The notes under the pieces were generated by a model, which worked only from the letters and a program-made list of their open reading frames with translations, searched no databases and was not told the DNA's origin. A stretch of 64,000 nucleotides of DNA from contig CAYXZZ010000001.1 of the NCBI GenBank assembly GCA_964470055.1, positions 6,291-70,290 on the forward strand, read 5' to 3'. The translations under genes and the position numbers were made by a program. Shown piece after piece: positions 1-64,000 of this stretch (positions within the stretch are counted from its first letter, which is position 1; each line of letters starts with the position of its first letter). This stretch comes from an uncultured Mycoplasma sp. GTDB taxonomy: Bacteria; Bacillota_I; Bacilli_A; RF39; UBA660.

Positions 1-1
1 A

Positions 2-361
2 ATGGCTCACTCTTTAGGTGCTTACTTCGATACACCACATGGTGTAGCCAATGCATTACTATTACCACATGTTTTAAAATTCAATGGAAAAGTATGTCCA
101 GAATTATTCAGAAATATGGGAAATGCTTTTGGACTAGATATGACAAACACATCTGATGAAGAAGCAGTAGATAAAGTAGTCGAAGCAGTAAGAGAGCTTT
201 CAATTAAATTAGGAATTCCACAAACATTAAGAGAAATTGGTGTTCCTGAGGAAATGCTTCCAACTCTTGCTAAACAAGCCATTAATGATGCCTGTACACC
301 AGGAAATCCTAGAAGTGTTACAGTAGAAGATATTATCGATATTTATAAATTAGCATTTTAA
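2..361 (+). CDS. Iron-containing alcohol dehydrogenase, C-terminal part (gene starts upstream of window)
   Basis: Translated ORF shows the Fe-ADH C-terminal motif 'HGVANALLLPHVLKFN' (HGxANAxxLP). The protein runs to a stop at 361 with no start inside the window. Confidence 0.8.
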   Translation: MAHSLGAYFDTPHGVANALLLPHVLKFNGKVCPELFRNMGNAFGLDMTNTSDEEAVDKVVEAVRELSIKLGIPQTLREIGVPEEMLPTLAKQAINDACTPGNPRSVTVEDIIDIYKLAF

Positions 362-384
362 AAAAGAAAAGAGGTCGATGTACC

Positions 385-1572
385 ATGTTGAAGTCAGCGA
401 TTGGCTATAGTACCAACCAAGATAGTTATACTTCTGGAAAAGAAACTGCTAGAAAAGCAATGAATGATTTAACTAATTCTAAATTAGGATTCCTGTATAC
501 TTCGGTTAAAAATGATATTAAAGAAGTAATTAAAGGAGTAAGAAAGGTAACAAATACTCCAATCATTGGTTGTACTAGTAGTGAGGCAATTATGGTACCC
601 GATGGCATCATAACTTCAGAAAATGGTTTTTCTGGAATGCTGATGTTAGATGATGATAATTTGAAAGTAGGAATTGCTTGCCATGAGGCAGGTCGTGATG
701 CTCGTTCTATTGGTAGAAAAGTTGCTATCGAAGCAGTTCAAAATGCTAAATCAACTAGAGCACCGGCTTACTTTTATATGGTCGCAAGCCCACGACAAGA
801 AGAAGATTATTTAATGGGAATTCAAGATGTAATTGGCCGTGTACCAATGTTTGGCGGTAGTGCAGCCGATGATACAGTTGAAGGAAAATGGAAAATTATT
901 TGCAATGACAAAGTTTTTACAGATGGTGTAGCAGTTGCCTTTTTCTACACGGATAGTGAAATAGCAACTTCTTTCACCGGAAGTTATCGTGAAACGAATA
1001 ACTTAGGTATCATCACAGAGGTTAAAGATAATCGAACTTTAGTCTCAATAGATGGAGTCTCAGCATTAAAAAAATATGCCAGTTGGATTGGAACATCCAC
1101 TCAAAATCTCCATGGAAAAAATCTTCTAACAGCATCAATTACTAAGCCATTAGGAGTAAAAGATCCATTAGGTAATCTAACAATAGTACGTCATCCAATG
1201 TTTGGTAACGATATGGGAACTAAGACGGTAACCGATGATACTATTACGTTAGGAAATAAAGTAGTTGAAAAAACGGCTATAATTCAATTAGAAACTACAG
1301 TCTATGAATTAATTAACTCAACAGGAAATACACTAAAAGATCTCAATAAACAAATATATTCTGAGCCTGCAGCCTATCTACTTATTCATTGTGGTGGCAG
1401 AAAATTAGGTATTGGAAATAGAATAGAAGAAGTTCATAAACAAATACTAAAAGAAACAAAAGGAGTACCATTTATAACTGTATTCACATTCGGAGAATAT
1501 GGATATGATGAACACTCTGCCAATATTTGTGGTGGATTAATGTTATCCTTTACCGCTTTTGGTAAAAATTAA
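385..1572 (+). CDS. FIST-domain-like cytoplasmic signalling protein (tentative)
   Basis: 395 aa with no TM or signal peptide. 'GCTSSEAI', 'PMFGGSAADD' and the C-terminal 'VFTFGEYGY' resemble the FIST N/C domain pattern. The AGAGG RBS is 8 nt upstream. Assignment is from memory of the family only. Confidence 0.4.
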   Translation: MLKSAIGYSTNQDSYTSGKETARKAMNDLTNSKLGFLYTSVKNDIKEVIKGVRKVTNTPIIGCTSSEAIMVPDGIITSENGFSGMLMLDDDNLKVGIACHEAGRDARSIGRKVAIEAVQNAKSTRAPAYFYMVASPRQEEDYLMGIQDVIGRVPMFGGSAADDTVEGKWKIICNDKVFTDGVAVAFFYTDSEIATSFTGSYRETNNLGIITEVKDNRTLVSIDGVSALKKYASWIGTSTQNLHGKNLLTASITKPLGVKDPLGNLTIVRHPMFGNDMGTKTVTDDTITLGNKVVEKTAIIQLETTVYELINSTGNTLKDLNKQIYSEPAAYLLIHCGGRKLGIGNRIEEVHKQILKETKGVPFITVFTFGEYGYDEHSANICGGLMLSFTAFGKN

Positions 1573-1579
1573 AAAATTC

Positions 1580-1604
1580 AAAGGAGCAAGTCTCCTTTTT
1601 TCTT
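1580..1604 (+). terminator. Rho-independent terminator after 385..1572
   Basis: Stem 'aggag'/'ctcct' with loop 'caagt', followed by a T-run (tttttc). Confidence 0.55.
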
Positions 1605-1652
1605 TGTATACAAAAATATCCAATAAATGATATAATTACTAAAGGTGGTAAG

Positions 1653-3074
1653 ATGAAGAAAATAGGATATTATGTACTAAATATAATTGGTTTTTCTATA
1701 TTCTTTGCTTCATTCTGGGCATTAGACACATATGGAAACTTTAGTGGAGATGAACTTTTCTTTCACTTATTAGTTCCATTAGGAGGAATCAGTCTTCAAA
1801 GTTTCTCCAATCTCGCAACGCAAGTCTTTCTTCCAGGAATAATAATTGGAAGTCTAGCCTCATTTTTAATAATAAAATTCATTTCAAAAAAACGATTATT
1901 AACAAATGTATTACTATTTATAATACTCTTATTACTAGGCTTAAATAATATTCATATGTTTTCCTACATAAGTGATCAAATAAATTCCTCTACATTTATA
2001 GAAGAAAACTATGTAGAAACTAACAAAGTTGAAATAACTTTCCCAACTAAAAAACAAAATTTGATTTATATCTTCCTAGAATCAATGGAAAATACCTATT
2101 CAAATAAGAAAAATGGTGGCCAACAAAAAGAAAATCTCATTCCAAATCTAACAAAAATCGCTAAAGAAAATATTAGTTTTTCCAACACTGAAAAATTAGG
2201 TGGAGCCCTAACCTTAAACGGAACTGCTTGGACATCAGCCGCCATGGTAGGGCAAACAAGTGGTCTTCCTCTAAAAATCAACACAAGCAGTAATGGAATA
2301 ATCGATTTATACAACTTTTTTCCTACTACAACAACTTTAGGAGATATTCTTGAAGAAAATGGTTACCACAACTATCTATTATTAGGGTCTGATTCCAACT
2401 ATGGTTGTCGTAAACATTATTTTTCTAAACACGGTAATTATACAATATATGATCTCAATACAGCCATCGAAGAAAATGCTATGAAAAAAGAAGACATCGT
2501 TTGGTGGGGATTTGATGATGAGGATTTGTATTCCAAAGCAAAAAAGCAATTAACAGAAATATCCGCAAAAGACGAACCATTTAATTTTACAATGTTGACA
2601 GTTGATACGCATTTTGAAGATGGCTATTTAGACGAAACTTGTGAAAATAAATATGATGATAAGTATTCAAATGTAATAAATTGTGCCGATACAAAAATTG
2701 CTGAATTCCTTTCATGGCTAGAAGAACAAGATTTTTATGACACTACAACAATAATTATAGTTGGAGATCATCTAAGCATGGATACAGATTATTTTGATAA
2801 ATCCGAAAATTATACCAGAACAACATACAACGTAATAATCAATTCACTTGTTACAACAGCAAATACAACAAATAGACAATTTACATCATTGGATCTTTTT
2901 CCAACGACATTAGTCGCCTTAGGAGCAGAAATAGAAAATGATCGCTTAGCCCTAGGAACCAATCTTTTCTCAGACAAAGAAACTTTAGTTGAGGAAAATG
3001 GGTATGAATACGTTTTCACTGAACTAAATAAACGCTCAACCTTTTACAATAATAACGTTTTAGCATACAAATAA
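1653..3074 (+). CDS. LTA-synthase/sulfatase-family membrane-anchored protein
   Basis: Two or three N-terminal TM helices, then an extracellular domain with sulfatase/LtaS-like blocks ('IYIFLESMENTY', 'TVDTHFEDGY', 'IIIVGDHL'). Confidence 0.55.
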   Translation: MKKIGYYVLNIIGFSIFFASFWALDTYGNFSGDELFFHLLVPLGGISLQSFSNLATQVFLPGIIIGSLASFLIIKFISKKRLLTNVLLFIILLLLGLNNIHMFSYISDQINSSTFIEENYVETNKVEITFPTKKQNLIYIFLESMENTYSNKKNGGQQKENLIPNLTKIAKENISFSNTEKLGGALTLNGTAWTSAAMVGQTSGLPLKINTSSNGIIDLYNFFPTTTTLGDILEENGYHNYLLLGSDSNYGCRKHYFSKHGNYTIYDLNTAIEENAMKKEDIVWWGFDDEDLYSKAKKQLTEISAKDEPFNFTMLTVDTHFEDGYLDETCENKYDDKYSNVINCADTKIAEFLSWLEEQDFYDTTTIIIVGDHLSMDTDYFDKSENYTRTTYNVIINSLVTTANTTNRQFTSLDLFPTTLVALGAEIENDRLALGTNLFSDKETLVEENGYEYVFTELNKRSTFYNNNVLAYK

Positions 3075-3095
3075 AACTAACATAAAGGAGGACCT

Positions 3096-3836
3096 ATGGA
3101 ATACATAGTTGATTTTAAACCATACATAAAAGAAAATATTGACATATCTTATTATTCTACAATCGAAGAAAAAATCTCTTCTAATAAAAGCATAACTCAA
3201 GCTGAAGCAGAGAACTTTCTACAAACCATAAGTTATATTATTAGAAAAACTATTAATCCAAATATGGATAATTTTGATTATAAATGTGACTTGGCTCAAA
3301 GTATTTTAGGAAATTATTTAGAAAAAATAAATTGTAAGTATGCACCTTGTGCTACCCAAAACGTAATTACAGCCGGAGTAGAAGGACACAGTTTTACAAC
3401 CGTTATGTTAAATGTTGAAGGCGAAGAAAAAACATACTTAGTAGATCCAACCTACATTCAGTTTTTTCATAAAGATAAATGTCAACTATCCAATTATTTT
3501 ATTTCACCACTATATCCCGATAGGATATTATTAACACCAAATCCAGGTTTCTTTATTCGCCGAGAAGATCAAGAAGCATCAGAATTTCTACTTAAATATG
3601 GTTATATTGAATTAACAGAAGAATATGCACGGATGTATGGAGATAGTTTTTTGAATACTAAAACAGGTGAAAATCCAAACAATTTAGAATTCAAAACAAT
3701 TCCAGGTAGTGTTTATCAAAATGCTTTTACCAAAGGAAGAGAATCTCTATCAAAAACAGATAGTGAATTAACATTAGAAGAAAAAAATATTACACCATTC
3801 CAAGAACTTTCCAAAACATCTCAAAAAGTAATATAA
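3096..3836 (+). CDS. Transglutaminase-like (papain-fold) cysteine peptidase domain protein
   Basis: A Cys...His...Asp-Pro-Thr arrangement: 'KCDLAQS', 'GHSFTTV', 'YLVDPTY' (the fDPT motif typical of transglutaminase-like cores). No signal peptide. Confidence 0.45.
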   Translation: MEYIVDFKPYIKENIDISYYSTIEEKISSNKSITQAEAENFLQTISYIIRKTINPNMDNFDYKCDLAQSILGNYLEKINCKYAPCATQNVITAGVEGHSFTTVMLNVEGEEKTYLVDPTYIQFFHKDKCQLSNYFISPLYPDRILLTPNPGFFIRREDQEASEFLLKYGYIELTEEYARMYGDSFLNTKTGENPNNLEFKTIPGSVYQNAFTKGRESLSKTDSELTLEEKNITPFQELSKTSQKVI

Positions 3837-3879
3837 GCAATCTACTTTACACTGATTTGACAAATGAGCCAACATATGT

Positions 3880-4175
3880 TATAATTAAGGAGCATTGATG
3901 AGGAAAAGTACCTTTAATGCTTATAACAGTGAGTTGGGTATAGTGTGAACCAATTATAAGTGTATTGAGAAAGAACACCTCGGAGCAAACTACCGAAAAG
4001 AGAAATCTTAGTAGACTAGTTCGGAAAGCAATCCGTTATCACATTGCTATGCTTGTTAGAGCAGAAAAAGAGATTACTGAATTAAAAGTTAGTATAACTT
4101 TAGTAATAAATTAAGGTGGCACCGCGGATACCCGTATTCGTCCTTATTTGTAGGATGATACGGGTATTTTTATTT
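3880..4175 (+). promoter_or_regulatory. T-box riboswitch leader with terminator hairpin
   Basis: The conserved T-box sequence 'AATTAAGGTGGCACCGCGG' lies at 4109-4127, immediately 5' of a terminator hairpin (atacccgtat 4128-4137 / atacgggtat 4158-4167, then TTTTT). There is a GA-rich K-turn-like start ('ttgatgagg'). A candidate specifier 'GAAAG-AAC-A' at 3969-3977 would be Asn (AAC), and the UGGC discriminator pairing is compatible with G73. Confidence 0.7.
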
Positions 4176-4197
4176 ACAAAAATAAGGAGGTGACACA

Positions 4198-5049
4198 ATG
4201 AGTAAATTCTTTAAAGAAGAACCAGTAACAACTTTTCCACTAAGTGAATACTTAATCAAAGATAAAGATGAATTTAAAGGATGTATTTTTGATGAAGAAT
4301 CAAGACAACGTAGAACAAAATACATAATGAGCATTTTAGGAGATATTTCATTAGAAAAAGACACATACGAATTATTTATGCGTCAGTTTCAAAGTTTTGG
4401 TGGCAAGTATGATGTTAGAACCAAAAAAGAAACAATCAAAGGTATGTATGATATTTCCAAAAGATATCCCAAGTTAACCTCTTCCGCACTTGAAGAGATT
4501 TGGTTCACTTATATTAAAGACTTATTTGAAGAGTATGCTTTAACTGACATGTTAGAAAAATATCTTGATATTCATGGACAGACAGATGATGCGATTAAAG
4601 CCTACTTAGATTTTGTTGAAACAAAAGCAGTTGAGTTTGAAAAAACATTTAAAGAAGCATCAAAAGAATTAGAGTGCTACAAAGAAGAATATGGAGAAAG
4701 AGTTGTTTCTCATTTACAACATATAATGCAAAGACAGCATATATCTTTAGAACAAATAATAGCCTCTCTTCCAAGTAGTGAATTAATAAAAAAAGATCAA
4801 GAACAACTAAGCGAACTTTCTAAAAAAACCAGAATTTATATGGGCGTTTGTCTTCCACTAAGTCAACAAATGATAGAAAGTTTAGCAACAGGAGAATCAC
4901 TAGATTACTATCCAGAACAACCATCTTATGTAATTAATGGTACATCAAAAGTTGACGCAACATTTACCAAACAACAATTTTTAGATAGTGTCCAAAAGCA
5001 ACAAAAAACTACTGAAGATGCAAGTCCAAAACAATTAAAAAAAATATAA
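4198..5049 (+). CDS. Hypothetical cytoplasmic protein, the first gene after the T-box leader
   Basis: A perfect SD (AAGGAGGTGA) sits 7 nt upstream of the ATG. 283 aa, predicted all-helical, no recognisable motif, no TM. Confidence 0.6.
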   Translation: MSKFFKEEPVTTFPLSEYLIKDKDEFKGCIFDEESRQRRTKYIMSILGDISLEKDTYELFMRQFQSFGGKYDVRTKKETIKGMYDISKRYPKLTSSALEEIWFTYIKDLFEEYALTDMLEKYLDIHGQTDDAIKAYLDFVETKAVEFEKTFKEASKELECYKEEYGERVVSHLQHIMQRQHISLEQIIASLPSSELIKKDQEQLSELSKKTRIYMGVCLPLSQQMIESLATGESLDYYPEQPSYVINGTSKVDATFTKQQFLDSVQKQQKTTEDASPKQLKKI

Positions 5050-5062
5050 GGAAGTGATAATT

Positions 5063-5098
5063 ATGTCAGACGACAATAATAACAATAACGCTTCATAA
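5063..5098 (+). CDS. Putative leader peptide MSDDNNNNNAS (five consecutive Asn codons) upstream of asnA
   Basis: The ATG is preceded by GGAAGTGA. Codons AAT AAT AAC AAT AAC are followed by mutually exclusive inverted repeats (5093-5106 / 5124-5136 / 5140-5156). The ORF is only 11 codons and sits in AT-rich low-complexity sequence. Confidence 0.3.
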   Translation: MSDDNNNNNAS

Positions 5099-5224
5099 AA
5101 TAGATATTAAATTTCATTTTAAGTCTATTTTATGAATGCAAATAAAATAGATATCCCTACAAATATCTTAGTTTATTTAAAAGTAAAAACATAATCAATT
5201 AAATTAAGAAAGAAGGAATTTAAA

Positions 5225-6193
5225 ATGAAAAAAAAATTAACATATTTTGAAACAATCACAATGATTGCAGAAACAAAAAAATATTTTGAAAGTCAATTAG
5301 AAACAAGACTAAGTTTAACAAAAGTACCTAGCCCATTATTTGTAAAAACATCATCAGGATTACAAGATGGACTAACAGGAGTAGAAAAAGCCGTAGGTTT
5401 TACCAAAGGAAAAGAACGATTTGAAATAGTTCACTCTCTTGCCAAATGGAAAAGAGAAGCCTTAGGAAAATATAGTTTTCCAACTCATACAGGATTATAT
5501 ACAGATATGAAAGCAATTAGAAAACAAGAAACAGTCGATGAAGTTCATTCTTTATTTGTAGAACAATGGGATTGGGAAAAAGTCATTACTAAAGATGATC
5601 GTACAATTGATTATTTAAAAGACACAGTCAAATCAATTTATAAGGCTATTAGACAAACATCAGTTTATTTAAAAACAAAATATCGTTTTTTAACTTTAGA
5701 GTTGCCAAAAACAATCACCTTTATTACTTCTCAAGAACTAGAAGATATGTATCCAGATAAAACTCCCAAAGAAAGAGAAGACATATACACTAAAGAGAAA
5801 AAAGCCGTATTTATTATCGGTATTGGTGATAAGTTAAAATCAGGAATTGAGCACGACTTAAGAAGTCCAGACTATGATGATTGGTCATTAGATGGAGACT
5901 TGCTTGTCTATGACAAAATAATTGATAAAGCAATCGAACTTTCCTCAATGGGAATTAGAGTAGATGAACGATCATTAATTAAACAACTAGAAAAATCTAC
6001 CGCATTAGATAGATTAGAACTTCCATATCATCAAAAAATCATCAAAAAAGAACTTCCATATACAATTGGTGGTGGAATAGGACAATCAAGAATTCTAATG
6101 CTTCTTCTTGAAAAAAACCATATTGCCGAAGTTCAAGCATCTAGTTGGGAAGAAAAAACTTTAAAAGAACTAAAAGACTTAAAACTATTATAA
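5225..6193 (+). CDS. asnA: Aspartate--ammonia ligase (asparagine synthetase A)
   Basis: Strong similarity to E. coli AsnA blocks: 'VHSLAKWKREALG', 'EQWDWEKV', 'RSPDYDDWS', 'SSMGIRVD', 'TIGGGIGQSR'. 322 aa. Confidence 0.9.
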   Translation: MKKKLTYFETITMIAETKKYFESQLETRLSLTKVPSPLFVKTSSGLQDGLTGVEKAVGFTKGKERFEIVHSLAKWKREALGKYSFPTHTGLYTDMKAIRKQETVDEVHSLFVEQWDWEKVITKDDRTIDYLKDTVKSIYKAIRQTSVYLKTKYRFLTLELPKTITFITSQELEDMYPDKTPKEREDIYTKEKKAVFIIGIGDKLKSGIEHDLRSPDYDDWSLDGDLLVYDKIIDKAIELSSMGIRVDERSLIKQLEKSTALDRLELPYHQKIIKKELPYTIGGGIGQSRILMLLLEKNHIAEVQASSWEEKTLKELKDLKLL

Positions 6194-6222
6194 TTTTTAT
6201 AAACACAAAACTCACACACAAT

Positions 6223-6250
6223 AAGGGATCAAATAGATCTCTTTTCTTTT
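6223..6250 (+). terminator. Rho-independent terminator after asnA
   Basis: Stem 'aagggatc'/'gatctctt' (one G-U pair) with loop 'aaata', followed by TTCTTTT. Confidence 0.5.
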
Positions 6251-6443
6251 GCATTAAATAATATCTATTAAACCTAAATAAAAACACAATTATACGAACT
6301 AAAAAGGCAAATCAGCCATAGCCGCAAAAATTAAATAACCCAATAAAAACAGCAGTAAAAATATCAAAGAAATAAAATACAGTAAAAAGAAATCTTTTCT
6401 TCCTAACAATTTATGATATAATTAAAAAAAATAGAGGTGACAT

Positions 6444-7547
6444 ATGGTAACAGAAATAACTAGTAAACAAGAATTATTATCATTAGCAGAACAAGTAGAA
6501 AAAGAAGTAACAAATTTAAAAACGGCCATCGATAGTATGAAAGCAACTCTAAGTGGCATTCCAAATTACGACGGAATAGATGCATCTAGTGCTGCCAATA
6601 TTCTAAGCAGTAACTTAACAAGTATTGCTACCGATGCTGAAACAGCCGCTAAAAATATTAAAAGTTACGCAACAGAAATTAATAATTTTGATGTAGACGA
6701 CTTAACAGCCGAAGCAGAAAATGAAACAGAAACAACACTACCAGAAACAGAGACTACAGTATCTCCTAGTGTAACAACCGGAACAACTCCCCAAACAGAA
6801 ATAACAACACAATCTACAACAACATCAACTACAACAAGTGGTAACTATTATTCTCCAAGTACTTCAACAAGCACTAATACAAATACAAGCACCAACACTA
6901 ACACAAATACAAGTGCTAGTACAATAATAGGTACCGGTGCAAGTGGTATTATCTCTGGAGTTACAAACAATTCATCAAACAATAACACATCAAACAACAC
7001 GTCAAATAACTCATCAGTATCAACTGGAACAGTTCAAACAACTGGACAAACTTCATCAAACGGAAGAACTCAACGCTCAGCATTAACTGATATAGTTATC
7101 ACAGAAGGAGATCCAGATATTGACATAAGTAGATACAGCAACAATCTTGCCAATGGTTTTGAAGTAACTACCGGTAACTTAGCATACGAATTATGCGACG
7201 AAGATGTTGATTTGTTATGTGCAATCGTATCAGCAGAAAGTGATAAGTCTTATGATGATGCCTTAGCAGTAATTACAACTATTCTTAATAGATGTGAGAC
7301 ATCTAACTGGATAACTGCCCACGGTCGCGATCCTATTGCTCAAGCAACAGCAGCCAACCAATTTGTTGTTTATCAACATGGTAGTTATGAAGGATACTTA
7401 AACGGTAACGCCCCAGAAACAGTTGTTCAAGCAGTAAAAGATGCCCTAGCCGGAGTTAGAAACCATAACTATTGCAGTTTTAGGTCAAATGGTTCAACAT
7501 CATACAGTAGTAACATGATTACAGCAACAGGTAATAGATATAAATAA
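6444..7547 (+). CDS. Secreted-effector-like protein: helical N-terminal domain, Thr/Ser-rich linker and C-terminal SleB-type cell-wall hydrolase (Hydrolase_2) domain
   Basis: No Sec signal peptide. A helical N-terminal ~90 aa is followed by ~120 aa of T/S/N low complexity. The C-terminus 'LLCAIVSAESDKSYDDALAVITTILNR...QFVVYQHGSY' matches the SleB/CwlJ cell-wall-hydrolase family pattern. Confidence 0.55.
   Translation: MVTEITSKQELLSLAEQVEKEVTNLKTAIDSMKATLSGIPNYDGIDASSAANILSSNLTSIATDAETAAKNIKSYATEINNFDVDDLTAEAENETETTLPETETTVSPSVTTGTTPQTEITTQSTTTSTTTSGNYYSPSTSTSTNTNTSTNTNTNTSASTIIGTGASGIISGVTNNSSNNNTSNNTSNNSSVSTGTVQTTGQTSSNGRTQRSALTDIVITEGDPDIDISRYSNNLANGFEVTTGNLAYELCDEDVDLLCAIVSAESDKSYDDALAVITTILNRCETSNWITAHGRDPIAQATAANQFVVYQHGSYEGYLNGNAPETVVQAVKDALAGVRNHNYCSFRSNGSTSYSSNMITATGNRYK
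6720..7090 (+). repeat. Low-complexity Thr/Ser/Asn-rich linker with short tandem DNA repeats inside the 6444..7547 CDS
   Basis: TNTNTS-type repeats at protein level and 'acaaatacaagcaccaacactaacacaaatacaagt' at DNA level. This region is prone to length variation. Confidence 0.5.
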
Positions 7548-7631
7548 TGTAAAATTATGTAATATTTCACAAAAAAAACAAACTAGATATTTTTTAATGA
7601 TATAATGAAGAAAATAAAGGAGGAATAAAAA

Positions 7632-7943
7632 ATGAGTATAACAAGTCATGACACAACTCAAATGAGAGATTGGTCAACTACTATGGACAACAATGCCAAC
7701 GACTATGATTCATTAATCAATAGACTATATGTTTTAATTGATTCATTTGTTGGTTCAGAACAATTCAAAGGAGGTTTATCTACAGACTTTGGTGAAAAAG
7801 TATTAAGTCAAAGATCAACTTTTATGAGATATTCAGATACATTTAGAGAGTGTTCCGAATTAATTTCTAGAAGAGCAGCTTCTATTGATAGTGATGAAGA
7901 GGAATTAAAAGCAAGAATCGGAAGACAAAATCCATTAGATTAA
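7632..7943 (+). CDS. Small helical protein (~100 aa), WXG100/T7SS-accessory-like
   Basis: 103 aa, no signal peptide. It is the first gene of a tightly packed five-gene operon, with a 'tgatataat' -10 element and an AAGGAGG SD upstream. Its size and helical character fit T7SS small-partner families. Confidence 0.35.
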   Translation: MSITSHDTTQMRDWSTTMDNNANDYDSLINRLYVLIDSFVGSEQFKGGLSTDFGEKVLSQRSTFMRYSDTFRECSELISRRAASIDSDEEELKARIGRQNPLD

Positions 7944-7962
7944 TTGAAAGGAAGGTTAGATT

Positions 7963-8244
7963 ATGGCAAACGGAATATCAGTAATGAACACCGCTGAAGC
8001 AAGAGCAAAAGCGAGTGAAATGAAAACAATAGCACATGACCTAGAGTCATTATTAAATGATGTATCAAAAAAAATAGAAGAAATTGATAATGTTGATACA
8101 GGTATATATCAAGGTAATAATAAACCTGCTGAACTAAGAGCAGAATTAGATTCATTTAGACAAATATTTAATTTAGCATATGATCAAATAATTAAATCAG
8201 CAGATGATATTACTCTAATTGCAAATACAATGGACCAAGAATAA
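7963..8244 (+). CDS. WXG100 (ESAT-6/EsxA)-like protein
   Basis: 93 aa. The N-terminus 'ISVMNTAEARAKASEM' resembles the EsxA start ('IKMSPEEIRAKSQ'). A central 'YQGNNKPAEL' lies at the WXG position. Confidence 0.5.
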   Translation: MANGISVMNTAEARAKASEMKTIAHDLESLLNDVSKKIEEIDNVDTGIYQGNNKPAELRAELDSFRQIFNLAYDQIIKSADDITLIANTMDQE

Positions 8245-8261
8245 TTATAAGAATATAGGAG

Positions 8262-8561
8262 ATGATTTTTATGACAGATGCCTACAAACATGATCCAGAT
8301 GGAATATCATCAGTAGTAACATCTTTAACAGGATTGTTAAGCGATTACAATGCAAAAATATCAGAACTAAAAAGTTTAGTAGAAAAGATAAATGATTCTT
8401 CCTCATGGAGAGATTTAGACGTAAAAACATCTTTTATTACTACTTGTAATTCTTATCTACAAATTTATAATAACTTAGCAGATAGTATGGAAAAGTATAT
8501 TAATTATCTAAATGGTAAGTCAGCCAGTGCAGATGAACTAGAAAATGCTTTTATGAGGTGA
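8262..8561 (+). CDS. Small helical WXG100-superfamily-like protein
   Basis: 99 aa, no signal peptide, central 'SSWRDLD', in an operon with WXG100 proteins. Confidence 0.35.
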   Translation: MIFMTDAYKHDPDGISSVVTSLTGLLSDYNAKISELKSLVEKINDSSSWRDLDVKTSFITTCNSYLQIYNNLADSMEKYINYLNGKSASADELENAFMR

Positions 8562-8565
8562 TAAA

Positions 8566-8844
8566 ATGGAAAATTCAAATTCACAAACATCAGTATATGT
8601 TGAAACAGATGCGCTAGCCGGTTGGAGTAGCGAAATGACTACTATTAATGAGTCTGCAATTTCTGTTTTAGAGTCATTTGAGACAAAACTTCAAGAATTA
8701 GATAATTATTGGATGGGAAATTCCGCAACAGGCTTTAAAAATGCTACAACTGAACTAATGACGACTGCTAAAAATTGTCATACTAGTATGAAGAATGTTT
8801 CATCATTCTTAAATGAAGTTATAATTACAATGGAAAATGAATAA
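8566..8844 (+). CDS. WXG100 family protein
   Basis: 92 aa with a canonical central W-x-G motif 'YWMGNSATGF' (compare EsxA 'WEGQAF'). Confidence 0.6.
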   Translation: MENSNSQTSVYVETDALAGWSSEMTTINESAISVLESFETKLQELDNYWMGNSATGFKNATTELMTTAKNCHTSMKNVSSFLNEVIITMENE

Positions 8845-8858
8845 CAAGGAGAATCAAT

Positions 8859-10019
8859 ATGGGGTATAGTGTACTAGCAACAAACATTCGAAACAAACTA
8901 ACAGGCTTAGATGATTCAATAACTGCGCTTAATAATGTTTCTTTTGATGGAGTTTGGAAAGGATCTGCTAAAGATTCATTAACCTCATCATTAGAGGATT
9001 TAATAAGTAAGTTAAACATAGAACGTAGTAAAGTAGATGCATATGCTGGATTATTAGATAATTTGCAAGCATACAAAGATAATAAATTAATGATTGCTGC
9101 ACTACAATCTCAGCTATATAGTATTCCCGCTACTGAAGAAAATGCTTATAAAAGATCATATTTGAGCAGTTTAATTCAAGAAAATACTACCGCAAATGAA
9201 CAATTAAAAGTTAGTCTTCAAAATGCGTTTTCATCATTTGGAAGTGTGGGTGTTGAACTAAACTTAGTCACTTATACTGTCCCAACTAATGCTGAATATC
9301 TAGTTAATGTCCAAGAACTTAAGGCAATGTATGATAATAGATGGGGAGATGCAGATGGCATTTCTGGAGAACCATTAACCAAATTAGCAAACGGTGAAAG
9401 CATTTATGATTATTATAACCAAGTTGATGAAAATGGTAATGTCATTGAAGGTTCTGGAAAAGCCTATGTTGAAAGCTTGATAACTAGCATTCAAGAAACA
9501 TCATCAGGAAGAGAAGCAGCAGTTAACTGCGCATTAACTATGTTAAAATTAGCCGCAGATCAAGGTGTAAAACTTGATTATGAACATAAAGGAACAATGG
9601 GGATTGAACCATACGTTCCAACATCCGAAGTAGCAAGTGGAGTAGACTGTAATCCATTCGCATCATGGGTAGTAGATAAAGGAACAGAAAATGGTTTCCA
9701 ATGGCGACCAGTTGGTGAGTTCAAATACGTAGGCGAAACTCTAAGTGATTGGACACAAGCCCAACCAGGAGATGTTTTTGTTAACGATGGCCATGTCGGT
9801 ATAATTATCGAAAACGATCCAGAAACAGGAACATTTACTTGTGCAGAAGCCAGTGGAACGGAAGTAGGTATCATTCTTCAAACAAGATCATACAGTTCAA
9901 TGCAAAGTAAAGGTTACCAAGTTCAAGACATGACAAATGTCTACAATGGTACTGAAGATACTGATCGAGCAATATTCAATCAGTATGTCAACTGGGATAC
10001 CTATGAAAGAAAAGTATAA
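8859..10019 (+). CDS. WXG-type N-terminal domain fused to an NlpC/P60 (papain-like) cell-wall hydrolase domain
   Basis: The N-terminus carries 'VWKGSAKDS' (W-x-G-x-A) and there is no signal peptide. The C-terminus has 'GVDCNPFASWV' (catalytic Cys block) and 'GDVFVNDGHVGIII' (His block). Confidence 0.6.
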   Translation: MGYSVLATNIRNKLTGLDDSITALNNVSFDGVWKGSAKDSLTSSLEDLISKLNIERSKVDAYAGLLDNLQAYKDNKLMIAALQSQLYSIPATEENAYKRSYLSSLIQENTTANEQLKVSLQNAFSSFGSVGVELNLVTYTVPTNAEYLVNVQELKAMYDNRWGDADGISGEPLTKLANGESIYDYYNQVDENGNVIEGSGKAYVESLITSIQETSSGREAAVNCALTMLKLAADQGVKLDYEHKGTMGIEPYVPTSEVASGVDCNPFASWVVDKGTENGFQWRPVGEFKYVGETLSDWTQAQPGDVFVNDGHVGIIIENDPETGTFTCAEASGTEVGIILQTRSYSSMQSKGYQVQDMTNVYNGTEDTDRAIFNQYVNWDTYERKV

Positions 10020-10108
10020 TAAGAAAGGCGCAAGCCTCTTTTTAGTTTGAAAACAAAAGACATCTATGATATATTAAAAGAAATAATAAAGAAACGGAGA
10101 CTTAAAAG

Positions 10109-11143
10109 ATGGGATATAACGCACTAGCAACAACATTAAATAGCAAGAAAACAACCTTTGAAACTTCAATACAAAACATAAAGAACCTTTCATTTGACTC
10201 TATTTGGAGTGGGCAAGCCTATACTAAACTAACAGCAGATTTAACAACTACTATGGAAAATTTAAATACCCAAAAGGCTAACATTGAATCATTTGCCTTT
10301 GCTTTGCAACTACTACAATGTTATAAAAATAATAAAGAAAAGCAAGTTGCTATGCAAAATCAGTTAAGTAGTATTGCCAATACCGCTGAAAATGCAAATG
10401 TTATCTCATCATTAGTAGCCCAAATAAATAACTTTACCACAACCAATGAAAATATAAAACAACGAATTAATACCATTTTCCAATCAATAACACCAATAAA
10501 TTCTACGCTTGACGAAGTGGGATACAAAGTATCTGGCAATTTAGATTACATATTAGATGTCCAAGAATTATATAATTTATTTGCAACTAATCAATTGACT
10601 AAACTACCTGATAGCGGAAATAATAGCCTATATGACTATTACAGTGAAGAAGAAGTAGAACAATATCTCAACGAAATAAAGTCGACTTATTCAGGAAGAG
10701 ATGCGGCTGTTAACTGTGCCCTAGGTATCATGCAACTAGCCGCCAATGTAGGACTAAAACTTGACTATGATTGGGGTGGAGGACACACTGCTGTAACTTC
10801 TAATAATGCTATTGCTACTGGAGTAGATTGTAGTGCTTTTGCTTCATGGGCAATAAATCAAGGATCAACAGATACATTTGAAACAAGAACCACAGGTGGA
10901 TTAATAAGTATTGGAGAAAGAGTAGACTATTCCGAAGCCCAAAAAGGAGACATTCTTGTTTACAATAATGGAGAAAATGGTCACGTAGTAGTCGTTATTG
11001 AAAATAATCCAGAAACACAAACATTTATTGTTGCTGAAGCAGCAGGAAGCGATACCGGTGTCATTCTAAAAGAAAGATCATATTCATCACTTAGTTCAAG
11101 TTCATATCAAGCAAGAGACTTAAGTTCCATTTATAATAACTAA
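10109..11143 (+). CDS. Paralog of 8859..10019: WXG-type N-terminus fused to an NlpC/P60 hydrolase
   Basis: 'SIWSGQAYTKL' WXG motif, 'GVDCSAFASWAI' and 'GDILVYNNGENGHVVVVI'. Same architecture and the same 'MGY.ALAT' start as the previous gene. Confidence 0.6.
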   Translation: MGYNALATTLNSKKTTFETSIQNIKNLSFDSIWSGQAYTKLTADLTTTMENLNTQKANIESFAFALQLLQCYKNNKEKQVAMQNQLSSIANTAENANVISSLVAQINNFTTTNENIKQRINTIFQSITPINSTLDEVGYKVSGNLDYILDVQELYNLFATNQLTKLPDSGNNSLYDYYSEEEVEQYLNEIKSTYSGRDAAVNCALGIMQLAANVGLKLDYDWGGGHTAVTSNNAIATGVDCSAFASWAINQGSTDTFETRTTGGLISIGERVDYSEAQKGDILVYNNGENGHVVVVIENNPETQTFIVAEAAGSDTGVILKERSYSSLSSSSYQARDLSSIYNN

Positions 11144-11166
11144 AAAGAGAACAAGTCTCTTTTTTG
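11143..11166. terminator. Bidirectional terminator between convergent genes
   Basis: 'aaaagaga'-acaag-'tctctttt', flanked by T/A runs on both strands. Confidence 0.5.
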
Positions 11167-11171
11167 TGTCT

Positions 11172-11957
11172 TTAGAGAAAACACTTCTCAATTCTACTAA
11201 TAACGTAATACATTAAATATGAAATAACTCCAAGAATAAACACACCTGTAATAATTAAATCTATATTAAACACCTGTGAACCATACATAATAAGATATCC
11301 AATTCCTGCCTTAGATACTAATAATTCTCCCATAATAACACCAATCAAATTCATAGAAATATTTATTTTCAAAGCACTAATAATAGTTCCATAATTACTA
11401 GGAAAAACAACCTTAGTAAATATCTGCCATTTAGTTGCCTTAAAACTTCTCATCAAAGTAACAAATGCCTCATCTGTATTAATAAAACCATTATAAATAT
11501 TAATAATAGTAATAAAAATACTAATCAGTAAAGACATAAATATAATTGAATTTGTACTCGCACCAACCCAGATAATTATTAATGGACCAAGTGCCACTTT
11601 AGGTAATGAATTAAGTATTGTTAAATACGGATCAATAATTTTCGAAAGAGTAGGACTACTCCATAAAATTGTTCCAATCCATAATCCAATTCCTGTTGCC
11701 AGTAAAAAACTAATTAATATTTCATAGAGAGTAACCCATAGATGTTTAAATAAACTACCATCACTAACTAATCCAACAAATGTATTAATAACTCTACTTG
11801 GTGAAGAGAAAGTAAAAGTATTAATAACTTCTAGTCTAGCCAAAACTTCCCACCCAAGTAAAAATATCACTAATATTAAGATTCTAATTGCAACCACAAC
11901 CACTTTTTCTCTTCGTATCTTCTTAAGATAAATTTCTCTTTCGTTAGATGTGGACAT
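11172..11957 (-). CDS. ABC transporter permease (NitT/TauT, SsuC/ThiX-like)
   Basis: Six-TM permease with an EAA-like loop. It overlaps the ATPase gene as in an operon. Confidence 0.8.
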   Translation of the reverse strand: MSTSNEREIYLKKIRREKVVVVAIRILILVIFLLGWEVLARLEVINTFTFSSPSRVINTFVGLVSDGSLFKHLWVTLYEILISFLLATGIGLWIGTILWSSPTLSKIIDPYLTILNSLPKVALGPLIIIWVGASTNSIIFMSLLISIFITIINIYNGFINTDEAFVTLMRSFKATKWQIFTKVVFPSNYGTIISALKINISMNLIGVIMGELLVSKAGIGYLIMYGSQVFNIDLIITGVFILGVISYLMYYVISRIEKCFL

Positions 11958-12693
11958 CTAAATCCCTCCAAATAGCCTCATAATAAGAAGAAAAATTACT
12001 AGCACTTCTATTATTAATAGGCATTGATCTATTTTCTAACTCGATATTATAAATATTTTTAACAAGGGCTGGTCTCTTAGATAAAACAATAATCTTATCA
12101 GACATTGCTAATGCTTCAGACAAATCATGAGTCACCATAATAGCTGTTTTTCCTTCATTTTTAATTATTCGATAAATATCTTCTCCAATTGCCATTCTTG
12201 ACTGTGAATCAAGTGCTGACATAGGCTCATCAAGTAATAAAATATCAGGTTTTAAAGCCAGAGTTCTAATTAAAGCAACTCTTTGTCTCATTCCACCAGA
12301 TAAACTAGTTGGAAACATTTCTTTAAATTCATAAAGACCATAAGTTTTTAGTAAAGAAATAACATACTCATAATTTTCCTTATTTAGTTTCCCAGTCACT
12401 TCCAACCCAATTAAACAATTATCTAAAATATTTCTCCAATCAAACAAACTATCTTCCTGCAACATATATCCAATACTTACGTCTTTATGAAAAATGATTT
12501 CTCCACTAGATTTATCAGTTAATCCAGCAAGTATCGATAAAATTGTTGATTTACCGCACCCGCTAGGCCCAACAATTGAGATAAATTCATCTTCAAATAC
12601 TTCAAAACTAACTTCATCCAAGGCTTTAATCTCATCACTTTTCGTATGATAAACTTTTCCTAACTTAACAACACTAAGTAATTTATTCTTCAT
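11944..12693 (-). CDS. ABC transporter ATP-binding protein (NitT/TauT family)
   Basis: Walker A 'GPSGCGKST', signature 'LSGGMRQR', Walker B 'ILLLDEP'. Confidence 0.85.
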   Translation of the reverse strand: MKNKLLSVVKLGKVYHTKSDEIKALDEVSFEVFEDEFISIVGPSGCGKSTILSILAGLTDKSSGEIIFHKDVSIGYMLQEDSLFDWRNILDNCLIGLEVTGKLNKENYEYVISLLKTYGLYEFKEMFPTSLSGGMRQRVALIRTLALKPDILLLDEPMSALDSQSRMAIGEDIYRIIKNEGKTAIMVTHDLSEALAMSDKIIVLSKRPALVKNIYNIELENRSMPINNRSASNFSSYYEAIWRDLDVHI

Positions 12694-13103
12694 TATAAAT
12701 CAATTCATCGTAAGAAACTTTTTCATCAATTGCTCCATAATCAAGCATTATATCTTGCAAATGATTAAAAGATTCCTCACTAAAATTAGTTGTCGTAGGC
12801 CAAGCCTCAATACTTCTATATCTTGCAATAACTTTTTCCAAATCGTTTAACGAAGTATCTGGAAACTGTGGAAGAATTACTTCAGCAACCTCTCTATCAG
12901 TGTGACTATGTACATAATCAATTCCTTTTTGAATAGCCTTAGTAAAATTACTAATTAAATCTTTGTTCTCTTTAATATAACTAATTCTAGCAGAATAAGA
13001 AGTATAAGGAACAACTCCGCCTAATTCTCCAATAGAAGCAACTACATATCCATATCCATTATTTTCTATTTCTAACGCATTAGGCTCTCTTAGTGTAACA
13101 AAA
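12683..13103 (-). pseudogene. 3' (C-terminal) fragment of a disrupted NMT1/SsuA-type substrate-binding lipoprotein gene
   Basis: Reverse-strand translation gives '...REPNALEIENNGYGYVVASIGELGGVVPYTSY...DELIYNEE*', a typical SBP C-terminal half. There is no start codon, and the reading frame enters from the direct repeat at 13091-13103. Confidence 0.7.
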
Positions 13104-13132
13104 CAAAAGAACTACCAAAAGTAGTCCTAAAC

Positions 13133-14224
13133 TCATTTTGCAATTTCAAAAGGCAGTCTATTAATTTGATTAAGCTTCTCACCATTATTAATATGAACAT
13201 ACCTATCTAATGTAATCTTAACACTAGCATGTCCTAATATCTCACTCAAAGTTTTAATATCAATACCATTAAGCAGCGACCTAGTTGCAAAAGTATGTCT
13301 TAAAACATGGAAATTATACTTTTTAATATCCAAAGTATTTAAAAAATTTCTATAGAAATGATAATAAACATTTGTAGACATAAAATTTTTAGTACCAGTT
13401 AAAATAAAACAATTATCATTTCCTTTAAATTTTTCTAAATAGGGGATTAACTGATTATGAATTGGTACAATTCTCATTGAAGTCTCCGTTTTAGGTGTAT
13501 CAACAACTACCTTAGTTCTTTTATAAGATACCTCTGGGTTCTTAATTCTAACTAAAGTTTTAGAAACACAAATAACTTGATTCTCTAAATCAATGTCTTT
13601 CCATTGTAAAGCACAAAGTTCTCCAATTCTAAGACCAGTAAACAAAACTAACCAAATTGAAAATAATTTAATATCATCAGATTTTAAAGTTAATTCCTCA
13701 AGCATTGCCAGTTCATCATCCTTAATACTAACAATGTTATTCTTTACAGTTTTAGGATACTCAAATTCAATATTGATTTTCTGTGATTTGAAAAATTGTT
13801 TCAATATTATTAAAATATCCTTAATTCTTTTATTACTTAGCCCCGCTTGTTGTAAATATTTTGTAAACCTTAATATATCATTTTCATCAATATTATGTAA
13901 TCTGGTATTTCCAAAATAAGGAATAAGTCTAGAATTTATAACTGAATAATAATTATAAAATGTTGAATCTTTAATATTCAATTTGTTATTTAGCCATTTT
14001 TTTATTTCAAAAGCAAATGTCTTTTGACCTAAAACATTTTTCTTTGTACTCTTAATCTTTACATTCTCTAACGCCATATCTCTTTTATTTTTTACCTCTT
14101 TATAATTCTTTCCATAAACATATCCATACTTTAATATTTTATTATCATCACCTCTTTCACTCACATACCTAGCCTCATATCTACCATCCTTTCTTCGGTA
14201 GATATTTTCCCCTTTTCTTGACAT
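13133..14224 (-). CDS. Tyrosine-type site-specific integrase
   Basis: The N-terminus 'IYRRKDGRYEARY' is a SAM-like/arm-binding region. The C-terminal catalytic region is 'HVLRHTFATRSL...LGHASVKITLDRYVHI' (R...HxxR...Y). Confidence 0.85.
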   Translation of the reverse strand: MSRKGENIYRRKDGRYEARYVSERGDDNKILKYGYVYGKNYKEVKNKRDMALENVKIKSTKKNVLGQKTFAFEIKKWLNNKLNIKDSTFYNYYSVINSRLIPYFGNTRLHNIDENDILRFTKYLQQAGLSNKRIKDILIILKQFFKSQKINIEFEYPKTVKNNIVSIKDDELAMLEELTLKSDDIKLFSIWLVLFTGLRIGELCALQWKDIDLENQVICVSKTLVRIKNPEVSYKRTKVVVDTPKTETSMRIVPIHNQLIPYLEKFKGNDNCFILTGTKNFMSTNVYYHFYRNFLNTLDIKKYNFHVLRHTFATRSLLNGIDIKTLSEILGHASVKITLDRYVHINNGEKLNQINRLPFEIAK

Positions 14225-14427
14225 CTTATAAATCTCTCCTTTCTATAATATATTTTATGCCATATTCGAGTGTATGAAAAAAGTCGAATTATAAAAATAA
14301 AAAATATTTCAAAAAAGTCTTTTCATTTGTGAAAAAACAAGTTATAATTAAGTCATACTAACATATGAAAATAAAAGTGAATGGTACAAACCAAAAAAGG
14401 ATGGTCATATGTTAAGAAAGGTAGGAG

Positions 14428-15102
14428 GTGAAAAAAATGGAAAAAGGAAGAAGTTCAAAAGTAGTTGCAGTAGTTGCACTAGTAGTTGCAGTATTTGGAT
14501 TAACATTAGGTTTCGCTGCTTTCTCTAATACTTTAGTAATTAGTTCAAGCGCAAACGTTAAACCAGATGCATCAGCATTCAGCGTTGTATTCTCAAATGA
14601 TGCAAATTCAGTTGTTGAAGGTGGTGTTGAAGCAACTACATATGAGGATGGAGTAACAGGAGACGCTGCTACACTTAATGCTACTACAGTATCAGGAATC
14701 AAAGCAAACTTTACTAAACCTGGACAAAAAGTTACATATACTTTCTATGCACACAATACTGGATCATATATCGCTTATTTAAGATCAATCTCATATAAGA
14801 ATATCAGTGAATCAGTACAACAACATAAAGTATGTACTGTAACTACACAAGATGTTGCTGAAAACGAAGCAACAAATGATTTAGTACAAGCAGCATGTGG
14901 TGGTATTAGTATCTCAGTTGATGTTGGTACAGAAAATGCTACAGGTACTGAAACAGTTACAGGTCATGCTTTAGCGTTAAATAGTCATGAAACTGTTGTA
15001 GTAACTATTGAATATGCATCTGATGCATCACCAGCCGATGGAGAATTCGACGTAACTTTCGGAGACATCGAATTACTATACAGCTCAGTTGATGGAGAGT
15101 AA
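14428..15102 (+). CDS. TasA/CalY/camelysin-like secreted protein with a SipW-cognate signal peptide
   Basis: The signal peptide ends in 'LGFAAFSNT', matching the A-[AY]-F-[SN]-[DN] signature cleaved by SipW-type peptidases (compare TasA '..TWAAFND'). The mature part is ~195 aa and Ala/Thr/Val rich. AGGAGG RBS. Confidence 0.55.
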   Translation: MKKMEKGRSSKVVAVVALVVAVFGLTLGFAAFSNTLVISSSANVKPDASAFSVVFSNDANSVVEGGVEATTYEDGVTGDAATLNATTVSGIKANFTKPGQKVTYTFYAHNTGSYIAYLRSISYKNISESVQQHKVCTVTTQDVAENEATNDLVQAACGGISISVDVGTENATGTETVTGHALALNSHETVVVTIEYASDASPADGEFDVTFGDIELLYSSVDGE

Positions 15103-15194
15103 TCTAAAATAATTTATATTACGAGTCAGGCACAATTAGTCTGAATAGTAGTTGTGCCTCCTTCTAATATATTTCAAATTTTAGGAGGGGAAGA

Positions 15195-16322
15195 ATGAAA
15201 AGAGGGTATAAACGATTATTAATATTTGAACTTATCATGTTTTTCATACTTGTACTGAATAGTTTTTTTTGGAATATATTAGGAAGTTACTCAACAGTAA
15301 TTTTTCTTTTAGTAATAGTCGTAATATTTAAAAAGTTATTTGGTATTGAAAGAGATAAGCATAGATATACACAAGATATTATCTTTGACACTATTATATT
15401 TCTTTTAATCTTTTTCCTATTATATTATTTATTTGGTATAGTAATTGGATTTGCTAAAACAGATAATTACTATAATACGGATGGAATGTTTAGATTCGTA
15501 ATACCTGCAATTTTGACAACAATCGTTAAGGAATTTTTGCGTTATCAGGTTATTATGAAATCCGAAGGGAGTAAGTTATTAACAATATTAACTGTAATAA
15601 TGTTCATCTTTATTGATGTAACAAATCCCATTTATTATAATGGCTTTACAGACAAATATGATACATTTATATTTGTAGCATTAACTTTATTACCTTCAGT
15701 AAGTACAAATATAGTTTGTTCTTATCTAACTTATAAAGTAGGGTATAAACCAAACTTGGTATATTTATTAGTAATGAATTTATATCAATACTTATTGCCA
15801 ATTGTTCCAAACCCTAACGAATACATTGCATCGATAGTAAATTTCTTGCTACCGATCTTATTAGGGTATAAGCTAAGTGGTTTTTTCAAAATGGCAATAG
15901 ATGAAGAAGTTGAACGTGAATATAACAAACGAACTATGGCATCCTTAATTATTCCAACAGTAATTGTAATCACATTAGTCTACTTTACATCGGGATACTT
16001 TAAATACTATGCAGTAGCAATCGCTAGTGGTAGTATGGAAAAAGAAATCTCAAAAGGTGATGTAGTTATCGTTGAAAAAATTGAAGATTCATATGATCAA
16101 CTAGAAGAAGGCCAAGTAATTGCCTATAGATATCACGGAATTATAGTTGTACACAGAATAGTAAAAATCCTAAAAGAGGATGGCGAATACTTCGTATATA
16201 CAAAAGGAGATGCCAATAAGGATCCAGACAATTATGTTGTTGAGGAAGAAATGATTCTAGGAAAAGTAAACATAAAAATACCTTTCGTAGGATTACCAAC
16301 AGTATGGTTAAACGAATTATAG
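15195..16322 (+). CDS. Fusion of a polytopic membrane domain (~7 TM, ~260 aa) with a C-terminal SipW-type (S26B) signal peptidase I
   Basis: The C-terminal domain has 'IASGSMEKEISKGDVVIV', 'VVHRIVK', 'TKGDANKDPDNYV' and 'IPFVGLP', which are the SGSME/HR/KGDxNxxD blocks of ER/archaeal-type signal peptidases such as B. subtilis SipW. The N-terminal domain contains 'KEFLRYQ' (weakly CPBP-like). Confidence 0.65.
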   Translation: MKRGYKRLLIFELIMFFILVLNSFFWNILGSYSTVIFLLVIVVIFKKLFGIERDKHRYTQDIIFDTIIFLLIFFLLYYLFGIVIGFAKTDNYYNTDGMFRFVIPAILTTIVKEFLRYQVIMKSEGSKLLTILTVIMFIFIDVTNPIYYNGFTDKYDTFIFVALTLLPSVSTNIVCSYLTYKVGYKPNLVYLLVMNLYQYLLPIVPNPNEYIASIVNFLLPILLGYKLSGFFKMAIDEEVEREYNKRTMASLIIPTVIVITLVYFTSGYFKYYAVAIASGSMEKEISKGDVVIVEKIEDSYDQLEEGQVIAYRYHGIIVVHRIVKILKEDGEYFVYTKGDANKDPDNYVVEEEMILGKVNIKIPFVGLPTVWLNEL

Positions 16323-16332
16323 GAGGTCAGTC

Positions 16333-17742
16333 ATGGACGATAATAAGAAAAAGATTGAAAGAGATCTTGAATATATCGAAGAACAAGATAAGTTGAATGT
16401 CGAAGATGAATCTGAAGCTGCTATTGAAGTTGAAAATATTGATACTGATTTAAATGATCCTATAGAATATTCTGAATATGAAGACAGAATATCAAATGTA
16501 GAAAATCAAAATATTGCTGAATATGAGGAAACATATACAACAGAAATTAATGAAGACACACACATTGAACAACTAGAAGAACCAACAAGACCAATTCCAA
16601 TAATCAACGAGGAACAAGTCTTCTCAGACGATAAACCAACAGAGAAGAAAAGTTTCATTAATAATGTTAAGACAAAAGAAGATGGTCATTATGTTGATTA
16701 CAAAATAAGATTAGCAGGAAGCGTAGTCTTATTCCTAGCCTTATTCACATTAACAGTTATTTTCTTACAAGGTGCATTTAATTTATCATCATCAAGAACG
16801 ATCAACTACAATGAAAACAGTAATTTAGACTACAAAGTATATCTTAAACCGAATGATTTCTATGATACAGATTATTTAGGAAAAAATAAAGCCTATATTG
16901 CTAACCTAATTGATAACATCTTAATCGACTTTAGATATAACTATAACATTGAACAATTATCAAATGTAAAATTCAGTTATAGTATAGTTGCTAAACTTAC
17001 GATTAATGATGGAGCATCAGGCAATAACTACTTTGAAAAAGAGTATGTTTTACTAAATAATAAAACAGCATCAATAGAGAATTCAACTAATTATAGTTTA
17101 TATGAACAAGTAAAAATTGATTATGCATATTATAATACATTAGCAAATAACTTTAAACAACAATACGGAATTGATACAGAAAGTAACTTAACCGTATACT
17201 TACGAGTTAACAAGCAAAATGATATTGAAAATGCTTTAAACTCAGTTGATAATAGTACAATGTTTGTAAAAATACCATTATCAGAAAAATCAGTTAAAAT
17301 TGAGTTAAATTATCAAGACATTAACAATTCTAACTATATTATTGCAACAAATGATAGCATGGTAGATAATATTATTTTCGGAGTTTTAGCATTAGTATCA
17401 ATCCTAATTGCAATCGTCGTTGCAATTAAAATAATCCGTCTATTAAATATGCTAAGAACTAAAAAATCAATTTACGATAAGTATGTTGAAAAAATTTTAA
17501 ATGAATATGATAGATTAATTGTTGAAAACGGTACAGGTCCAGACCTTGTTAAAAACAATATTATCAAAATATCTAGATTTGAAGAATTACTAGACGTAAG
17601 AGACAATTTAAAATTACCAATTATGTACTATGTAATTGCTAAACATACAAAATGTTGTTTCTATATTAAACATAATAGAGATTTATACATGATGACAATC
17701 AAAGCAGTAGATCTTGAAGAATCAAATAACGAAAAGAAATAA
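16333..17742 (+). CDS. Hypothetical bitopic membrane protein with an acidic N-terminal region
   Basis: ~120 aa E/D-rich N-terminus, TM1 (~aa 137-160), a ~190-aa extracytoplasmic domain, TM2 (~aa 350-372) and a ~95-aa C-terminal tail. Translationally coupled to the peptidase gene. Confidence 0.5.
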   Translation: MDDNKKKIERDLEYIEEQDKLNVEDESEAAIEVENIDTDLNDPIEYSEYEDRISNVENQNIAEYEETYTTEINEDTHIEQLEEPTRPIPIINEEQVFSDDKPTEKKSFINNVKTKEDGHYVDYKIRLAGSVVLFLALFTLTVIFLQGAFNLSSSRTINYNENSNLDYKVYLKPNDFYDTDYLGKNKAYIANLIDNILIDFRYNYNIEQLSNVKFSYSIVAKLTINDGASGNNYFEKEYVLLNNKTASIENSTNYSLYEQVKIDYAYYNTLANNFKQQYGIDTESNLTVYLRVNKQNDIENALNSVDNSTMFVKIPLSEKSVKIELNYQDINNSNYIIATNDSMVDNIIFGVLALVSILIAIVVAIKIIRLLNMLRTKKSIYDKYVEKILNEYDRLIVENGTGPDLVKNNIIKISRFEELLDVRDNLKLPIMYYVIAKHTKCCFYIKHNRDLYMMTIKAVDLEESNNEKK

Positions 17743-17754
17743 AAGAAAAATTAA

Positions 17755-17787
17755 ATCATATCCTTAATAAAGGATGTGATTTTTTTA
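17755..17787 (+). terminator. Rho-independent terminator after the 16333..17742 gene
   Basis: 'atcatatcct'-taataa-'aggatgtgat' followed by TTTTTT. Confidence 0.55.
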
Positions 17788-17924
17788 TGTATGAAAATCT
17801 AGAAAAAATGTATTATGAAGTAGCCATCATTCTTAATGAAGAATTATATAAAGAAAATACTATTACTCTAAGTCAGTACAAGCAAGCAGAAGAAAAGTTA
17901 ACGGAAGAGCTAAATAAAAAATGA
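17787..17924 (+). CDS. Small ORF (45 aa) overlapping the serine recombinase start (ATGA), a possible recombination accessory factor
   Basis: Encodes 'MYENLEKMYYEVAIILNEELYKENTITLSQYKQAEEKLTEELNKK'. Its stop overlaps the recombinase ATG. Below the ORF-track threshold and speculative. Confidence 0.2.
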   Translation: MYENLEKMYYEVAIILNEELYKENTITLSQYKQAEEKLTEELNKK

Positions 17925-19327
17925 ATCTCCTTGAAGTAAGACAACAACTAATTTTAGGAGTACCTTTAACTAAACTAAACTTACGAGTAACAGATTATTC
18001 AAGAGTTTCAACCGATCATAAAACTCAACTTTCTTCATTGAAAAATCAAATCGACCATTTTGACAAAATGATTAATGATAATGAAAACTGGACCTACATC
18101 AAAGGCTATGTCGATGAGGGCATTACCGGAACTTCCGACATCAAAAGAGAAAACTTTATGCGAATGATTGAAGATGCCAAAAACAACAAGTTTGATTTAA
18201 TCATTACTAAGGAAATATCTCGCTTCTCTAGAAATACCTTAGACAGCATCAAATATACTCGCGAACTTTTATCTTATGGAGTTGCAGTATTATTCGTAAA
18301 TGACAATATTAATACAGCCCTTCCTGATAGTGAATTAAGGCTAACTATTATGGCTAGTCTTGCTCAAGATGAAATAAGAAGACTATCCGAACGAGTAAAA
18401 TTTGGTATGAATGAATCAATCAATAGAGGCAATATTTTAGGTCATAATAAACTATATGGTTATAAGAAAGATAAAATCACTAATAAACTTGTAATCATTC
18501 CAAAGGAAGCAAAAATAGTAAAAAGACTTTTTAATATGTATGTAATAAACAACAAATCTTTAAATGAAATAGCTAAAGTTTTCAATCAAGAAAAAATTCC
18601 CACTAACAGAAATTGCTTATGGAGCGCAACCACACTATCTAGAATGATTAAAAACATTAAATATAAAGGCTATTATTGTGGAAAAAAAACAGAAGTAATA
18701 GATTACATTACTAAAAAAGTAAAATATATTCCTGAAAGTGATTGGATAATATATAAAGATCCTAAAATACCGCCAATCGTCAGCGAAAGTCTTTGGGATA
18801 AAGCAAATACACGTCTAAAAAGTAAAAAAACAAAAAAACGTCAAAGTCAAAATAAATATTTATATACTTCCAAATTAATATGTAAAACTCACAATAAACC
18901 GTTCTATCGTCGAAAACAAAATAATATAACCTGGTTTTGTTCTGAATATTTAAATAAAGGAAAAGCATATTGTGATACTCCTAATCTAAAAGAAAACGAT
19001 CTTAATCAAGTACTTAAAGAAATATTTAAAAAAATAAATCTTGAACCTATCAAAAAAATTCTTCTAGATATTTATAAAAAATTAAATACTCAAAAAATAA
19101 ATCAAAACTTCTATCAAAAAATAGAAGAAAAGGTAACTATACCAAATATCTTTCCAATCTTAGTAAATAAACTAATCTCAAAAATTATAATTTCAAAAGA
19201 TAAAATCATCCTCTTAGATATCTATCTCAATTATAATATTCATCTAGTCCCCAATCAAATTATTACCATTTCCAGAAATAATTCAAAAGAGTTAATCAAG
19301 TTTCAAATAATTACTCATACAAATTAA
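17921..19327 (+). CDS. Large serine recombinase (resolvase/invertase N-terminal domain, recombinase domain and zinc ribbon)
   Basis: 'YSRVSTDHKTQ' carries the catalytic Ser in a resolvase fold. 'LIITKEISRFSRN' is also present. The C-terminus has Cys-rich 'CKTHNKPF...FCSEYLNKGKAYCD'. Confidence 0.85.
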   Translation: MNLLEVRQQLILGVPLTKLNLRVTDYSRVSTDHKTQLSSLKNQIDHFDKMINDNENWTYIKGYVDEGITGTSDIKRENFMRMIEDAKNNKFDLIITKEISRFSRNTLDSIKYTRELLSYGVAVLFVNDNINTALPDSELRLTIMASLAQDEIRRLSERVKFGMNESINRGNILGHNKLYGYKKDKITNKLVIIPKEAKIVKRLFNMYVINNKSLNEIAKVFNQEKIPTNRNCLWSATTLSRMIKNIKYKGYYCGKKTEVIDYITKKVKYIPESDWIIYKDPKIPPIVSESLWDKANTRLKSKKTKKRQSQNKYLYTSKLICKTHNKPFYRRKQNNITWFCSEYLNKGKAYCDTPNLKENDLNQVLKEIFKKINLEPIKKILLDIYKKLNTQKINQNFYQKIEEKVTIPNIFPILVNKLISKIIISKDKIILLDIYLNYNIHLVPNQIITISRNNSKELIKFQIITHTN

Positions 19328-19455
19328 ATAACACAAAATTATACATCCGCAGATACAACTGCTCATACTAGTTAACTATAAGATGGATAAAACCATCTTT
19401 TATTGTGTTCTTCAATATGATAAAATTAAAATAAGTGAAGGGAAGTAAATAGTAC

Positions 19456-20193
19456 ATGTTAAAAGAGTTTATTCTTAATGAACATCCAAAGTTTTTATTC
19501 AAACAATTTGGGCTAATTCATAACATTTTTATTTTAATTGTCATAATAGGAATGGTAATTATCTATCTAAACAGAAATAAGATTGCTCAAATAACACAAG
19601 AAAAATCAAAAAAAATTTTAAAAATAGGGGCAGTCATTTTATTAGTAAATATGCTCGTTTTTACAATTGGATTTTTATATTACGGTTGTTTTGACTATAC
19701 AAAACATTTACCTTTCCATTTATGCTTTATTGCCAACTACATGTTTATGTATGGAATTCTATTTGAAAAGGAAGAGATTTTAAAATACACGATTTTTCTC
19801 TGTTTTATTGGACCTATTCCAGCCATACTTTGGCCAGATATGGTTTCAACAATTGACAATATGGAGTGGTGGCAATATGTAATATCACATCATGTGTTTA
19901 TAATGTTAAGTTTCTTTTCATATTATGCTCTAGGCTATAAAGTAAAGTTAAAAAATTATCTTAAAGTATTCATTCTTACTAATTTCCTTATGCTAATAAT
20001 GTATCCTTTCAATTTAATTTTTAAAACTAATTATATATTTTCAACACAAATACCGGATAATGTTATGGTTTTATATCCTTGGTTAAAATATTTTCCACCC
20101 ATGTTAACCTTAGAGGTAGTAGGTTTATTAATTTCCGGTGTCATTTATTATTTCATAATCAAAAGAAGAAACAAAGAACTAGAAATTGTCTAG
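19456..20193 (+). CDS. Integral membrane protein, YwaF/TIGR02206-like
   Basis: 6-7 TM with an 'LPFHLCF' motif reminiscent of the TIGR02206 family. Confidence 0.4.
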   Translation: MLKEFILNEHPKFLFKQFGLIHNIFILIVIIGMVIIYLNRNKIAQITQEKSKKILKIGAVILLVNMLVFTIGFLYYGCFDYTKHLPFHLCFIANYMFMYGILFEKEEILKYTIFLCFIGPIPAILWPDMVSTIDNMEWWQYVISHHVFIMLSFFSYYALGYKVKLKNYLKVFILTNFLMLIMYPFNLIFKTNYIFSTQIPDNVMVLYPWLKYFPPMLTLEVVGLLISGVIYYFIIKRRNKELEIV

Positions 20194-20285
20194 TTCTCTT
20201 ATTTTTTTGTCAAATTATCGAAAAACGATAAAAATATATTGAAATTTAATATTAATGTGTTATTATATAACCAAGGAGGTATATT

Positions 20286-20753
20286 ATGAAAATATTTGGA
20301 AATAAAGGAATGGGAAATATACTAAAAATATTATTACAAGTAAGTATGTTAATAATAGGTCTAATTTTAATACTATTATATTGGGTAACAAAATGGTGTA
20401 ATTTGAACTTTGATTGGTTCATCATTATGATTTACCCTTGCGGTATTTGTTTCTTAGCCCTAATTTATCAATTTATAGGATTATTTAATACTTTAAAATT
20501 AAACAATCCCTTCTGTAATGAAAATGTCACAAGAATGAAAAATGGAATGTATTCAAGTTTTATCATTTCTTTCTTTATTACAATTGCTTTATTACTTACA
20601 ATCTTTATCTATAATTATTATTCTCTTCAATTCCAAGTAGCCTTGTTTTGTATGGCCGTTTTATTCTTTGGAGTGGGAATTGCACTTTATATTTTATCAG
20701 AATTATTTAAAGAGGCTACAAACTATAAAGAAGAAAATGAACTAACTATATAA
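20286..20753 (+). CDS. DUF2975-like small membrane protein
   Basis: Four-TM 155-aa protein immediately upstream of a YozG-like HTH gene, which is the known pairing for this family. Confidence 0.45.
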   Translation: MKIFGNKGMGNILKILLQVSMLIIGLILILLYWVTKWCNLNFDWFIIMIYPCGICFLALIYQFIGLFNTLKLNNPFCNENVTRMKNGMYSSFIISFFITIALLLTIFIYNYYSLQFQVALFCMAVLFFGVGIALYILSELFKEATNYKEENELTI

Positions 20754-20766
20754 AGGAGGAAAAACT

Positions 20767-20988
20767 ATGTCAATAATTGTTAATCTAGATGTCATGATGG
20801 CCAAGAAAAAAATCTCCTCACAAGAGTTGGCAGATAAAATCGGTATAACTCAGGCAAATCTATCTATTTTAAAAACAAACAAAGGTAAAGCAATTCGCTT
20901 TACAACTCTAGAAAAAATCTGTGAAGTATTAGACTGTAAACCAGGAGATATTCTTGATTATCAAAAGGAAAGTGATACAAATGAGTAA
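20767..20988 (+). CDS. XRE-family HTH transcriptional regulator (YozG-like)
   Basis: 'ISSQELADKIGITQANLSILKTNKGKAIRFTTLEKICEVLDCKPGDIL' is a Cro/C1 HTH. 73 aa. Confidence 0.8.
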   Translation: MSIIVNLDVMMAKKKISSQELADKIGITQANLSILKTNKGKAIRFTTLEKICEVLDCKPGDILDYQKESDTNE

Positions 20989-22411
20989 TCTTTTATTATT
21001 AATTTTTATTCTCACAATATGGCATTCAATCTTGTTTTATGGTAAAAATTTAGGTCTATCAGTAATTCTTTTTATCCTTCCCTTATTACTATTTCTATAT
21101 AATACGTTAAAAGACAAAATAAAAAATAGAAAAGGTCTACTATTAATAATTCCTATAGTTCTTTTATCATTAACTTATCTATTATTTGATAATACTTTCT
21201 TTAAAGTGATAAATATCCCAATCATCACTATACTATTTATCTTATTATATATTTTTACTATTAAACCAACATTTAATCTAAGTAATCTAGTAGAAAGTAT
21301 AGTTACTTTATTATTTGAACCGTTCAACTACATTTCAAATATCTATCATTTAGTAATAGAAAACATCAAACAAAAAATCAAAATGTCTAATCAGACCAAA
21401 AAAATTATAAAATCAATACTAATAATTTTACCAATAATTCTGCTTATATTAGTATTACTCTCAACTGCAGATCAAATGTTTAACAGTATATTTAAAAAGT
21501 TATTTACTAGTTTAGAAGAACTATCAATCCCATATTTACTAAAAGAACTTCTAATGCGTTTAATTCCTATTATCATATTATTTTTCTACCTAGGCGCAAC
21601 CATTAATTTTATTCTATATAATTATTCTAAGACAAAATATGAAGAGAAAACCACTCAAAGAAAAGTTGATAGCCTTACTATAAAATTATTACTAACCACC
21701 CTAAACATAATTTACATAATCTTTGATATTATTCAAATAAGGTCATTACTTCTTCATCATGTTTCAATGGATATAAGTTATGCAGAATATGCAAGACAAG
21801 GATTCTTCCAACTAATGTTTGTCTCACTTATAAATATTATTGTCATTCTAATTTCTAAAAAGAGCGAAAACAAAAAAGATAAAAAGACAACTACTTACAT
21901 TAAAGTTATGAACATATTAATGATATTTCTAACATTTATCATTATAATATCTGCGTTTATTAGGATGTATATGTATGAGTGCGAATTTGGTTATACCTTA
22001 CTAAGATTACTAGTTTATATTACTTTGGCTACAGAAATAATTCTTCTTATTCCAACAATAATCTACATTACAAATTCCAAATTTAATATTGTAAAATCAT
22101 ATATGATAATTTTAATAAGCGTCTATACCATAATTAATTTTATAAATGTTGACTACATAATAGCCTACAAAAATATAAATAGATACTACAATAAAAAAGA
22201 ATTAGACATTGTCTATTTAGAAAACAATAGTGCAGATAATATTCCACTATTAATTGATTTATACAATAAAACAACAGATCAAGGTCTAAAAGAAGAACTT
22301 AAAGATTATCTAACTTCTATATCTGTAAAACCAAATAGTTTTCAAGAATATAACATTTCAAAAGTAAGGGCGACCAACTTAATAAAGAATATAGATAATT
22401 TCAATAAGTAA
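20981..22411 (+). CDS. Polytopic membrane protein, hypothetical
   Basis: ~12 TM. The likely true start is the ATG at 20981, overlapping the HTH stop (ATGAGTAA). The ORF track gives 20954. Confidence 0.5.
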   Translation: MSNLLLLIFILTIWHSILFYGKNLGLSVILFILPLLLFLYNTLKDKIKNRKGLLLIIPIVLLSLTYLLFDNTFFKVINIPIITILFILLYIFTIKPTFNLSNLVESIVTLLFEPFNYISNIYHLVIENIKQKIKMSNQTKKIIKSILIILPIILLILVLLSTADQMFNSIFKKLFTSLEELSIPYLLKELLMRLIPIIILFFYLGATINFILYNYSKTKYEEKTTQRKVDSLTIKLLLTTLNIIYIIFDIIQIRSLLLHHVSMDISYAEYARQGFFQLMFVSLINIIVILISKKSENKKDKKTTTYIKVMNILMIFLTFIIIISAFIRMYMYECEFGYTLLRLLVYITLATEIILLIPTIIYITNSKFNIVKSYMIILISVYTIINFINVDYIIAYKNINRYYNKKELDIVYLENNSADNIPLLIDLYNKTTDQGLKEELKDYLTSISVKPNSFQEYNISKVRATNLIKNIDNFNK

Positions 22412-22524
22412 ACACAAAAATATATCGACAAAGAAAAACTCTTTGTCTTTTGTTCTTACTCAAGAAAATCTTGTTTTATCTATAAATTTATGTTATAATG
22501 CGTCGTGCTAGGAAAGGGATTATT

Positions 22525-23322
22525 ATGATTAATTATCGCCAAAATAAAAAAAGATATAAACCAAACGAATTAGGGAGTCTATATGTGGACGAATCGAAAT
22601 TAAATCCACATGAGCAACCGGTTATCTACATTGGTGGTCAAATGGAACACCGTTGCCATATCTTAGAACAAACAGGACTAACAGGAGATCAAGGACACAA
22701 TATGTTTACGGGCTCTTGGTTTTATGATTATCCAATTTTTTCAAAGAATAAAGGTAGTTACAATGCTACAAACTTCACCAATAACCTTTTAGAGTCTTTA
22801 CAAGCAGCAAATCTTCATGACGTTATTCTTATTACTGAAAGTTATGGAGGAACAATTGCCTCGCTCGCAACAAAATCAGATTTAATTTCAAAAGCAGTTG
22901 CTATTCATCCATCTATTTTAGGAACATCCCTTGCTAATCCTTATTATTTAGAAGATTTCAAGCAGTATTTTAATAAACGTCAACTCTTAATTTTAAAGGC
23001 CTTAAAAGTTGCTATTAATCCAGAGTATGGTTTTGAACAAGATAACTTCAACGGAATTAATCTAAGAAATGTCGATTTTGATAAACTATTAGTAGTCGGA
23101 AGTTATATTAATCAGGAAACAGAAACAAATCCCATATTACTTGAAACAAGTGATATGATTCAAAAAGTAACTTCAAATAGAAATGATGGAGTAGTTGTTT
23201 TTGAACCAAGAGAGTTTGAACGATTAGGTATTCTATATCTCCAGGAGGACGAACATAATAATCACTTAGCGGCAGGTACCAAGGAACATATTGCGAAAGT
23301 ATACCAAAAAACATTAAAGTAA
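22525..23322 (+). CDS. Alpha/beta-hydrolase-fold protein (lipase/esterase-like), hypothetical
   Basis: 'ILITESYGGTIA' is a nucleophile-elbow-like motif. The start is ambiguous (22498 or 22525). Confidence 0.4.
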   Translation: MINYRQNKKRYKPNELGSLYVDESKLNPHEQPVIYIGGQMEHRCHILEQTGLTGDQGHNMFTGSWFYDYPIFSKNKGSYNATNFTNNLLESLQAANLHDVILITESYGGTIASLATKSDLISKAVAIHPSILGTSLANPYYLEDFKQYFNKRQLLILKALKVAINPEYGFEQDNFNGINLRNVDFDKLLVVGSYINQETETNPILLETSDMIQKVTSNRNDGVVVFEPREFERLGILYLQEDEHNNHLAAGTKEHIAKVYQKTLK

Positions 23323-23952
23323 GGATGTACACCCGTATATTCTTTTTGTTACCTTATCATCAAATAGTGAAACAAAATCTCCATTTCCTCCAATAAAAGA
23401 ACCACTCATTGCTGAAAATGCTACTGATGTATCTAACGTCACTTCATTATCTGAATCAATTCCATTTTGCTTAAGAACATATTTTAAAGTCATTTCCGGC
23501 ATACCATACGCTCTCCCAGCAATAATTGTTTTTCCTTTTAAATCATCTAATGTAAAATTATCAATTTTCTCTCTAGACACCAAGAAAGAACCATCTTTTT
23601 GTGTTAATTGCGCAAAAGTTTTCAAATAATCTTTTTCTCCACCATTATAAACATAGATTGTTGCTTCACTTCCAGAAAAACCAATTTCTGCATCACCTGA
23701 CAATACAGCCGCAGTAACTTTATCTGCACCATTTGCCAATATGAGTTCAACATCTAATCCATATTCTTCAAAGTAACCTTTCTCTAAAGCCACGTATTGT
23801 GGAGCATAAAAGATTGTATGTGCAACCTCCGCAACAGTAATTTTCTCTAACTCTGTTTGTTCTTTGCTACTGCTAGCATCAAATAAAACAGAACATGCAA
23901 GTATCAACAGTAATACTGCAAATAAAACATAAATAACTAATTTCTTTCTCAT
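23314..23952 (-). pseudogene. 5' (N-terminal) fragment of the disrupted NMT1/SsuA-type substrate-binding lipoprotein gene
   Basis: A lipoprotein signal 'LLLILAC' and SBP N-terminal half are followed by '...GGNGDFVSLF'. The ORF then runs into element DNA ('DDKVTKRIYGCTSLL*'). Confidence 0.7.
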
Positions 23953-24184
23953 AAATCTCCTTTCTAACTAAAGTATTATATGAATAATAAAAAAATATGT
24001 TATATCGAACTAATGACAACTAAAAAAACATATGATATCATCTAAATAAGAGAAACAGAGGAGTAAAATAACAAATACTACTTCCATATTTTAGAAGTAA
24101 TTATTGCAATTACAATAAATTTTATCATTAGATTAATTCACACCAAAAGAAGAAAAAACTTAAAAATTAATAAGGAGAATCACT

Positions 24185-24727
24185 ATGAAAATATTATTTA
24201 TATCAGATATTCATGGAATAAAAACTAATCTTTCCAAAATAAAACAACGTTTTACTGAACTAGAGTGTGACAAATTAGTTGTATTAGGAGATTTATATTA
24301 TATTGGACCAAGGAACAAAATGATTGAAGGATATAACATTGATTATGTAAGAGAATTCCTAGAATCATTTCAAGATAAATTAATCTGCATCAAGGGAAAC
24401 TGTGATTCAGAAGTAGATAAACTTGTTTCAAATTTTCCCATAATAAACGAATTGGGTTTAATTGCAACCATCAACGAAGATTTATATTTAACTCATGGAC
24501 ATATATATAATGAAAGTAACTGGCAAAAAACTAACTCAATACTAATATATGGTCACCTTCATATTCCTTTCATCAAAGAAATAGACACAAATCTTTATAT
24601 TAATCCTGGTTCAATATCTTTACCAAAATCAGATGTTGGCCCAACATATCTATTCTATAATGAAGATGAATTTATTATTTATGACATTAATGATCAAATA
24701 ATTGCCAAGAAAGAACTGAAAAACTAA
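24185..24727 (+). CDS. Metallophosphoesterase (YfcE/MJ0936-type phosphodiesterase)
   Basis: 'ILFISDIHG', 'LGDLYY', 'GNCD', 'LTHGH' and 'GHLHIPF' are calcineurin-like metal-binding motifs. Confidence 0.75.
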   Translation: MKILFISDIHGIKTNLSKIKQRFTELECDKLVVLGDLYYIGPRNKMIEGYNIDYVREFLESFQDKLICIKGNCDSEVDKLVSNFPIINELGLIATINEDLYLTHGHIYNESNWQKTNSILIYGHLHIPFIKEIDTNLYINPGSISLPKSDVGPTYLFYNEDEFIIYDINDQIIAKKELKN

Positions 24728-24854
24728 AAAAATTTCAAAAAATGTTCAAAATGAGCTTTTTTTGACTATAATAATGAGACAAGTGAGATAAAAACTTGCA
24801 AAAATCAAATATTTGTGTTATAATATAGCCACATTTAGTGAAGGGGGAAAAAAT

Positions 24855-26375
24855 ATGAAAAAATTAACACAATTAACAAAAAACATTTTATTAGTATTAG
24901 TTAGTGCCGTAGTTTTATTAACAACTATCAATACTAATGCCGTTGCTTCATCTATTGAATTAGGTGGAACAGAAATTGTACCAGGTTATGTTTCAGGAGT
25001 AAAATTCACTACAAAAACAAAATCAGATGGTACTTTATTATACTGTCTTAATATGAATAAAAAGACTGCTAAAAATATTACTGCTAATTTAGTAGGAGAA
25101 AGAGATGCCGGAGTTGCTTATATCGTAACAAATGGTTATCCAAACAAAACCTTTACAGGTGAAAAACTAAAAGACTACTACATCACTCAAACAGCACTTT
25201 GGTGGTATTTAGACAACACAACTGGTAGTTCAAATCTTAGTGAAAAATTCAAAACAACAGGTGAAGATGAATACAACTTAAGACCAACAATTAAAGCATT
25301 AGTTGCCAAAGCAGAAGAAGCAAAGAAAGCAGGATATGCCAAAACAGAATTGGCTATTACAACAAGTAACGTAGAAATGACTTTAGAAGATGGATACTTC
25401 ATTTCTAATGAAATCTATGCTAAAACATACAGTAACATTTCAAGTTACAAAGTATCAGTAAGTGGAGCAACAAATGCTGTAATTATTAACTCTGCTGGAA
25501 AAGAAGTTACATCAGTAAACGTAGCCGATAAATTCAGAGTAAAAGTACCAGCAAGTTCAGTTAAATCAACTGAAATGTCAATTAAAGTTACTGCAAGTGC
25601 AACAGGAGTAGTATATAAAGCATATGAATATCAACCAACAGATTCAAGCATGCAACCAATAACAGCGGCTATTCCTGAAAAAGAAACAGTAACTGCTACT
25701 GCTAACTTAACATTAGAAATTGAATCATCAAAAGTAAGTATTGTAAAAGTTGATAAAAATACTCAAAATGCTCTACCAGGAGCAACCTTAGTATTAAAAG
25801 ACTCAAATGGAAATGTCGTAACAAGTTGGACATCAACAAATAACTATCATGTAATTAGAAACTTAAAAAATGGTACATATACAGTTGCCGAAACTGTTGC
25901 ACCAACAGGATATATTTTAAATAGTACGCCTGTTACATTCACTATTACAGATACAAACAGAGACATAAAAGTAAAAGTAGAAAACACACCAAGAGATGTA
26001 GTTGTTAACATCTTAAAGGTTGATGCCTCTACTCAAAATCCATTAGCCGGAGCCGTATTAGTTCTAAAAGATTCAGCAGGTGTCGAAATAACAAGATTTA
26101 CAACAACTACTGAACCAGAAGTATTTACAGATTTAGCAAACGGAACTTATACAGTTGAAGAAATTTCTGCTCCAACTGGCTACATGAAAAGTTCTGAAAA
26201 AATAACATTTACAATTACAGATGAAAATCAATCACATCAAATTATATTTGAAAACCATCCAGAAGTACCAGTGCCAAACACTGACACATCATCACTAATT
26301 ATCACATTATTAGGTATTGTAGTAATCGGTTTAGGAATCAGCTTCGTATATAAGAATGGTAAGAAATCTCAATAA
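24855..26375 (+). CDS. Surface adhesin with an N-terminal thioester (TQXA) domain and two Cna-B/prealbumin-like domains
   Basis: Signal peptide present. 'LLYCLN' (Cys) and 'YYITQTALWWY' (TQxA[LIV]W) form the thioester pair. Two repeats read 'KVD.(S)TQN.L.GA.LVLKDS.G'. The C-terminus is 'PVPNTDTSS' followed by a hydrophobic stretch and 'KNGKKSQ', a sorting-signal-like tail. Confidence 0.65.
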   Translation: MKKLTQLTKNILLVLVSAVVLLTTINTNAVASSIELGGTEIVPGYVSGVKFTTKTKSDGTLLYCLNMNKKTAKNITANLVGERDAGVAYIVTNGYPNKTFTGEKLKDYYITQTALWWYLDNTTGSSNLSEKFKTTGEDEYNLRPTIKALVAKAEEAKKAGYAKTELAITTSNVEMTLEDGYFISNEIYAKTYSNISSYKVSVSGATNAVIINSAGKEVTSVNVADKFRVKVPASSVKSTEMSIKVTASATGVVYKAYEYQPTDSSMQPITAAIPEKETVTATANLTLEIESSKVSIVKVDKNTQNALPGATLVLKDSNGNVVTSWTSTNNYHVIRNLKNGTYTVAETVAPTGYILNSTPVTFTITDTNRDIKVKVENTPRDVVVNILKVDASTQNPLAGAVLVLKDSAGVEITRFTTTTEPEVFTDLANGTYTVEEISAPTGYMKSSEKITFTITDENQSHQIIFENHPEVPVPNTDTSSLIITLLGIVVIGLGISFVYKNGKKSQ

Positions 26376-27006
26376 TAAACAGGAAAAAAGAATCTCTTCT
26401 ACTACAATAGCTGTCATTGGTTCAGTGATAATTCTAATAGGAGGATTCTTTCTTTCTTATAACTACATTCAGTCTAAAAAGATAGTGGCTTTTGACTACA
26501 TGGCCAATGTCTTCTATCAAGCAGAAGAAGTAGAAATATTAGAACACGATGGTGAATTACAAGAAGAACAAACAGAAGAATTAGGGGAAGTAACTAACGA
26601 ATATATCGGTTACTTAACAATACCAAAAATAAACCTAAAAAAAGGTTTCTTAGATATGCGATCAGAGTTAAATAACGTCGAACAAAATATTGCAGTCATT
26701 GAAGGTTCCTCTTATCCAGACAAAGAAAAGGGAAACTTAATTATTGCAGCACACTCTGGTTCAGGATGGAAAGCATTCTTTAATGATCTATACAAATTGT
26801 CAACAGGGGATATCGCAGAAGTATCATATAAAGGAAAAAAATATACATACAAAATAGTAAATATCTATAAACAAGAAAAAACAGGAAAAATTGCTATTTA
26901 TAGAGATTACGAAAAAACAACATTAACATTAATTACATGTACCAACTTTGACAACGCAACACAGACAATTTACATTGCTGAATTACAAGATGTTGTAGAA
27001 GAATAA
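26356..27006 (+). CDS. Sortase (transpeptidase)
   Basis: N-terminal TM, 'IIAAHSG' (His) and 'TLTLITCTNFD' (TLxTC catalytic Cys). Confidence 0.8.
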   Translation: MVRNLNNKQEKRISSTTIAVIGSVIILIGGFFLSYNYIQSKKIVAFDYMANVFYQAEEVEILEHDGELQEEQTEELGEVTNEYIGYLTIPKINLKKGFLDMRSELNNVEQNIAVIEGSSYPDKEKGNLIIAAHSGSGWKAFFNDLYKLSTGDIAEVSYKGKKYTYKIVNIYKQEKTGKIAIYRDYEKTTLTLITCTNFDNATQTIYIAELQDVVEE

Positions 27007-27020
27007 AAACTTCATGGGGG

Positions 27021-28271
27021 GTGAAGGTTATGACACAAACAACGATACTAGAAAAATTGAAAATAATTTTTGAAGTTTCTGCTTCATCAAAATTATTTAT
27101 AGCCGTTATTGCATTCATCCTTTTACTAGCAATAGTTGCCTTAACAACAAACAAGAAAAATGCCAGTAGAGGAAAGAAACTATACGGTTTAGTATATGCT
27201 GCAATTTCAATAGCAATCATCATTTTTTATCATGAATCTTTAGGTCAAATGTTTGATTACATGATGAATAATTTTTTCATAGTCTTATATTTCCCAAATG
27301 TAGCAGTCTATTTAGCCGCTATCATAATCACAAATATAATTCTTTGGATAAGTGTTTTTAACCTAAAAACACCTAAATTAGTTAGAAATATAAACATTAT
27401 TATTTATGCTATAATTCATTATCTCCTTGCCTTAGTATTAAATATCATCACTAAAAATAATCTTGATATTTTTTCCCAAACATCAGTGTATGGAAATCAA
27501 GAGGCACAAGCAATAATTGAATTTTCAAGTTCCATTTTTATGGTGTGGTTAGTTTTCTTACTATGTTATAAAATGTTAAAAAAATACTTAGTAAAAGAAC
27601 CTGTTCCAGTAAGAAAAAAAGTAGTTGTAAAAAAAGTTAGAGCACTACCAGAAAATATTACTGAAGTACCAATACCGTTGTTTGTTAAAGGACAACCTAA
27701 AAAAGTAGAAGAATCAAAAACATTAGAGGAATCTCCCGTCCTATTAACTCAACTTACACCAGAAGAACTACTAGAAAAACAAAAATTAGAAAAACAATTA
27801 ACCGACACACAGGAAAAATTAAATATAGCATTATCTCAGTTGAAAATTCAAGAAGAAACAATTAAAATTCAAGATGAGCAAAAAATTAAACTTGCCCAAG
27901 AACAATCTAAGTTAGAAGAAGAACAAATTAAATTACAATATGAACAAACTCTTCTTCAACAACAAGCAACAAAATTACAACAAGAAAAATCAACATTACA
28001 GTCTGAAACTTTAAAATTACAAGAAGAAAATAAAAAATTACAAACTGCCAAAAAAGAAGAGTCTAATACTCAACAACCAAAAGTTGATGCTACAACAGCA
28101 ATCATGCAAAATCTTGATGGTATGTTAACATTAGAAGACTACAAAGTTTTAGCAACAATTCTTAAAGAAAAACAGAAAAAGAAAAATATAGAAGAAGCAA
28201 AAGAAGAAATTAGAAGACAAGAACAAATGAAATTTGCTCAACTACATGAAGCTTATAAAAGTGTAAGATAA
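27021..28271 (+). CDS. Polytopic membrane protein with a C-terminal Q/K/E-rich coiled coil, hypothetical
   Basis: ~6 TM, then ~170 aa of heptad-like 'KLQ.EQ' repeats. Confidence 0.4.
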   Translation: MKVMTQTTILEKLKIIFEVSASSKLFIAVIAFILLLAIVALTTNKKNASRGKKLYGLVYAAISIAIIIFYHESLGQMFDYMMNNFFIVLYFPNVAVYLAAIIITNIILWISVFNLKTPKLVRNINIIIYAIIHYLLALVLNIITKNNLDIFSQTSVYGNQEAQAIIEFSSSIFMVWLVFLLCYKMLKKYLVKEPVPVRKKVVVKKVRALPENITEVPIPLFVKGQPKKVEESKTLEESPVLLTQLTPEELLEKQKLEKQLTDTQEKLNIALSQLKIQEETIKIQDEQKIKLAQEQSKLEEEQIKLQYEQTLLQQQATKLQQEKSTLQSETLKLQEENKKLQTAKKEESNTQQPKVDATTAIMQNLDGMLTLEDYKVLATILKEKQKKKNIEEAKEEIRRQEQMKFAQLHEAYKSVR

Positions 28272-28352
28272 TCTTGCGCTTTTTTCTTTTTCTTCATATT
28301 TGCGTATCCTTCTAAAGTAAGATATAATGATATTAGGAAGTAGGTAGAAAAC

Positions 28353-30449
28353 ATGGATTTAGAAAACTTAAATGACAGACAAAAAGAAGCAGTACTATAT
28401 AATGACGGTCCACTTCTTATTATCGCAGGAGCAGGGGCAGGTAAGACTAAAACACTTACAACTAAAATTGCCTATCTAATTGAAAAAGAAAATGTTCATC
28501 CTTATAATATTTTAGCCATTACCTTTACTAATAAAGCCGCTAAAGAAATGAAGGATAGATTATATATGTTAATAGGAGAACTTGCTAAAAAATTACAAGT
28601 CTCAACTTTCCACAGTTTTGGATTAAAACTCCTAAGAGAAAATTATGAAGCCTTAGGCTATGATAAAAACTTTGTAATTATGGATAGTGATGATTCCTTA
28701 ACCGTAGTTAAAAAGATAATTAAAGATATGGGCTATGATCCGAAAATATATAATCCTCGAGCAATTCGTAACAAAATAAGTAGTTTTAAAAATGAAATGA
28801 TGTCACCAGAGAGTTATGAAAAATATGCTGTAAGTGACTATGAAAAAGTAATCCAACAAGTATATGCTAAATATGAAGTTAAACTTCAAAGAAATAACTC
28901 AGTAGACTTTGATGACTTGTTACTTTTGCCAATCGAACTATTTAAAAAACGCCCAGAAACATTAGAAAAGTATCAAGATTTATACCAATATTTACTAATT
29001 GATGAGTATCAAGATACTAACGATGCCCAGTATATTTTAACTAAACTATTATGTGCAAAAAATCGAAAAATAACTTGTGTAGGAGATGATTCTCAAAGTA
29101 TTTATAGTTTCCGTGGTGCCAACTACAAAAATATCTTAAACTTTGAAAAAGATTACAAAGATGCTAAAACCATCCTCCTAGAACAGAATTATCGATCAAC
29201 TAGTACAATTCTAGATGCAGCAAATCAAGTAATTAAAAACAATAAAATGCGTAAAGATAAAAATCTTTGGACTGCTCGTGGCGTAGGAGACAAAATCAAA
29301 TATTATCGAGCATATAATGAAAGAGACGAAGCCCAGTATGTCATCAGAAAAATAAAGGAGTTAACTGTACGTGGAGTTGAATATAAAGATATGGCTGTTC
29401 TCTATAGAACTAATGCCCAGTCTCGTGTCTTAGAAGAAGAGATGTTAAAAGAAAATGTTCCATATCGCGTTATCGGAAGTTTTTATTTCTATTCTAGAAA
29501 AGAAATAAAAGATTTAATTGCTTATTTAAGATTAATACATAATTCTAAAGATAACATAAGCCTACTAAGAGTTATTAACACCCCAAAAAGAGGTATTGGC
29601 TTAAAAACAATTGAAACACTTCAAGAAAAAGCCGATCTTGCTGGTACAAGTATCTATGACGCTATTACCTCAGGAAAAGAATTAGACTTTAAAAATACCA
29701 TTGAAAAATTAAAGTCCATATCTGAAGAACTAACTCTTACAGAGTTAATTGATAAAGTTTTAGATGCCTCAGGCCTAAGGGCAGACCTAGAAAGTGAAAA
29801 GTCCCTTGAAGCAGAAGTCCGTCTTGAAAACTTAGAAGAATTCAAGTCAATTACTAAATCCTTTGAAGAAAGAGAAGGACTAATATCCTTAGAAGATTTC
29901 TTACTTGAAATAAGTTTAATAAGTGATGTAGAAGAATATAAAGATGATCCAAATAGAGTCAGTTTAATGACCGTTCACTCAGTTAAGGGACTTGAATTTA
30001 ATCATGTCTTTGTTGTAGGAATGGAAGAAGGAATATTCCCACATATGAATTCACTTATGGAAAACTCCGAATTAGAAGAAGAACGACGTCTTTGTTATGT
30101 AGCAATAACTCGTGCTAAAGATGACTTACATCTAGTAAATGCAAGACGAAGAACCTTATTTGGAAAAGAACAGATTAATCCAGTAAGTAGATTTATGGGA
30201 GAGATTAATAAAGATTTAATTGAATCTAATGCGAAAGAAGAACTTCCACAAAAAGAAGAAAAACTTGAAGTAGGAGAAATGTTTAGAGAAGAAGAAATTG
30301 ACTATGAAGTTGGTGACTATGTTTACCATGAGTCATTTGGTACTGGACGTGTATTAGAAGTTACAAACACCCTAGTAAGTGTTGCATTTAAGCATCCTCA
30401 TGGAGTTAAAAAACTAATGAAAAATCATAAAAAACTATCTAAAGTATAG
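28353..30449 (+). CDS. pcrA: ATP-dependent DNA helicase PcrA/UvrD
   Basis: 'IIAGAGAGKTKTL' Walker A, 'LLIDEYQDTN' (DExx), 'YRSTSTIL' and 'VTRAKDDLHL' are UvrD-family helicase motifs. Confidence 0.9.
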   Translation: MDLENLNDRQKEAVLYNDGPLLIIAGAGAGKTKTLTTKIAYLIEKENVHPYNILAITFTNKAAKEMKDRLYMLIGELAKKLQVSTFHSFGLKLLRENYEALGYDKNFVIMDSDDSLTVVKKIIKDMGYDPKIYNPRAIRNKISSFKNEMMSPESYEKYAVSDYEKVIQQVYAKYEVKLQRNNSVDFDDLLLLPIELFKKRPETLEKYQDLYQYLLIDEYQDTNDAQYILTKLLCAKNRKITCVGDDSQSIYSFRGANYKNILNFEKDYKDAKTILLEQNYRSTSTILDAANQVIKNNKMRKDKNLWTARGVGDKIKYYRAYNERDEAQYVIRKIKELTVRGVEYKDMAVLYRTNAQSRVLEEEMLKENVPYRVIGSFYFYSRKEIKDLIAYLRLIHNSKDNISLLRVINTPKRGIGLKTIETLQEKADLAGTSIYDAITSGKELDFKNTIEKLKSISEELTLTELIDKVLDASGLRADLESEKSLEAEVRLENLEEFKSITKSFEEREGLISLEDFLLEISLISDVEEYKDDPNRVSLMTVHSVKGLEFNHVFVVGMEEGIFPHMNSLMENSELEEERRLCYVAITRAKDDLHLVNARRRTLFGKEQINPVSRFMGEINKDLIESNAKEELPQKEEKLEVGEMFREEEIDYEVGDYVYHESFGTGRVLEVTNTLVSVAFKHPHGVKKLMKNHKKLSKV

Positions 30450-30876
30450 GAGAATTAAATGCTAGGATTTTCAAATCAAATTCTAAAAAGAGGTTATACA
30501 ATCTATATTAGTAAAAATCCTAGACAACATAGTTTACAAGGGCCTATTTAAAATCATTTTATGATGGTATTCATCCACATGAATTGCCTAACCAAGAATT
30601 AAAAAGTATAATTCATCTACTATATTATGGAAGAATTAGAACAAGGTGGGCTTCTTCAAGTGTTTCAATCTGGTTATACTATAACAGGAATACTTGGACA
30701 ACAGAAAACAGAAAGTCCATATTGTGAAAACAAATATTTAGAAGTACATGGTCAAAAACAAAGTCTTGATTACCATGAAATGCTAGTCGATTTGGAAGTA
30801 GAACTAGCATCACCAAAAAGAAATAAATCAGAAAGTGTGATTCAATATATAAAACTATATGAAGGAGTTGATAGAT

Positions 30877-31776
30877 ATGAATAAAGATATCACATTATTA
30901 GTATTAGCGGCAGGAATGGGTAGCCGTTTCGGAGGCTTAAAACAAATTGAACCAGTTGGCCCATCAGGAGAATTCATGATTGACTATTCAGTATACGATG
31001 CAATAAAAGCCGGATTTACAAAAATAGTCTTCTTAATTAAAGAGGAAAATTATGAAGTATTTAAAGAAACAATTGGAGCAAGAGTAGAACCACATATCAA
31101 AGTAGAATATGCATTCCAAAAAAATGACAATCTTCCAACCGGTTATGATATTCCAAAAGATAGAACTAAACCATTTGGAACTGGTCATGCTGTATATTGT
31201 GCAAAAGATAATATTCATGAAAAGTTTGCCATTATCTCAGCAGATGATTTCTTTGGAGCCGAATCATTCCAACTAGCAGCAAATTTTGCTAAAGAAAGTG
31301 ATGACTTCTGTGTAATTGGTTATAAAATAGGAGGAACATTATCAGATAAAGGAGCAGTTAAGCGCGGAGTTTGTATGGAAAAAGATGGCTATTTAACAGA
31401 TGTCATTGAAAGTAAAGCAGAGCGTATAGGTGATGTTGTAAAATGTGAACCATTAAATGGTAATGCATCATATGAAATCGGTTTAGATCATCCCGTATCA
31501 ATGCTAATGTTTGGTTTAACACCTGCTATATTTGATGAGATAGAACTTCAAATGAATGAATTCTTTGCCAGCAATAAAGACGATTTATCAACATGTGAGT
31601 TCTTATTACCAGATGTTCTAGATAGAATGATTAAAGAAGAAAAAGTTAAAATTAAAGTCTTACCAACATCTGCTAAATGGTTTGGTGCAACATATCGTGA
31701 AGATTTAGATAACATAAAAAATTCAATTAAAGAATTAGTGGCCGAAGGTGTATACAAAGAGGATTTATGGAGTTAA
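30877..31776 (+). CDS. Sugar-phosphate nucleotidyltransferase (NTP_transferase family)
   Basis: 'LVLAAGMGSRFGG' and 'KPFGTGHAVYCA' are signatures. The start is taken at the ATG at 30877 (GAAGGAG SD) rather than the ORF-track 30859. Confidence 0.55.
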   Translation: MNKDITLLVLAAGMGSRFGGLKQIEPVGPSGEFMIDYSVYDAIKAGFTKIVFLIKEENYEVFKETIGARVEPHIKVEYAFQKNDNLPTGYDIPKDRTKPFGTGHAVYCAKDNIHEKFAIISADDFFGAESFQLAANFAKESDDFCVIGYKIGGTLSDKGAVKRGVCMEKDGYLTDVIESKAERIGDVVKCEPLNGNASYEIGLDHPVSMLMFGLTPAIFDEIELQMNEFFASNKDDLSTCEFLLPDVLDRMIKEEKVKIKVLPTSAKWFGATYREDLDNIKNSIKELVAEGVYKEDLWS

Positions 31777-32038
31777 ATCTTCTTTTCTTTATATAGAAAA
31801 TTACGACTTGTACAAAAAAATAAATATTTTTTATTAAGAAAACTATAGTAATTTTTATCAAAAATATCTAGAGTCAAAAAATCACCGTTATCAAAATAAA
31901 AAAACTGTCGAAATTCAGACCTATATAGAATAAAAAACTTTATTAGAAAAATAAGAACGTTGAAAGACAACAACCAATACGGTTAAAAATATAAATTTTT
32001 ATTCTTTTGTACTGAGGAAAATGTTATACTAATAATAG

Positions 32039-34030
<1,992 letters not shown>

Positions 34031-34089
34031 GACTTACTTTACATACAATAATCTAAAATGCTATAATATGCATAAGTTGAGGTGAGAAC

Positions 34090-34914
34090 ATGAAAAATAA
34101 AACTAAAAAGATAAACCGAATCAAAGCCGAAGAATATGATGAAAATGCAGAAGTAGATGTTGAAATAGATATTGAAGATGACTACTATGAAGATGATACC
34201 CTAAATGCAGATGAAAATAACATTTCTTCAACAAATGAATTTTCAAATACTGAAGAAGACTCTGAGGAAAAAGAAGAATACGAAGACGCAAAAAAAACTT
34301 TTAGACGAGCAAATTCTGACAAGACAATGAAAATATTTAATATTATCTTTATTGTTTTAATGATTCTAATGATCTTAATCAGTATTGATGTCGTTTGCGT
34401 TTCTAAATATAATAAGGGTCCATTTTTTGCTATCAAAACCGCAACATATGATGATGGAGGAACAAAGGTATATTATGGACTAGGCTATAAAGTAATAAAA
34501 TACAATGTAACAGACGGAAGAAAAGACACAAAACTAGGATTTTGGAATATGCCATATACTATTACACCAACTGAAATTGAAGACATAGATCTTGCTATTG
34601 AGTTTCAAAACGATCCTGAAAAAACAGCCAATAAATACTACAAACAATATTTAAAAATAGAATCCGAAATTAAAGAAGTAAATACAGATGAAAATAAATT
34701 AGTTCTTCAATATGTTGATCCAGATGGTAAATATACTTTAGAAATTGATTGCTCAATGACCAAAGAAAAAGAGGATTTGATAAATTACACAGAACAACAA
34801 AAACTTCTTGTTCGTGGTACCGTTTATAAATTCACCTTAAAAAATGACGATCGAGCAAATACAATTTATTTATCAGATTGCTATACAGAAGAAGTTATAG
34901 AAGACTCTGAATAA
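34090..34914 (+). CDS. Hypothetical protein with an acidic N-terminus, one TM and an extracytoplasmic domain
   Basis: 274 aa. It sits where yerH is found downstream of ligA in Bacillus. No motif recognised. Confidence 0.35.
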   Translation: MKNKTKKINRIKAEEYDENAEVDVEIDIEDDYYEDDTLNADENNISSTNEFSNTEEDSEEKEEYEDAKKTFRRANSDKTMKIFNIIFIVLMILMILISIDVVCVSKYNKGPFFAIKTATYDDGGTKVYYGLGYKVIKYNVTDGRKDTKLGFWNMPYTITPTEIEDIDLAIEFQNDPEKTANKYYKQYLKIESEIKEVNTDENKLVLQYVDPDGKYTLEIDCSMTKEKEDLINYTEQQKLLVRGTVYKFTLKNDDRANTIYLSDCYTEEVIEDSE

Positions 34915-35058
34915 AATAATGACTAAACACACTTCAAAAAAGTGTGTTTTTGTTTATAAGAAGTTCTTTTTGTATAATTATTAAAAACTGTAATTTAGTT
35001 TAATTTACAACCCCAAATTTACGTGATATAATAAGTAAAGTTAAAGGAGGAATCCGCC

Positions 35059-35361
35059 ATGGATGACAAATTATCAAAAGAAGAAGTATTACACGTTGCC
35101 GAACTTGCACGTATCAAAATTAGTGAAGAAGAAATTGAAATGTATCAAAGACAATTAAAACAAATTATAGATAGTGTTGATAAAATAAAAGACGTAGAAG
35201 ACTATGACGATGAAATGCTAATTGCTAACTGGAGTTCTAATGCCACATTACGTGAAGATATTGCAGGAGAAATGCTAAATCCTAAAGAAATAGTAGCAAT
35301 ATCCCCTCGTCACAGCGGTAACTACATCGAAGTGCCAGTTGTAATAGGAGAGGAGGCTTAA
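35059..35361 (+). CDS. gatC: Asp-tRNA(Asn)/Glu-tRNA(Gln) amidotransferase subunit C
   Basis: ~100 aa, 'VAELARI.ISEEE' GatC start, directly upstream of gatA. Confidence 0.85.
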   Translation: MDDKLSKEEVLHVAELARIKISEEEIEMYQRQLKQIIDSVDKIKDVEDYDDEMLIANWSSNATLREDIAGEMLNPKEIVAISPRHSGNYIEVPVVIGEEA

Positions 35362-35362
35362 T

Positions 35363-36811
35363 ATGAAATATCTAAATAAAAGTGTTTTAGAATTACACAA
35401 GTTACTAAAAGAAAAAAAGATTAAGCCTATTGACTTAGTAGAAGAAGCCTTTGAAAATATTGAAAATAATAAAGAATTAAATGCTTATATAACTTTAAAT
35501 AAAGAAGAGGCTCTAAAACAGGCTAAAGAACTAGAAAATAAAGAAGTAGATAATATCTTATTTGGTATGCCAATAGCTATAAAAGATAACATTATTACTA
35601 AAGGTTTATTAACAACCTGTGCATCTCATATGTTAGATAACTTCACACCAATATATGATGCAACTGTTATTGAAAAGATTAAAGCCAAGAATATGATTAT
35701 TATTGGTAAAACTAATATGGATGAGTTTGCTATGGGATCAACTAGTAGAACAAGTTACTTTGGTGCACCTCTAAACCCTTGGAATAAAACAAAAATATCT
35801 GGAGGTTCTTCTGGTGGTTCTGCGGTAACCATTTCTGCACGTGATTTACCATTTGCTTTAGGTTCAGACACAGGTGGTTCAATTAGACAACCATCAAGTT
35901 ATTGTGGAATAGTAGGAATGAAACCGACCTATGGTAGAGTATCAAGATTTGGACTAGTTGCATTTGCTTCAAGCATGGATCAAATTGGTCCAATGACTAA
36001 AAATGTTTATGAAAATGCTTTACTATTAAATGCTATTGTTGGCCATGATGATAAAGACTTAACATCAGCAAATAAAGAAGATGAAGATTTTACAAGATTA
36101 ATTGGTGAAAACATAAAAGGAATGAAAATTGCTATTCCAACATACTTTATGAGTGATATTGTAGCAGAAGAAGTAAAAACAAAAATCAAAGATACCATTA
36201 CATTATTAGAAAATGCTGGAGCAACAGTTGATTATGTTGATATAAAATATTTAGAACATGCAGTAACACTATACCAAGTAATTGCTTTAGGAGAGGCAAG
36301 TTCAAACTTAGCCCGTTTCGATGGAATAAGATATGGACATTCTAAAGAAAATACTGAAAACATTCTTGATTTATATTATGGAACTAGACAAGAAGGATTC
36401 GGTACAGAAGTTAAACGTCGTATTATGGTTGGTTCATACATCCTAAGTGGAGAAAATGCAAAAATCTATTACAACAAAGCCATGTCAATTAGAGATGATA
36501 TGAGAAAAGAATTTAAAAAAGTCTTTGCCAATTATGATTTAGTTATTGGCCCAACTGCCACAACTACTGCTTATAATCAAACAGACTCACTTGATGATCC
36601 ATTAAAAAGTTTCTTAGACGATGTTTTAGTTAATCCAGTAAATATGGCAGGTCTTCCAGGAATGAACGTTCCAGTAGGATTTGACAAAGAACACCTACCA
36701 ATTGGAATGCATATTATTGGTGATGATTTCTGCGAATCAAAAATGTACAAACTCGCAAGTTTTATTGAAAAAGAGCTTAATTTAGATTTAACACCAGGAG
36801 GTGAAAAGTAA
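35363..36811 (+). CDS. gatA: Glu/Asp-tRNA amidotransferase subunit A (amidase)
   Basis: Amidase signature 'GGSSGGSAVTISA...GSDTGGSIRQP'. 482 aa. Confidence 0.9.
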   Translation: MKYLNKSVLELHKLLKEKKIKPIDLVEEAFENIENNKELNAYITLNKEEALKQAKELENKEVDNILFGMPIAIKDNIITKGLLTTCASHMLDNFTPIYDATVIEKIKAKNMIIIGKTNMDEFAMGSTSRTSYFGAPLNPWNKTKISGGSSGGSAVTISARDLPFALGSDTGGSIRQPSSYCGIVGMKPTYGRVSRFGLVAFASSMDQIGPMTKNVYENALLLNAIVGHDDKDLTSANKEDEDFTRLIGENIKGMKIAIPTYFMSDIVAEEVKTKIKDTITLLENAGATVDYVDIKYLEHAVTLYQVIALGEASSNLARFDGIRYGHSKENTENILDLYYGTRQEGFGTEVKRRIMVGSYILSGENAKIYYNKAMSIRDDMRKEFKKVFANYDLVIGPTATTTAYNQTDSLDDPLKSFLDDVLVNPVNMAGLPGMNVPVGFDKEHLPIGMHIIGDDFCESKMYKLASFIEKELNLDLTPGGEK

Positions 36812-38232
36812 TGTCAAATTATATTCCAACAATCGGAATTGAGGTTCATGTTGAGTTAAAAACCAAAACAAAGATTTTTTCTAATTCCGTTAACGGTTAT
36901 GGAGAAATGGCAAATTCACTAACTAATGTTATTGACCTAGGCTACCCAGGAACATTACCAACTTTAAATAAAGAAGTAGTTAATTTAGCAATTAAAGCCG
37001 CAACCGTTTTGAACTGTAAAATAAGAAGAGAAATGCACTTTGATAGAAAAAATTATTTCTATCCAGACAATCCAAAAAATTTCCAAATTACTCAAAATAG
37101 AACACCTATTGGTTATGATGGATATGTTGAAATTGAAGTGGCCGGACAAAAGAAAAAAATAGAAATATTAGAAATGCACATTGAAGAAGATACCTGCAAA
37201 TCAACGCATAGAGGTACAAAAACACTTCTAGATTTTAATAGAGCCGGAGTTCCTCTAATTGAAATTGTCACAAAACCATGCATTTCAAGTAGCGAAGAAG
37301 CCAAAGCATACCTAGAAAAATTACGACAATTATTATTTTATTGTGATATTTCTGACTGTAAAATGGAAGAAGGATCAATGCGAGCAGATGCAAATGTTTC
37401 CATCAGAAAGAATGTCTCTGATCCATTTGGTACCAAAGCCGAAATTAAAAATATTGGTTCAATATCAAATGTTGGCTTAAGTATTGAAAAAGAAATTGCC
37501 CGTCAAGCAAAAATTTATGACGCTGGGGAAACTTTCCAAGAACAAACAAGACGTTATGATGATAAATTAGGTGATACAGTTTTAATGCGTGTTAAAGAAA
37601 CAGGCAATGATTACCGTTATTTCCCAGAACCAGATATTCCATTTCTTTATGTAACCGATGAAATGATTGAAAACGTAAAAAAGACAATTCCAATGCTTCC
37701 AGATGAACGTAAAGAAGTATATCTATCTAAAGGAGTATCTGAAATTAATGCAGTTAAGTTAATTCAAAACAGAGCCCTAAGTGATTACTTTAATGATTTA
37801 CTATCAGAAGATACTAATTTCAAAATTGCTAGTAATTTACTTTTAGGCGATATTGCAGCCTACTTAAATAGAGAAGAAAAAACAATTATGGATACAACTC
37901 TTACTAAAGAGCGTTTTCTAGATTTAATTAAACAAATGGAAAACAATACTTTAACAAGTAAAAATCTAAAAGATATTTTAGATAAAGTCCTAGAAGAGAC
38001 AACAAGTATCACTGACATAATTAAAAACTTAGGCATCGAAAATATTACTGATGATTCTGCTATTAGAGAAGTAGTAAGAAAAGTGATTGATGCAAATCAA
38101 GAATCAGTAGACGATTACAAAGCAGGTCATGATCGAGCAATTAAATTCTTAATGGGACAAGTTATGAAAGAATCTAAAGGATCTGCTAATCCAAAAATGG
38201 CTATGGATATTCTGCTTGAAGAATTAAACTAA
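36811..38232 (+). CDS. gatB: Glu/Asp-tRNA amidotransferase subunit B
   Basis: 'IGIEVHVEL.TKTK', 'LPGTLP' and a C-terminal YqeY-like domain. 473 aa. Confidence 0.9.
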   Translation: MSNYIPTIGIEVHVELKTKTKIFSNSVNGYGEMANSLTNVIDLGYPGTLPTLNKEVVNLAIKAATVLNCKIRREMHFDRKNYFYPDNPKNFQITQNRTPIGYDGYVEIEVAGQKKKIEILEMHIEEDTCKSTHRGTKTLLDFNRAGVPLIEIVTKPCISSSEEAKAYLEKLRQLLFYCDISDCKMEEGSMRADANVSIRKNVSDPFGTKAEIKNIGSISNVGLSIEKEIARQAKIYDAGETFQEQTRRYDDKLGDTVLMRVKETGNDYRYFPEPDIPFLYVTDEMIENVKKTIPMLPDERKEVYLSKGVSEINAVKLIQNRALSDYFNDLLSEDTNFKIASNLLLGDIAAYLNREEKTIMDTTLTKERFLDLIKQMENNTLTSKNLKDILDKVLEETTSITDIIKNLGIENITDDSAIREVVRKVIDANQESVDDYKAGHDRAIKFLMGQVMKESKGSANPKMAMDILLEELN

Positions 38233-38303
38233 ATTTACAAAGAAAGTGTAAATTGAAAAAGCCTATTACATAGTGTATAATTATAATACTAGGATGTGAT
38301 AAA

Positions 38304-38747
38304 ATGAATTTTTTAAAGAGAAATAAAAATATAATTATAGTACTTATAGTATTCTTTGTTGCACTACTATTATGTATTCAATTAAAAAACATCTTGATTC
38401 CAAATGAAGGTGCAGCTGTTTATGGCAATCGACTAGATGGAAAAGTAGAAGTAACAAAGAATGTTGATGATAAAATTAAAGAATCTTTGACTGACGGAGC
38501 AGCAGAAGTTAAAGTTAGAACTTCAGGTAGAATTATAAATATAACTATCACAGTATATGATGAAGTTTCAAAAGATACTGCTAAAACGTATGCGACTACT
38601 GCTCTAGAGACATTTACAACAGAAGAAAAAGGCTTCTACGATTTTCAATTTTATCTACTAAAAGATAATGAAGAAGCAACAGATTTTCCAATTATGGGTT
38701 ATAAAATTCAAAACTCAGATAAAATATCATGGACAAAAGATAGATAA
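38304..38747 (+). CDS. Small membrane-anchored hypothetical protein
   Basis: N-terminal TM/signal anchor, 147 aa. Confidence 0.4.
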   Translation: MNFLKRNKNIIIVLIVFFVALLLCIQLKNILIPNEGAAVYGNRLDGKVEVTKNVDDKIKESLTDGAAEVKVRTSGRIINITITVYDEVSKDTAKTYATTALETFTTEEKGFYDFQFYLLKDNEEATDFPIMGYKIQNSDKISWTKDR

Positions 38748-38758
38748 GAGGTAGAATA

Positions 38759-40801
38759 ATGAAAAAGAAAATATGGATAGTTATCATTTCTATTATAATA
38801 GCCTTAGTAGCTTTTGTACTTGTATATCGTTATTATAATAAGGAAGATAAAACAACAACATTAACCGTAACTGAAAAACGTTGGGTTGAAGAAAATAAAG
38901 ATCAAACATATGATTTTGAAGTCGTAAATGACTATCCTTTATATGGAATGAATGGAGAGGGTGTTATTTTCAACTTCATCTCAGACTTTGAAGAAGCAAT
39001 TGGTATTGAATTCAATAAAATCCCATACCTAAAAGACTCTAAAGACTCAACATCTGGTTTTAGAATTAGAATTTTAGACAATGATGAACAGTTAACAGAG
39101 AATGATTTACCTTTATTTACAGATAATTATATTGCTGTTGGTAAAGAACATAAAAGAATAAATCATATTAAAGATATGAAAAATATGACTATTGGAGTTT
39201 TCGCAGAAGATAGTGAAAATATTAGTTATTATTTAAAAAGTGGCACAAACCTATCTTACAAATCATACGAAAAGATAGAAGAATTATATGCTGCTTTAGA
39301 TGATGGTACAGTAGAAATGATTATTGTTCCAAATATTATGTATCTTGATTATGTAATTGAAAATGACAAATATGCTATCAATTATTTCTTTACTGAATAC
39401 CAAAAACAAATTGTTTTAACATTAAGCAGTAGCAATGATAAATTAAATGAAATAGTTGAAAAATACTATAACAAATGGCGTTATACAAAGTATGTAGAAG
39501 AGTACAATGCTGCATATTTAGATTACTATTTAGATAAAAATGAATTAACTGCTAAGGAAAAATCAACTTTAGTTTCAAAAACTTATGTCTATGGTTATGT
39601 TGAAAATGAACCATACGAATTAAAAGTACATAGTAAACTTGCAGGAATAGCCGGTGAATATATCAATAGAATGGCTCGTTTAGCAGACATTGATTTTAAA
39701 TATAAAAAATATTCATCTAAAACAGCCTTAGAAAAAGCAATTGAAAAAGGTGAAGTAGACATTTATTTTGACTATTATAACTATAGTGATGATAATTATC
39801 TACCAACTATTTCAACATTCATTGAAGACTACGTTGTTCTAGGAAAACAAGAAGATAATCATGTTGTTAATTCTTTTGAAAGTCTAAAAAACCAAAAAGT
39901 TTTAATGTTAAAAAACGATTCTCTTCATAGTTATTTTGAAAGTAACTCAAAAGCCAAAATAAAAACATACAAAACATTAGATGAAATGCTTAAAGAAGCA
40001 GATTCTGATTTAATAGTAGTAGATTATGAAATCTATTCATACTATCAAAATAGTAAGTTCAAAAACTATAAATTATTATATAAAGATACAATGATGAATG
40101 ATTATAAGTTCATGGTTCAAAAAGATAATGAAGCCTTCTATAATTTATTTAATTACATTATTAGTACAAATTCATATTACAATTATCGTAATACTGGAAT
40201 TGAAAACTTACATGCATCAATACTAGAAGATTCAACTCTAGAACAAGTATATACAATTATTTTAGCAATTATTTTTGTACCTTTAATTGTTTTAGGAATT
40301 ATCTACGTTATAATTAAAAAGAAAAATGAAATTAAGAAAATAAAAGCAACCGATAGACATAAATATACAGATATGTTAACTTCATTAAAAAATAGAAATT
40401 ATTTAAATGCCAAGATGGCTGAATGGGAAGAATGCAAAGTATTCCCACAATCAATAGTAATGGTTGACTTAAATAATGTTAAATATGTCAATGATAACTA
40501 TGGACATGAAGAAGGAGATCAACTAATCATCAAAGCAGCCGGTATCTTAGTAAATACACAATTAGAAAATAGTGAAGTTATTAGAACAGATGGAAATGAA
40601 TTCTTAATATATCTAGTTGGCTATAGTGATAGACAAATTTCTACATATACTAAAAAGTTAGAAAAAGAAATGAAATCATTACCACATGAATTTGGTGCCG
40701 CTGTAGGATATAGTATGATTACTGATGAAATCAAAACTTTAGATGATGCTATTAACGAAGCAACACTTGAAATGATTACAAACAAAGAAGAATATAAATA
40801 A
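38759..40801 (+). CDS. Sensor protein with a periplasmic solute-binding-like domain, one TM and a C-terminal degenerate GGDEF domain
   Basis: The C-terminus has the GGDEF-domain block 'VDLNNVKYVNDNYGHEEGDQLI'. The active-site motif is 'RTDGNEF' instead of RxGG(D/E)EF. Confidence 0.6.
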   Translation: MKKKIWIVIISIIIALVAFVLVYRYYNKEDKTTTLTVTEKRWVEENKDQTYDFEVVNDYPLYGMNGEGVIFNFISDFEEAIGIEFNKIPYLKDSKDSTSGFRIRILDNDEQLTENDLPLFTDNYIAVGKEHKRINHIKDMKNMTIGVFAEDSENISYYLKSGTNLSYKSYEKIEELYAALDDGTVEMIIVPNIMYLDYVIENDKYAINYFFTEYQKQIVLTLSSSNDKLNEIVEKYYNKWRYTKYVEEYNAAYLDYYLDKNELTAKEKSTLVSKTYVYGYVENEPYELKVHSKLAGIAGEYINRMARLADIDFKYKKYSSKTALEKAIEKGEVDIYFDYYNYSDDNYLPTISTFIEDYVVLGKQEDNHVVNSFESLKNQKVLMLKNDSLHSYFESNSKAKIKTYKTLDEMLKEADSDLIVVDYEIYSYYQNSKFKNYKLLYKDTMMNDYKFMVQKDNEAFYNLFNYIISTNSYYNYRNTGIENLHASILEDSTLEQVYTIILAIIFVPLIVLGIIYVIIKKKNEIKKIKATDRHKYTDMLTSLKNRNYLNAKMAEWEECKVFPQSIVMVDLNNVKYVNDNYGHEEGDQLIIKAAGILVNTQLENSEVIRTDGNEFLIYLVGYSDRQISTYTKKLEKEMKSLPHEFGAAVGYSMITDEIKTLDDAINEATLEMITNKEEYK

Positions 40802-40815
40802 AAAGGAAGTATAAT

Positions 40816-41667
40816 ATGGAGCAAGCAAGAGGTTTTTTTAAAAAAATTATTGAACTAATAAAAAAGCCTGAGTTAAGGATTTTACCTGGCCAGCTTGCTT
40901 TTTTTCTTGTCTTATCATTGATACCATTAGTCGCTCTTATTGGAGCCATCGCATCAGCACTATCAATACCTGTTGATACAATTAGAAGTGCTATAGATGG
41001 TGCTGTTCCCAAAGCCGTGGCTGATATTATTGCTAATGTTATGACTGCTCAAGGATTAAATTTTAATGTAGTTGCTTTCTTTGTAGCAGCCTTCGTCCTA
41101 GCATCAAATGGTGCAAATTCAATGATTATTACTTCTAATGAAATATATAAAATCAAATCAGAAGGTTATTTTAAACGAAGAATAAAAGCAATTTTAATGA
41201 CTGTTTCCTTAGTAGGCCTATTCTTTTTCCTACTAGTAGTTCCTGTTTGGGGAGATACCATCTTTGAAATTATTGCCGGATCAATTTCTAAAAATATACC
41301 TATTGATTTTATCTATCGATTGTTTAAATTACTACAATATCCAATTACAATTATAATTTTATATTTTAACATTAAACTAATATATGTTATTGCTCCAGAT
41401 GAAAAAATAGAAAGTACTAGTGCAACTAAAGGATCAATCTTTACAACGGTAGGCTGGATTTTAGCCACAGAAATTTATTCCTTTTATATAGCAACATTCT
41501 CAAACTATAGTCTATTTTATGGTAGCATCTCAAATGTTATAATTTTACTACTTTGGGTATACATCTTATCATACATTTTTGTCCTAGGTATGATTTTGAA
41601 TGCCGGAAGTTATAAGGCTCTGGAAGAAAAAAAGCCACTTAAAGAAATAATCAAAAGCGATGTGTAA
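40816..41667 (+). CDS. YihY/BrkB-family membrane protein
   Basis: 'PGQLAFFLVLSLIPLVALI' start and six TM, typical of YihY. Confidence 0.65.
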   Translation: MEQARGFFKKIIELIKKPELRILPGQLAFFLVLSLIPLVALIGAIASALSIPVDTIRSAIDGAVPKAVADIIANVMTAQGLNFNVVAFFVAAFVLASNGANSMIITSNEIYKIKSEGYFKRRIKAILMTVSLVGLFFFLLVVPVWGDTIFEIIAGSISKNIPIDFIYRLFKLLQYPITIIILYFNIKLIYVIAPDEKIESTSATKGSIFTTVGWILATEIYSFYIATFSNYSLFYGSISNVIILLLWVYILSYIFVLGMILNAGSYKALEEKKPLKEIIKSDV

Positions 41668-41752
41668 AAAAACTCATCGCTTTTTCTAATGCTTATAAGG
41701 AGATTGAAAAATATATAATAGAGTGATATAATTATATAAGCGAGGTATAGAT

Positions 41753-43819
41753 ATGAAAAGAATAAAGATTGGTTTAAAAAAACTTAAAGACAGCACTAAT
41801 AAAGTAATTAAAAAAATCAAAACAGAACATTTAATCGAGAAATATATTAAAGATAATGTCTTATTTTTAACTTTTGTAATTGTTGGCGTATTAAACGCTT
41901 CATTATTAAGAAGTTTTTGTATGCCCACACTTAAAAGTATATTTTCAATTCAAGCAATATTAGCCGATACAGCAGTAGTAATCATAATTGGTGCTTTTGG
42001 ATACTTCTTAAAACCAAAAAATCGTTTTGCTTACTATTTCTCATTTACCATTTTTTTAATGGCTATTTGCATGATTAATTCAGTCTATTATACATACTAT
42101 ACGTCTTTTGCTTCAATTTCAATGTTATCTCTAACTCAATATGTTGGAGAAGTAGGCGATGCCGTAACTGAAAACGTCATCCAATTAAAAGATTTAATTT
42201 ATATTATTGGCCCAATCGTTATGTTTATAATCCATCGCAAACTAAAAAAACAAAATTATTATAAACGTATAATTGTCAAATCAGAACGTAAGAAAAAAGC
42301 CTTTACTACTTTAATTACAGGAGTATGTATTGCTGGAGTATTCCTATTAACTTTGACACCAACTGACATCAGTAGATTATTAAAACAATGGAATAAAGAA
42401 TATATTGTTCAATGCTTTGGTATTTATGTTTATCAAGGAAATGATGTCATTTCAACAATCCAACCAACCATCAATTCAATGTTTGGTTATGACAAAGCAA
42501 ACAAATCATTTGTTGAATATTTTGAAGGAAAACAAGAAGTTCAAACGAATGCCTATACAAACATCTTTGAAGGGAAAAATGTCTTAGTAATCCATGCAGA
42601 AAGCATGCAAACAAATGCTATGGAACTATCTTTCAATGGTGAAGAAGTAACTCCAAACTTAAATAAACTTGCAAGTGAAGGAATGTTTTTCTCAAACTAT
42701 TATTCCCAAGTTAGTGTTGGTACTAGTAGTGATGCTGAATTAACGTTTAATACTTCTTTAATGCCTACAAAAAGTGGTACAGCCTTTGTATCTTATCCGG
42801 ATAGAACTTATATTTCTACGCCATCATTATTAAAAGAAAAAGGTTATTATACATTCAGTATGCATGCTAATAACGCTGATTTCTGGAATAGACGAGTAAT
42901 GCATACTAGTTTAGGCTATGATAGATTTTATAGTAAAGCCGATTATGAAATAACCGATGAAAATATAATTGGTCTAGGTTTAAGTGACAAAGAGTTCTTT
43001 GCTCAGTCAATTGAAAAATTAAAAAAGATCGATAGTAAACATGAAAATTGGTATGGGTTAATGATTATGTTATCAAATCATACACCATTCTCAGATACAG
43101 AAAAATATGGTGACTATTCTGTTGATATAAAAGAAACTATCACTAATGAAGATGGAACAACAGAAGAAGTTGTATATCCATATATGGAAGCTACTAAATT
43201 AGGAAACTACTATAAGTCACTTCATTATGCTGATGAGGCTCTAGGAGAATTAATCACTGGGCTAGATGAAGCGGGACTATTAGAAAACACAGTCTTAGTT
43301 ATCTATGGAGATCATGATGCTAGAATTTCTAGAAAAGAATATAACTATTTATACAACTACGATAAAGAAAATGATGACATTCTAGATGATGATGATCCAA
43401 ACTATGTTGAATATGATTCCTACCAATATGAATTAGGTAGAAAAGTTCCATTTATCATTTGGACAAAAGATATGAAAGGAACTAGTCTAAACCAAGAAAT
43501 AACAAATGTCATGGGAATGTATGATGCCATGCCTACACTTGGAAATATGCTAGGTTTCTATAATGAATATGCTTTAGGACATGATATCTTCAGTATTAAA
43601 GAAAACAATATTGTCGTTTTCCCTAATGGAAACTGGGTAACTAATAAAGTCTACTATAACAGTCAAAAAGGAGAATATCTTTCACTTGTAAACGAGGCAA
43701 TAAGTGAAGAAGAAATAAAATATAATAACGAGTATGCAACAACCTTATTAGATGTTTCTAATGATATAATTGTCTTTGATTTACTAAAACCAAAAGAAGA
43801 TATAGATATAGAAGAATAG
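41753..43819 (+). CDS. LTA synthase (LtaS) family protein
   Basis: Five N-terminal TM, then a sulfatase domain with 'NVLVIHAESMQ', 'MLSNHTPF' and 'VIYGDHDA'. Confidence 0.7.
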   Translation: MKRIKIGLKKLKDSTNKVIKKIKTEHLIEKYIKDNVLFLTFVIVGVLNASLLRSFCMPTLKSIFSIQAILADTAVVIIIGAFGYFLKPKNRFAYYFSFTIFLMAICMINSVYYTYYTSFASISMLSLTQYVGEVGDAVTENVIQLKDLIYIIGPIVMFIIHRKLKKQNYYKRIIVKSERKKKAFTTLITGVCIAGVFLLTLTPTDISRLLKQWNKEYIVQCFGIYVYQGNDVISTIQPTINSMFGYDKANKSFVEYFEGKQEVQTNAYTNIFEGKNVLVIHAESMQTNAMELSFNGEEVTPNLNKLASEGMFFSNYYSQVSVGTSSDAELTFNTSLMPTKSGTAFVSYPDRTYISTPSLLKEKGYYTFSMHANNADFWNRRVMHTSLGYDRFYSKADYEITDENIIGLGLSDKEFFAQSIEKLKKIDSKHENWYGLMIMLSNHTPFSDTEKYGDYSVDIKETITNEDGTTEEVVYPYMEATKLGNYYKSLHYADEALGELITGLDEAGLLENTVLVIYGDHDARISRKEYNYLYNYDKENDDILDDDDPNYVEYDSYQYELGRKVPFIIWTKDMKGTSLNQEITNVMGMYDAMPTLGNMLGFYNEYALGHDIFSIKENNIVVFPNGNWVTNKVYYNSQKGEYLSLVNEAISEEEIKYNNEYATTLLDVSNDIIVFDLLKPKEDIDIEE

Positions 43820-43832
43820 AAAGGGAGATATT

Positions 43833-44459
43833 ATGAAATTAAAGAAAAAGCCGAAAATAATCTTATATAGTGTTATCGCAATTTTTCTAATTGTCTTAGC
43901 CGCAGTACTAGTAATAACATTTATGCCAGACAAAAAACAAGAAGTAAAAGAGGTAAAAGTTTTAAAATCAATTGAAGCCTATCAATATGATTTAAAGGAT
44001 AACAAAACAGAAACATATAAAAAGATGTTTAAAGAATTAGAAAATATTCTTCGAGAGGATGAAGTAAGTGATGAAGAATACGTAAAAAAGATTGCCGAAA
44101 TGTTTGTTTATGATTTCTATTCACTAGCCGATAAAAGCGCTAAAACCGATGTTGGAGGAGTAGACTTTGTTCATCCTAATGCTCTTCAAAATTTCTTAGT
44201 AAATGCACAAGACACTTATTATAAATATGTAGAAAGTAACTTGTACGGTGAAAGAGAACAAAAACTCCCAACAGTTGATTCCATTACAATAGAAAGTGCT
44301 ACTTCAACAGAATACGTTTATAACAGTCAAAAACTATCTGCCTACGACGTCAAAGTAACATGGACATATACAGATGAAGCATATTCTAGTTATCAACAGT
44401 CCGCAACCTTAACCTTTGTTAAAGAAGATATTAAATTCTATCTAGTAGAACTTCAATAA
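43833..44459 (+). CDS. Membrane-anchored hypothetical protein
   Basis: N-terminal TM, 208 aa, translationally coupled to the LtaS-like gene. Confidence 0.4.
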   Translation: MKLKKKPKIILYSVIAIFLIVLAAVLVITFMPDKKQEVKEVKVLKSIEAYQYDLKDNKTETYKKMFKELENILREDEVSDEEYVKKIAEMFVYDFYSLADKSAKTDVGGVDFVHPNALQNFLVNAQDTYYKYVESNLYGEREQKLPTVDSITIESATSTEYVYNSQKLSAYDVKVTWTYTDEAYSSYQQSATLTFVKEDIKFYLVELQ

Positions 44460-44500
44460 GAGATAATAAATCTCTTTTTTTTGGACAAAAAAGAAGATGT

Positions 44501-46552
44501 TTATTCATCTTCTTCAGTAGTAGGAGCAGAACTAGGAGTTGGTGTTGCGGAAGCACTAGGTGATGGAGTAGGTGTACTACTTGAACTTTCACTCGATTCA
44601 TTATCTGAACTAGAATCTTGTTTAGCGTCTTCCATTTCCTCCTCATTAGTTTCTTCTTCCTCAACCGCAGTACTTGCTAATGTCAATACTAAAGTATCAC
44701 TAATTTTATCAATTCGCTTACTTGCTGGATAACTTTGAGCAGTAACTGTATCACCATCACCTTCAAACTTAACAGATAATCCTAAACTAGCCGCTCTAGC
44801 TGCAGCAGTTGCCTCTGTCATACCAATAAAGCTAGGAAGTAATGTATAATTATTATACCCTGAACTATAAGGACCTTTTCCCACAATAGTTTTCTCATAT
44901 GGATTATTAATTGAAAAACTAAATGATGTAATTTCTTTATGATCTATTAATTCCAAATTTTCCTTCATCGCCTGAACAATATCTTTTTTACTATTTGTAT
45001 TAGGAACATAATTATACAATACCATTCTCATTCTTTCATCATAAATCATTTGACTAGAACCGGCTAAATACAACTGTTGAATATTAATTAAATCTGCTTC
45101 TTCAGAACTTAAACTTTTCTTTATAATATCTTTTCCAATATTATAAAATTCTAATATTTGTTTTGTAGTAAGGTTAGTATCTAAACTATTTGATACTGTA
45201 TCGAGTATCGATGTAAATTGACTAACTTTAGTAATTGTTTTCATTTTGTTAATTAAAGCCATTATAATTTCTTGTTGATGTTGTGCTCTACCAAAATCTC
45301 CATTAACAAGGGCTTTTCTATTTCTAGCATATACTAATGCTTGCTCCCCATTAAGAGTTTGTAACCCAGGCTCAACACAAACCGTGCCACTACGATCAGA
45401 ACTATCAGTACATAATCTTTGTTCTACATTGATTTCAACACCACCAACAGCATCTACCAATTTAACTAATCCCTTAAAGTTTATCTTTGCGTAATAATCA
45501 ATTTGAACACCAAAATAATTTTGAATTGTATTAATCATACAGTCATTTCCATATCCTGCCGCATGAGTAATTTTATTTTCATCTTTATTTGACCAACAAG
45601 CAATTGGTACATAACTATCTCTTGGTATAGAAACCATAGTAGCATTCAAAGTTTTAGGATTAAATGTAATTAATATTAATGTATCTCCATTCGCAACAGC
45701 ATTCTTTGATAAAACTTCTACCGTTGAATCAATTCCCATTAAAAGTATTGTAAAAGGTTCAGTAACAGATTTATTAACTGAAGCAAATTCTATATCAGAA
45801 GTAGCAGACTTTTTCATTTCCTTACTTTTTTCTGCAACTATTTTTGTATCAGTAGCAATATCTTCATATCCTGTAATTCCAGAAAACATATCTACATAAC
45901 TATCTGGAACAAATACAGCACCAAGCTCATCAGCATATAAATCAACTATCATACTAGAATAATCTTCATAAGATTTTATAATATTAGAATCATTCAACTT
46001 ATATTCATCTATAATTTCTTGTGGAATAATATATCCATCTGGAGAATCCTCATCATTCAAAATTCCTACTACATAATCATTAATATCTTCAATTTCCGTA
46101 GCCGGATTATCAGACATTGTAATTAAATAGGAAGTATAAGTAACCATTTCCTTATTTATATTATCAACTTTTCCATATAAATAATTAATTACAAAAGCAA
46201 CTCCAAAACATAACAGAGCATAAATAATAGTTAATATTACATAAGCAATATGTTTCTTTCTTTTCTTCCGCCTATTACTTTTTATAAGTATCAACTTTAC
46301 TAAAATAATCAAATCAATAAGTGCCACTAATCCAATAACTATGTATCTAATCAATGGTTCAATCGCACCCAACAGTAACAATTCATATATTAAAAAAGCA
46401 CTAGATACAAGAGCAATAATCACAAGTATCATTAAAAATACAAAACCAATTCCTAACTTTTTACTTGAATTTTCTATCTCCTCAGTATCTTTTTTCTTCT
46501 TTATTTTCTTTTCCTTTATCTTTTTTTCTTTAGGTTCTTTTTCTTTCGCCAT
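44501..46552 (-). CDS. LytR-CpsA-Psr (LCP) family glycopolymer ligase with a PASTA-like domain and an acidic Ser/Thr/Pro tail
   Basis: N-terminal TM, LCP block 'MVSIPRDSYV' and 'ITHAAGYG', and a PASTA-like 'LLPSFIGMTEATAAARAASLGLSVKFEG'. Confidence 0.7.
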   Translation of the reverse strand: MAKEKEPKEKKIKEKKIKKKKDTEEIENSSKKLGIGFVFLMILVIIALVSSAFLIYELLLLGAIEPLIRYIVIGLVALIDLIILVKLILIKSNRRKKRKKHIAYVILTIIYALLCFGVAFVINYLYGKVDNINKEMVTYTSYLITMSDNPATEIEDINDYVVGILNDEDSPDGYIIPQEIIDEYKLNDSNIIKSYEDYSSMIVDLYADELGAVFVPDSYVDMFSGITGYEDIATDTKIVAEKSKEMKKSATSDIEFASVNKSVTEPFTILLMGIDSTVEVLSKNAVANGDTLILITFNPKTLNATMVSIPRDSYVPIACWSNKDENKITHAAGYGNDCMINTIQNYFGVQIDYYAKINFKGLVKLVDAVGGVEINVEQRLCTDSSDRSGTVCVEPGLQTLNGEQALVYARNRKALVNGDFGRAQHQQEIIMALINKMKTITKVSQFTSILDTVSNSLDTNLTTKQILEFYNIGKDIIKKSLSSEEADLINIQQLYLAGSSQMIYDERMRMVLYNYVPNTNSKKDIVQAMKENLELIDHKEITSFSFSINNPYEKTIVGKGPYSSGYNNYTLLPSFIGMTEATAAARAASLGLSVKFEGDGDTVTAQSYPASKRIDKISDTLVLTLASTAVEEEETNEEEMEDAKQDSSSDNESSESSSSTPTPSPSASATPTPSSAPTTEEDE

Positions 46553-46754
46553 AAAGTAACCTCCAATCTACGAATTCTACAATAAATTATACCCCAAAAT
46601 AGAGTAATTTATCAAGGTTCCAATAGAAGCAATAAAAATATTTTTTCTTCTTTGTAAAAAAATGTAAAATAATGTGAAAACTCCCAGTAATATTTAAAAT
46701 GCATATATATATTTGATATAATATTATTAAATAATATGATGGAGGTCTAGGCAT

Positions 46755-49700
46755 ATGAAAAAGAAGATATTATTTTTTATATTCATACTTACAATCAGTT
46801 TCTTTTCCATAAAAGATACTCATGCTTATTCAAAATCAGATTACGCTAGTAGAACATTATGTGGTAATTTTGAAGTTTCATTATTTAAAGTCGATGGTAC
46901 AATTGAAGCACAAAGTTGTCATGCTACTTTCGAAGAAGCAAAAGCGGCAATGCTTGCTGATGGGAATCAAGATTTAGCCTTACTTGCCAAAATAGGAACG
47001 GAAATAAAAATATTGGATGCTAATGCTGCGTTAGTAGATTTTTCTAATACAACCAGTGTGTTTTATATATATCCCACAAGTCAAATTACAAAAGATACAG
47101 AACACACATATATGACAGGGGATAGTGCTTATGGTGGGGGAGATGGAGTTTTAATTAATTCTGGTTATTCCACAACATCTAATACTTTCACAACTCAAGT
47201 AAAAATTAACGGTTACACAGGTTGGGTAAGAAGTGGTGTTGTAGAAATAGTACCTCTTGTTTGGGTAAAATCATCAAGTAGTTATACAATCTCTAATGAA
47301 TCAATCAGACATAACTTTGTTACTAAAATTCAAAATACATATACCGGAAGTTCTGGTACTACAATCGGACCTAAACCAGAAAACATTGATGTAGGAACCT
47401 ACTATAGTTATGATGGTCATTATTTCTATACTGACAGATATAAAATGGTTGCGGACTACAAGGCTGGCCACTATGACAATTCCATAAATAAAGATAACCC
47501 GTACTACAACTATTATCAGTTTTTACCACAACACACGAGAACAACTTATTCAAGTCTAAACATTGATGAATACATTCGAAATGTCATGGGTTATGGAAGA
47601 GATGTCTTTGGAACAACAGCCCTTGTTAAAGATGGAGTATCATCATCAAGACTATATGGTCAAGGAACATTCTTTTACAATTCTCAAGAATTATATGGAG
47701 CCAATGCCTTACTTGCTTTTGGTGTTAGTAGAAATGAAACTGGAAATGGAAAAAGTAATTTAGCCATTAATAAAAATAATGGTTTTGGACTAAATGCAGT
47801 AGACTCTAATCCGACTCTAGGTTCAACATATTTTTCAACATTCTCTCAAAGTATTTTAGATTATGGATATTCTTGGGTAGCCTATGGTTATTCAGAACCA
47901 ACAGATCGGCGTTATTTTGGTGCTCAAAATGGAAATAAATTTGTTGGAATGAATGTTAAATATGCATCTGATGTTTATTGGGGAGAAAAAATGGCCTCTA
48001 ATTATTACAACTTAGACAAAGCCTTTGGCTTACAAGATTATAATTTTTATCAAACCGCTGTAACAACAAAATCAACAACAGCACAGTCTGCTCCAACTAC
48101 TAGTACCTCAAATTATGTCTACACTTATCCATCAGCCGATAACGGATTAGTAATATTAGATGAGGTAGAGGGAGAAGAAGTAGATGGAAATACCTTATGG
48201 TATAAAGTTGTCTCTGATATGAACATTGATTCCAACTTCAACCAACTTACAACAGGTTATTACAATTGGAATTCCTATGTCTATGTGCCAGCAGCACACG
48301 TTATAAAAACCAATACAGGAAAAAATGGTTACATTTCACCAAACGAAGTAACTGAATATCAAGATAAATATTATACTTATGACTTGCATACCTCCGGTGG
48401 AATTTTATATCCAGAAGTTGCGATTTCAGTCAAAGATACAAGTTACTACTACGATTCAACTTTAATCAGTAAAACTGGTCAAACTTTATTAAAAGATAGA
48501 TATGTAATGGTATATACAACAGCTTATGATAAAGATAAAAATGTTGTTGCCTACCAAGTTACATCTCATTATAAGTATTCCCAAAAACATTGGGTAAGTG
48601 CCGATTCCATTAAATTTGTAAGTAGTAAATACGGTCAGGCCAGTGTAACAGTAGATGGCGTAAATACTTATACAATTGTTAATCCAACTACTGTTGATGA
48701 TTTATCTACCCATATAAGCGGTTTATATCATTATGCCTATACACCAATTCTTGAAGAAAAAACTGTTGATGGTTATCTTTGGTACAAAGTACCAGTTAAT
48801 TTAAGTGGAACAGATAACGTTTATGGTTGGACTTTAGCAACCGCCCCAGATGTTGCAATTAATGTTTACCAATATACTGCCACTAACTCTGCACCAGTCA
48901 TCACCGCAACAGATAAAACAATAATTCAAGGAAGAGAATTTGATGAACTTGAAGGTGTAAGCGCAACAGATTCCGAAGATGGAAACATTACTTCCGCTAT
49001 TGAAGTTACAGAAAATACAGTCGATATAAATACACCGGGAACATATAAAGTCACTTATCAAGTCGCAGACACATCCAAAGATACAACAACAAAAACCATC
49101 ACAGTAACTGTCCTTGCTGATGAAGAACCAGTAATTAATGCTTCAAACAAAACAATTACTATTGGAAAAAGCTTTAATCCTAAATCTGGTGTTACCGCAA
49201 CAGATAATGAAGATGGTGAAATAACTGAAATTACAGTAGACGATAGTAAAGTAAAATACGATGCAGTAGGTGAGTATGAAATTACATATACAGTACAAGA
49301 TAGTTTTGGTCACACTGTCACAAAGACAATCATTCTTACTATCAAAGAAAAGGCTACATTAGATGAAAAGATTGAACAAGAAGGAACTTTCTATTTTGAC
49401 TATTTAGACAATATAAATAACAATCTTCAATTAAGAGGGTACCTCACAATAAGTGGTATGAATAATACTCTTAATGAAGATATTACTTATTCTGTGGTTT
49501 TTATTGATACTCAAAATGAAGAAAACACTTACACACAAGATGCCACTAGAATTACAGAGCTAACTGGTATTAATAGACCAATCTATTCCGTAGATGGATA
49601 CACATACACTCACTCTTGGTTTGTAATCGATATTGACATAGATTCTCTACCAGTAGGAAACTACACAATGGAAGTTATTGCTGAAGGAGAAGAATACTAC

Positions 49701-50306
49701 TCAAAATCTTTAGTAAACAACAAACTATATAAAACAGAAATTACTAGTTATTCAAACAAAAATAATTACGTAAATATCAAAAATAATTATAGTGATAGAA
49801 CAAGTGCAGTCACACTTTATATAAGAAATGAAGAAACTCCATTAAAAACAGTAGGAAGTTATTATAATCAATATGATATTTGGAGAGTGTTTGAATTTGT
49901 CGACAATAAACTTCATATTAAGGGAGCATCATATTCGTATGGAATGGACCTTTCCACAAACACAACAGTAACCAGAACAATGATTTTTGAAGATCAAACA
50001 ACTTATGAAACATATGAATTTGATCTTGGTAGTATTACAAATGGTCTTTATACAGTTGCTCTTCCAGTATCTGATAATCTTGATAAAACAAGAGCCTGGT
50101 ATGATGCAGAAATAGATATTTCAACGCTTCCTAAAGGAAATTATAAAATCTATGTCACAACTTCATCTAATATAACTGATTATTCAGAATTTACTGACAA
50201 CCTAGGAAGAGATTTATCTACTAAAAAAATCATTATCAATCAAAAATCATATCAATTTAAACTTAATTTAGAAGATGGAAACTGTATAGAATTAGAGGTA
50301 TCGTAA
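46755..50306 (+). CDS. Large secreted glycoside hydrolase with a GH73 N-acetylglucosaminidase domain and Ig-like repeats
   Basis: Signal peptide. GH73 blocks 'GNGKSNLAINKNNGFGLNAV' and 'KYASDVYWGEK'. Ig-like repeats 'EGVSATDSEDGNITSAIEV...GTYKVTYQV' and 'GVTATDNEDGEIT'. Confidence 0.65.
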   Translation: MKKKILFFIFILTISFFSIKDTHAYSKSDYASRTLCGNFEVSLFKVDGTIEAQSCHATFEEAKAAMLADGNQDLALLAKIGTEIKILDANAALVDFSNTTSVFYIYPTSQITKDTEHTYMTGDSAYGGGDGVLINSGYSTTSNTFTTQVKINGYTGWVRSGVVEIVPLVWVKSSSSYTISNESIRHNFVTKIQNTYTGSSGTTIGPKPENIDVGTYYSYDGHYFYTDRYKMVADYKAGHYDNSINKDNPYYNYYQFLPQHTRTTYSSLNIDEYIRNVMGYGRDVFGTTALVKDGVSSSRLYGQGTFFYNSQELYGANALLAFGVSRNETGNGKSNLAINKNNGFGLNAVDSNPTLGSTYFSTFSQSILDYGYSWVAYGYSEPTDRRYFGAQNGNKFVGMNVKYASDVYWGEKMASNYYNLDKAFGLQDYNFYQTAVTTKSTTAQSAPTTSTSNYVYTYPSADNGLVILDEVEGEEVDGNTLWYKVVSDMNIDSNFNQLTTGYYNWNSYVYVPAAHVIKTNTGKNGYISPNEVTEYQDKYYTYDLHTSGGILYPEVAISVKDTSYYYDSTLISKTGQTLLKDRYVMVYTTAYDKDKNVVAYQVTSHYKYSQKHWVSADSIKFVSSKYGQASVTVDGVNTYTIVNPTTVDDLSTHISGLYHYAYTPILEEKTVDGYLWYKVPVNLSGTDNVYGWTLATAPDVAINVYQYTATNSAPVITATDKTIIQGREFDELEGVSATDSEDGNITSAIEVTENTVDINTPGTYKVTYQVADTSKDTTTKTITVTVLADEEPVINASNKTITIGKSFNPKSGVTATDNEDGEITEITVDDSKVKYDAVGEYEITYTVQDSFGHTVTKTIILTIKEKATLDEKIEQEGTFYFDYLDNINNNLQLRGYLTISGMNNTLNEDITYSVVFIDTQNEENTYTQDATRITELTGINRPIYSVDGYTYTHSWFVIDIDIDSLPVGNYTMEVIAEGEEYYSKSLVNNKLYKTEITSYSNKNNYVNIKNNYSDRTSAVTLYIRNEETPLKTVGSYYNQYDIWRVFEFVDNKLHIKGASYSYGMDLSTNTTVTRTMIFEDQTTYETYEFDLGSITNGLYTVALPVSDNLDKTRAWYDAEIDISTLPKGNYKIYVTTSSNITDYSEFTDNLGRDLSTKKIIINQKSYQFKLNLEDGNCIELEVS

Positions 50307-50350
50307 GATGCCTCTTTATTATGAGATAATTAATAAATTACTTAACTTTT

Positions 50351-50386
50351 AAAGAGAAAAATCAAAATGATGTTTCTCTTTTTGTA
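50351..50386 (+). terminator. Rho-independent terminator after the 46755..50306 gene
   Basis: 'aaagagaaa' ... 'tttctcttt' followed by TTG-T-rich sequence. Confidence 0.45.
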
Positions 50387-50537
50387 TATTTAAAAGACGA
50401 AATACAAAAATTTATGTGAATTCAGACTAACAACATACTCATTCCAATATAAAAACCTCGCTTCTTATATCCAAGAAACGGGGTTCATGTCATATAAAAC
50501 TCAACTAGGTTTTGTCTCAAATTTTTACTGTTTATTT

Positions 50538-52541
50538 TTATTTAACAATTGTTATTTTTATAGTTGTACAATATGATACCCAATTTCCTTCAGTAACATT
50601 TATACTACATACCATACCACTAGTAGTTGCTCCATTAGGACAACTATCAACGTAAGTAGGGGTAATTGTAAATCCAGGATTTTGTGCCTTAGTAGCCGAA
50701 TATACTTGGGCTCCAGTATTTCCAACACCAGTCCAGAAAACAGCACCTTTTGATGTATCACAAGTAGTAGTTGAACCTCCACTTGAACTTCCGCCTGAAC
50801 TGGAACTTCCTGAACTACTTGCAGGTTTAGGACCATTACTAATTGTTAGGGTAATAGTTGTTCCTTGTGCTACTTTAGAACCACTACTAATTGATTGTTT
50901 AATAACATTTCCTTTTGTAACTGCACTACTATAACTATAAACTAAACTATATCCAAATCCAGAACTCTTTAATTTGCTAGTAGCCTGCGCTTGAGTAGAA
51001 CCAACAACATTTGGAACTGTTGCTTCTTTTCCATCAGAAACAGTAACTACAATTGTATCATTATTCTTTATTGTTTCTCCTTTTTTGTAAGAGTAACTTA
51101 TTGCTTCTCCAGCCTTAACACTATCACTAAACTCATGTTGTTCATCATACTTAATTTCATATTTTTCTGCCCATTCCCTAAACTCATTATAAGTCTCAAA
51201 TTCTGGCATTACTAACTTTCCACGAGAAATAACAACTTCAATTACAGTGCTTTCACTAACAATATCTCCTTCTTCGTAATTCGCACTAATAACAGAATTC
51301 TCAGAAATAGAGTCATCATATTTATCAGTAAACTCTAACTTCAATTTATTTTTAATAACCCATTCTGTAACCTCTGACATTGTCATATTCTTCAAATTAG
51401 GAATCTTTACTTCCGGTCCCTTACTAATACTAATAGTAATCTTATCACCATTAATACTTACCATTGTACCTGCTTTAACACTTTGTTTAACAACTAATCC
51501 TTTTTTTACATCACTAGAGAAAACCTCTTCAAACTCATAATTTAAATGATGTTGTTTTAAATAAAAAGTTGCCTCAAATTTACTCATACCAGTTAAATCA
51601 CTTAATTTAACTTCGTCATATTCAAGTTCCTCACCATATGAGAAAGTAAGTTTTAATGCTTCATCTCTTCTTAAATTTCCACTTTTACTTTGTTCAATAA
51701 CTGTATTAACTTCTTTACTAGATTCAACAAACTCAACTTCTACATTAGATAAATGATTTTCTTTAATAAACTCAAGCACTCGTTCACTATCCCAACCAAC
51801 CATATTTGGAATAACAATTTCCTTAGAAGGATTAGGACCTTCACTTACCGCAACCGTAATACTATTAACATCTTTTATCTTTGTACCAGGTTCAACATCT
51901 TGTCCAATAATGTGATATTCATCAATCATATCACTATACTCATATTCCTGAACAATATCTACTTTATATTCTTCACTCCATTTAATAACCTCAGTTAACT
52001 CCTTATTAGTAAAATCAATAACCCTTGTATTTGGAAAACTAATAACTCCAAACGTCATCAACATTCCAAATGCAAAATATCCAAGTAATAAGAAACCACT
52101 TAAGAAAAAACCAGTTTTATTTTTCCTATTAGTAGTAATAGACGCCGATACAAACATTAAAGTAAACACCATCAACAGTAAATTACTAATTAATGTCGAA
52201 ATAGAATCAGTATCAGTATAAAACAAGTTAACAATAAAATATGCCAAACTTACAAGTAATACTATAACTAAAAAACTATGTACAAAAGGATGTTTAAAAA
52301 CTTTTCTCTCTCTAGAGAAATCTTTCTCACTTTTTGTAGCCACATTTTCCTCCTCAATCGATTCACTTCGACTAACTCTTGTTTCCCTCTTTTCAACATT
52401 CTTTTCTCTAATTTCTTTTTCTATTTTTTCTGTATTGTCATTTTCCTTTTCAACAACTTCTATTTTCTCTTTTTCTATTCGTATGTCATCTTTTGGACGA
52501 TTATTCTTATTTTTTTTCTTACTTGCCATAAAAACCTCCAT
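50538..52541 (-). CDS. Membrane protein with tandem PASTA-like domains and no kinase domain
   Basis: Basic/acidic N-terminus, two TM, then at least three repeats beginning '(I/V)PN(M/V)VG...'. Gly/Ser-rich linker and Cys-containing C-terminus. Confidence 0.5.
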   Translation of the reverse strand: MEVFMASKKKNKNNRPKDDIRIEKEKIEVVEKENDNTEKIEKEIREKNVEKRETRVSRSESIEEENVATKSEKDFSRERKVFKHPFVHSFLVIVLLVSLAYFIVNLFYTDTDSISTLISNLLLMVFTLMFVSASITTNRKNKTGFFLSGFLLLGYFAFGMLMTFGVISFPNTRVIDFTNKELTEVIKWSEEYKVDIVQEYEYSDMIDEYHIIGQDVEPGTKIKDVNSITVAVSEGPNPSKEIVIPNMVGWDSERVLEFIKENHLSNVEVEFVESSKEVNTVIEQSKSGNLRRDEALKLTFSYGEELEYDEVKLSDLTGMSKFEATFYLKQHHLNYEFEEVFSSDVKKGLVVKQSVKAGTMVSINGDKITISISKGPEVKIPNLKNMTMSEVTEWVIKNKLKLEFTDKYDDSISENSVISANYEEGDIVSESTVIEVVISRGKLVMPEFETYNEFREWAEKYEIKYDEQHEFSDSVKAGEAISYSYKKGETIKNNDTIVVTVSDGKEATVPNVVGSTQAQATSKLKSSGFGYSLVYSYSSAVTKGNVIKQSISSGSKVAQGTTITLTISNGPKPASSSGSSSSGGSSSGGSTTTCDTSKGAVFWTGVGNTGAQVYSATKAQNPGFTITPTYVDSCPNGATTSGMVCSINVTEGNWVSYCTTIKITIVK

Positions 52542-52672
52542 TATCTTATATAAACAATTATATAATAAAACCCTAAAAAGATAAACAACTACTCGTAATA
52601 GAACCGTCTATAATTGTAAAAAGATGTACAAGCATCAAGTGATTGTGTTACAATAATATAAGGAGTGGTAGT

Positions 52673-53377
52673 ATGAAGATATTGGTTATTATACCTTGTT
52701 ATAATGAAGAAAAAAATATAGAAAAAACAGTAAATAGTCTAATTAAAAATAACCTAGACTACGTAATCATAAATGACGGAAGTAAAGACAATTCATTAAA
52801 TGTCATTAGAAAAAATAATTTTAACTGTGTAAATCTAAGTAACAATCTTGGAATAGGAGCAGCAGTTCAAACCGGATACAAATATGCAAAAGAACATAGC
52901 TATGACATTGCTATTCAGTTTGATGGAGATGGTCAACATGACGTTAATTATATAAATAAAATAGTAGAACCAATTAAAAATAAAGAAGCAGATATGGTGA
53001 TTGGTTCTCGTTTTGTTGGTAATGAAAGTGAATTTAAATCAACACAAATTAGAAGGGTAGGGATAAATCTATTATCGTTTCTACTTAAGTTAATTTCTGG
53101 TGAAAAAATAAAAGATATGACTTCTGGATTTAGAGCCGTAAATAAAGAAATAATTGAACTATTTGCCAAGGACTATCCTCAAGAATATCCAGAACCAGTA
53201 ACTAATCTTTCTCTTGCTAAAAGAAAATTTAAAATTAAAGAAGTACCAGTAAAAATGAAAGAAAGAGAACATGGAAAATCATCAATAAATGCCATAAAAT
53301 CTATCTATTACATGTTTAATGTAATACTATTATTTACAATAATAGGCTTTACTAAAGGAGATGATAAACATGCCTAA
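52673..53377 (+). CDS. GT2 polyprenyl-phosphate glycosyltransferase (GtrB/CsbB-like)
   Basis: 'KILVIIPCYNEEKNI' and 'QFDGDGQHD' are GT2 DxD-type motifs. The start is taken at 52673 with a GGAGTGG SD. Confidence 0.75.
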   Translation: MKILVIIPCYNEEKNIEKTVNSLIKNNLDYVIINDGSKDNSLNVIRKNNFNCVNLSNNLGIGAAVQTGYKYAKEHSYDIAIQFDGDGQHDVNYINKIVEPIKNKEADMVIGSRFVGNESEFKSTQIRRVGINLLSFLLKLISGEKIKDMTSGFRAVNKEIIELFAKDYPQEYPEPVTNLSLAKRKFKIKEVPVKMKEREHGKSSINAIKSIYYMFNVILLFTIIGFTKGDDKHA

Positions 53378-53744
53378 GAAGTTAATAGTTGTTTTAATTG
53401 TATCAATTCTCATATTTTTAATTTACGTTCTAAAAAATATTAAACAAAACAAACTTAATATTAAAAATGCTCTTATTTGGATGATTATGTCTGTTGGTAT
53501 TATTATCTGTACTTTCCAAGTAACCAACTTACAAAAATTAGCCAAGATTGCAGGCATAGAAACAGTTTCAAATATGATCTTTTTCCTAGGATTCATTTTC
53601 CTAATATTTACATGCTTTAATATTACAAAAACTATCTCTATGCAAAATAGAAAGATAGTTACTTTAACTCAAGAACTAGCCTTATTAAGAAAAGAAGTGG
53701 AAGATAAAAATGAAAAATTTAGACGAGATAAAAAGAATAATTAA
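53361..53744 (+). CDS. Small membrane protein, DUF2304-like
   Basis: Three TM, 127 aa, directly after the GtrB-like gene. Confidence 0.4.
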   Translation: MINMPKKLIVVLIVSILIFLIYVLKNIKQNKLNIKNALIWMIMSVGIIICTFQVTNLQKLAKIAGIETVSNMIFFLGFIFLIFTCFNITKTISMQNRKIVTLTQELALLRKEVEDKNEKFRRDKKNN

Positions 53745-54102
53745 ATATCTATTTTCAGCAGGCTCATCATTTGTAATTGACTTAATTCTATTTACAATTT
53801 TTAATTACTTATTAAAAGACTTAGGAAGTATTTCTATAATAGTCGCAACCATCATCGCTAGAATACTTTCTTCACTATATAATTATTTTCTAAATTCAAG
53901 ATTTGTCTTTGGTAATTATGACAAGTCAAGCATTATAAAGTACTATGCTTTAGTAGTTATACAAATGATTGTCTCAGCCACATCTGTATATTTACTAAGT
54001 CTGGTATTTACAAAAATTAATGACACAATCATAAAGATGGTTATTGATGTTGTTATTTTCATTGTAAACTATATTATTCAGAAAAAGGTGATTTTTAAAT
54101 GA
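53710..54102 (+). CDS. GtrA-family membrane protein (putative flippase component)
   Basis: 130 aa, four TM, 'FSAGSSFVIDL' GtrA-like start. Confidence 0.55.
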   Translation: MKNLDEIKRIIKYLFSAGSSFVIDLILFTIFNYLLKDLGSISIIVATIIARILSSLYNYFLNSRFVFGNYDKSSIIKYYALVVIQMIVSATSVYLLSLVFTKINDTIIKMVIDVVIFIVNYIIQKKVIFK

Positions 54103-55832
54103 GACTATTACTTGGAACTATAATCTTCTGGTTAACTATTCTTGGTATTAAAAAACTAATTGAAGATAAATTTAAGATAGAAAAAAGTTTTACTTTAGCC
54201 TTATCTTTTACTGTCATAGGAATTATCATGTTTCTAGCCGGAATATTAAATTTAATGCAACTAACCGCCATTCTTTTAGTATTAGTAGGAGTAGGGTATG
54301 CTATCTATTCAACCTATAAAGAAAAGCCAACTTTAAAAAGTATTAAGAAAAAAATTTTAAAACCGTCAGTGATAATCCCGATTATAATTTTCGGCTATAT
54401 TACTATCATTGGTGTTGGGATGCACCTAACTCATTATGATAACTTTTCTCATTGGGGATTAATAATAAAAAATATGTTTCTTGATAATGCCTTACCAAAT
54501 TTTGAAGACACGATGATTATGTTCAAAGGTTATCAACCAGGAAGTGCTTGCTTCATTTATTTTTATGGACTCCTTGCCGGAAAAACCGAAGGTGCTATGA
54601 TTATTGCTCAAAACTATTTGATATTCAGTTACTTAACTGTTCTTTTTGGCTATATTAAGGAAAATAATAAAATTTTAAAAAATATTTTAATTACAATCTT
54701 CTATATTTTTATAATGACAGTCTCAATAAAATTTAATGACTTATTAGTAGATAGTCTAATTGCCACAATGACAATTTCTTCTCTTGCAATTTTATATTAC
54801 TACAGAAAAGATCTAAAAAAAGGTTTTATGTATTCCTTACCAATTTCAATATTTTTACTACTTGTAAAAAATACAGGTTTAATTCTTGCTGGAATAAATT
54901 GTTTATATATGTTATATATTGCCTTCAAAAATAAAGAACTAAAAAAAGGCTTCAAATATGTCATTATAACAGGCTTAATACTTCTCGCATTTTTATTACT
55001 TTGGCAAAGTCATGTTAAATTAGTATATGGAGAGCTTGCCTTAAATTCTAAACATTCCCTAAGTACCGAAAACATCATTTTATCATTACGTACCAAGGGT
55101 TGGAGTAATATATTTTTCTTCATAAAAAGTTATTTTTTCCATTTGTTTACTTTAAAAGATAATGTTACTAACATATATATTCTAATAATTAATGCAATTT
55201 TATTCGCCTTTATGTTTTCAGAAAAAAGCAAAAAAGAGCGAAAAAGAATTCTTCTTTTAATTGGCGCAGTAGATTTAATTTATTTAGGATACTATGCAAT
55301 TTTAGGAGTTATGTACTTATTATCAATGCCATGGGAAGAAGCAATAATTTTTGCCAGTTATGAAAGATACATGACAACTATAAGCATCATAATTATTGGT
55401 ATAATTTTCTTTTACTTATTAGCCTATAAAGAAGATAAACACAAGTTTAAAATTACTAGTTTTGCTATTATTATCCTAATGCTTTCATCAACCTATTTCT
55501 TTCAAAGTAATGTCAGAGGTTTACTTGGAAATGATGATTACAAAGGATCATTAGTAGAAAAATACGACAACATCTTAAATGAATACAAAATTGATACAAA
55601 TAAAATGTACTACATTTATTCACCATCATCTAAAAATGATTTCAGTTACTTATATCATATGTCAGTCTATAAACTAAACACAGAAAATGTAGAGATGGTC
55701 TATTCAGAAGAAGAACTTCCAACTGATAAAAATGGTGTTGTAATTTTTATTGATGAAGATAAAACTGCAATCGAAAAAACCATCAACGCTGATTGGATCA
55801 AAACATCAGATTTAATATTTGAAAAAGAGTAG
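54099..55832 (+). CDS. Large polytopic membrane protein, candidate GT-C-type glycosyltransferase
   Basis: ~13 TM plus a C-terminal soluble region. Third gene of a GtrB-like/GtrA-like/membrane-GT arrangement. Confidence 0.35.
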   Translation: MRLLLGTIIFWLTILGIKKLIEDKFKIEKSFTLALSFTVIGIIMFLAGILNLMQLTAILLVLVGVGYAIYSTYKEKPTLKSIKKKILKPSVIIPIIIFGYITIIGVGMHLTHYDNFSHWGLIIKNMFLDNALPNFEDTMIMFKGYQPGSACFIYFYGLLAGKTEGAMIIAQNYLIFSYLTVLFGYIKENNKILKNILITIFYIFIMTVSIKFNDLLVDSLIATMTISSLAILYYYRKDLKKGFMYSLPISIFLLLVKNTGLILAGINCLYMLYIAFKNKELKKGFKYVIITGLILLAFLLLWQSHVKLVYGELALNSKHSLSTENIILSLRTKGWSNIFFFIKSYFFHLFTLKDNVTNIYILIINAILFAFMFSEKSKKERKRILLLIGAVDLIYLGYYAILGVMYLLSMPWEEAIIFASYERYMTTISIIIIGIIFFYLLAYKEDKHKFKITSFAIIILMLSSTYFFQSNVRGLLGNDDYKGSLVEKYDNILNEYKIDTNKMYYIYSPSSKNDFSYLYHMSVYKLNTENVEMVYSEEELPTDKNGVVIFIDEDKTAIEKTINADWIKTSDLIFEKE

Positions 55833-55840
55833 GTGATTAA

Positions 55841-58150
55841 ATGAATAAATTTATAAAAGAAAACTTAAACAAGATTCTAAGTATTTTCATTCTTCTTCAA
55901 CCGCTACTTGATTTAGTGACTGGACTTTGTCTTCACTTATTTAATTTTAATATCACAATCGGCATCATAATTAGAGTTTTATTTTTACTATTCATAATGT
56001 ACACTTCCGCTGTTGTCTATAAAAATAAATTTTCACTGTATACATACATCATTATTCTTCTATATTCATTTTTTTATTTAATAGGTATAGTAGTTTATAA
56101 AGATGGAATGATTTTTCAAGAAATTCAAGGATTAGTCAAAGTCTTTTACTTTCCATTAATCCTAGTATCTTTGTATGAATTAAAAGAAGAATTTAAAATT
56201 AGTAAAATGACACTATTCACAACGCTAATTTTTTATCTACTTCTCATACTAATTCCTAATCTTCTCGGTATCGGTTTTAAAAGTTATCAAATAACCAAAT
56301 CCGGAACTTTAGGATTCTTTAATTCAGCCAATGAAATAAGTGGAATTATCTCACTTCTAACACCGATAATGTTTATTATTTTAAAAGACTTAAAAAGTGT
56401 CTTTCTAAAAGTAATATTTTTCCTAATATATTTAATTGTCATTTTAACAATCGGAACAAAAACTCCGTTACTTACTTTATTAATTACTATTGGAATGGCT
56501 TACTTATATTACATAATTATTTGTCTTAAAAAGAAAACTTATAAACCAATTCTTTTATCTGGAACAGCAATCATCATTGGTTTATGTAGTCTTATTCTAA
56601 TAATTCCTAAAACAAACTTCTATAAAAACATAAAAGTCCATCTAGATTATCTAGAAGTCGATAATGTATTTGAAGTATTTCAAGAAAAAGAATTAATTGA
56701 TCATTTTATCTTCAGTCAACGTCTAACGTTTTTAGATGATAAGATAGCTCTTTATTCTAAATCGTCAACTTATGAAAAAATCTTTGGAATAGGTTATACA
56801 CATAATAATGAAACTACTAAATTAATTGAAATGGATTATTTTGATATTTTATACAGCCATGGAGTTATCGGATTTATATTATTTTTTACTATATACTTCT
56901 TAATTCTATACAAAATATCAAAAGAAAAAACACCATTCACATTTGAAAAATACATGTTAAAACTAAGCCTTTTCCTAATCTTGATTCTTTCATTATTTAC
57001 AGGTCATATCATAACCGCCCCAGCAGTTTCCCTACTAGTAGTAATATTAATTCTTCAAACTGCTAAAAGAACTAAGAAAGATTTATTATTTGCCTCAGTT
57101 AATTTCGAAATAGGGGGCATTGAAACCTCTTTAATTAATTTACTAAATCAGTTTGACTATAGTAAATATAATGTCACGGTAGTCCTTGAAGAAAAAAAAG
57201 GTTTATTAATTGGTAGAGTAAATAAAAATACAAAACTAGTAGAACTAAAAGTCTCAAATAATTCTAATGTCATTATTAGAAAATTAACTAACCTTACAAG
57301 AAAGTTAGCATTTACAATCTTAAATTATCATAATTATGACTTTGGTTGCTGTTACGCAACATACAGTTTAAGTTCCAATAAACTTGCTAGAATTTCTTCA
57401 AAAAATACTGCTTTTTATGTTCATAGTAACTACAAATATATTTATGAAAAGGACGAACTATTAAAATTCTTTAATGAAAGAAACATTCAAGATTTCCGAA
57501 AAATTATCTTTGTTGCTAAAGAAGCAAGAGATGACTTTTTAGAGTTTTATCCAAACCTAAAATCAAAGTGTGAAGTCTTTGCCAACTTTATTGATGTAAA
57601 GATGACCTTAGAGAAGAGTAAAGAAAATATTGACGCTAAAAAGCCCAAAAATAAAAAATTATTAGTTTTTGTTGGAAGACTAGATGACCATGCCAAGAAA
57701 TTATCTCGTGCTATTAACTTAATAAAAGAACTTGATGGTTTGGCTTTATGGATAATTGGAGATGGACCAGACCGAGAAATGTATGAGAAAGAAGTAAAAA
57801 AATATAACCTTGAAAAACTAATAACTTTCTTCGGTCGTAAAGAAAATCCCTATCCATACATGCTTCAATCAGACTATGTAATTTTAACTTCTGACTATGA
57901 AGGTTTCCCATTAATTTATTTAGAAGCCATTACTTTAAATAAAGAAATAATCACTACAATTGATGTCAGTGATTCTCAATTAAATATTGGTAAAGACTAT
58001 GCCTATATAGTTTCTAAAGATAAAGATAAAATGGTTACTGAAGTAAAAAATATCTTAAAAGATAAAGGAAAGATAAAGAGTGTAGATTTTAGTAAACTTC
58101 AACAAGAAAAATTTAAGCGTCTAGAAAAAATCTTTAATGAGGTGGTATAA
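55841..58150 (+). CDS. Fusion protein: N-terminal Wzy/O-antigen-ligase-like polytopic domain and C-terminal GT4 glycosyltransferase domain
   Basis: ~12 TM with 'EMDYFDILYSHGVIGF'. The C-terminus has 'LVFVGRLDDHAK' and 'SDYEGFPLIYLEA' (GT4 E-x7-E region). Confidence 0.5.
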   Translation: MNKFIKENLNKILSIFILLQPLLDLVTGLCLHLFNFNITIGIIIRVLFLLFIMYTSAVVYKNKFSLYTYIIILLYSFFYLIGIVVYKDGMIFQEIQGLVKVFYFPLILVSLYELKEEFKISKMTLFTTLIFYLLLILIPNLLGIGFKSYQITKSGTLGFFNSANEISGIISLLTPIMFIILKDLKSVFLKVIFFLIYLIVILTIGTKTPLLTLLITIGMAYLYYIIICLKKKTYKPILLSGTAIIIGLCSLILIIPKTNFYKNIKVHLDYLEVDNVFEVFQEKELIDHFIFSQRLTFLDDKIALYSKSSTYEKIFGIGYTHNNETTKLIEMDYFDILYSHGVIGFILFFTIYFLILYKISKEKTPFTFEKYMLKLSLFLILILSLFTGHIITAPAVSLLVVILILQTAKRTKKDLLFASVNFEIGGIETSLINLLNQFDYSKYNVTVVLEEKKGLLIGRVNKNTKLVELKVSNNSNVIIRKLTNLTRKLAFTILNYHNYDFGCCYATYSLSSNKLARISSKNTAFYVHSNYKYIYEKDELLKFFNERNIQDFRKIIFVAKEARDDFLEFYPNLKSKCEVFANFIDVKMTLEKSKENIDAKKPKNKKLLVFVGRLDDHAKKLSRAINLIKELDGLALWIIGDGPDREMYEKEVKKYNLEKLITFFGRKENPYPYMLQSDYVILTSDYEGFPLIYLEAITLNKEIITTIDVSDSQLNIGKDYAYIVSKDKDKMVTEVKNILKDKGKIKSVDFSKLQQEKFKRLEKIFNEVV

Positions 58151-59070
58151 TGACAAAATTTAGTATTATTATTCCTGTTTATAATGTAGAAAAATATTTA
58201 AAAAAATGTCTCGATAGCGTTAAAAATCAAACTTTTAAAGATTATGAAGTATTAGTAGTAGATGATGGTTCTACTGATAAAAGTAAAGAAATTGCTAAAA
58301 AATACGACTTAACTTTAATAGAGAGTAATCACGTAGGCGTAAGTAGTGCTAGAAACATGGCTATCAAAAAGGCCAAAGGTGAATATTTAGTTTTCCTAGA
58401 TAGCGATGATTGGTGGGATAAAGAATTACTTGAAAAATTAAATGAAAGTAGTAAAACACAACCAGACTTAATAAGATTTCAAATGCGCACAGTAACCGAT
58501 CAAAATATCAAAACGGATTATTCAGAAATATCCTTTGAAAATAAATCGGGAGAAGAAGCCTTTAAACTAGTAACCACATTTCACTTCGTTGATGCTGCTT
58601 GCTGCTATGCAGTAAAAAGAAGTTACTATGAGAAGGAAAAATTTCAATTTGCAGAAGGAAAAATTCATGAAGACTATGGTTTAATGCCACTACTAATAAT
58701 TAAAGCCAAATCAGTAAATTGTCTTTCTTATATTGGTTATAATTATTTTAGAAGAACAGGTAGTATTATGACAAATGAAAATTATAATTGGACTAAGAAA
58801 AAAGTAGCAGATTTCTTCTTTCACTATAACTTTTTAATTGAAGAAATACACAAAACAAAATTAGACAGCACTTATTTCAAAAGTTTTGTTGCTAATAGTT
58901 TAATCTTAAAAATCTGTTCTCTTCATGGAAAAGATTATCGAGAATATAAAAAGAAATTAAAAGAAAATAAAGTCTTTGATAATATCTTAACTAATTCACT
59001 ACCAAGAAAATTAAAGAAAATTCTCCTTCAGATATCTCCCAAAATATATTATAAGACGCTAGGAAAGTAG
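58150..59070 (+). CDS. GT2 family glycosyltransferase
   Basis: 'FSIIIPVYNVEKYL' and 'VLVVDDGSTD'. Confidence 0.8.
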   Translation: MTKFSIIIPVYNVEKYLKKCLDSVKNQTFKDYEVLVVDDGSTDKSKEIAKKYDLTLIESNHVGVSSARNMAIKKAKGEYLVFLDSDDWWDKELLEKLNESSKTQPDLIRFQMRTVTDQNIKTDYSEISFENKSGEEAFKLVTTFHFVDAACCYAVKRSYYEKEKFQFAEGKIHEDYGLMPLLIIKAKSVNCLSYIGYNYFRRTGSIMTNENYNWTKKKVADFFFHYNFLIEEIHKTKLDSTYFKSFVANSLILKICSLHGKDYREYKKKLKENKVFDNILTNSLPRKLKKILLQISPKIYYKTLGK

Positions 59071-59078
59071 GTGTAATT

Positions 59079-60026
59079 ATGACTGATATAAGTATTATTG
59101 TTCCAATATACAATGCTGAAAAATTTATTAATAAGTGTATCGATTCTTTATTAAGTCAAACTAAACAAGAACTAGAATTTATTCTTATAAATGATGGTTC
59201 AACTGATAATACCGACGAGATTATAAGTACATACAAAGATAAACGTATAAAATATTTTAAAAATAAAAATCAAGGAATTGGAAAAACTAGAAACTTTGGA
59301 ATTGAAAAAGCAACTGGTAAATATTTAATGTTTGTTGATAGTGACGACTATTTAGAACCAACTGCCTGTGAAAAACTTTATGAAAAAGCCATATCTTCCA
59401 AAGCAGAAGTCATTGTTTGTGACTTTTACAAAGTTTATGATGATGGTCATAAAGAAGAAATAAAACTTCCAAGTTTTAAAACGGGTAAATTAAAGGATAA
59501 TCCTAATATTTTAATTGATATTAATCTGGCACCTTGGAATAAATTGTATAAAACAAAATTAATAAAAGATAATACTATAAAATTTGTTGAAGGTATCAAA
59601 TATGAAGATGCTCCATTCGTTGCGGAAGCCCTAGATAAAGCAAGTAAAATCGCTAAACTGGATAACTTCCTAAACTATTATGTAATTCATGGCAATAGTG
59701 AAACCACCGTCCGAGATAAAAGAATTTTTGATATTTTAAAAATTGTTGATATCATTAGAAAATATTTTAAAAATAAAAGTTATATGAATGATATCGTTGA
59801 TAAGTTAACAGTTAGAATAATTACTAATTATAATATCCAACAACGTAATCAAAAAGATAAAAAAGTAGGGATGAAATTTATTAATACATCATTTGCTTAT
59901 CTAAAAAAAGAAGTACCAGATTATAAAGCTAATAAATATTATGAAAATAGATCTTTCTTAAAGAAAACTATCGAAAAAAGTAAATTTCTATCAAAAATAT
60001 ATTGTCGCCTATATAAAAATAAATAA
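59079..60026 (+). CDS. GT2 family glycosyltransferase
   Basis: 'ISIIVPIYNAEKFI', 'ILINDGSTD' and 'MFVDSDD'. Confidence 0.8.
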   Translation: MTDISIIVPIYNAEKFINKCIDSLLSQTKQELEFILINDGSTDNTDEIISTYKDKRIKYFKNKNQGIGKTRNFGIEKATGKYLMFVDSDDYLEPTACEKLYEKAISSKAEVIVCDFYKVYDDGHKEEIKLPSFKTGKLKDNPNILIDINLAPWNKLYKTKLIKDNTIKFVEGIKYEDAPFVAEALDKASKIAKLDNFLNYYVIHGNSETTVRDKRIFDILKIVDIIRKYFKNKSYMNDIVDKLTVRIITNYNIQQRNQKDKKVGMKFINTSFAYLKKEVPDYKANKYYENRSFLKKTIEKSKFLSKIYCRLYKNK

Positions 60027-60220
60027 TCTAAATACATTTTTGCTACTGCATATGAACCTTGCTAAGTAAAAAGTATCTAGTTAACAACATAAAGGTTATG
60101 ATTAGTTTCATAATCTTTTTAAATTACCACCGAGGTTTACATTATTTTGAAAATATTATATAATTTACTTATAAAGTCTAAATAATTGAATATGATACTT
60201 GATAGAAAAGATGTGATGAT

Positions 60221-61468
60221 ATGAAGAAAAGAAATATTTTAATGTGTTTGGAATTTTTAGATATTGGTGGAGTAGAGACTGCTGTTGTTACACTATGTAA
60301 AGGTTATATTCGCGCGGGACATAAAGTATATGTTGCTGCTAAAAATGGAATGTATGCTAAAGAACTAGAACGTATTGGAGTAGAAGTCTTATATTTAGAA
60401 CATAAAATAAGAAATTATTTTCGTTTAGATAAAAAACAACAATTAATAGATTTTTGTAAAGAAAAAGAAATTACAGAAATTCATATTCACCAATATCCTT
60501 GTATTATGTACTGGCTTCCAGTTTGCATGGAGTTAGATCTTCCATATGTGGCTTATGCACATTCCATCGTTCCAGGAGCAATTGATTGGTTTACTAAAGA
60601 GTTTCCAACATATCGACTTGCTTTACCAATTTTCTTTGAAAATGCATCTAAAATTGTATGTATTGCAGAAAGTACCAAACAAGAAATAGAAGACATATAT
60701 CACTTAGGAGAAGATAAATACATAATCGTTTCTAACTCATTAAATATGGAAGATTTTCCAGCCGGAAAAATTCCAGAACAACTTTCAACCTTTGGAATTG
60801 CCGCTCGTTTCTCTGAAGAAAAAGTATCATCAATTAAACATGGAATAGATCTTTTTGAAGCATATTGTTTAATATCAAACGATAAAGCCTGTAAACTACT
60901 AATAGCCGGAGATGGTCAAGAAAAGAAAAACTTAATCAAATATGTTTCTTCAAAAAAGTTGACCGATAAAGTAGAATTTCTAGGTCGTGTTTCCAATATG
61001 CCAGAGTTTTATAAAAAAATAGATGTTTTTATTGGCGTAGATAGATGTATTCTAGAGGCAATTGCATGTAAAAGGCTATCTATTATCAGTAGTTATACCG
61101 ACAGTATGAATATTATTACCAAAGAAAACATTGAAGAAGCAAGTAATCAAAACTTTTCAGGGATGAACTTAGAAAATGATAATACCGTCTTAGAAAAATT
61201 ACAAAAAATCGATAAGAAAGAATACAAAAAAATTACTGAAGATAACTACAATTTTATTAACTCAAAATATAATGTAGACAATAATTTATATAAGTATGAA
61301 CTTACTGCTAACTACACTAACGACTACAAATATATTTTTAAAACAACTAATAAATATACCAAAGAGATTTATCGAATCAATAGCAAATGGCCAATTAAAT
61401 TATATCGAAATATCGTAAATTACATTAGAAGAGTTCTAAGTAAAATAAAATCTATATTCATTAAGTAA
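60221..61468 (+). CDS. GT4 family glycosyltransferase
   Basis: 'GGVETAVVTL' N-terminus and 'LIAGDGQEK...FIGVDR' C-terminal half. Confidence 0.65.
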   Translation: MKKRNILMCLEFLDIGGVETAVVTLCKGYIRAGHKVYVAAKNGMYAKELERIGVEVLYLEHKIRNYFRLDKKQQLIDFCKEKEITEIHIHQYPCIMYWLPVCMELDLPYVAYAHSIVPGAIDWFTKEFPTYRLALPIFFENASKIVCIAESTKQEIEDIYHLGEDKYIIVSNSLNMEDFPAGKIPEQLSTFGIAARFSEEKVSSIKHGIDLFEAYCLISNDKACKLLIAGDGQEKKNLIKYVSSKKLTDKVEFLGRVSNMPEFYKKIDVFIGVDRCILEAIACKRLSIISSYTDSMNIITKENIEEASNQNFSGMNLENDNTVLEKLQKIDKKEYKKITEDNYNFINSKYNVDNNLYKYELTANYTNDYKYIFKTTNKYTKEIYRINSKWPIKLYRNIVNYIRRVLSKIKSIFIK

Positions 61469-61482
61469 AGGTGGAGAGGTAA

Positions 61483-63753
61483 ATGAAGTTTTTAAATAAA
61501 CCAGGAAAAGAATTAGTAAAGATTGGTACCCTAACAAATAAACAAGAACCAACAATTACAATCATTACGCCATTTTATAATGGTGGAGCAACACTAGAAG
61601 AAACCGCAAATACAATTTTAAGCCAAACATATCCATATTTCGAATGGATTATCATTGATGATGGTTCTAAATCAGAAAGCTGTTTGAAAAAATTAGATGA
61701 AGTAAGTAAATGGGATTCACGCATTAAAGTATTTCATAAAGAAAACGGAGGACCATCACAAGCCAGAGACTTTGGAATTAAAAAAGCATCTCCTTCTTCA
61801 AAATATATTTATTTTCTAGATTGTGATGACTTGATTGAAAACACTATGTTAGAAGAAATGTATTGGTCTTTAGAAACACATAAAGAGGCTAGTTGGGTAT
61901 ATGCAGCAATGATTAATTTTGGTGCCTATGAATACTATTGGGAACCATATTTTACTCTAGAAGAAGAATTAGTTTTAAATACCATGTGCATTAGTTCAAT
62001 GATCAAAAAAGAAGATTTACTAGAAGTAGGTTGTTTTGGTATTAAAGAAAAAGCAATGTATGAAGATTGGAACTTGTGGTTAAAACTTTTAGCCAAAGGT
62101 AAAGTTCCTATTAGATTAAATGCACCATTATTTTGGTATCGTACAAGTTTTTCAGGAGAACTATCTCGTGCTAAATCAAACCATAAAAAGGCTATGAAAC
62201 TAATTTCAAGTACGGCAAAAACAGTGAAAAATGAAGTTAATGTTATCCAATTTCCACGTATCAGTGCAAGTGGTCCAACAACTAATACAATCTCTAGCAT
62301 GACACTTCCTGAATATAAAAAAGAAAAACAAAATACCGTTCTTTTCTTAGTTGATAATATTAATCTAACAAAAAATTCTCTTACAACAATAGAAACTATC
62401 AAGCGTCTTAGCCAAGAAAATAATTGTATTTTAGTAATGACAGAACCATCAAAGAACAATCTAAGACAAGATATTAAAGATTATGTAAGTGAAATTCATG
62501 ATTTAAGTAATTTCCTAGATACTAAAGATTATCCATTATTTATTGATTATTTACTTACATCACGAAACATTGATAATATCATTATAAATAATGCATCATT
62601 TGCTTATGCGATGTTACCAAGTATTAAACAAAAATATCAATCAATTAAAGTAATCGAATTACTAGAGATATCTCCTACAGATATAAGAACAGAAAAACTA
62701 GTAAAATTAATTGATTTTTCTCTAACAACAAATAAAGATATAGCAAAAAACCTATCTATAGACTTAATTGAACCCACTAAAAGAAAACCAAAAGAAGTAA
62801 AAATAGATTCTTCTGAACTTAAAGAAAAATTTGGAGTTCCTAAAGATCGAATTATTGTTTCATACATTGATAATGTTATTTTTGAAAGACGTCCTCAACT
62901 ATTCCTAGACATAATTAAAGAACTACCAGAAGAATTATTTTTCATAATTAATGGTAACGGACGTATGGCTACAAATATCGAAAAACAAATAAAAAAGTCA
63001 CCTAATGTTATTTATATTCCAGAACAAGAACCATATGATACGATATATAAAATAAGTGATATTATTGTAAACTGTGCCTACAAAGAAGGTGTTTCTTCAA
63101 CAAATTACAAAGCCTTACTTAACGCAGTTCCAGTCGTTTCAACTACGGCTGATTATCAAGAAGAAATTGTTACTAACAAAACAGGATTACTAGTATCAGA
63201 AGATTCAAAGAGTGCTGAAGACTATGCCAAAGAAATAACTTCAATAATCGAAAAACTAAGTATTTATAAAAATAGCACTAAAGAAGAACTTACAGAATTA
63301 ACAAACAAATATGATTCCTTAGTAGAAAAACTAGAAGAATTATTTCAAGTGAGGAAAAACAAAAGTCTAGAGGACTCATATATGCTAGAAGTATATACGC
63401 AATATGAAGATAATTTAAAAGAAAGTTTTAAAAATACTTATTTAACTTATTATCGAGATAACCATCACTTAATTCCAAGAGAAACAATTACGCCAGGACC
63501 AATATCTAAGAAAAGAAGATTGAGATCTTTTGCTATTAAATACAACATGGAAAATGAAATGATTACTGTACTAACCTGGTTAAAACAAGTTATTGAAACA
63601 ATAAAAAACTTGTTAAACTTTATCAAAAATGGTTTAAAGTCAATTCTAATGATTATTCCATTAACTATAAATATCATTAAAATTATTCTAAAACTAATAC
63701 GCAAAGTCTTATCTATAATTAAGCAAAGTCTTCTAAGACTAATCCGAAAATAA
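61483..63753 (+). CDS. Bifunctional GT2 (N-terminal) / GT4-like (C-terminal) glycosyltransferase with a basic amphipathic C-terminal tail
   Basis: 'ITIITPFYNGG', 'IIIDDGS' and 'LDCDD' at the N-terminus. A GT4-like 'FFIINGNGRM...VPVVSTTADYQEEIV' follows. The last ~60 aa are a K/I/L-rich amphipathic helix. Confidence 0.6.
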   Translation: MKFLNKPGKELVKIGTLTNKQEPTITIITPFYNGGATLEETANTILSQTYPYFEWIIIDDGSKSESCLKKLDEVSKWDSRIKVFHKENGGPSQARDFGIKKASPSSKYIYFLDCDDLIENTMLEEMYWSLETHKEASWVYAAMINFGAYEYYWEPYFTLEEELVLNTMCISSMIKKEDLLEVGCFGIKEKAMYEDWNLWLKLLAKGKVPIRLNAPLFWYRTSFSGELSRAKSNHKKAMKLISSTAKTVKNEVNVIQFPRISASGPTTNTISSMTLPEYKKEKQNTVLFLVDNINLTKNSLTTIETIKRLSQENNCILVMTEPSKNNLRQDIKDYVSEIHDLSNFLDTKDYPLFIDYLLTSRNIDNIIINNASFAYAMLPSIKQKYQSIKVIELLEISPTDIRTEKLVKLIDFSLTTNKDIAKNLSIDLIEPTKRKPKEVKIDSSELKEKFGVPKDRIIVSYIDNVIFERRPQLFLDIIKELPEELFFIINGNGRMATNIEKQIKKSPNVIYIPEQEPYDTIYKISDIIVNCAYKEGVSSTNYKALLNAVPVVSTTADYQEEIVTNKTGLLVSEDSKSAEDYAKEITSIIEKLSIYKNSTKEELTELTNKYDSLVEKLEELFQVRKNKSLEDSYMLEVYTQYEDNLKESFKNTYLTYYRDNHHLIPRETITPGPISKKRRLRSFAIKYNMENEMITVLTWLKQVIETIKNLLNFIKNGLKSILMIIPLTINIIKIILKLIRKVLSIIKQSLLRLIRK

Positions 63754-63881
63754 AGCAATTACCCTTAATTGCTTTTCTTAGACTTTGACCACAAAATATT
63801 AAATATTGTAAAAAAGGGTCAAATTTATTATAATAAATATGTATATACTAATATACAGATAAATTGAAATGAGGTAGTATT

Positions 63882-64000
63882 GTGGAAAAAAATACAGCAA
63901 TTAAAGTTAGTCATGTATCAAAAGACTTTAAACTTTATTACGATAAAGCCAATACATTAAAAGAAAAACTATTATTTTTCTCTAAAAAAAATCGCGATAA
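63882..64000 (+). CDS. Start of a TagH/Wzt-like polysaccharide/teichoic-acid ABC exporter ATP-binding protein (partial, runs off the window)
   Basis: GTG start with a GAGGTAG SD. 'TAIKVSHVSKDFKLYYDKANTLKEKLL' is typical of Wzt/TagH N-termini. Only 39 codons are visible. Confidence 0.4.
   Translation, partial: MEKNTAIKVSHVSKDFKLYYDKANTLKEKLLFFSKKNRD

Follow-up and report, generated by a model that had tools for sequence, protein, structure and literature searches.

A three-gene operon on a serine-recombinase island of an uncultured gut bacterium, most likely encoding a TasA/AbpX-type extracellular protein fibre

Three co-directional open reading frames on the forward strand, carried by a genomic island in an uncultured gut bacterium, most likely build a protein fibre outside the cell, of the TasA/AbpX type. 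They lie at 14437-15102 (P1), 15195-16322 (P2) and 16333-17742 (P3) of the window, the 64,000-nucleotide stretch of DNA that was analysed, and by analogy have the layout already known from donor-strand fibres of the TasA superfamily, represented by archaeal Tafi and AbpX; judged by sequence, AbpX is the nearest characterised relative of the operon. The preferred reading, given a probability of roughly 0.68, is that of a minimal, horizontally carried secretion and assembly kit for a TasA-superfamily fibre, in which P2 contributes a CPBP-like scaffold or gate and P3 an accessory subunit. Gene content and order, catalytic residues, modelled folds, conservation patterns, island boundaries and empty sites were all computed here. 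The original prediction had suggested looking for the same module elsewhere, and the order of subunit, fused peptidase and DUF5305 protein recurs in all the related loci inspected, with identity in the P2 N-terminal domain as low as 28%; further large proteins in those loci share the cleavage motif, as GFS|AFQ/AFS and VYA|AL (the bar marking the cleavage site). P1 evolves quickly (dN/dS 0.51) and P2 is constrained (0.15), as expected of an exposed subunit and its enzyme.

P1 (221 aa, 14437..15102, forward strand) is a secreted beta-sandwich protein and a putative AbpX/TasA-related fibre subunit, likelier to start at ATG 14437, which is preceded by AGGAGGTG, than at the GTG at 14428 chosen originally. 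A signal peptide with an AAFSNT cleavage-region motif had been proposed, and a single N-terminal hydrophobic helix followed by GFA-AFSNT is indeed present; the signal peptide (residues 1-27, nt 14437-14517) ends in GFA|AFSNTLVISSSANV, with cleavage predicted at A27|A28. Residues G25, F26, A27, F29 and S30, and with them the motif GFA|AFS, are invariant in 48 homologues. The corresponding TasA context, TWA|AFND against GFA|AFSN in P1, is similar and likewise has Phe at P2'. The 16 residues after the cleavage site alternate between invariant and variable in a beta-strand register; this putative donor strand, AFSNTLVISSSANVKP (residues 28-43, nt 14518-14565), is the lowest-entropy stretch of the protein and is unstructured in the AF2 model (pLDDT 60-75). 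It is followed by the beta-sandwich core (residues 44-221), containing the two invariant cysteines, Cys133 and Cys154, of a mature protein with a pI of 4.2 and 12.9% Asp+Glu.

By hhalign, the P1 family aligns with AbpX over 159 collinear columns (E 0.004, probability 8%), the PGxxxxxxFxxxNxG and AAC motifs among them, and with TasA over 23 columns (E 0.08), suggesting that P1 is nearer to AbpX. When the experimentally determined donor strand of AbpX (QWSETLSLSATI) is set in register with the putative one of P1 (AFSNTLVISSSA), the pairs W2/F2, L6/L6, L8/I8, A10/S10 and I12/A12 result. None of the 48 homologues has an acidic residue at putative donor-strand position 4, where Asn or Ser is found instead; AbpX, by contrast, has a Ca2+-coordinating Glu/Asp there, and TasA is also acidic at this position. 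TIGR04088, the model for the SipW-cognate signal that had been put forward as a check, matched no member of this set, nor did the TasA/camelysin models, and a Foldseek search of P1 against the PDB returned nothing significant, with the TasA fibre 8aur_A at rank 10 (E 0.058).

The C-terminal 125 residues of P2 (375 aa) form a genuine signal peptidase of the Sec11/SipW type (S26B), consisting of an anchor helix (residues 248-265) and an extracytoplasmic catalytic domain (residues 266-375), together at 15936..16322 on the forward strand. Residues 248-372 match TIGR02228, the archaeal/ER-type signal peptidase I model, with 82.8 bits (cutoff 51.85) and align with human SEC11A/C (E about 2e-12); the SipW equivalog model scores 63 bits against a cutoff of 190. 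All four peptidase blocks previously read from this region were located, namely SGSME (278-282), HRIV (320-323), KGDANKDPD (337-345) and IPFVGL (362-367). The catalytic Ser and His are both present and invariant: Ser280 (nt 16032-16034), His320 (16152-16154), Asp339 (16209-16211) and Asp345 (16227-16229) align with the SEC11 catalytic residues and are at least 90% conserved across 63 sequences of 27-49% identity. P2 has no C-terminal transmembrane (TM) helix.

The extra membrane domain of P2 (residues 1-245, 15195..15929, forward strand) is, as originally stated, without counterpart in SipW, but comprises about 245 residues and eight predicted helices, nine with the peptidase anchor, rather than some 260 residues and seven TM segments. 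A single AF2 model (pLDDT 77 overall) suggests a catalytically degenerate CPBP (CAAX-protease-like) fold resembling Rce1 and SpdC; no similarity to Pfam CPBP was detected at the sequence level. The CPBP motifs have decayed to K112-E113-F-L-R116 and F137-I-F-I-D141, leaving none of the three catalytic motifs intact; an EE pair is missing and the membrane helices are devoid of His, but helix 4 retains a conserved Glu and a conserved Arg across the 63 diverse sequences. The description of the fusion as unusual holds only in a relative sense, since this architecture is the norm in a family numbering 687 or more clusters (50% identity), and polytopic signal peptidases, together with DUF5305 'accessory' proteins, are noted in bacterial AbpX loci by a January 2026 preprint (bioRxiv 10.64898/2026.01.04.697558).

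P3 (469 aa, 16333..17742, forward strand) is a DUF5305 protein (PF17231, 48.2 bits, cutoff 29, residues 235-452) and a putative accessory subunit of the peptidase, a role already proposed for such proteins (PMC11821415, PMC12337348, bioRxiv 10.64898/2026.01.04.697558). It had been described as bitopic, but hydropathy and charge profiles indicate two TM segments: an acidic cytoplasmic N-terminus (1-125) leads to TM1 (127-149), an extracytoplasmic region (150-346), TM2 (347-369) and a cytoplasmic C-terminal domain (370-469). The poly-acidic N-terminus is present as claimed (Asp/Glu at 39 of the first 125 residues, pI 4.1) but not conserved, being mostly missing in homologues of 343-371 aa. Homologues of P3 always adjoin those of P2. 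Within the operon, the proposed translational coupling of P3 fits a GGAGG ribosome-binding site overlapping the P2 stop codon, with the P3 ATG 10 nt after the stop, and the proposed terminator was found as a 13 bp intrinsic-terminator-like hairpin with a T-run after the P3 stop (17753-17782, forward strand; -15.1 kcal/mol, z = -5.2). A further hairpin lies in the P1-P2 gap (15103..15185, forward strand; RNA fold -24.9 kcal/mol, z = -3.4 versus shuffles), and may be an attenuator or stabiliser setting the subunit-to-peptidase ratio.

From these features we infer how P1 may be cleaved and polymerised, and what the CPBP-like domain and P3 may do. P1 would be exported via Sec and its signal peptide cut between Ala27 and Ala28 by the peptidase domain of P2, a dedicated enzyme being needed because Phe at P2' is poorly handled by housekeeping LepB-type peptidases (PMC10269814). 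Cleavage would release the N-terminal segment AFSNTLVISSSANV, the inward-facing even positions of which (F2, L6, I8, S10, A12 and V14) would slot, as a donor strand, into the following subunit's open beta-sandwich, such that P1 polymerises head to tail without a chaperone. The eight-helix domain of P2 may act in cis as SpbR does in trans on Staphylococcus aureus SpsB, or SpdC on SagB, forming a membrane scaffold or gate against the peptidase anchor helix that controls the choice of signal peptides admitted to the active site, or the moment of their entry. P3 would be a two-pass accessory subunit, forming with P2 a small prokaryotic 'signal peptidase complex'.

Other functions for these proteins were also weighed. 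P1 might be a monomeric secreted or surface beta-sandwich, such as an adhesin, carbohydrate-binding or envelope protein, with the peptidase serving only export and maturation and no fibre being formed. This is considered unlikely: no part of P1 is more conserved than the strictly alternating, invariant segment following the cleavage site, yet this segment is unpaired in the monomer model, a pattern for which a monomer offers no reason; the same segment is collinear with AbpX, and the gene context is identical to that of proven fibre systems. Very little credence can be given to P1 being a metalloprotease of the camelysin/M73 type, or a matrix protein of the amyloid kind once proposed for TasA, ideas of the original prediction whose sole support was the analogy of the P1 signal-peptide motif to those of TasA, CalY and camelysin. 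Neither Peptidase_M73 nor related HMMs matched any of the 48 homologues, a metal-binding motif is absent and the invariant residues of the family (Gly, Phe, Cys, Tyr and Asp-Gly) are structural, while donor-strand exchange now accounts for the TasA fibres too (PMC9674648). Donor-strand complementation is a better description than an amyloid-like fibre. As for P2, the modelled likeness of its N-terminal domain to the fold of Rce1/CPBP proteases, and the conservation of the helix-4 Glu and Arg, could point to an active intramembrane protease using the non-canonical residues Glu113, Arg116 and Asp141, making P2 a bifunctional enzyme that, for example, degrades the released signal peptide or makes a second cut in the substrate. 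Such activity would be surprising given the loss of the catalytic motifs, and experiments show the degenerate relatives SpdC, LnsB and SpbR to be scaffolds or regulators without proteolytic activity, the equivalent H, E and R mutations in SpbR being without effect.

The reading of the operon as a fibre kit draws on comparison with characterised systems. AbpX, described from Pyrodictium abyssi along with archaeal and bacterial homologues (bioRxiv 10.64898/2026.01.04.697558), is, like P1, small and acidic with two Cys, and has a signal peptide followed by an amphipathic donor strand whose position 2 is aromatic, with the same hydrophobic register, the likeness being at profile level only. Its loci also encode an adjacent, dedicated TIGR02228-type peptidase with many extra TM helices, ten as described in comparison with the nine of P2, and an adjacent DUF5305 protein with two TM segments; they differ in having minor subunit, tip, anchor and regulator genes, of which this island has none, encoding no second subunit. 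The Bacillus subtilis tapA-sipW-tasA operon similarly pairs a fibre substrate with a dedicated S26B peptidase, but SipW is about 190 aa long without a CPBP-like domain, and the DUF5305 partner here stands in place of a TapA homologue. In haloarchaeal Tafi, the TafA/TafE pilins are encoded with the peptidase TafD and the DUF5305 protein TafG (PMC11821415, PMC12337348); these donor-strand pilins are exported via Tat, whereas the signal peptide of P1 is of the Sec type, TafD has four TM segments and an extra C-terminal domain as opposed to the N-terminal eight-helix domain of P2, and the loci comprise five to seven genes, including tip proteins and regulators, rather than three.

The fusion itself has parallels in SpbR-SpsB and SpdC-SagB, in which a degenerate CAAX-protease-like polytopic protein is paired with a single-pass extracytoplasmic enzyme through a TM helix. 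SpbR binds SpsB, a type I signal peptidase, via a transmembrane helix and the ectodomain (PMC12260438), and its degenerate motif 2 (FIYLD) shares the FxxxD form of that in P2 (FIFID). However, SpbR and SpsB are two proteins where P2 is one polypeptide, SpsB is a Ser/Lys S26A enzyme and P2 a Ser/His S26B enzyme, and SpbR inhibits a housekeeping peptidase whereas the P2 domain appears an obligatory part of a substrate-dedicated one. The eukaryotic signal peptidase complex (SEC11A/C with SPC22/23, SPC25 and SPC12; PDB 7p2p, 7p2q) offers the catalytic subunit most similar in sequence to that of P2, with the same Ser/His/Asp, likewise working with membrane accessory subunits; those accessory folds are unrelated to the ones here, of which one is fused to the catalytic subunit, and that complex is general rather than substrate-dedicated.

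The island spans 10,272 bp (13088..23359), as delimited by synteny breaks against one related contig (L001), an empty site in another (L010) and contigs with an intact target gene (L020-L025). It interrupts an NMT1-type ABC substrate-binding-protein gene on the reverse strand, the C-terminal part lying at 12686..13087 and the N-terminal part at 23360..23952. The crossover dinucleotide is TC on the forward strand (13086-87 and 23360-61), corresponding to GA in gene orientation, within the conserved codon stretch GDFVSLF|EP (the bar here marking the insertion); rejoining the halves at GA restores a 331-aa ORF 83% identical to intact homologues. The likely integrase is a 468-aa large serine recombinase with Resolvase, Recombinase and Zn-ribbon domains (17921..19327, forward strand; Pfam; phrog_95 integrase, E 4e-98), the start of which is overlapped by an upstream 45-aa ORF (17787-17924), and which would have integrated the 10.3-kb element at GA. 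The reconstructed attP, with inverted-repeat arms matching at 14/20 around GA, is typical of serine recombinases. A Tyr integrase gene occupies the left end (13133-14224, reverse strand), and the remaining cargo comprises a TMEM164-like acyltransferase, a DUF2975 and HTH pair, a DUF4153 protein and an unassigned 274-aa ORF. Large-serine-recombinase elements that interrupt genes include, in B. subtilis, skin (within sigK) and SPbeta (within spsM). These too insert within coding sequences leaving both halves intact, with an attP in which imperfect inverted repeats flank a 2-bp crossover; the present island differs in lacking phage and sporulation genes and any detected sign of regulated excision, and in having its recombinase mid-island with a second, tyrosine-type integrase at the left end.

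Whether the island still moves bears on how the operon is inherited. It may be a fixed remnant, its link to mobility only historical and the operon vertically inherited cargo; this is possible but on balance doubtful. All four same-species contigs carry the island, and it occupies the same site in a lineage of only about 75% nucleotide identity, where its genes match the flanking ones in divergence (dS about 1) and the recombinase, at 310 aa, is truncated; related modules of 59-61% identity also occur in chromosomal contexts without any recombinase. Neither an excised form nor a same-species empty site was found when looked for. Against this, the window encodes a full-length recombinase in which the three domains are complete, empty sites exist in genomes that are equally related, and a contig of 99.9% identity, obtained from a different sample, breaks away from the window precisely at the right crossover dinucleotide. 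Furthermore, both target-gene halves are intact with a dN/dS of 0.14, showing no relaxation of selection and arguing against long-term inactivation; the idea that the module spreads at the cost of a transporter gene stands as regards the interruption, while the cost itself is uncertain. Present-day mobility is the favoured inference, and mobile carriage as originally predicted is borne out by the boundaries, the recombinase-type att site and the empty sites in relatives.

The original concept of a self-contained set on a mobile element, made up of a substrate, its own SipW-type peptidase and a partner in the membrane, is thereby supported by co-occurrence, catalytic residues and island boundaries. 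A kit of this kind is already known; what is new is this fusion of a signal peptidase to a CAAX-protease-like membrane domain, as modelled, the carriage of the module on a large-serine-recombinase island, and a putative subunit whose presumed donor strand lacks the acidic residue that AbpX and TasA have.

The three genes of the operon, encoding the putative fibre subunit P1 (221 aa), the fused peptidase P2 (375 aa) and the DUF5305 protein P3 (469 aa), are co-directional on the forward strand. P1 begins at 14428 (GTG) or, more likely, at 14437 (ATG), a codon seven bases past AGGAGGTG, and ends at 15102; P2 extends over 15195-16322 and P3 over 16333-17742. As originally predicted, P3 is coupled to P2, its ATG lying 10 nt beyond a GGAGG motif that spans the stop codon of P2, and the operon is closed by a putative terminator, a 13 bp hairpin with a T-run at 17753-17782 (-15.1 kcal/mol, z = -5.2). 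The 92 nt spacer between P1 and P2 is itself a long hairpin (-24.9 kcal/mol, z = -3.4); such a structure, 3' of the gene for a putative major subunit, would be expected if the subunit were needed in excess.

P2 contains a signal peptidase domain of the archaeal and ER type, as residues from about 248 to 372 match TIGR02228 with 82.8 bits against a cutoff of 51.85. Peptidase_S26 is matched by all 63 diverse members of the P2 family, and the domain on its own matches SipA, SEC11, LepB and LexA. The best solved relatives, found with a profile of 39 homologues, are human SEC11C (E 1.9e-12) and SEC11A (E 3.6e-12), in which the SGSME, VHR and GDxN motifs are aligned, as are Ser280, His320, Asp339 and Asp345. 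These four residues and Arg321 are invariant in close homologues and at least 90% conserved in 63 sequences with 27-49% identity to P2. The catalytic Ser lies in SGSME, HR supplies a catalytic His in place of a Lys, and the conserved Asp residues are in GDxN...D, the configuration of the S26B peptidases. The Ser and His, the absence of which had been named as grounds for abandoning the peptidase assignment, are both kept, and that assignment therefore stands. What had been described as a SipW-type peptidase is thus of the S26B type, and not an orthologue of Bacillus SipW, as it scores only 63.4 bits against the SipW equivalog NF046067, below the cutoff of 190 bits. SipW proper is roughly 190 aa in length with two helices, whereas P2 has 375 aa, nine predicted helices and no C-terminal helix.

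The presence of an extra membrane domain at the N-terminus of P2 was borne out, although not its seven transmembrane segments: an AlphaFold2 model built with a 39-sequence alignment (mean pLDDT 77, membrane domain 80-90) has eight helices (residues 3-236), a short charged loop, a ninth helix (248-265) and then the beta-rich peptidase domain. By the positive-inside rule the N-terminus and the 237-247 loop are cytoplasmic, with the peptidase domain outside. In this model the N-terminal domain is predicted to have the eight-helix CPBP fold, that of the CAAX-protease-like membrane proteins Rce1 and Abi; the Rce1-like Pfam family PF02517 was matched by none of the 63 diverse family members at E values up to 1. 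The catalytic motifs of CPBP proteases are EExxxR, FxxxH and HxxxD/N (PMC12260438). In P2, helix 4 has K112-E113-F-L-R116 and helix 5 has F137-I-F-I-D141, there is no His in the membrane helices, and the only conserved charged residues of these motifs are E113 (at least 90%) and R116 (invariant). An active CPBP protease is judged unlikely because all three motifs are degenerate. The pattern of decay is that of the non-proteolytic CPBP relatives SpdC, LnsB and SpbR. The last of these, a degenerate CAAX-protease-like protein with the motifs HELYMR, FIYLD and QIVAI, binds SpsB, the type I signal peptidase of S. aureus, via the transmembrane helix and ectodomain of SpsB, and inhibits cleavage (PMC12260438). 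Given a degenerate CPBP-like domain and the precedent of SpbR and SpsB, P2 resembles, by analogy, two such partners joined covalently.

The fusion is far from unique to this genome. For P2, 1,661 relatives were detected, and the 120 top-ranking ones are nearly all 373-378 aa long and from metagenome-assembled genomes labelled 'Bacilli bacterium'. With only the N-terminal domain as query, an exhaustive search returned 687 clusters at 50% identity (E 1e-3 or better), one named example being from a Clostridiales genome; most of these clusters are 360-390 aa in length, and hence fused. Stand-alone N-terminal domains, with matches of 230-272 aa, were considered as a split architecture and rejected, the inspected ones being truncated or disrupted genes. 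As most relatives are fused and the inspected short ones broken, being fused is the rule in this sizeable family, which has no name. In two other metagenomes the P2 homologue is broken right at the boundary between the membrane and peptidase domains, by an in-frame stop after ...SGYF at L027 (2106-3236) and by a frameshift after ...SGFF at L028 (1452-2568); these may be pseudogenes or sequencing errors. A scan of a genome collection with the single P2 sequence returned one locus, and collections of plasmids and phages contained no full-length fusion, the relatives found there being of the peptidase domain only. For AbpX loci, bacterial as well as archaeal, the peptidases are described as having ten transmembrane helices, with a DUF5305 protein encoded alongside and the fold not identified (bioRxiv 10.64898/2026.01.04.697558); on that description they are likely to belong to the same class as P2.

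P3 matches DUF5305 (PF17231) with 48.2 bits against a cutoff of 29, and a PDB sequence search with it found nothing. It had been thought bitopic, yet has two hydrophobic segments, 127-149 and 347-369, with positive-inside flanks, giving a predicted order of transmembrane segment, ectodomain, transmembrane segment and cytoplasmic domain. Its acidic N-terminus is present as proposed, but is not a feature of the family, as it differs greatly in length among homologues. Haloarchaeal Tafi and AbpX loci likewise pair a signal peptidase with DUF5305, and the existence of peptidase-DUF5305 fusions has led to the proposal that DUF5305 is an accessory subunit of the peptidase (PMC11821415, PMC12337348, bioRxiv 10.64898/2026.01.04.697558).

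The expectation that the same three-gene module would be found elsewhere was confirmed, with subunit, fused peptidase and DUF5305 genes in the same order in the loci examined for gene order. These are L001, a related lineage, and L002, with 73% identity in P2; L003-L005 and L011-L014, with 59-64%; and L015 and L016, with 28% identity in the N-terminal domain. L009 (59-64% P2 identity) has the subunit and fused peptidase, together with another stretch that can be aligned to the region of P3. In several loci there is in addition a large second protein with a cleavage motif like that of P1 (L003 10260-12020, L013 9254-11032, L011 8142-10055 and L015 from 8286): proteins of 586-637 aa have signal peptides ending IGFS↓AFQ or VGFS↓AFS, and a beta-helix-repeat protein of 4,391 aa has VVYA↓ALCS. 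The simplest reading of their sequences is that they are candidate substrates of the fused peptidase, as tip proteins or adhesins. The island in the window has no such additional gene, and a scan of all 64 kb for the cleavage motif found only P1 and one internal chance match, at around 8611, lacking a signal peptide.

P1 had been likened to the TasA, CalY and camelysin proteins on the basis of its signal peptide, with an exported fibre, an amyloid-like matrix protein and an M73-type metalloprotease offered as possible functions. Membership of the TasA/camelysin families by HMM was rejected: neither P1 nor 48 aligned homologues matched TIGR04088, the SipW-cognate signal peptide model, TasA or camelysin (Peptidase_M73) at E values up to 10, a search in which matches that are both weak and very short may be lost to the HMMER filters. 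More generally, P1 and these homologues matched no family in Pfam or NCBIfam. The metalloprotease and amyloid readings were both discarded, neither having any supporting feature. A fibre subunit is suggested by other features, among them the pattern of conservation. P1 has 249 relatives of about 215 aa, and among the 48 aligned homologues G25-F26-A27 and F29-S30 are invariant and A28 nearly so; Cys133, Cys154 and a D-G...G-D pair near the C-terminus are likewise invariant. The stretch following the inferred cleavage site is the lowest-entropy part of the protein: counted from Ala28, positions 2, 6, 8, 10, 12 and 14 (F, L, I, S, A and V) are invariant or nearly so and the odd ones vary, an alternation that, in sequence terms, is the signature of a putative beta-strand with one buried face. 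In the AlphaFold2 monomer (pLDDT 85.6) the beta-sandwich core exceeds 90 and the conserved stretch is coil at 60-75; in this model, a conserved strand without a partner has the look of a donor strand, through which subunits would polymerise. Phe occupies position 2 after the cleavage site in 48 of 48 homologues, and sites with Phe at P2' are poorly cut by LepB (PMC10269814), because of which P1 would need a dedicated peptidase.

Among known fibre subunits the nearest to P1 is probably AbpX. The sequence ...GLTYA↓QWSETLSLSATIS of AbpX, from the supplement of the preprint (bioRxiv 10.64898/2026.01.04.697558), and ...GLTLGFA↓AFSNTLVISSSAN of P1 are in the same register (W2-I12 of AbpX), and alignment of the P1 family to AbpX with hhalign extends over 159 collinear columns, taking in the PG...F...N.G and AAC motifs, with E 0.0041 and 24% identity at a probability of only 8%. 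The corresponding comparison with TasA gave a 23-column PG...N.G motif only (E 0.08). A PDB search with the P1 family profile found nothing, and nothing in the PDB was significantly similar to the P1 model by Foldseek, the TasA fibre being at rank 10 with E 0.058. Mature P1 has a pI of 4.2 and 12.9% acidic residues, close to the values reported for AbpX homologues. A difference lies at position 4 of the putative donor strand, which is acidic in AbpX and TasA and coordinates Ca2+ in AbpX, whereas the P1 family has Asn (36 homologues), Ser (10), Thr (1) or Gln (1) there, with Asp or Glu in 0 of 48; strand insertion bridged by calcium as in AbpX is therefore not expected. Compared with L001, P1 is evolving fast (dN/dS 0.51), and P2 (0.15) and P3 (0.23) are constrained.

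The best-supported reading is of a donor-strand fibre kit in minimal form, belonging to the TasA superfamily with AbpX as its nearest relative and borne by a serine-recombinase island. This island interrupts an NMT1-type ABC substrate-binding-protein gene on the reverse strand, the C-terminal part of which lies at 12686-13087 and the N-terminal part at 23360-23952. In the syntenic, empty-site relative L010 this gene is whole, encoding 328 aa with 82% identity between the same sortase/thioester-adhesin and ABC genes; there are hundreds of whole homologues of 327-333 aa and up to 83% identity, and six metagenome contigs align over the break point. When metagenomes were scanned for a reconstituted attB, nothing from this species came up, the whole genes that were found all belonging to species further away (66-73% nucleotide identity). 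A GA dinucleotide is common to attB and both junctions and is placed as the crossover, which therefore delimits the island as 13088-23359, or 10,272 bp. The junction sequences are attB TCACTATTTGAGCCTAATGCG and attP ACACTAAGAGATGATAAGGTAAC, the rebuilt attP being TTTGTTTTGTTACACTAAGA-GA-TGATAAGGTAACAAAAAGAA, with arms matching at 14/20 positions as inverted repeats. Imperfect inverted repeats around a 2 bp crossover are the usual layout for large serine recombinases, and one such enzyme, with Resolvase, Recombinase and Zn-ribbon domains (phrog_95, E 4e-98), is encoded at 17921-19327. Recombinase domains, attP layout and an empty attB in relatives together identify the element as a large-serine-recombinase island. 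A 45-aa ORF just upstream (17787-17924, forward strand), overlapping the recombinase start (ATGA) and gene-called in the compared contigs L006-L008, matches no family; a recombination directionality factor is one possibility for it.

Just inside the left end is a tyrosine integrase of 363 aa (13133-14224, reverse strand) that is absent from L001; the segment 13103-14431 as a whole is missing from the homologous island of that lineage, and may be a separate later insertion. Besides the integrases, no phage-like genes were found in the island. Its other cargo (19456-22411, forward strand) comprises a membrane acyltransferase resembling TMEM164, a DUF2975 membrane protein next to an HTH regulator of the Cro/C1 type, and a polytopic protein with DUF4153; there is also a 274-aa ORF of no assigned family. 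The 19456-22411 cargo is unrelated to the fibre operon, and L001 has a different, 289-aa gene instead.

Several further features lie outside the island. Just beyond the split gene, 24813-28271 (forward strand) encodes a thioester-domain/SpaA-fold adhesin (520 aa), a sortase and a protein of 416 aa. Beside the island there is thus a second surface-fibre system, this one dependent on sortase, and its arrangement is kept in L001 and L010. At 6444-11143 (forward strand) a cell-wall-hydrolase-like protein, several proteins of approximately 95 aa, including one WXG100-like, and two paralogues of 386 and 344 aa look like a type VII secretion toxin set; in Pfam the 344-aa paralogue has an NlpC/P60-CHAP-like C-terminal domain and the 386-aa paralogue no match, and the block 6244-11207 is wholly absent from L001. 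A T-box leader (Rfam RF00230, 105.8 bits) is found at 3886-4148 (forward strand), upstream of an ORF at 4198-5049.

The mobile carriage of the module had been supposed to come at the cost of a transporter gene. As regards decay there is no sign of such a cost: when the gene halves are joined in silico at the GA, a perfect ORF of 331 aa results, in the window and equally in L001, which at approximately 75% nucleotide identity has a homologous, shorter island with a truncated recombinase at exactly the same position, and the dN/dS of the binding-protein gene is 0.14 between the two interrupted copies, against 0.12-0.13 relative to an intact copy. Insertion has therefore not led to decay, which could reflect either recent independent insertions or periodic restoration through reversible excision of the island. 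As the split gene is undecayed in two lineages separated by a dS of about 1, the island may be a reversible switch, excision of which might restore nutrient uptake and remove fibre production. All four same-species contigs carry the island, and neither an empty site nor a circular junction was found in this species. L006, a contig of a different sample, matches window positions 5195-23361 with 99.88% identity; precisely at the right crossover dinucleotide the two part, and L006 goes on with genes for a ParA-like ATPase and a protein with a CHAP domain (L006 18160-19735, in place of window 23361 onward). Its junction half site, CCTCTAGGAGA, is attP-like and resembles the left end of the island, which suggests either that a second element sits there in tandem or that the att site has been rearranged. 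Some related modules lie in chromosomal surroundings where no recombinase is encoded, and the module is therefore not obligatorily mobile.

As this type of system is already known, the operon does not represent a class of its own, but a variant with four distinguishing features: a subunit family lacking the Ca2+-binding residue, a nine-helix peptidase, a minimal three-gene form and mobile carriage. P2 would be a peptidase with a built-in CPBP pseudo-protease domain like SpbR or SpdC, acting with its DUF5305 partner P3, and the modelled CPBP fold would connect the operon to the recently described regulation of SpsB by SpbR. To our knowledge, the pairing of a CAAX-protease-like scaffold with a signal peptidase has so far been known only from SpbR and SpsB of S. 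aureus, and no paper linking CPBP folds to fibre-dedicated peptidases was found in the literature searched. A bolder proposal, which we consider rather improbable at present, is that P2 and P3 form an unrecognised prokaryotic signal peptidase complex, composed of a Sec11-type domain, a fused CPBP-like pseudo-protease and DUF5305, and that the island acts as a reversible switch. If this were true, the fusion would be a Rosetta stone, indicating an ancient and widespread association between signal peptidases and CAAX-protease-like scaffolds, by which fibre-dedicated peptidases are given their substrate selectivity.

The value of the locus lies in sharper hypotheses rather than in a new class, the system being known here from sequence and models, with peptidase identity, fold assignments, conservation patterns, gene context and island anatomy all computed, and with the cleavage site, polymerisation, the roles of P3 and of the fused domain, and present mobility inferred. 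Bacillus biofilms have fibres of the TasA type as their main protein scaffold, and the archaeal relatives of these fibres (AbpA, threads, Tafi and AbpX) have been solved only recently. The fused peptidase joins two literatures, on fibre-dedicated Sec11-type peptidases and on the CAAX-protease-like pseudo-enzymes that regulate membrane-bound partners, and P2 offers a compact model for how a signal peptidase gains substrate specificity. With its kit stripped down to three genes, the locus would extend the TasA-type family to uncultured Bacilli of the gut, a large group, and as the operon is carried on a recombinase island, the capacity for matrix formation or adhesion may spread horizontally in the gut.
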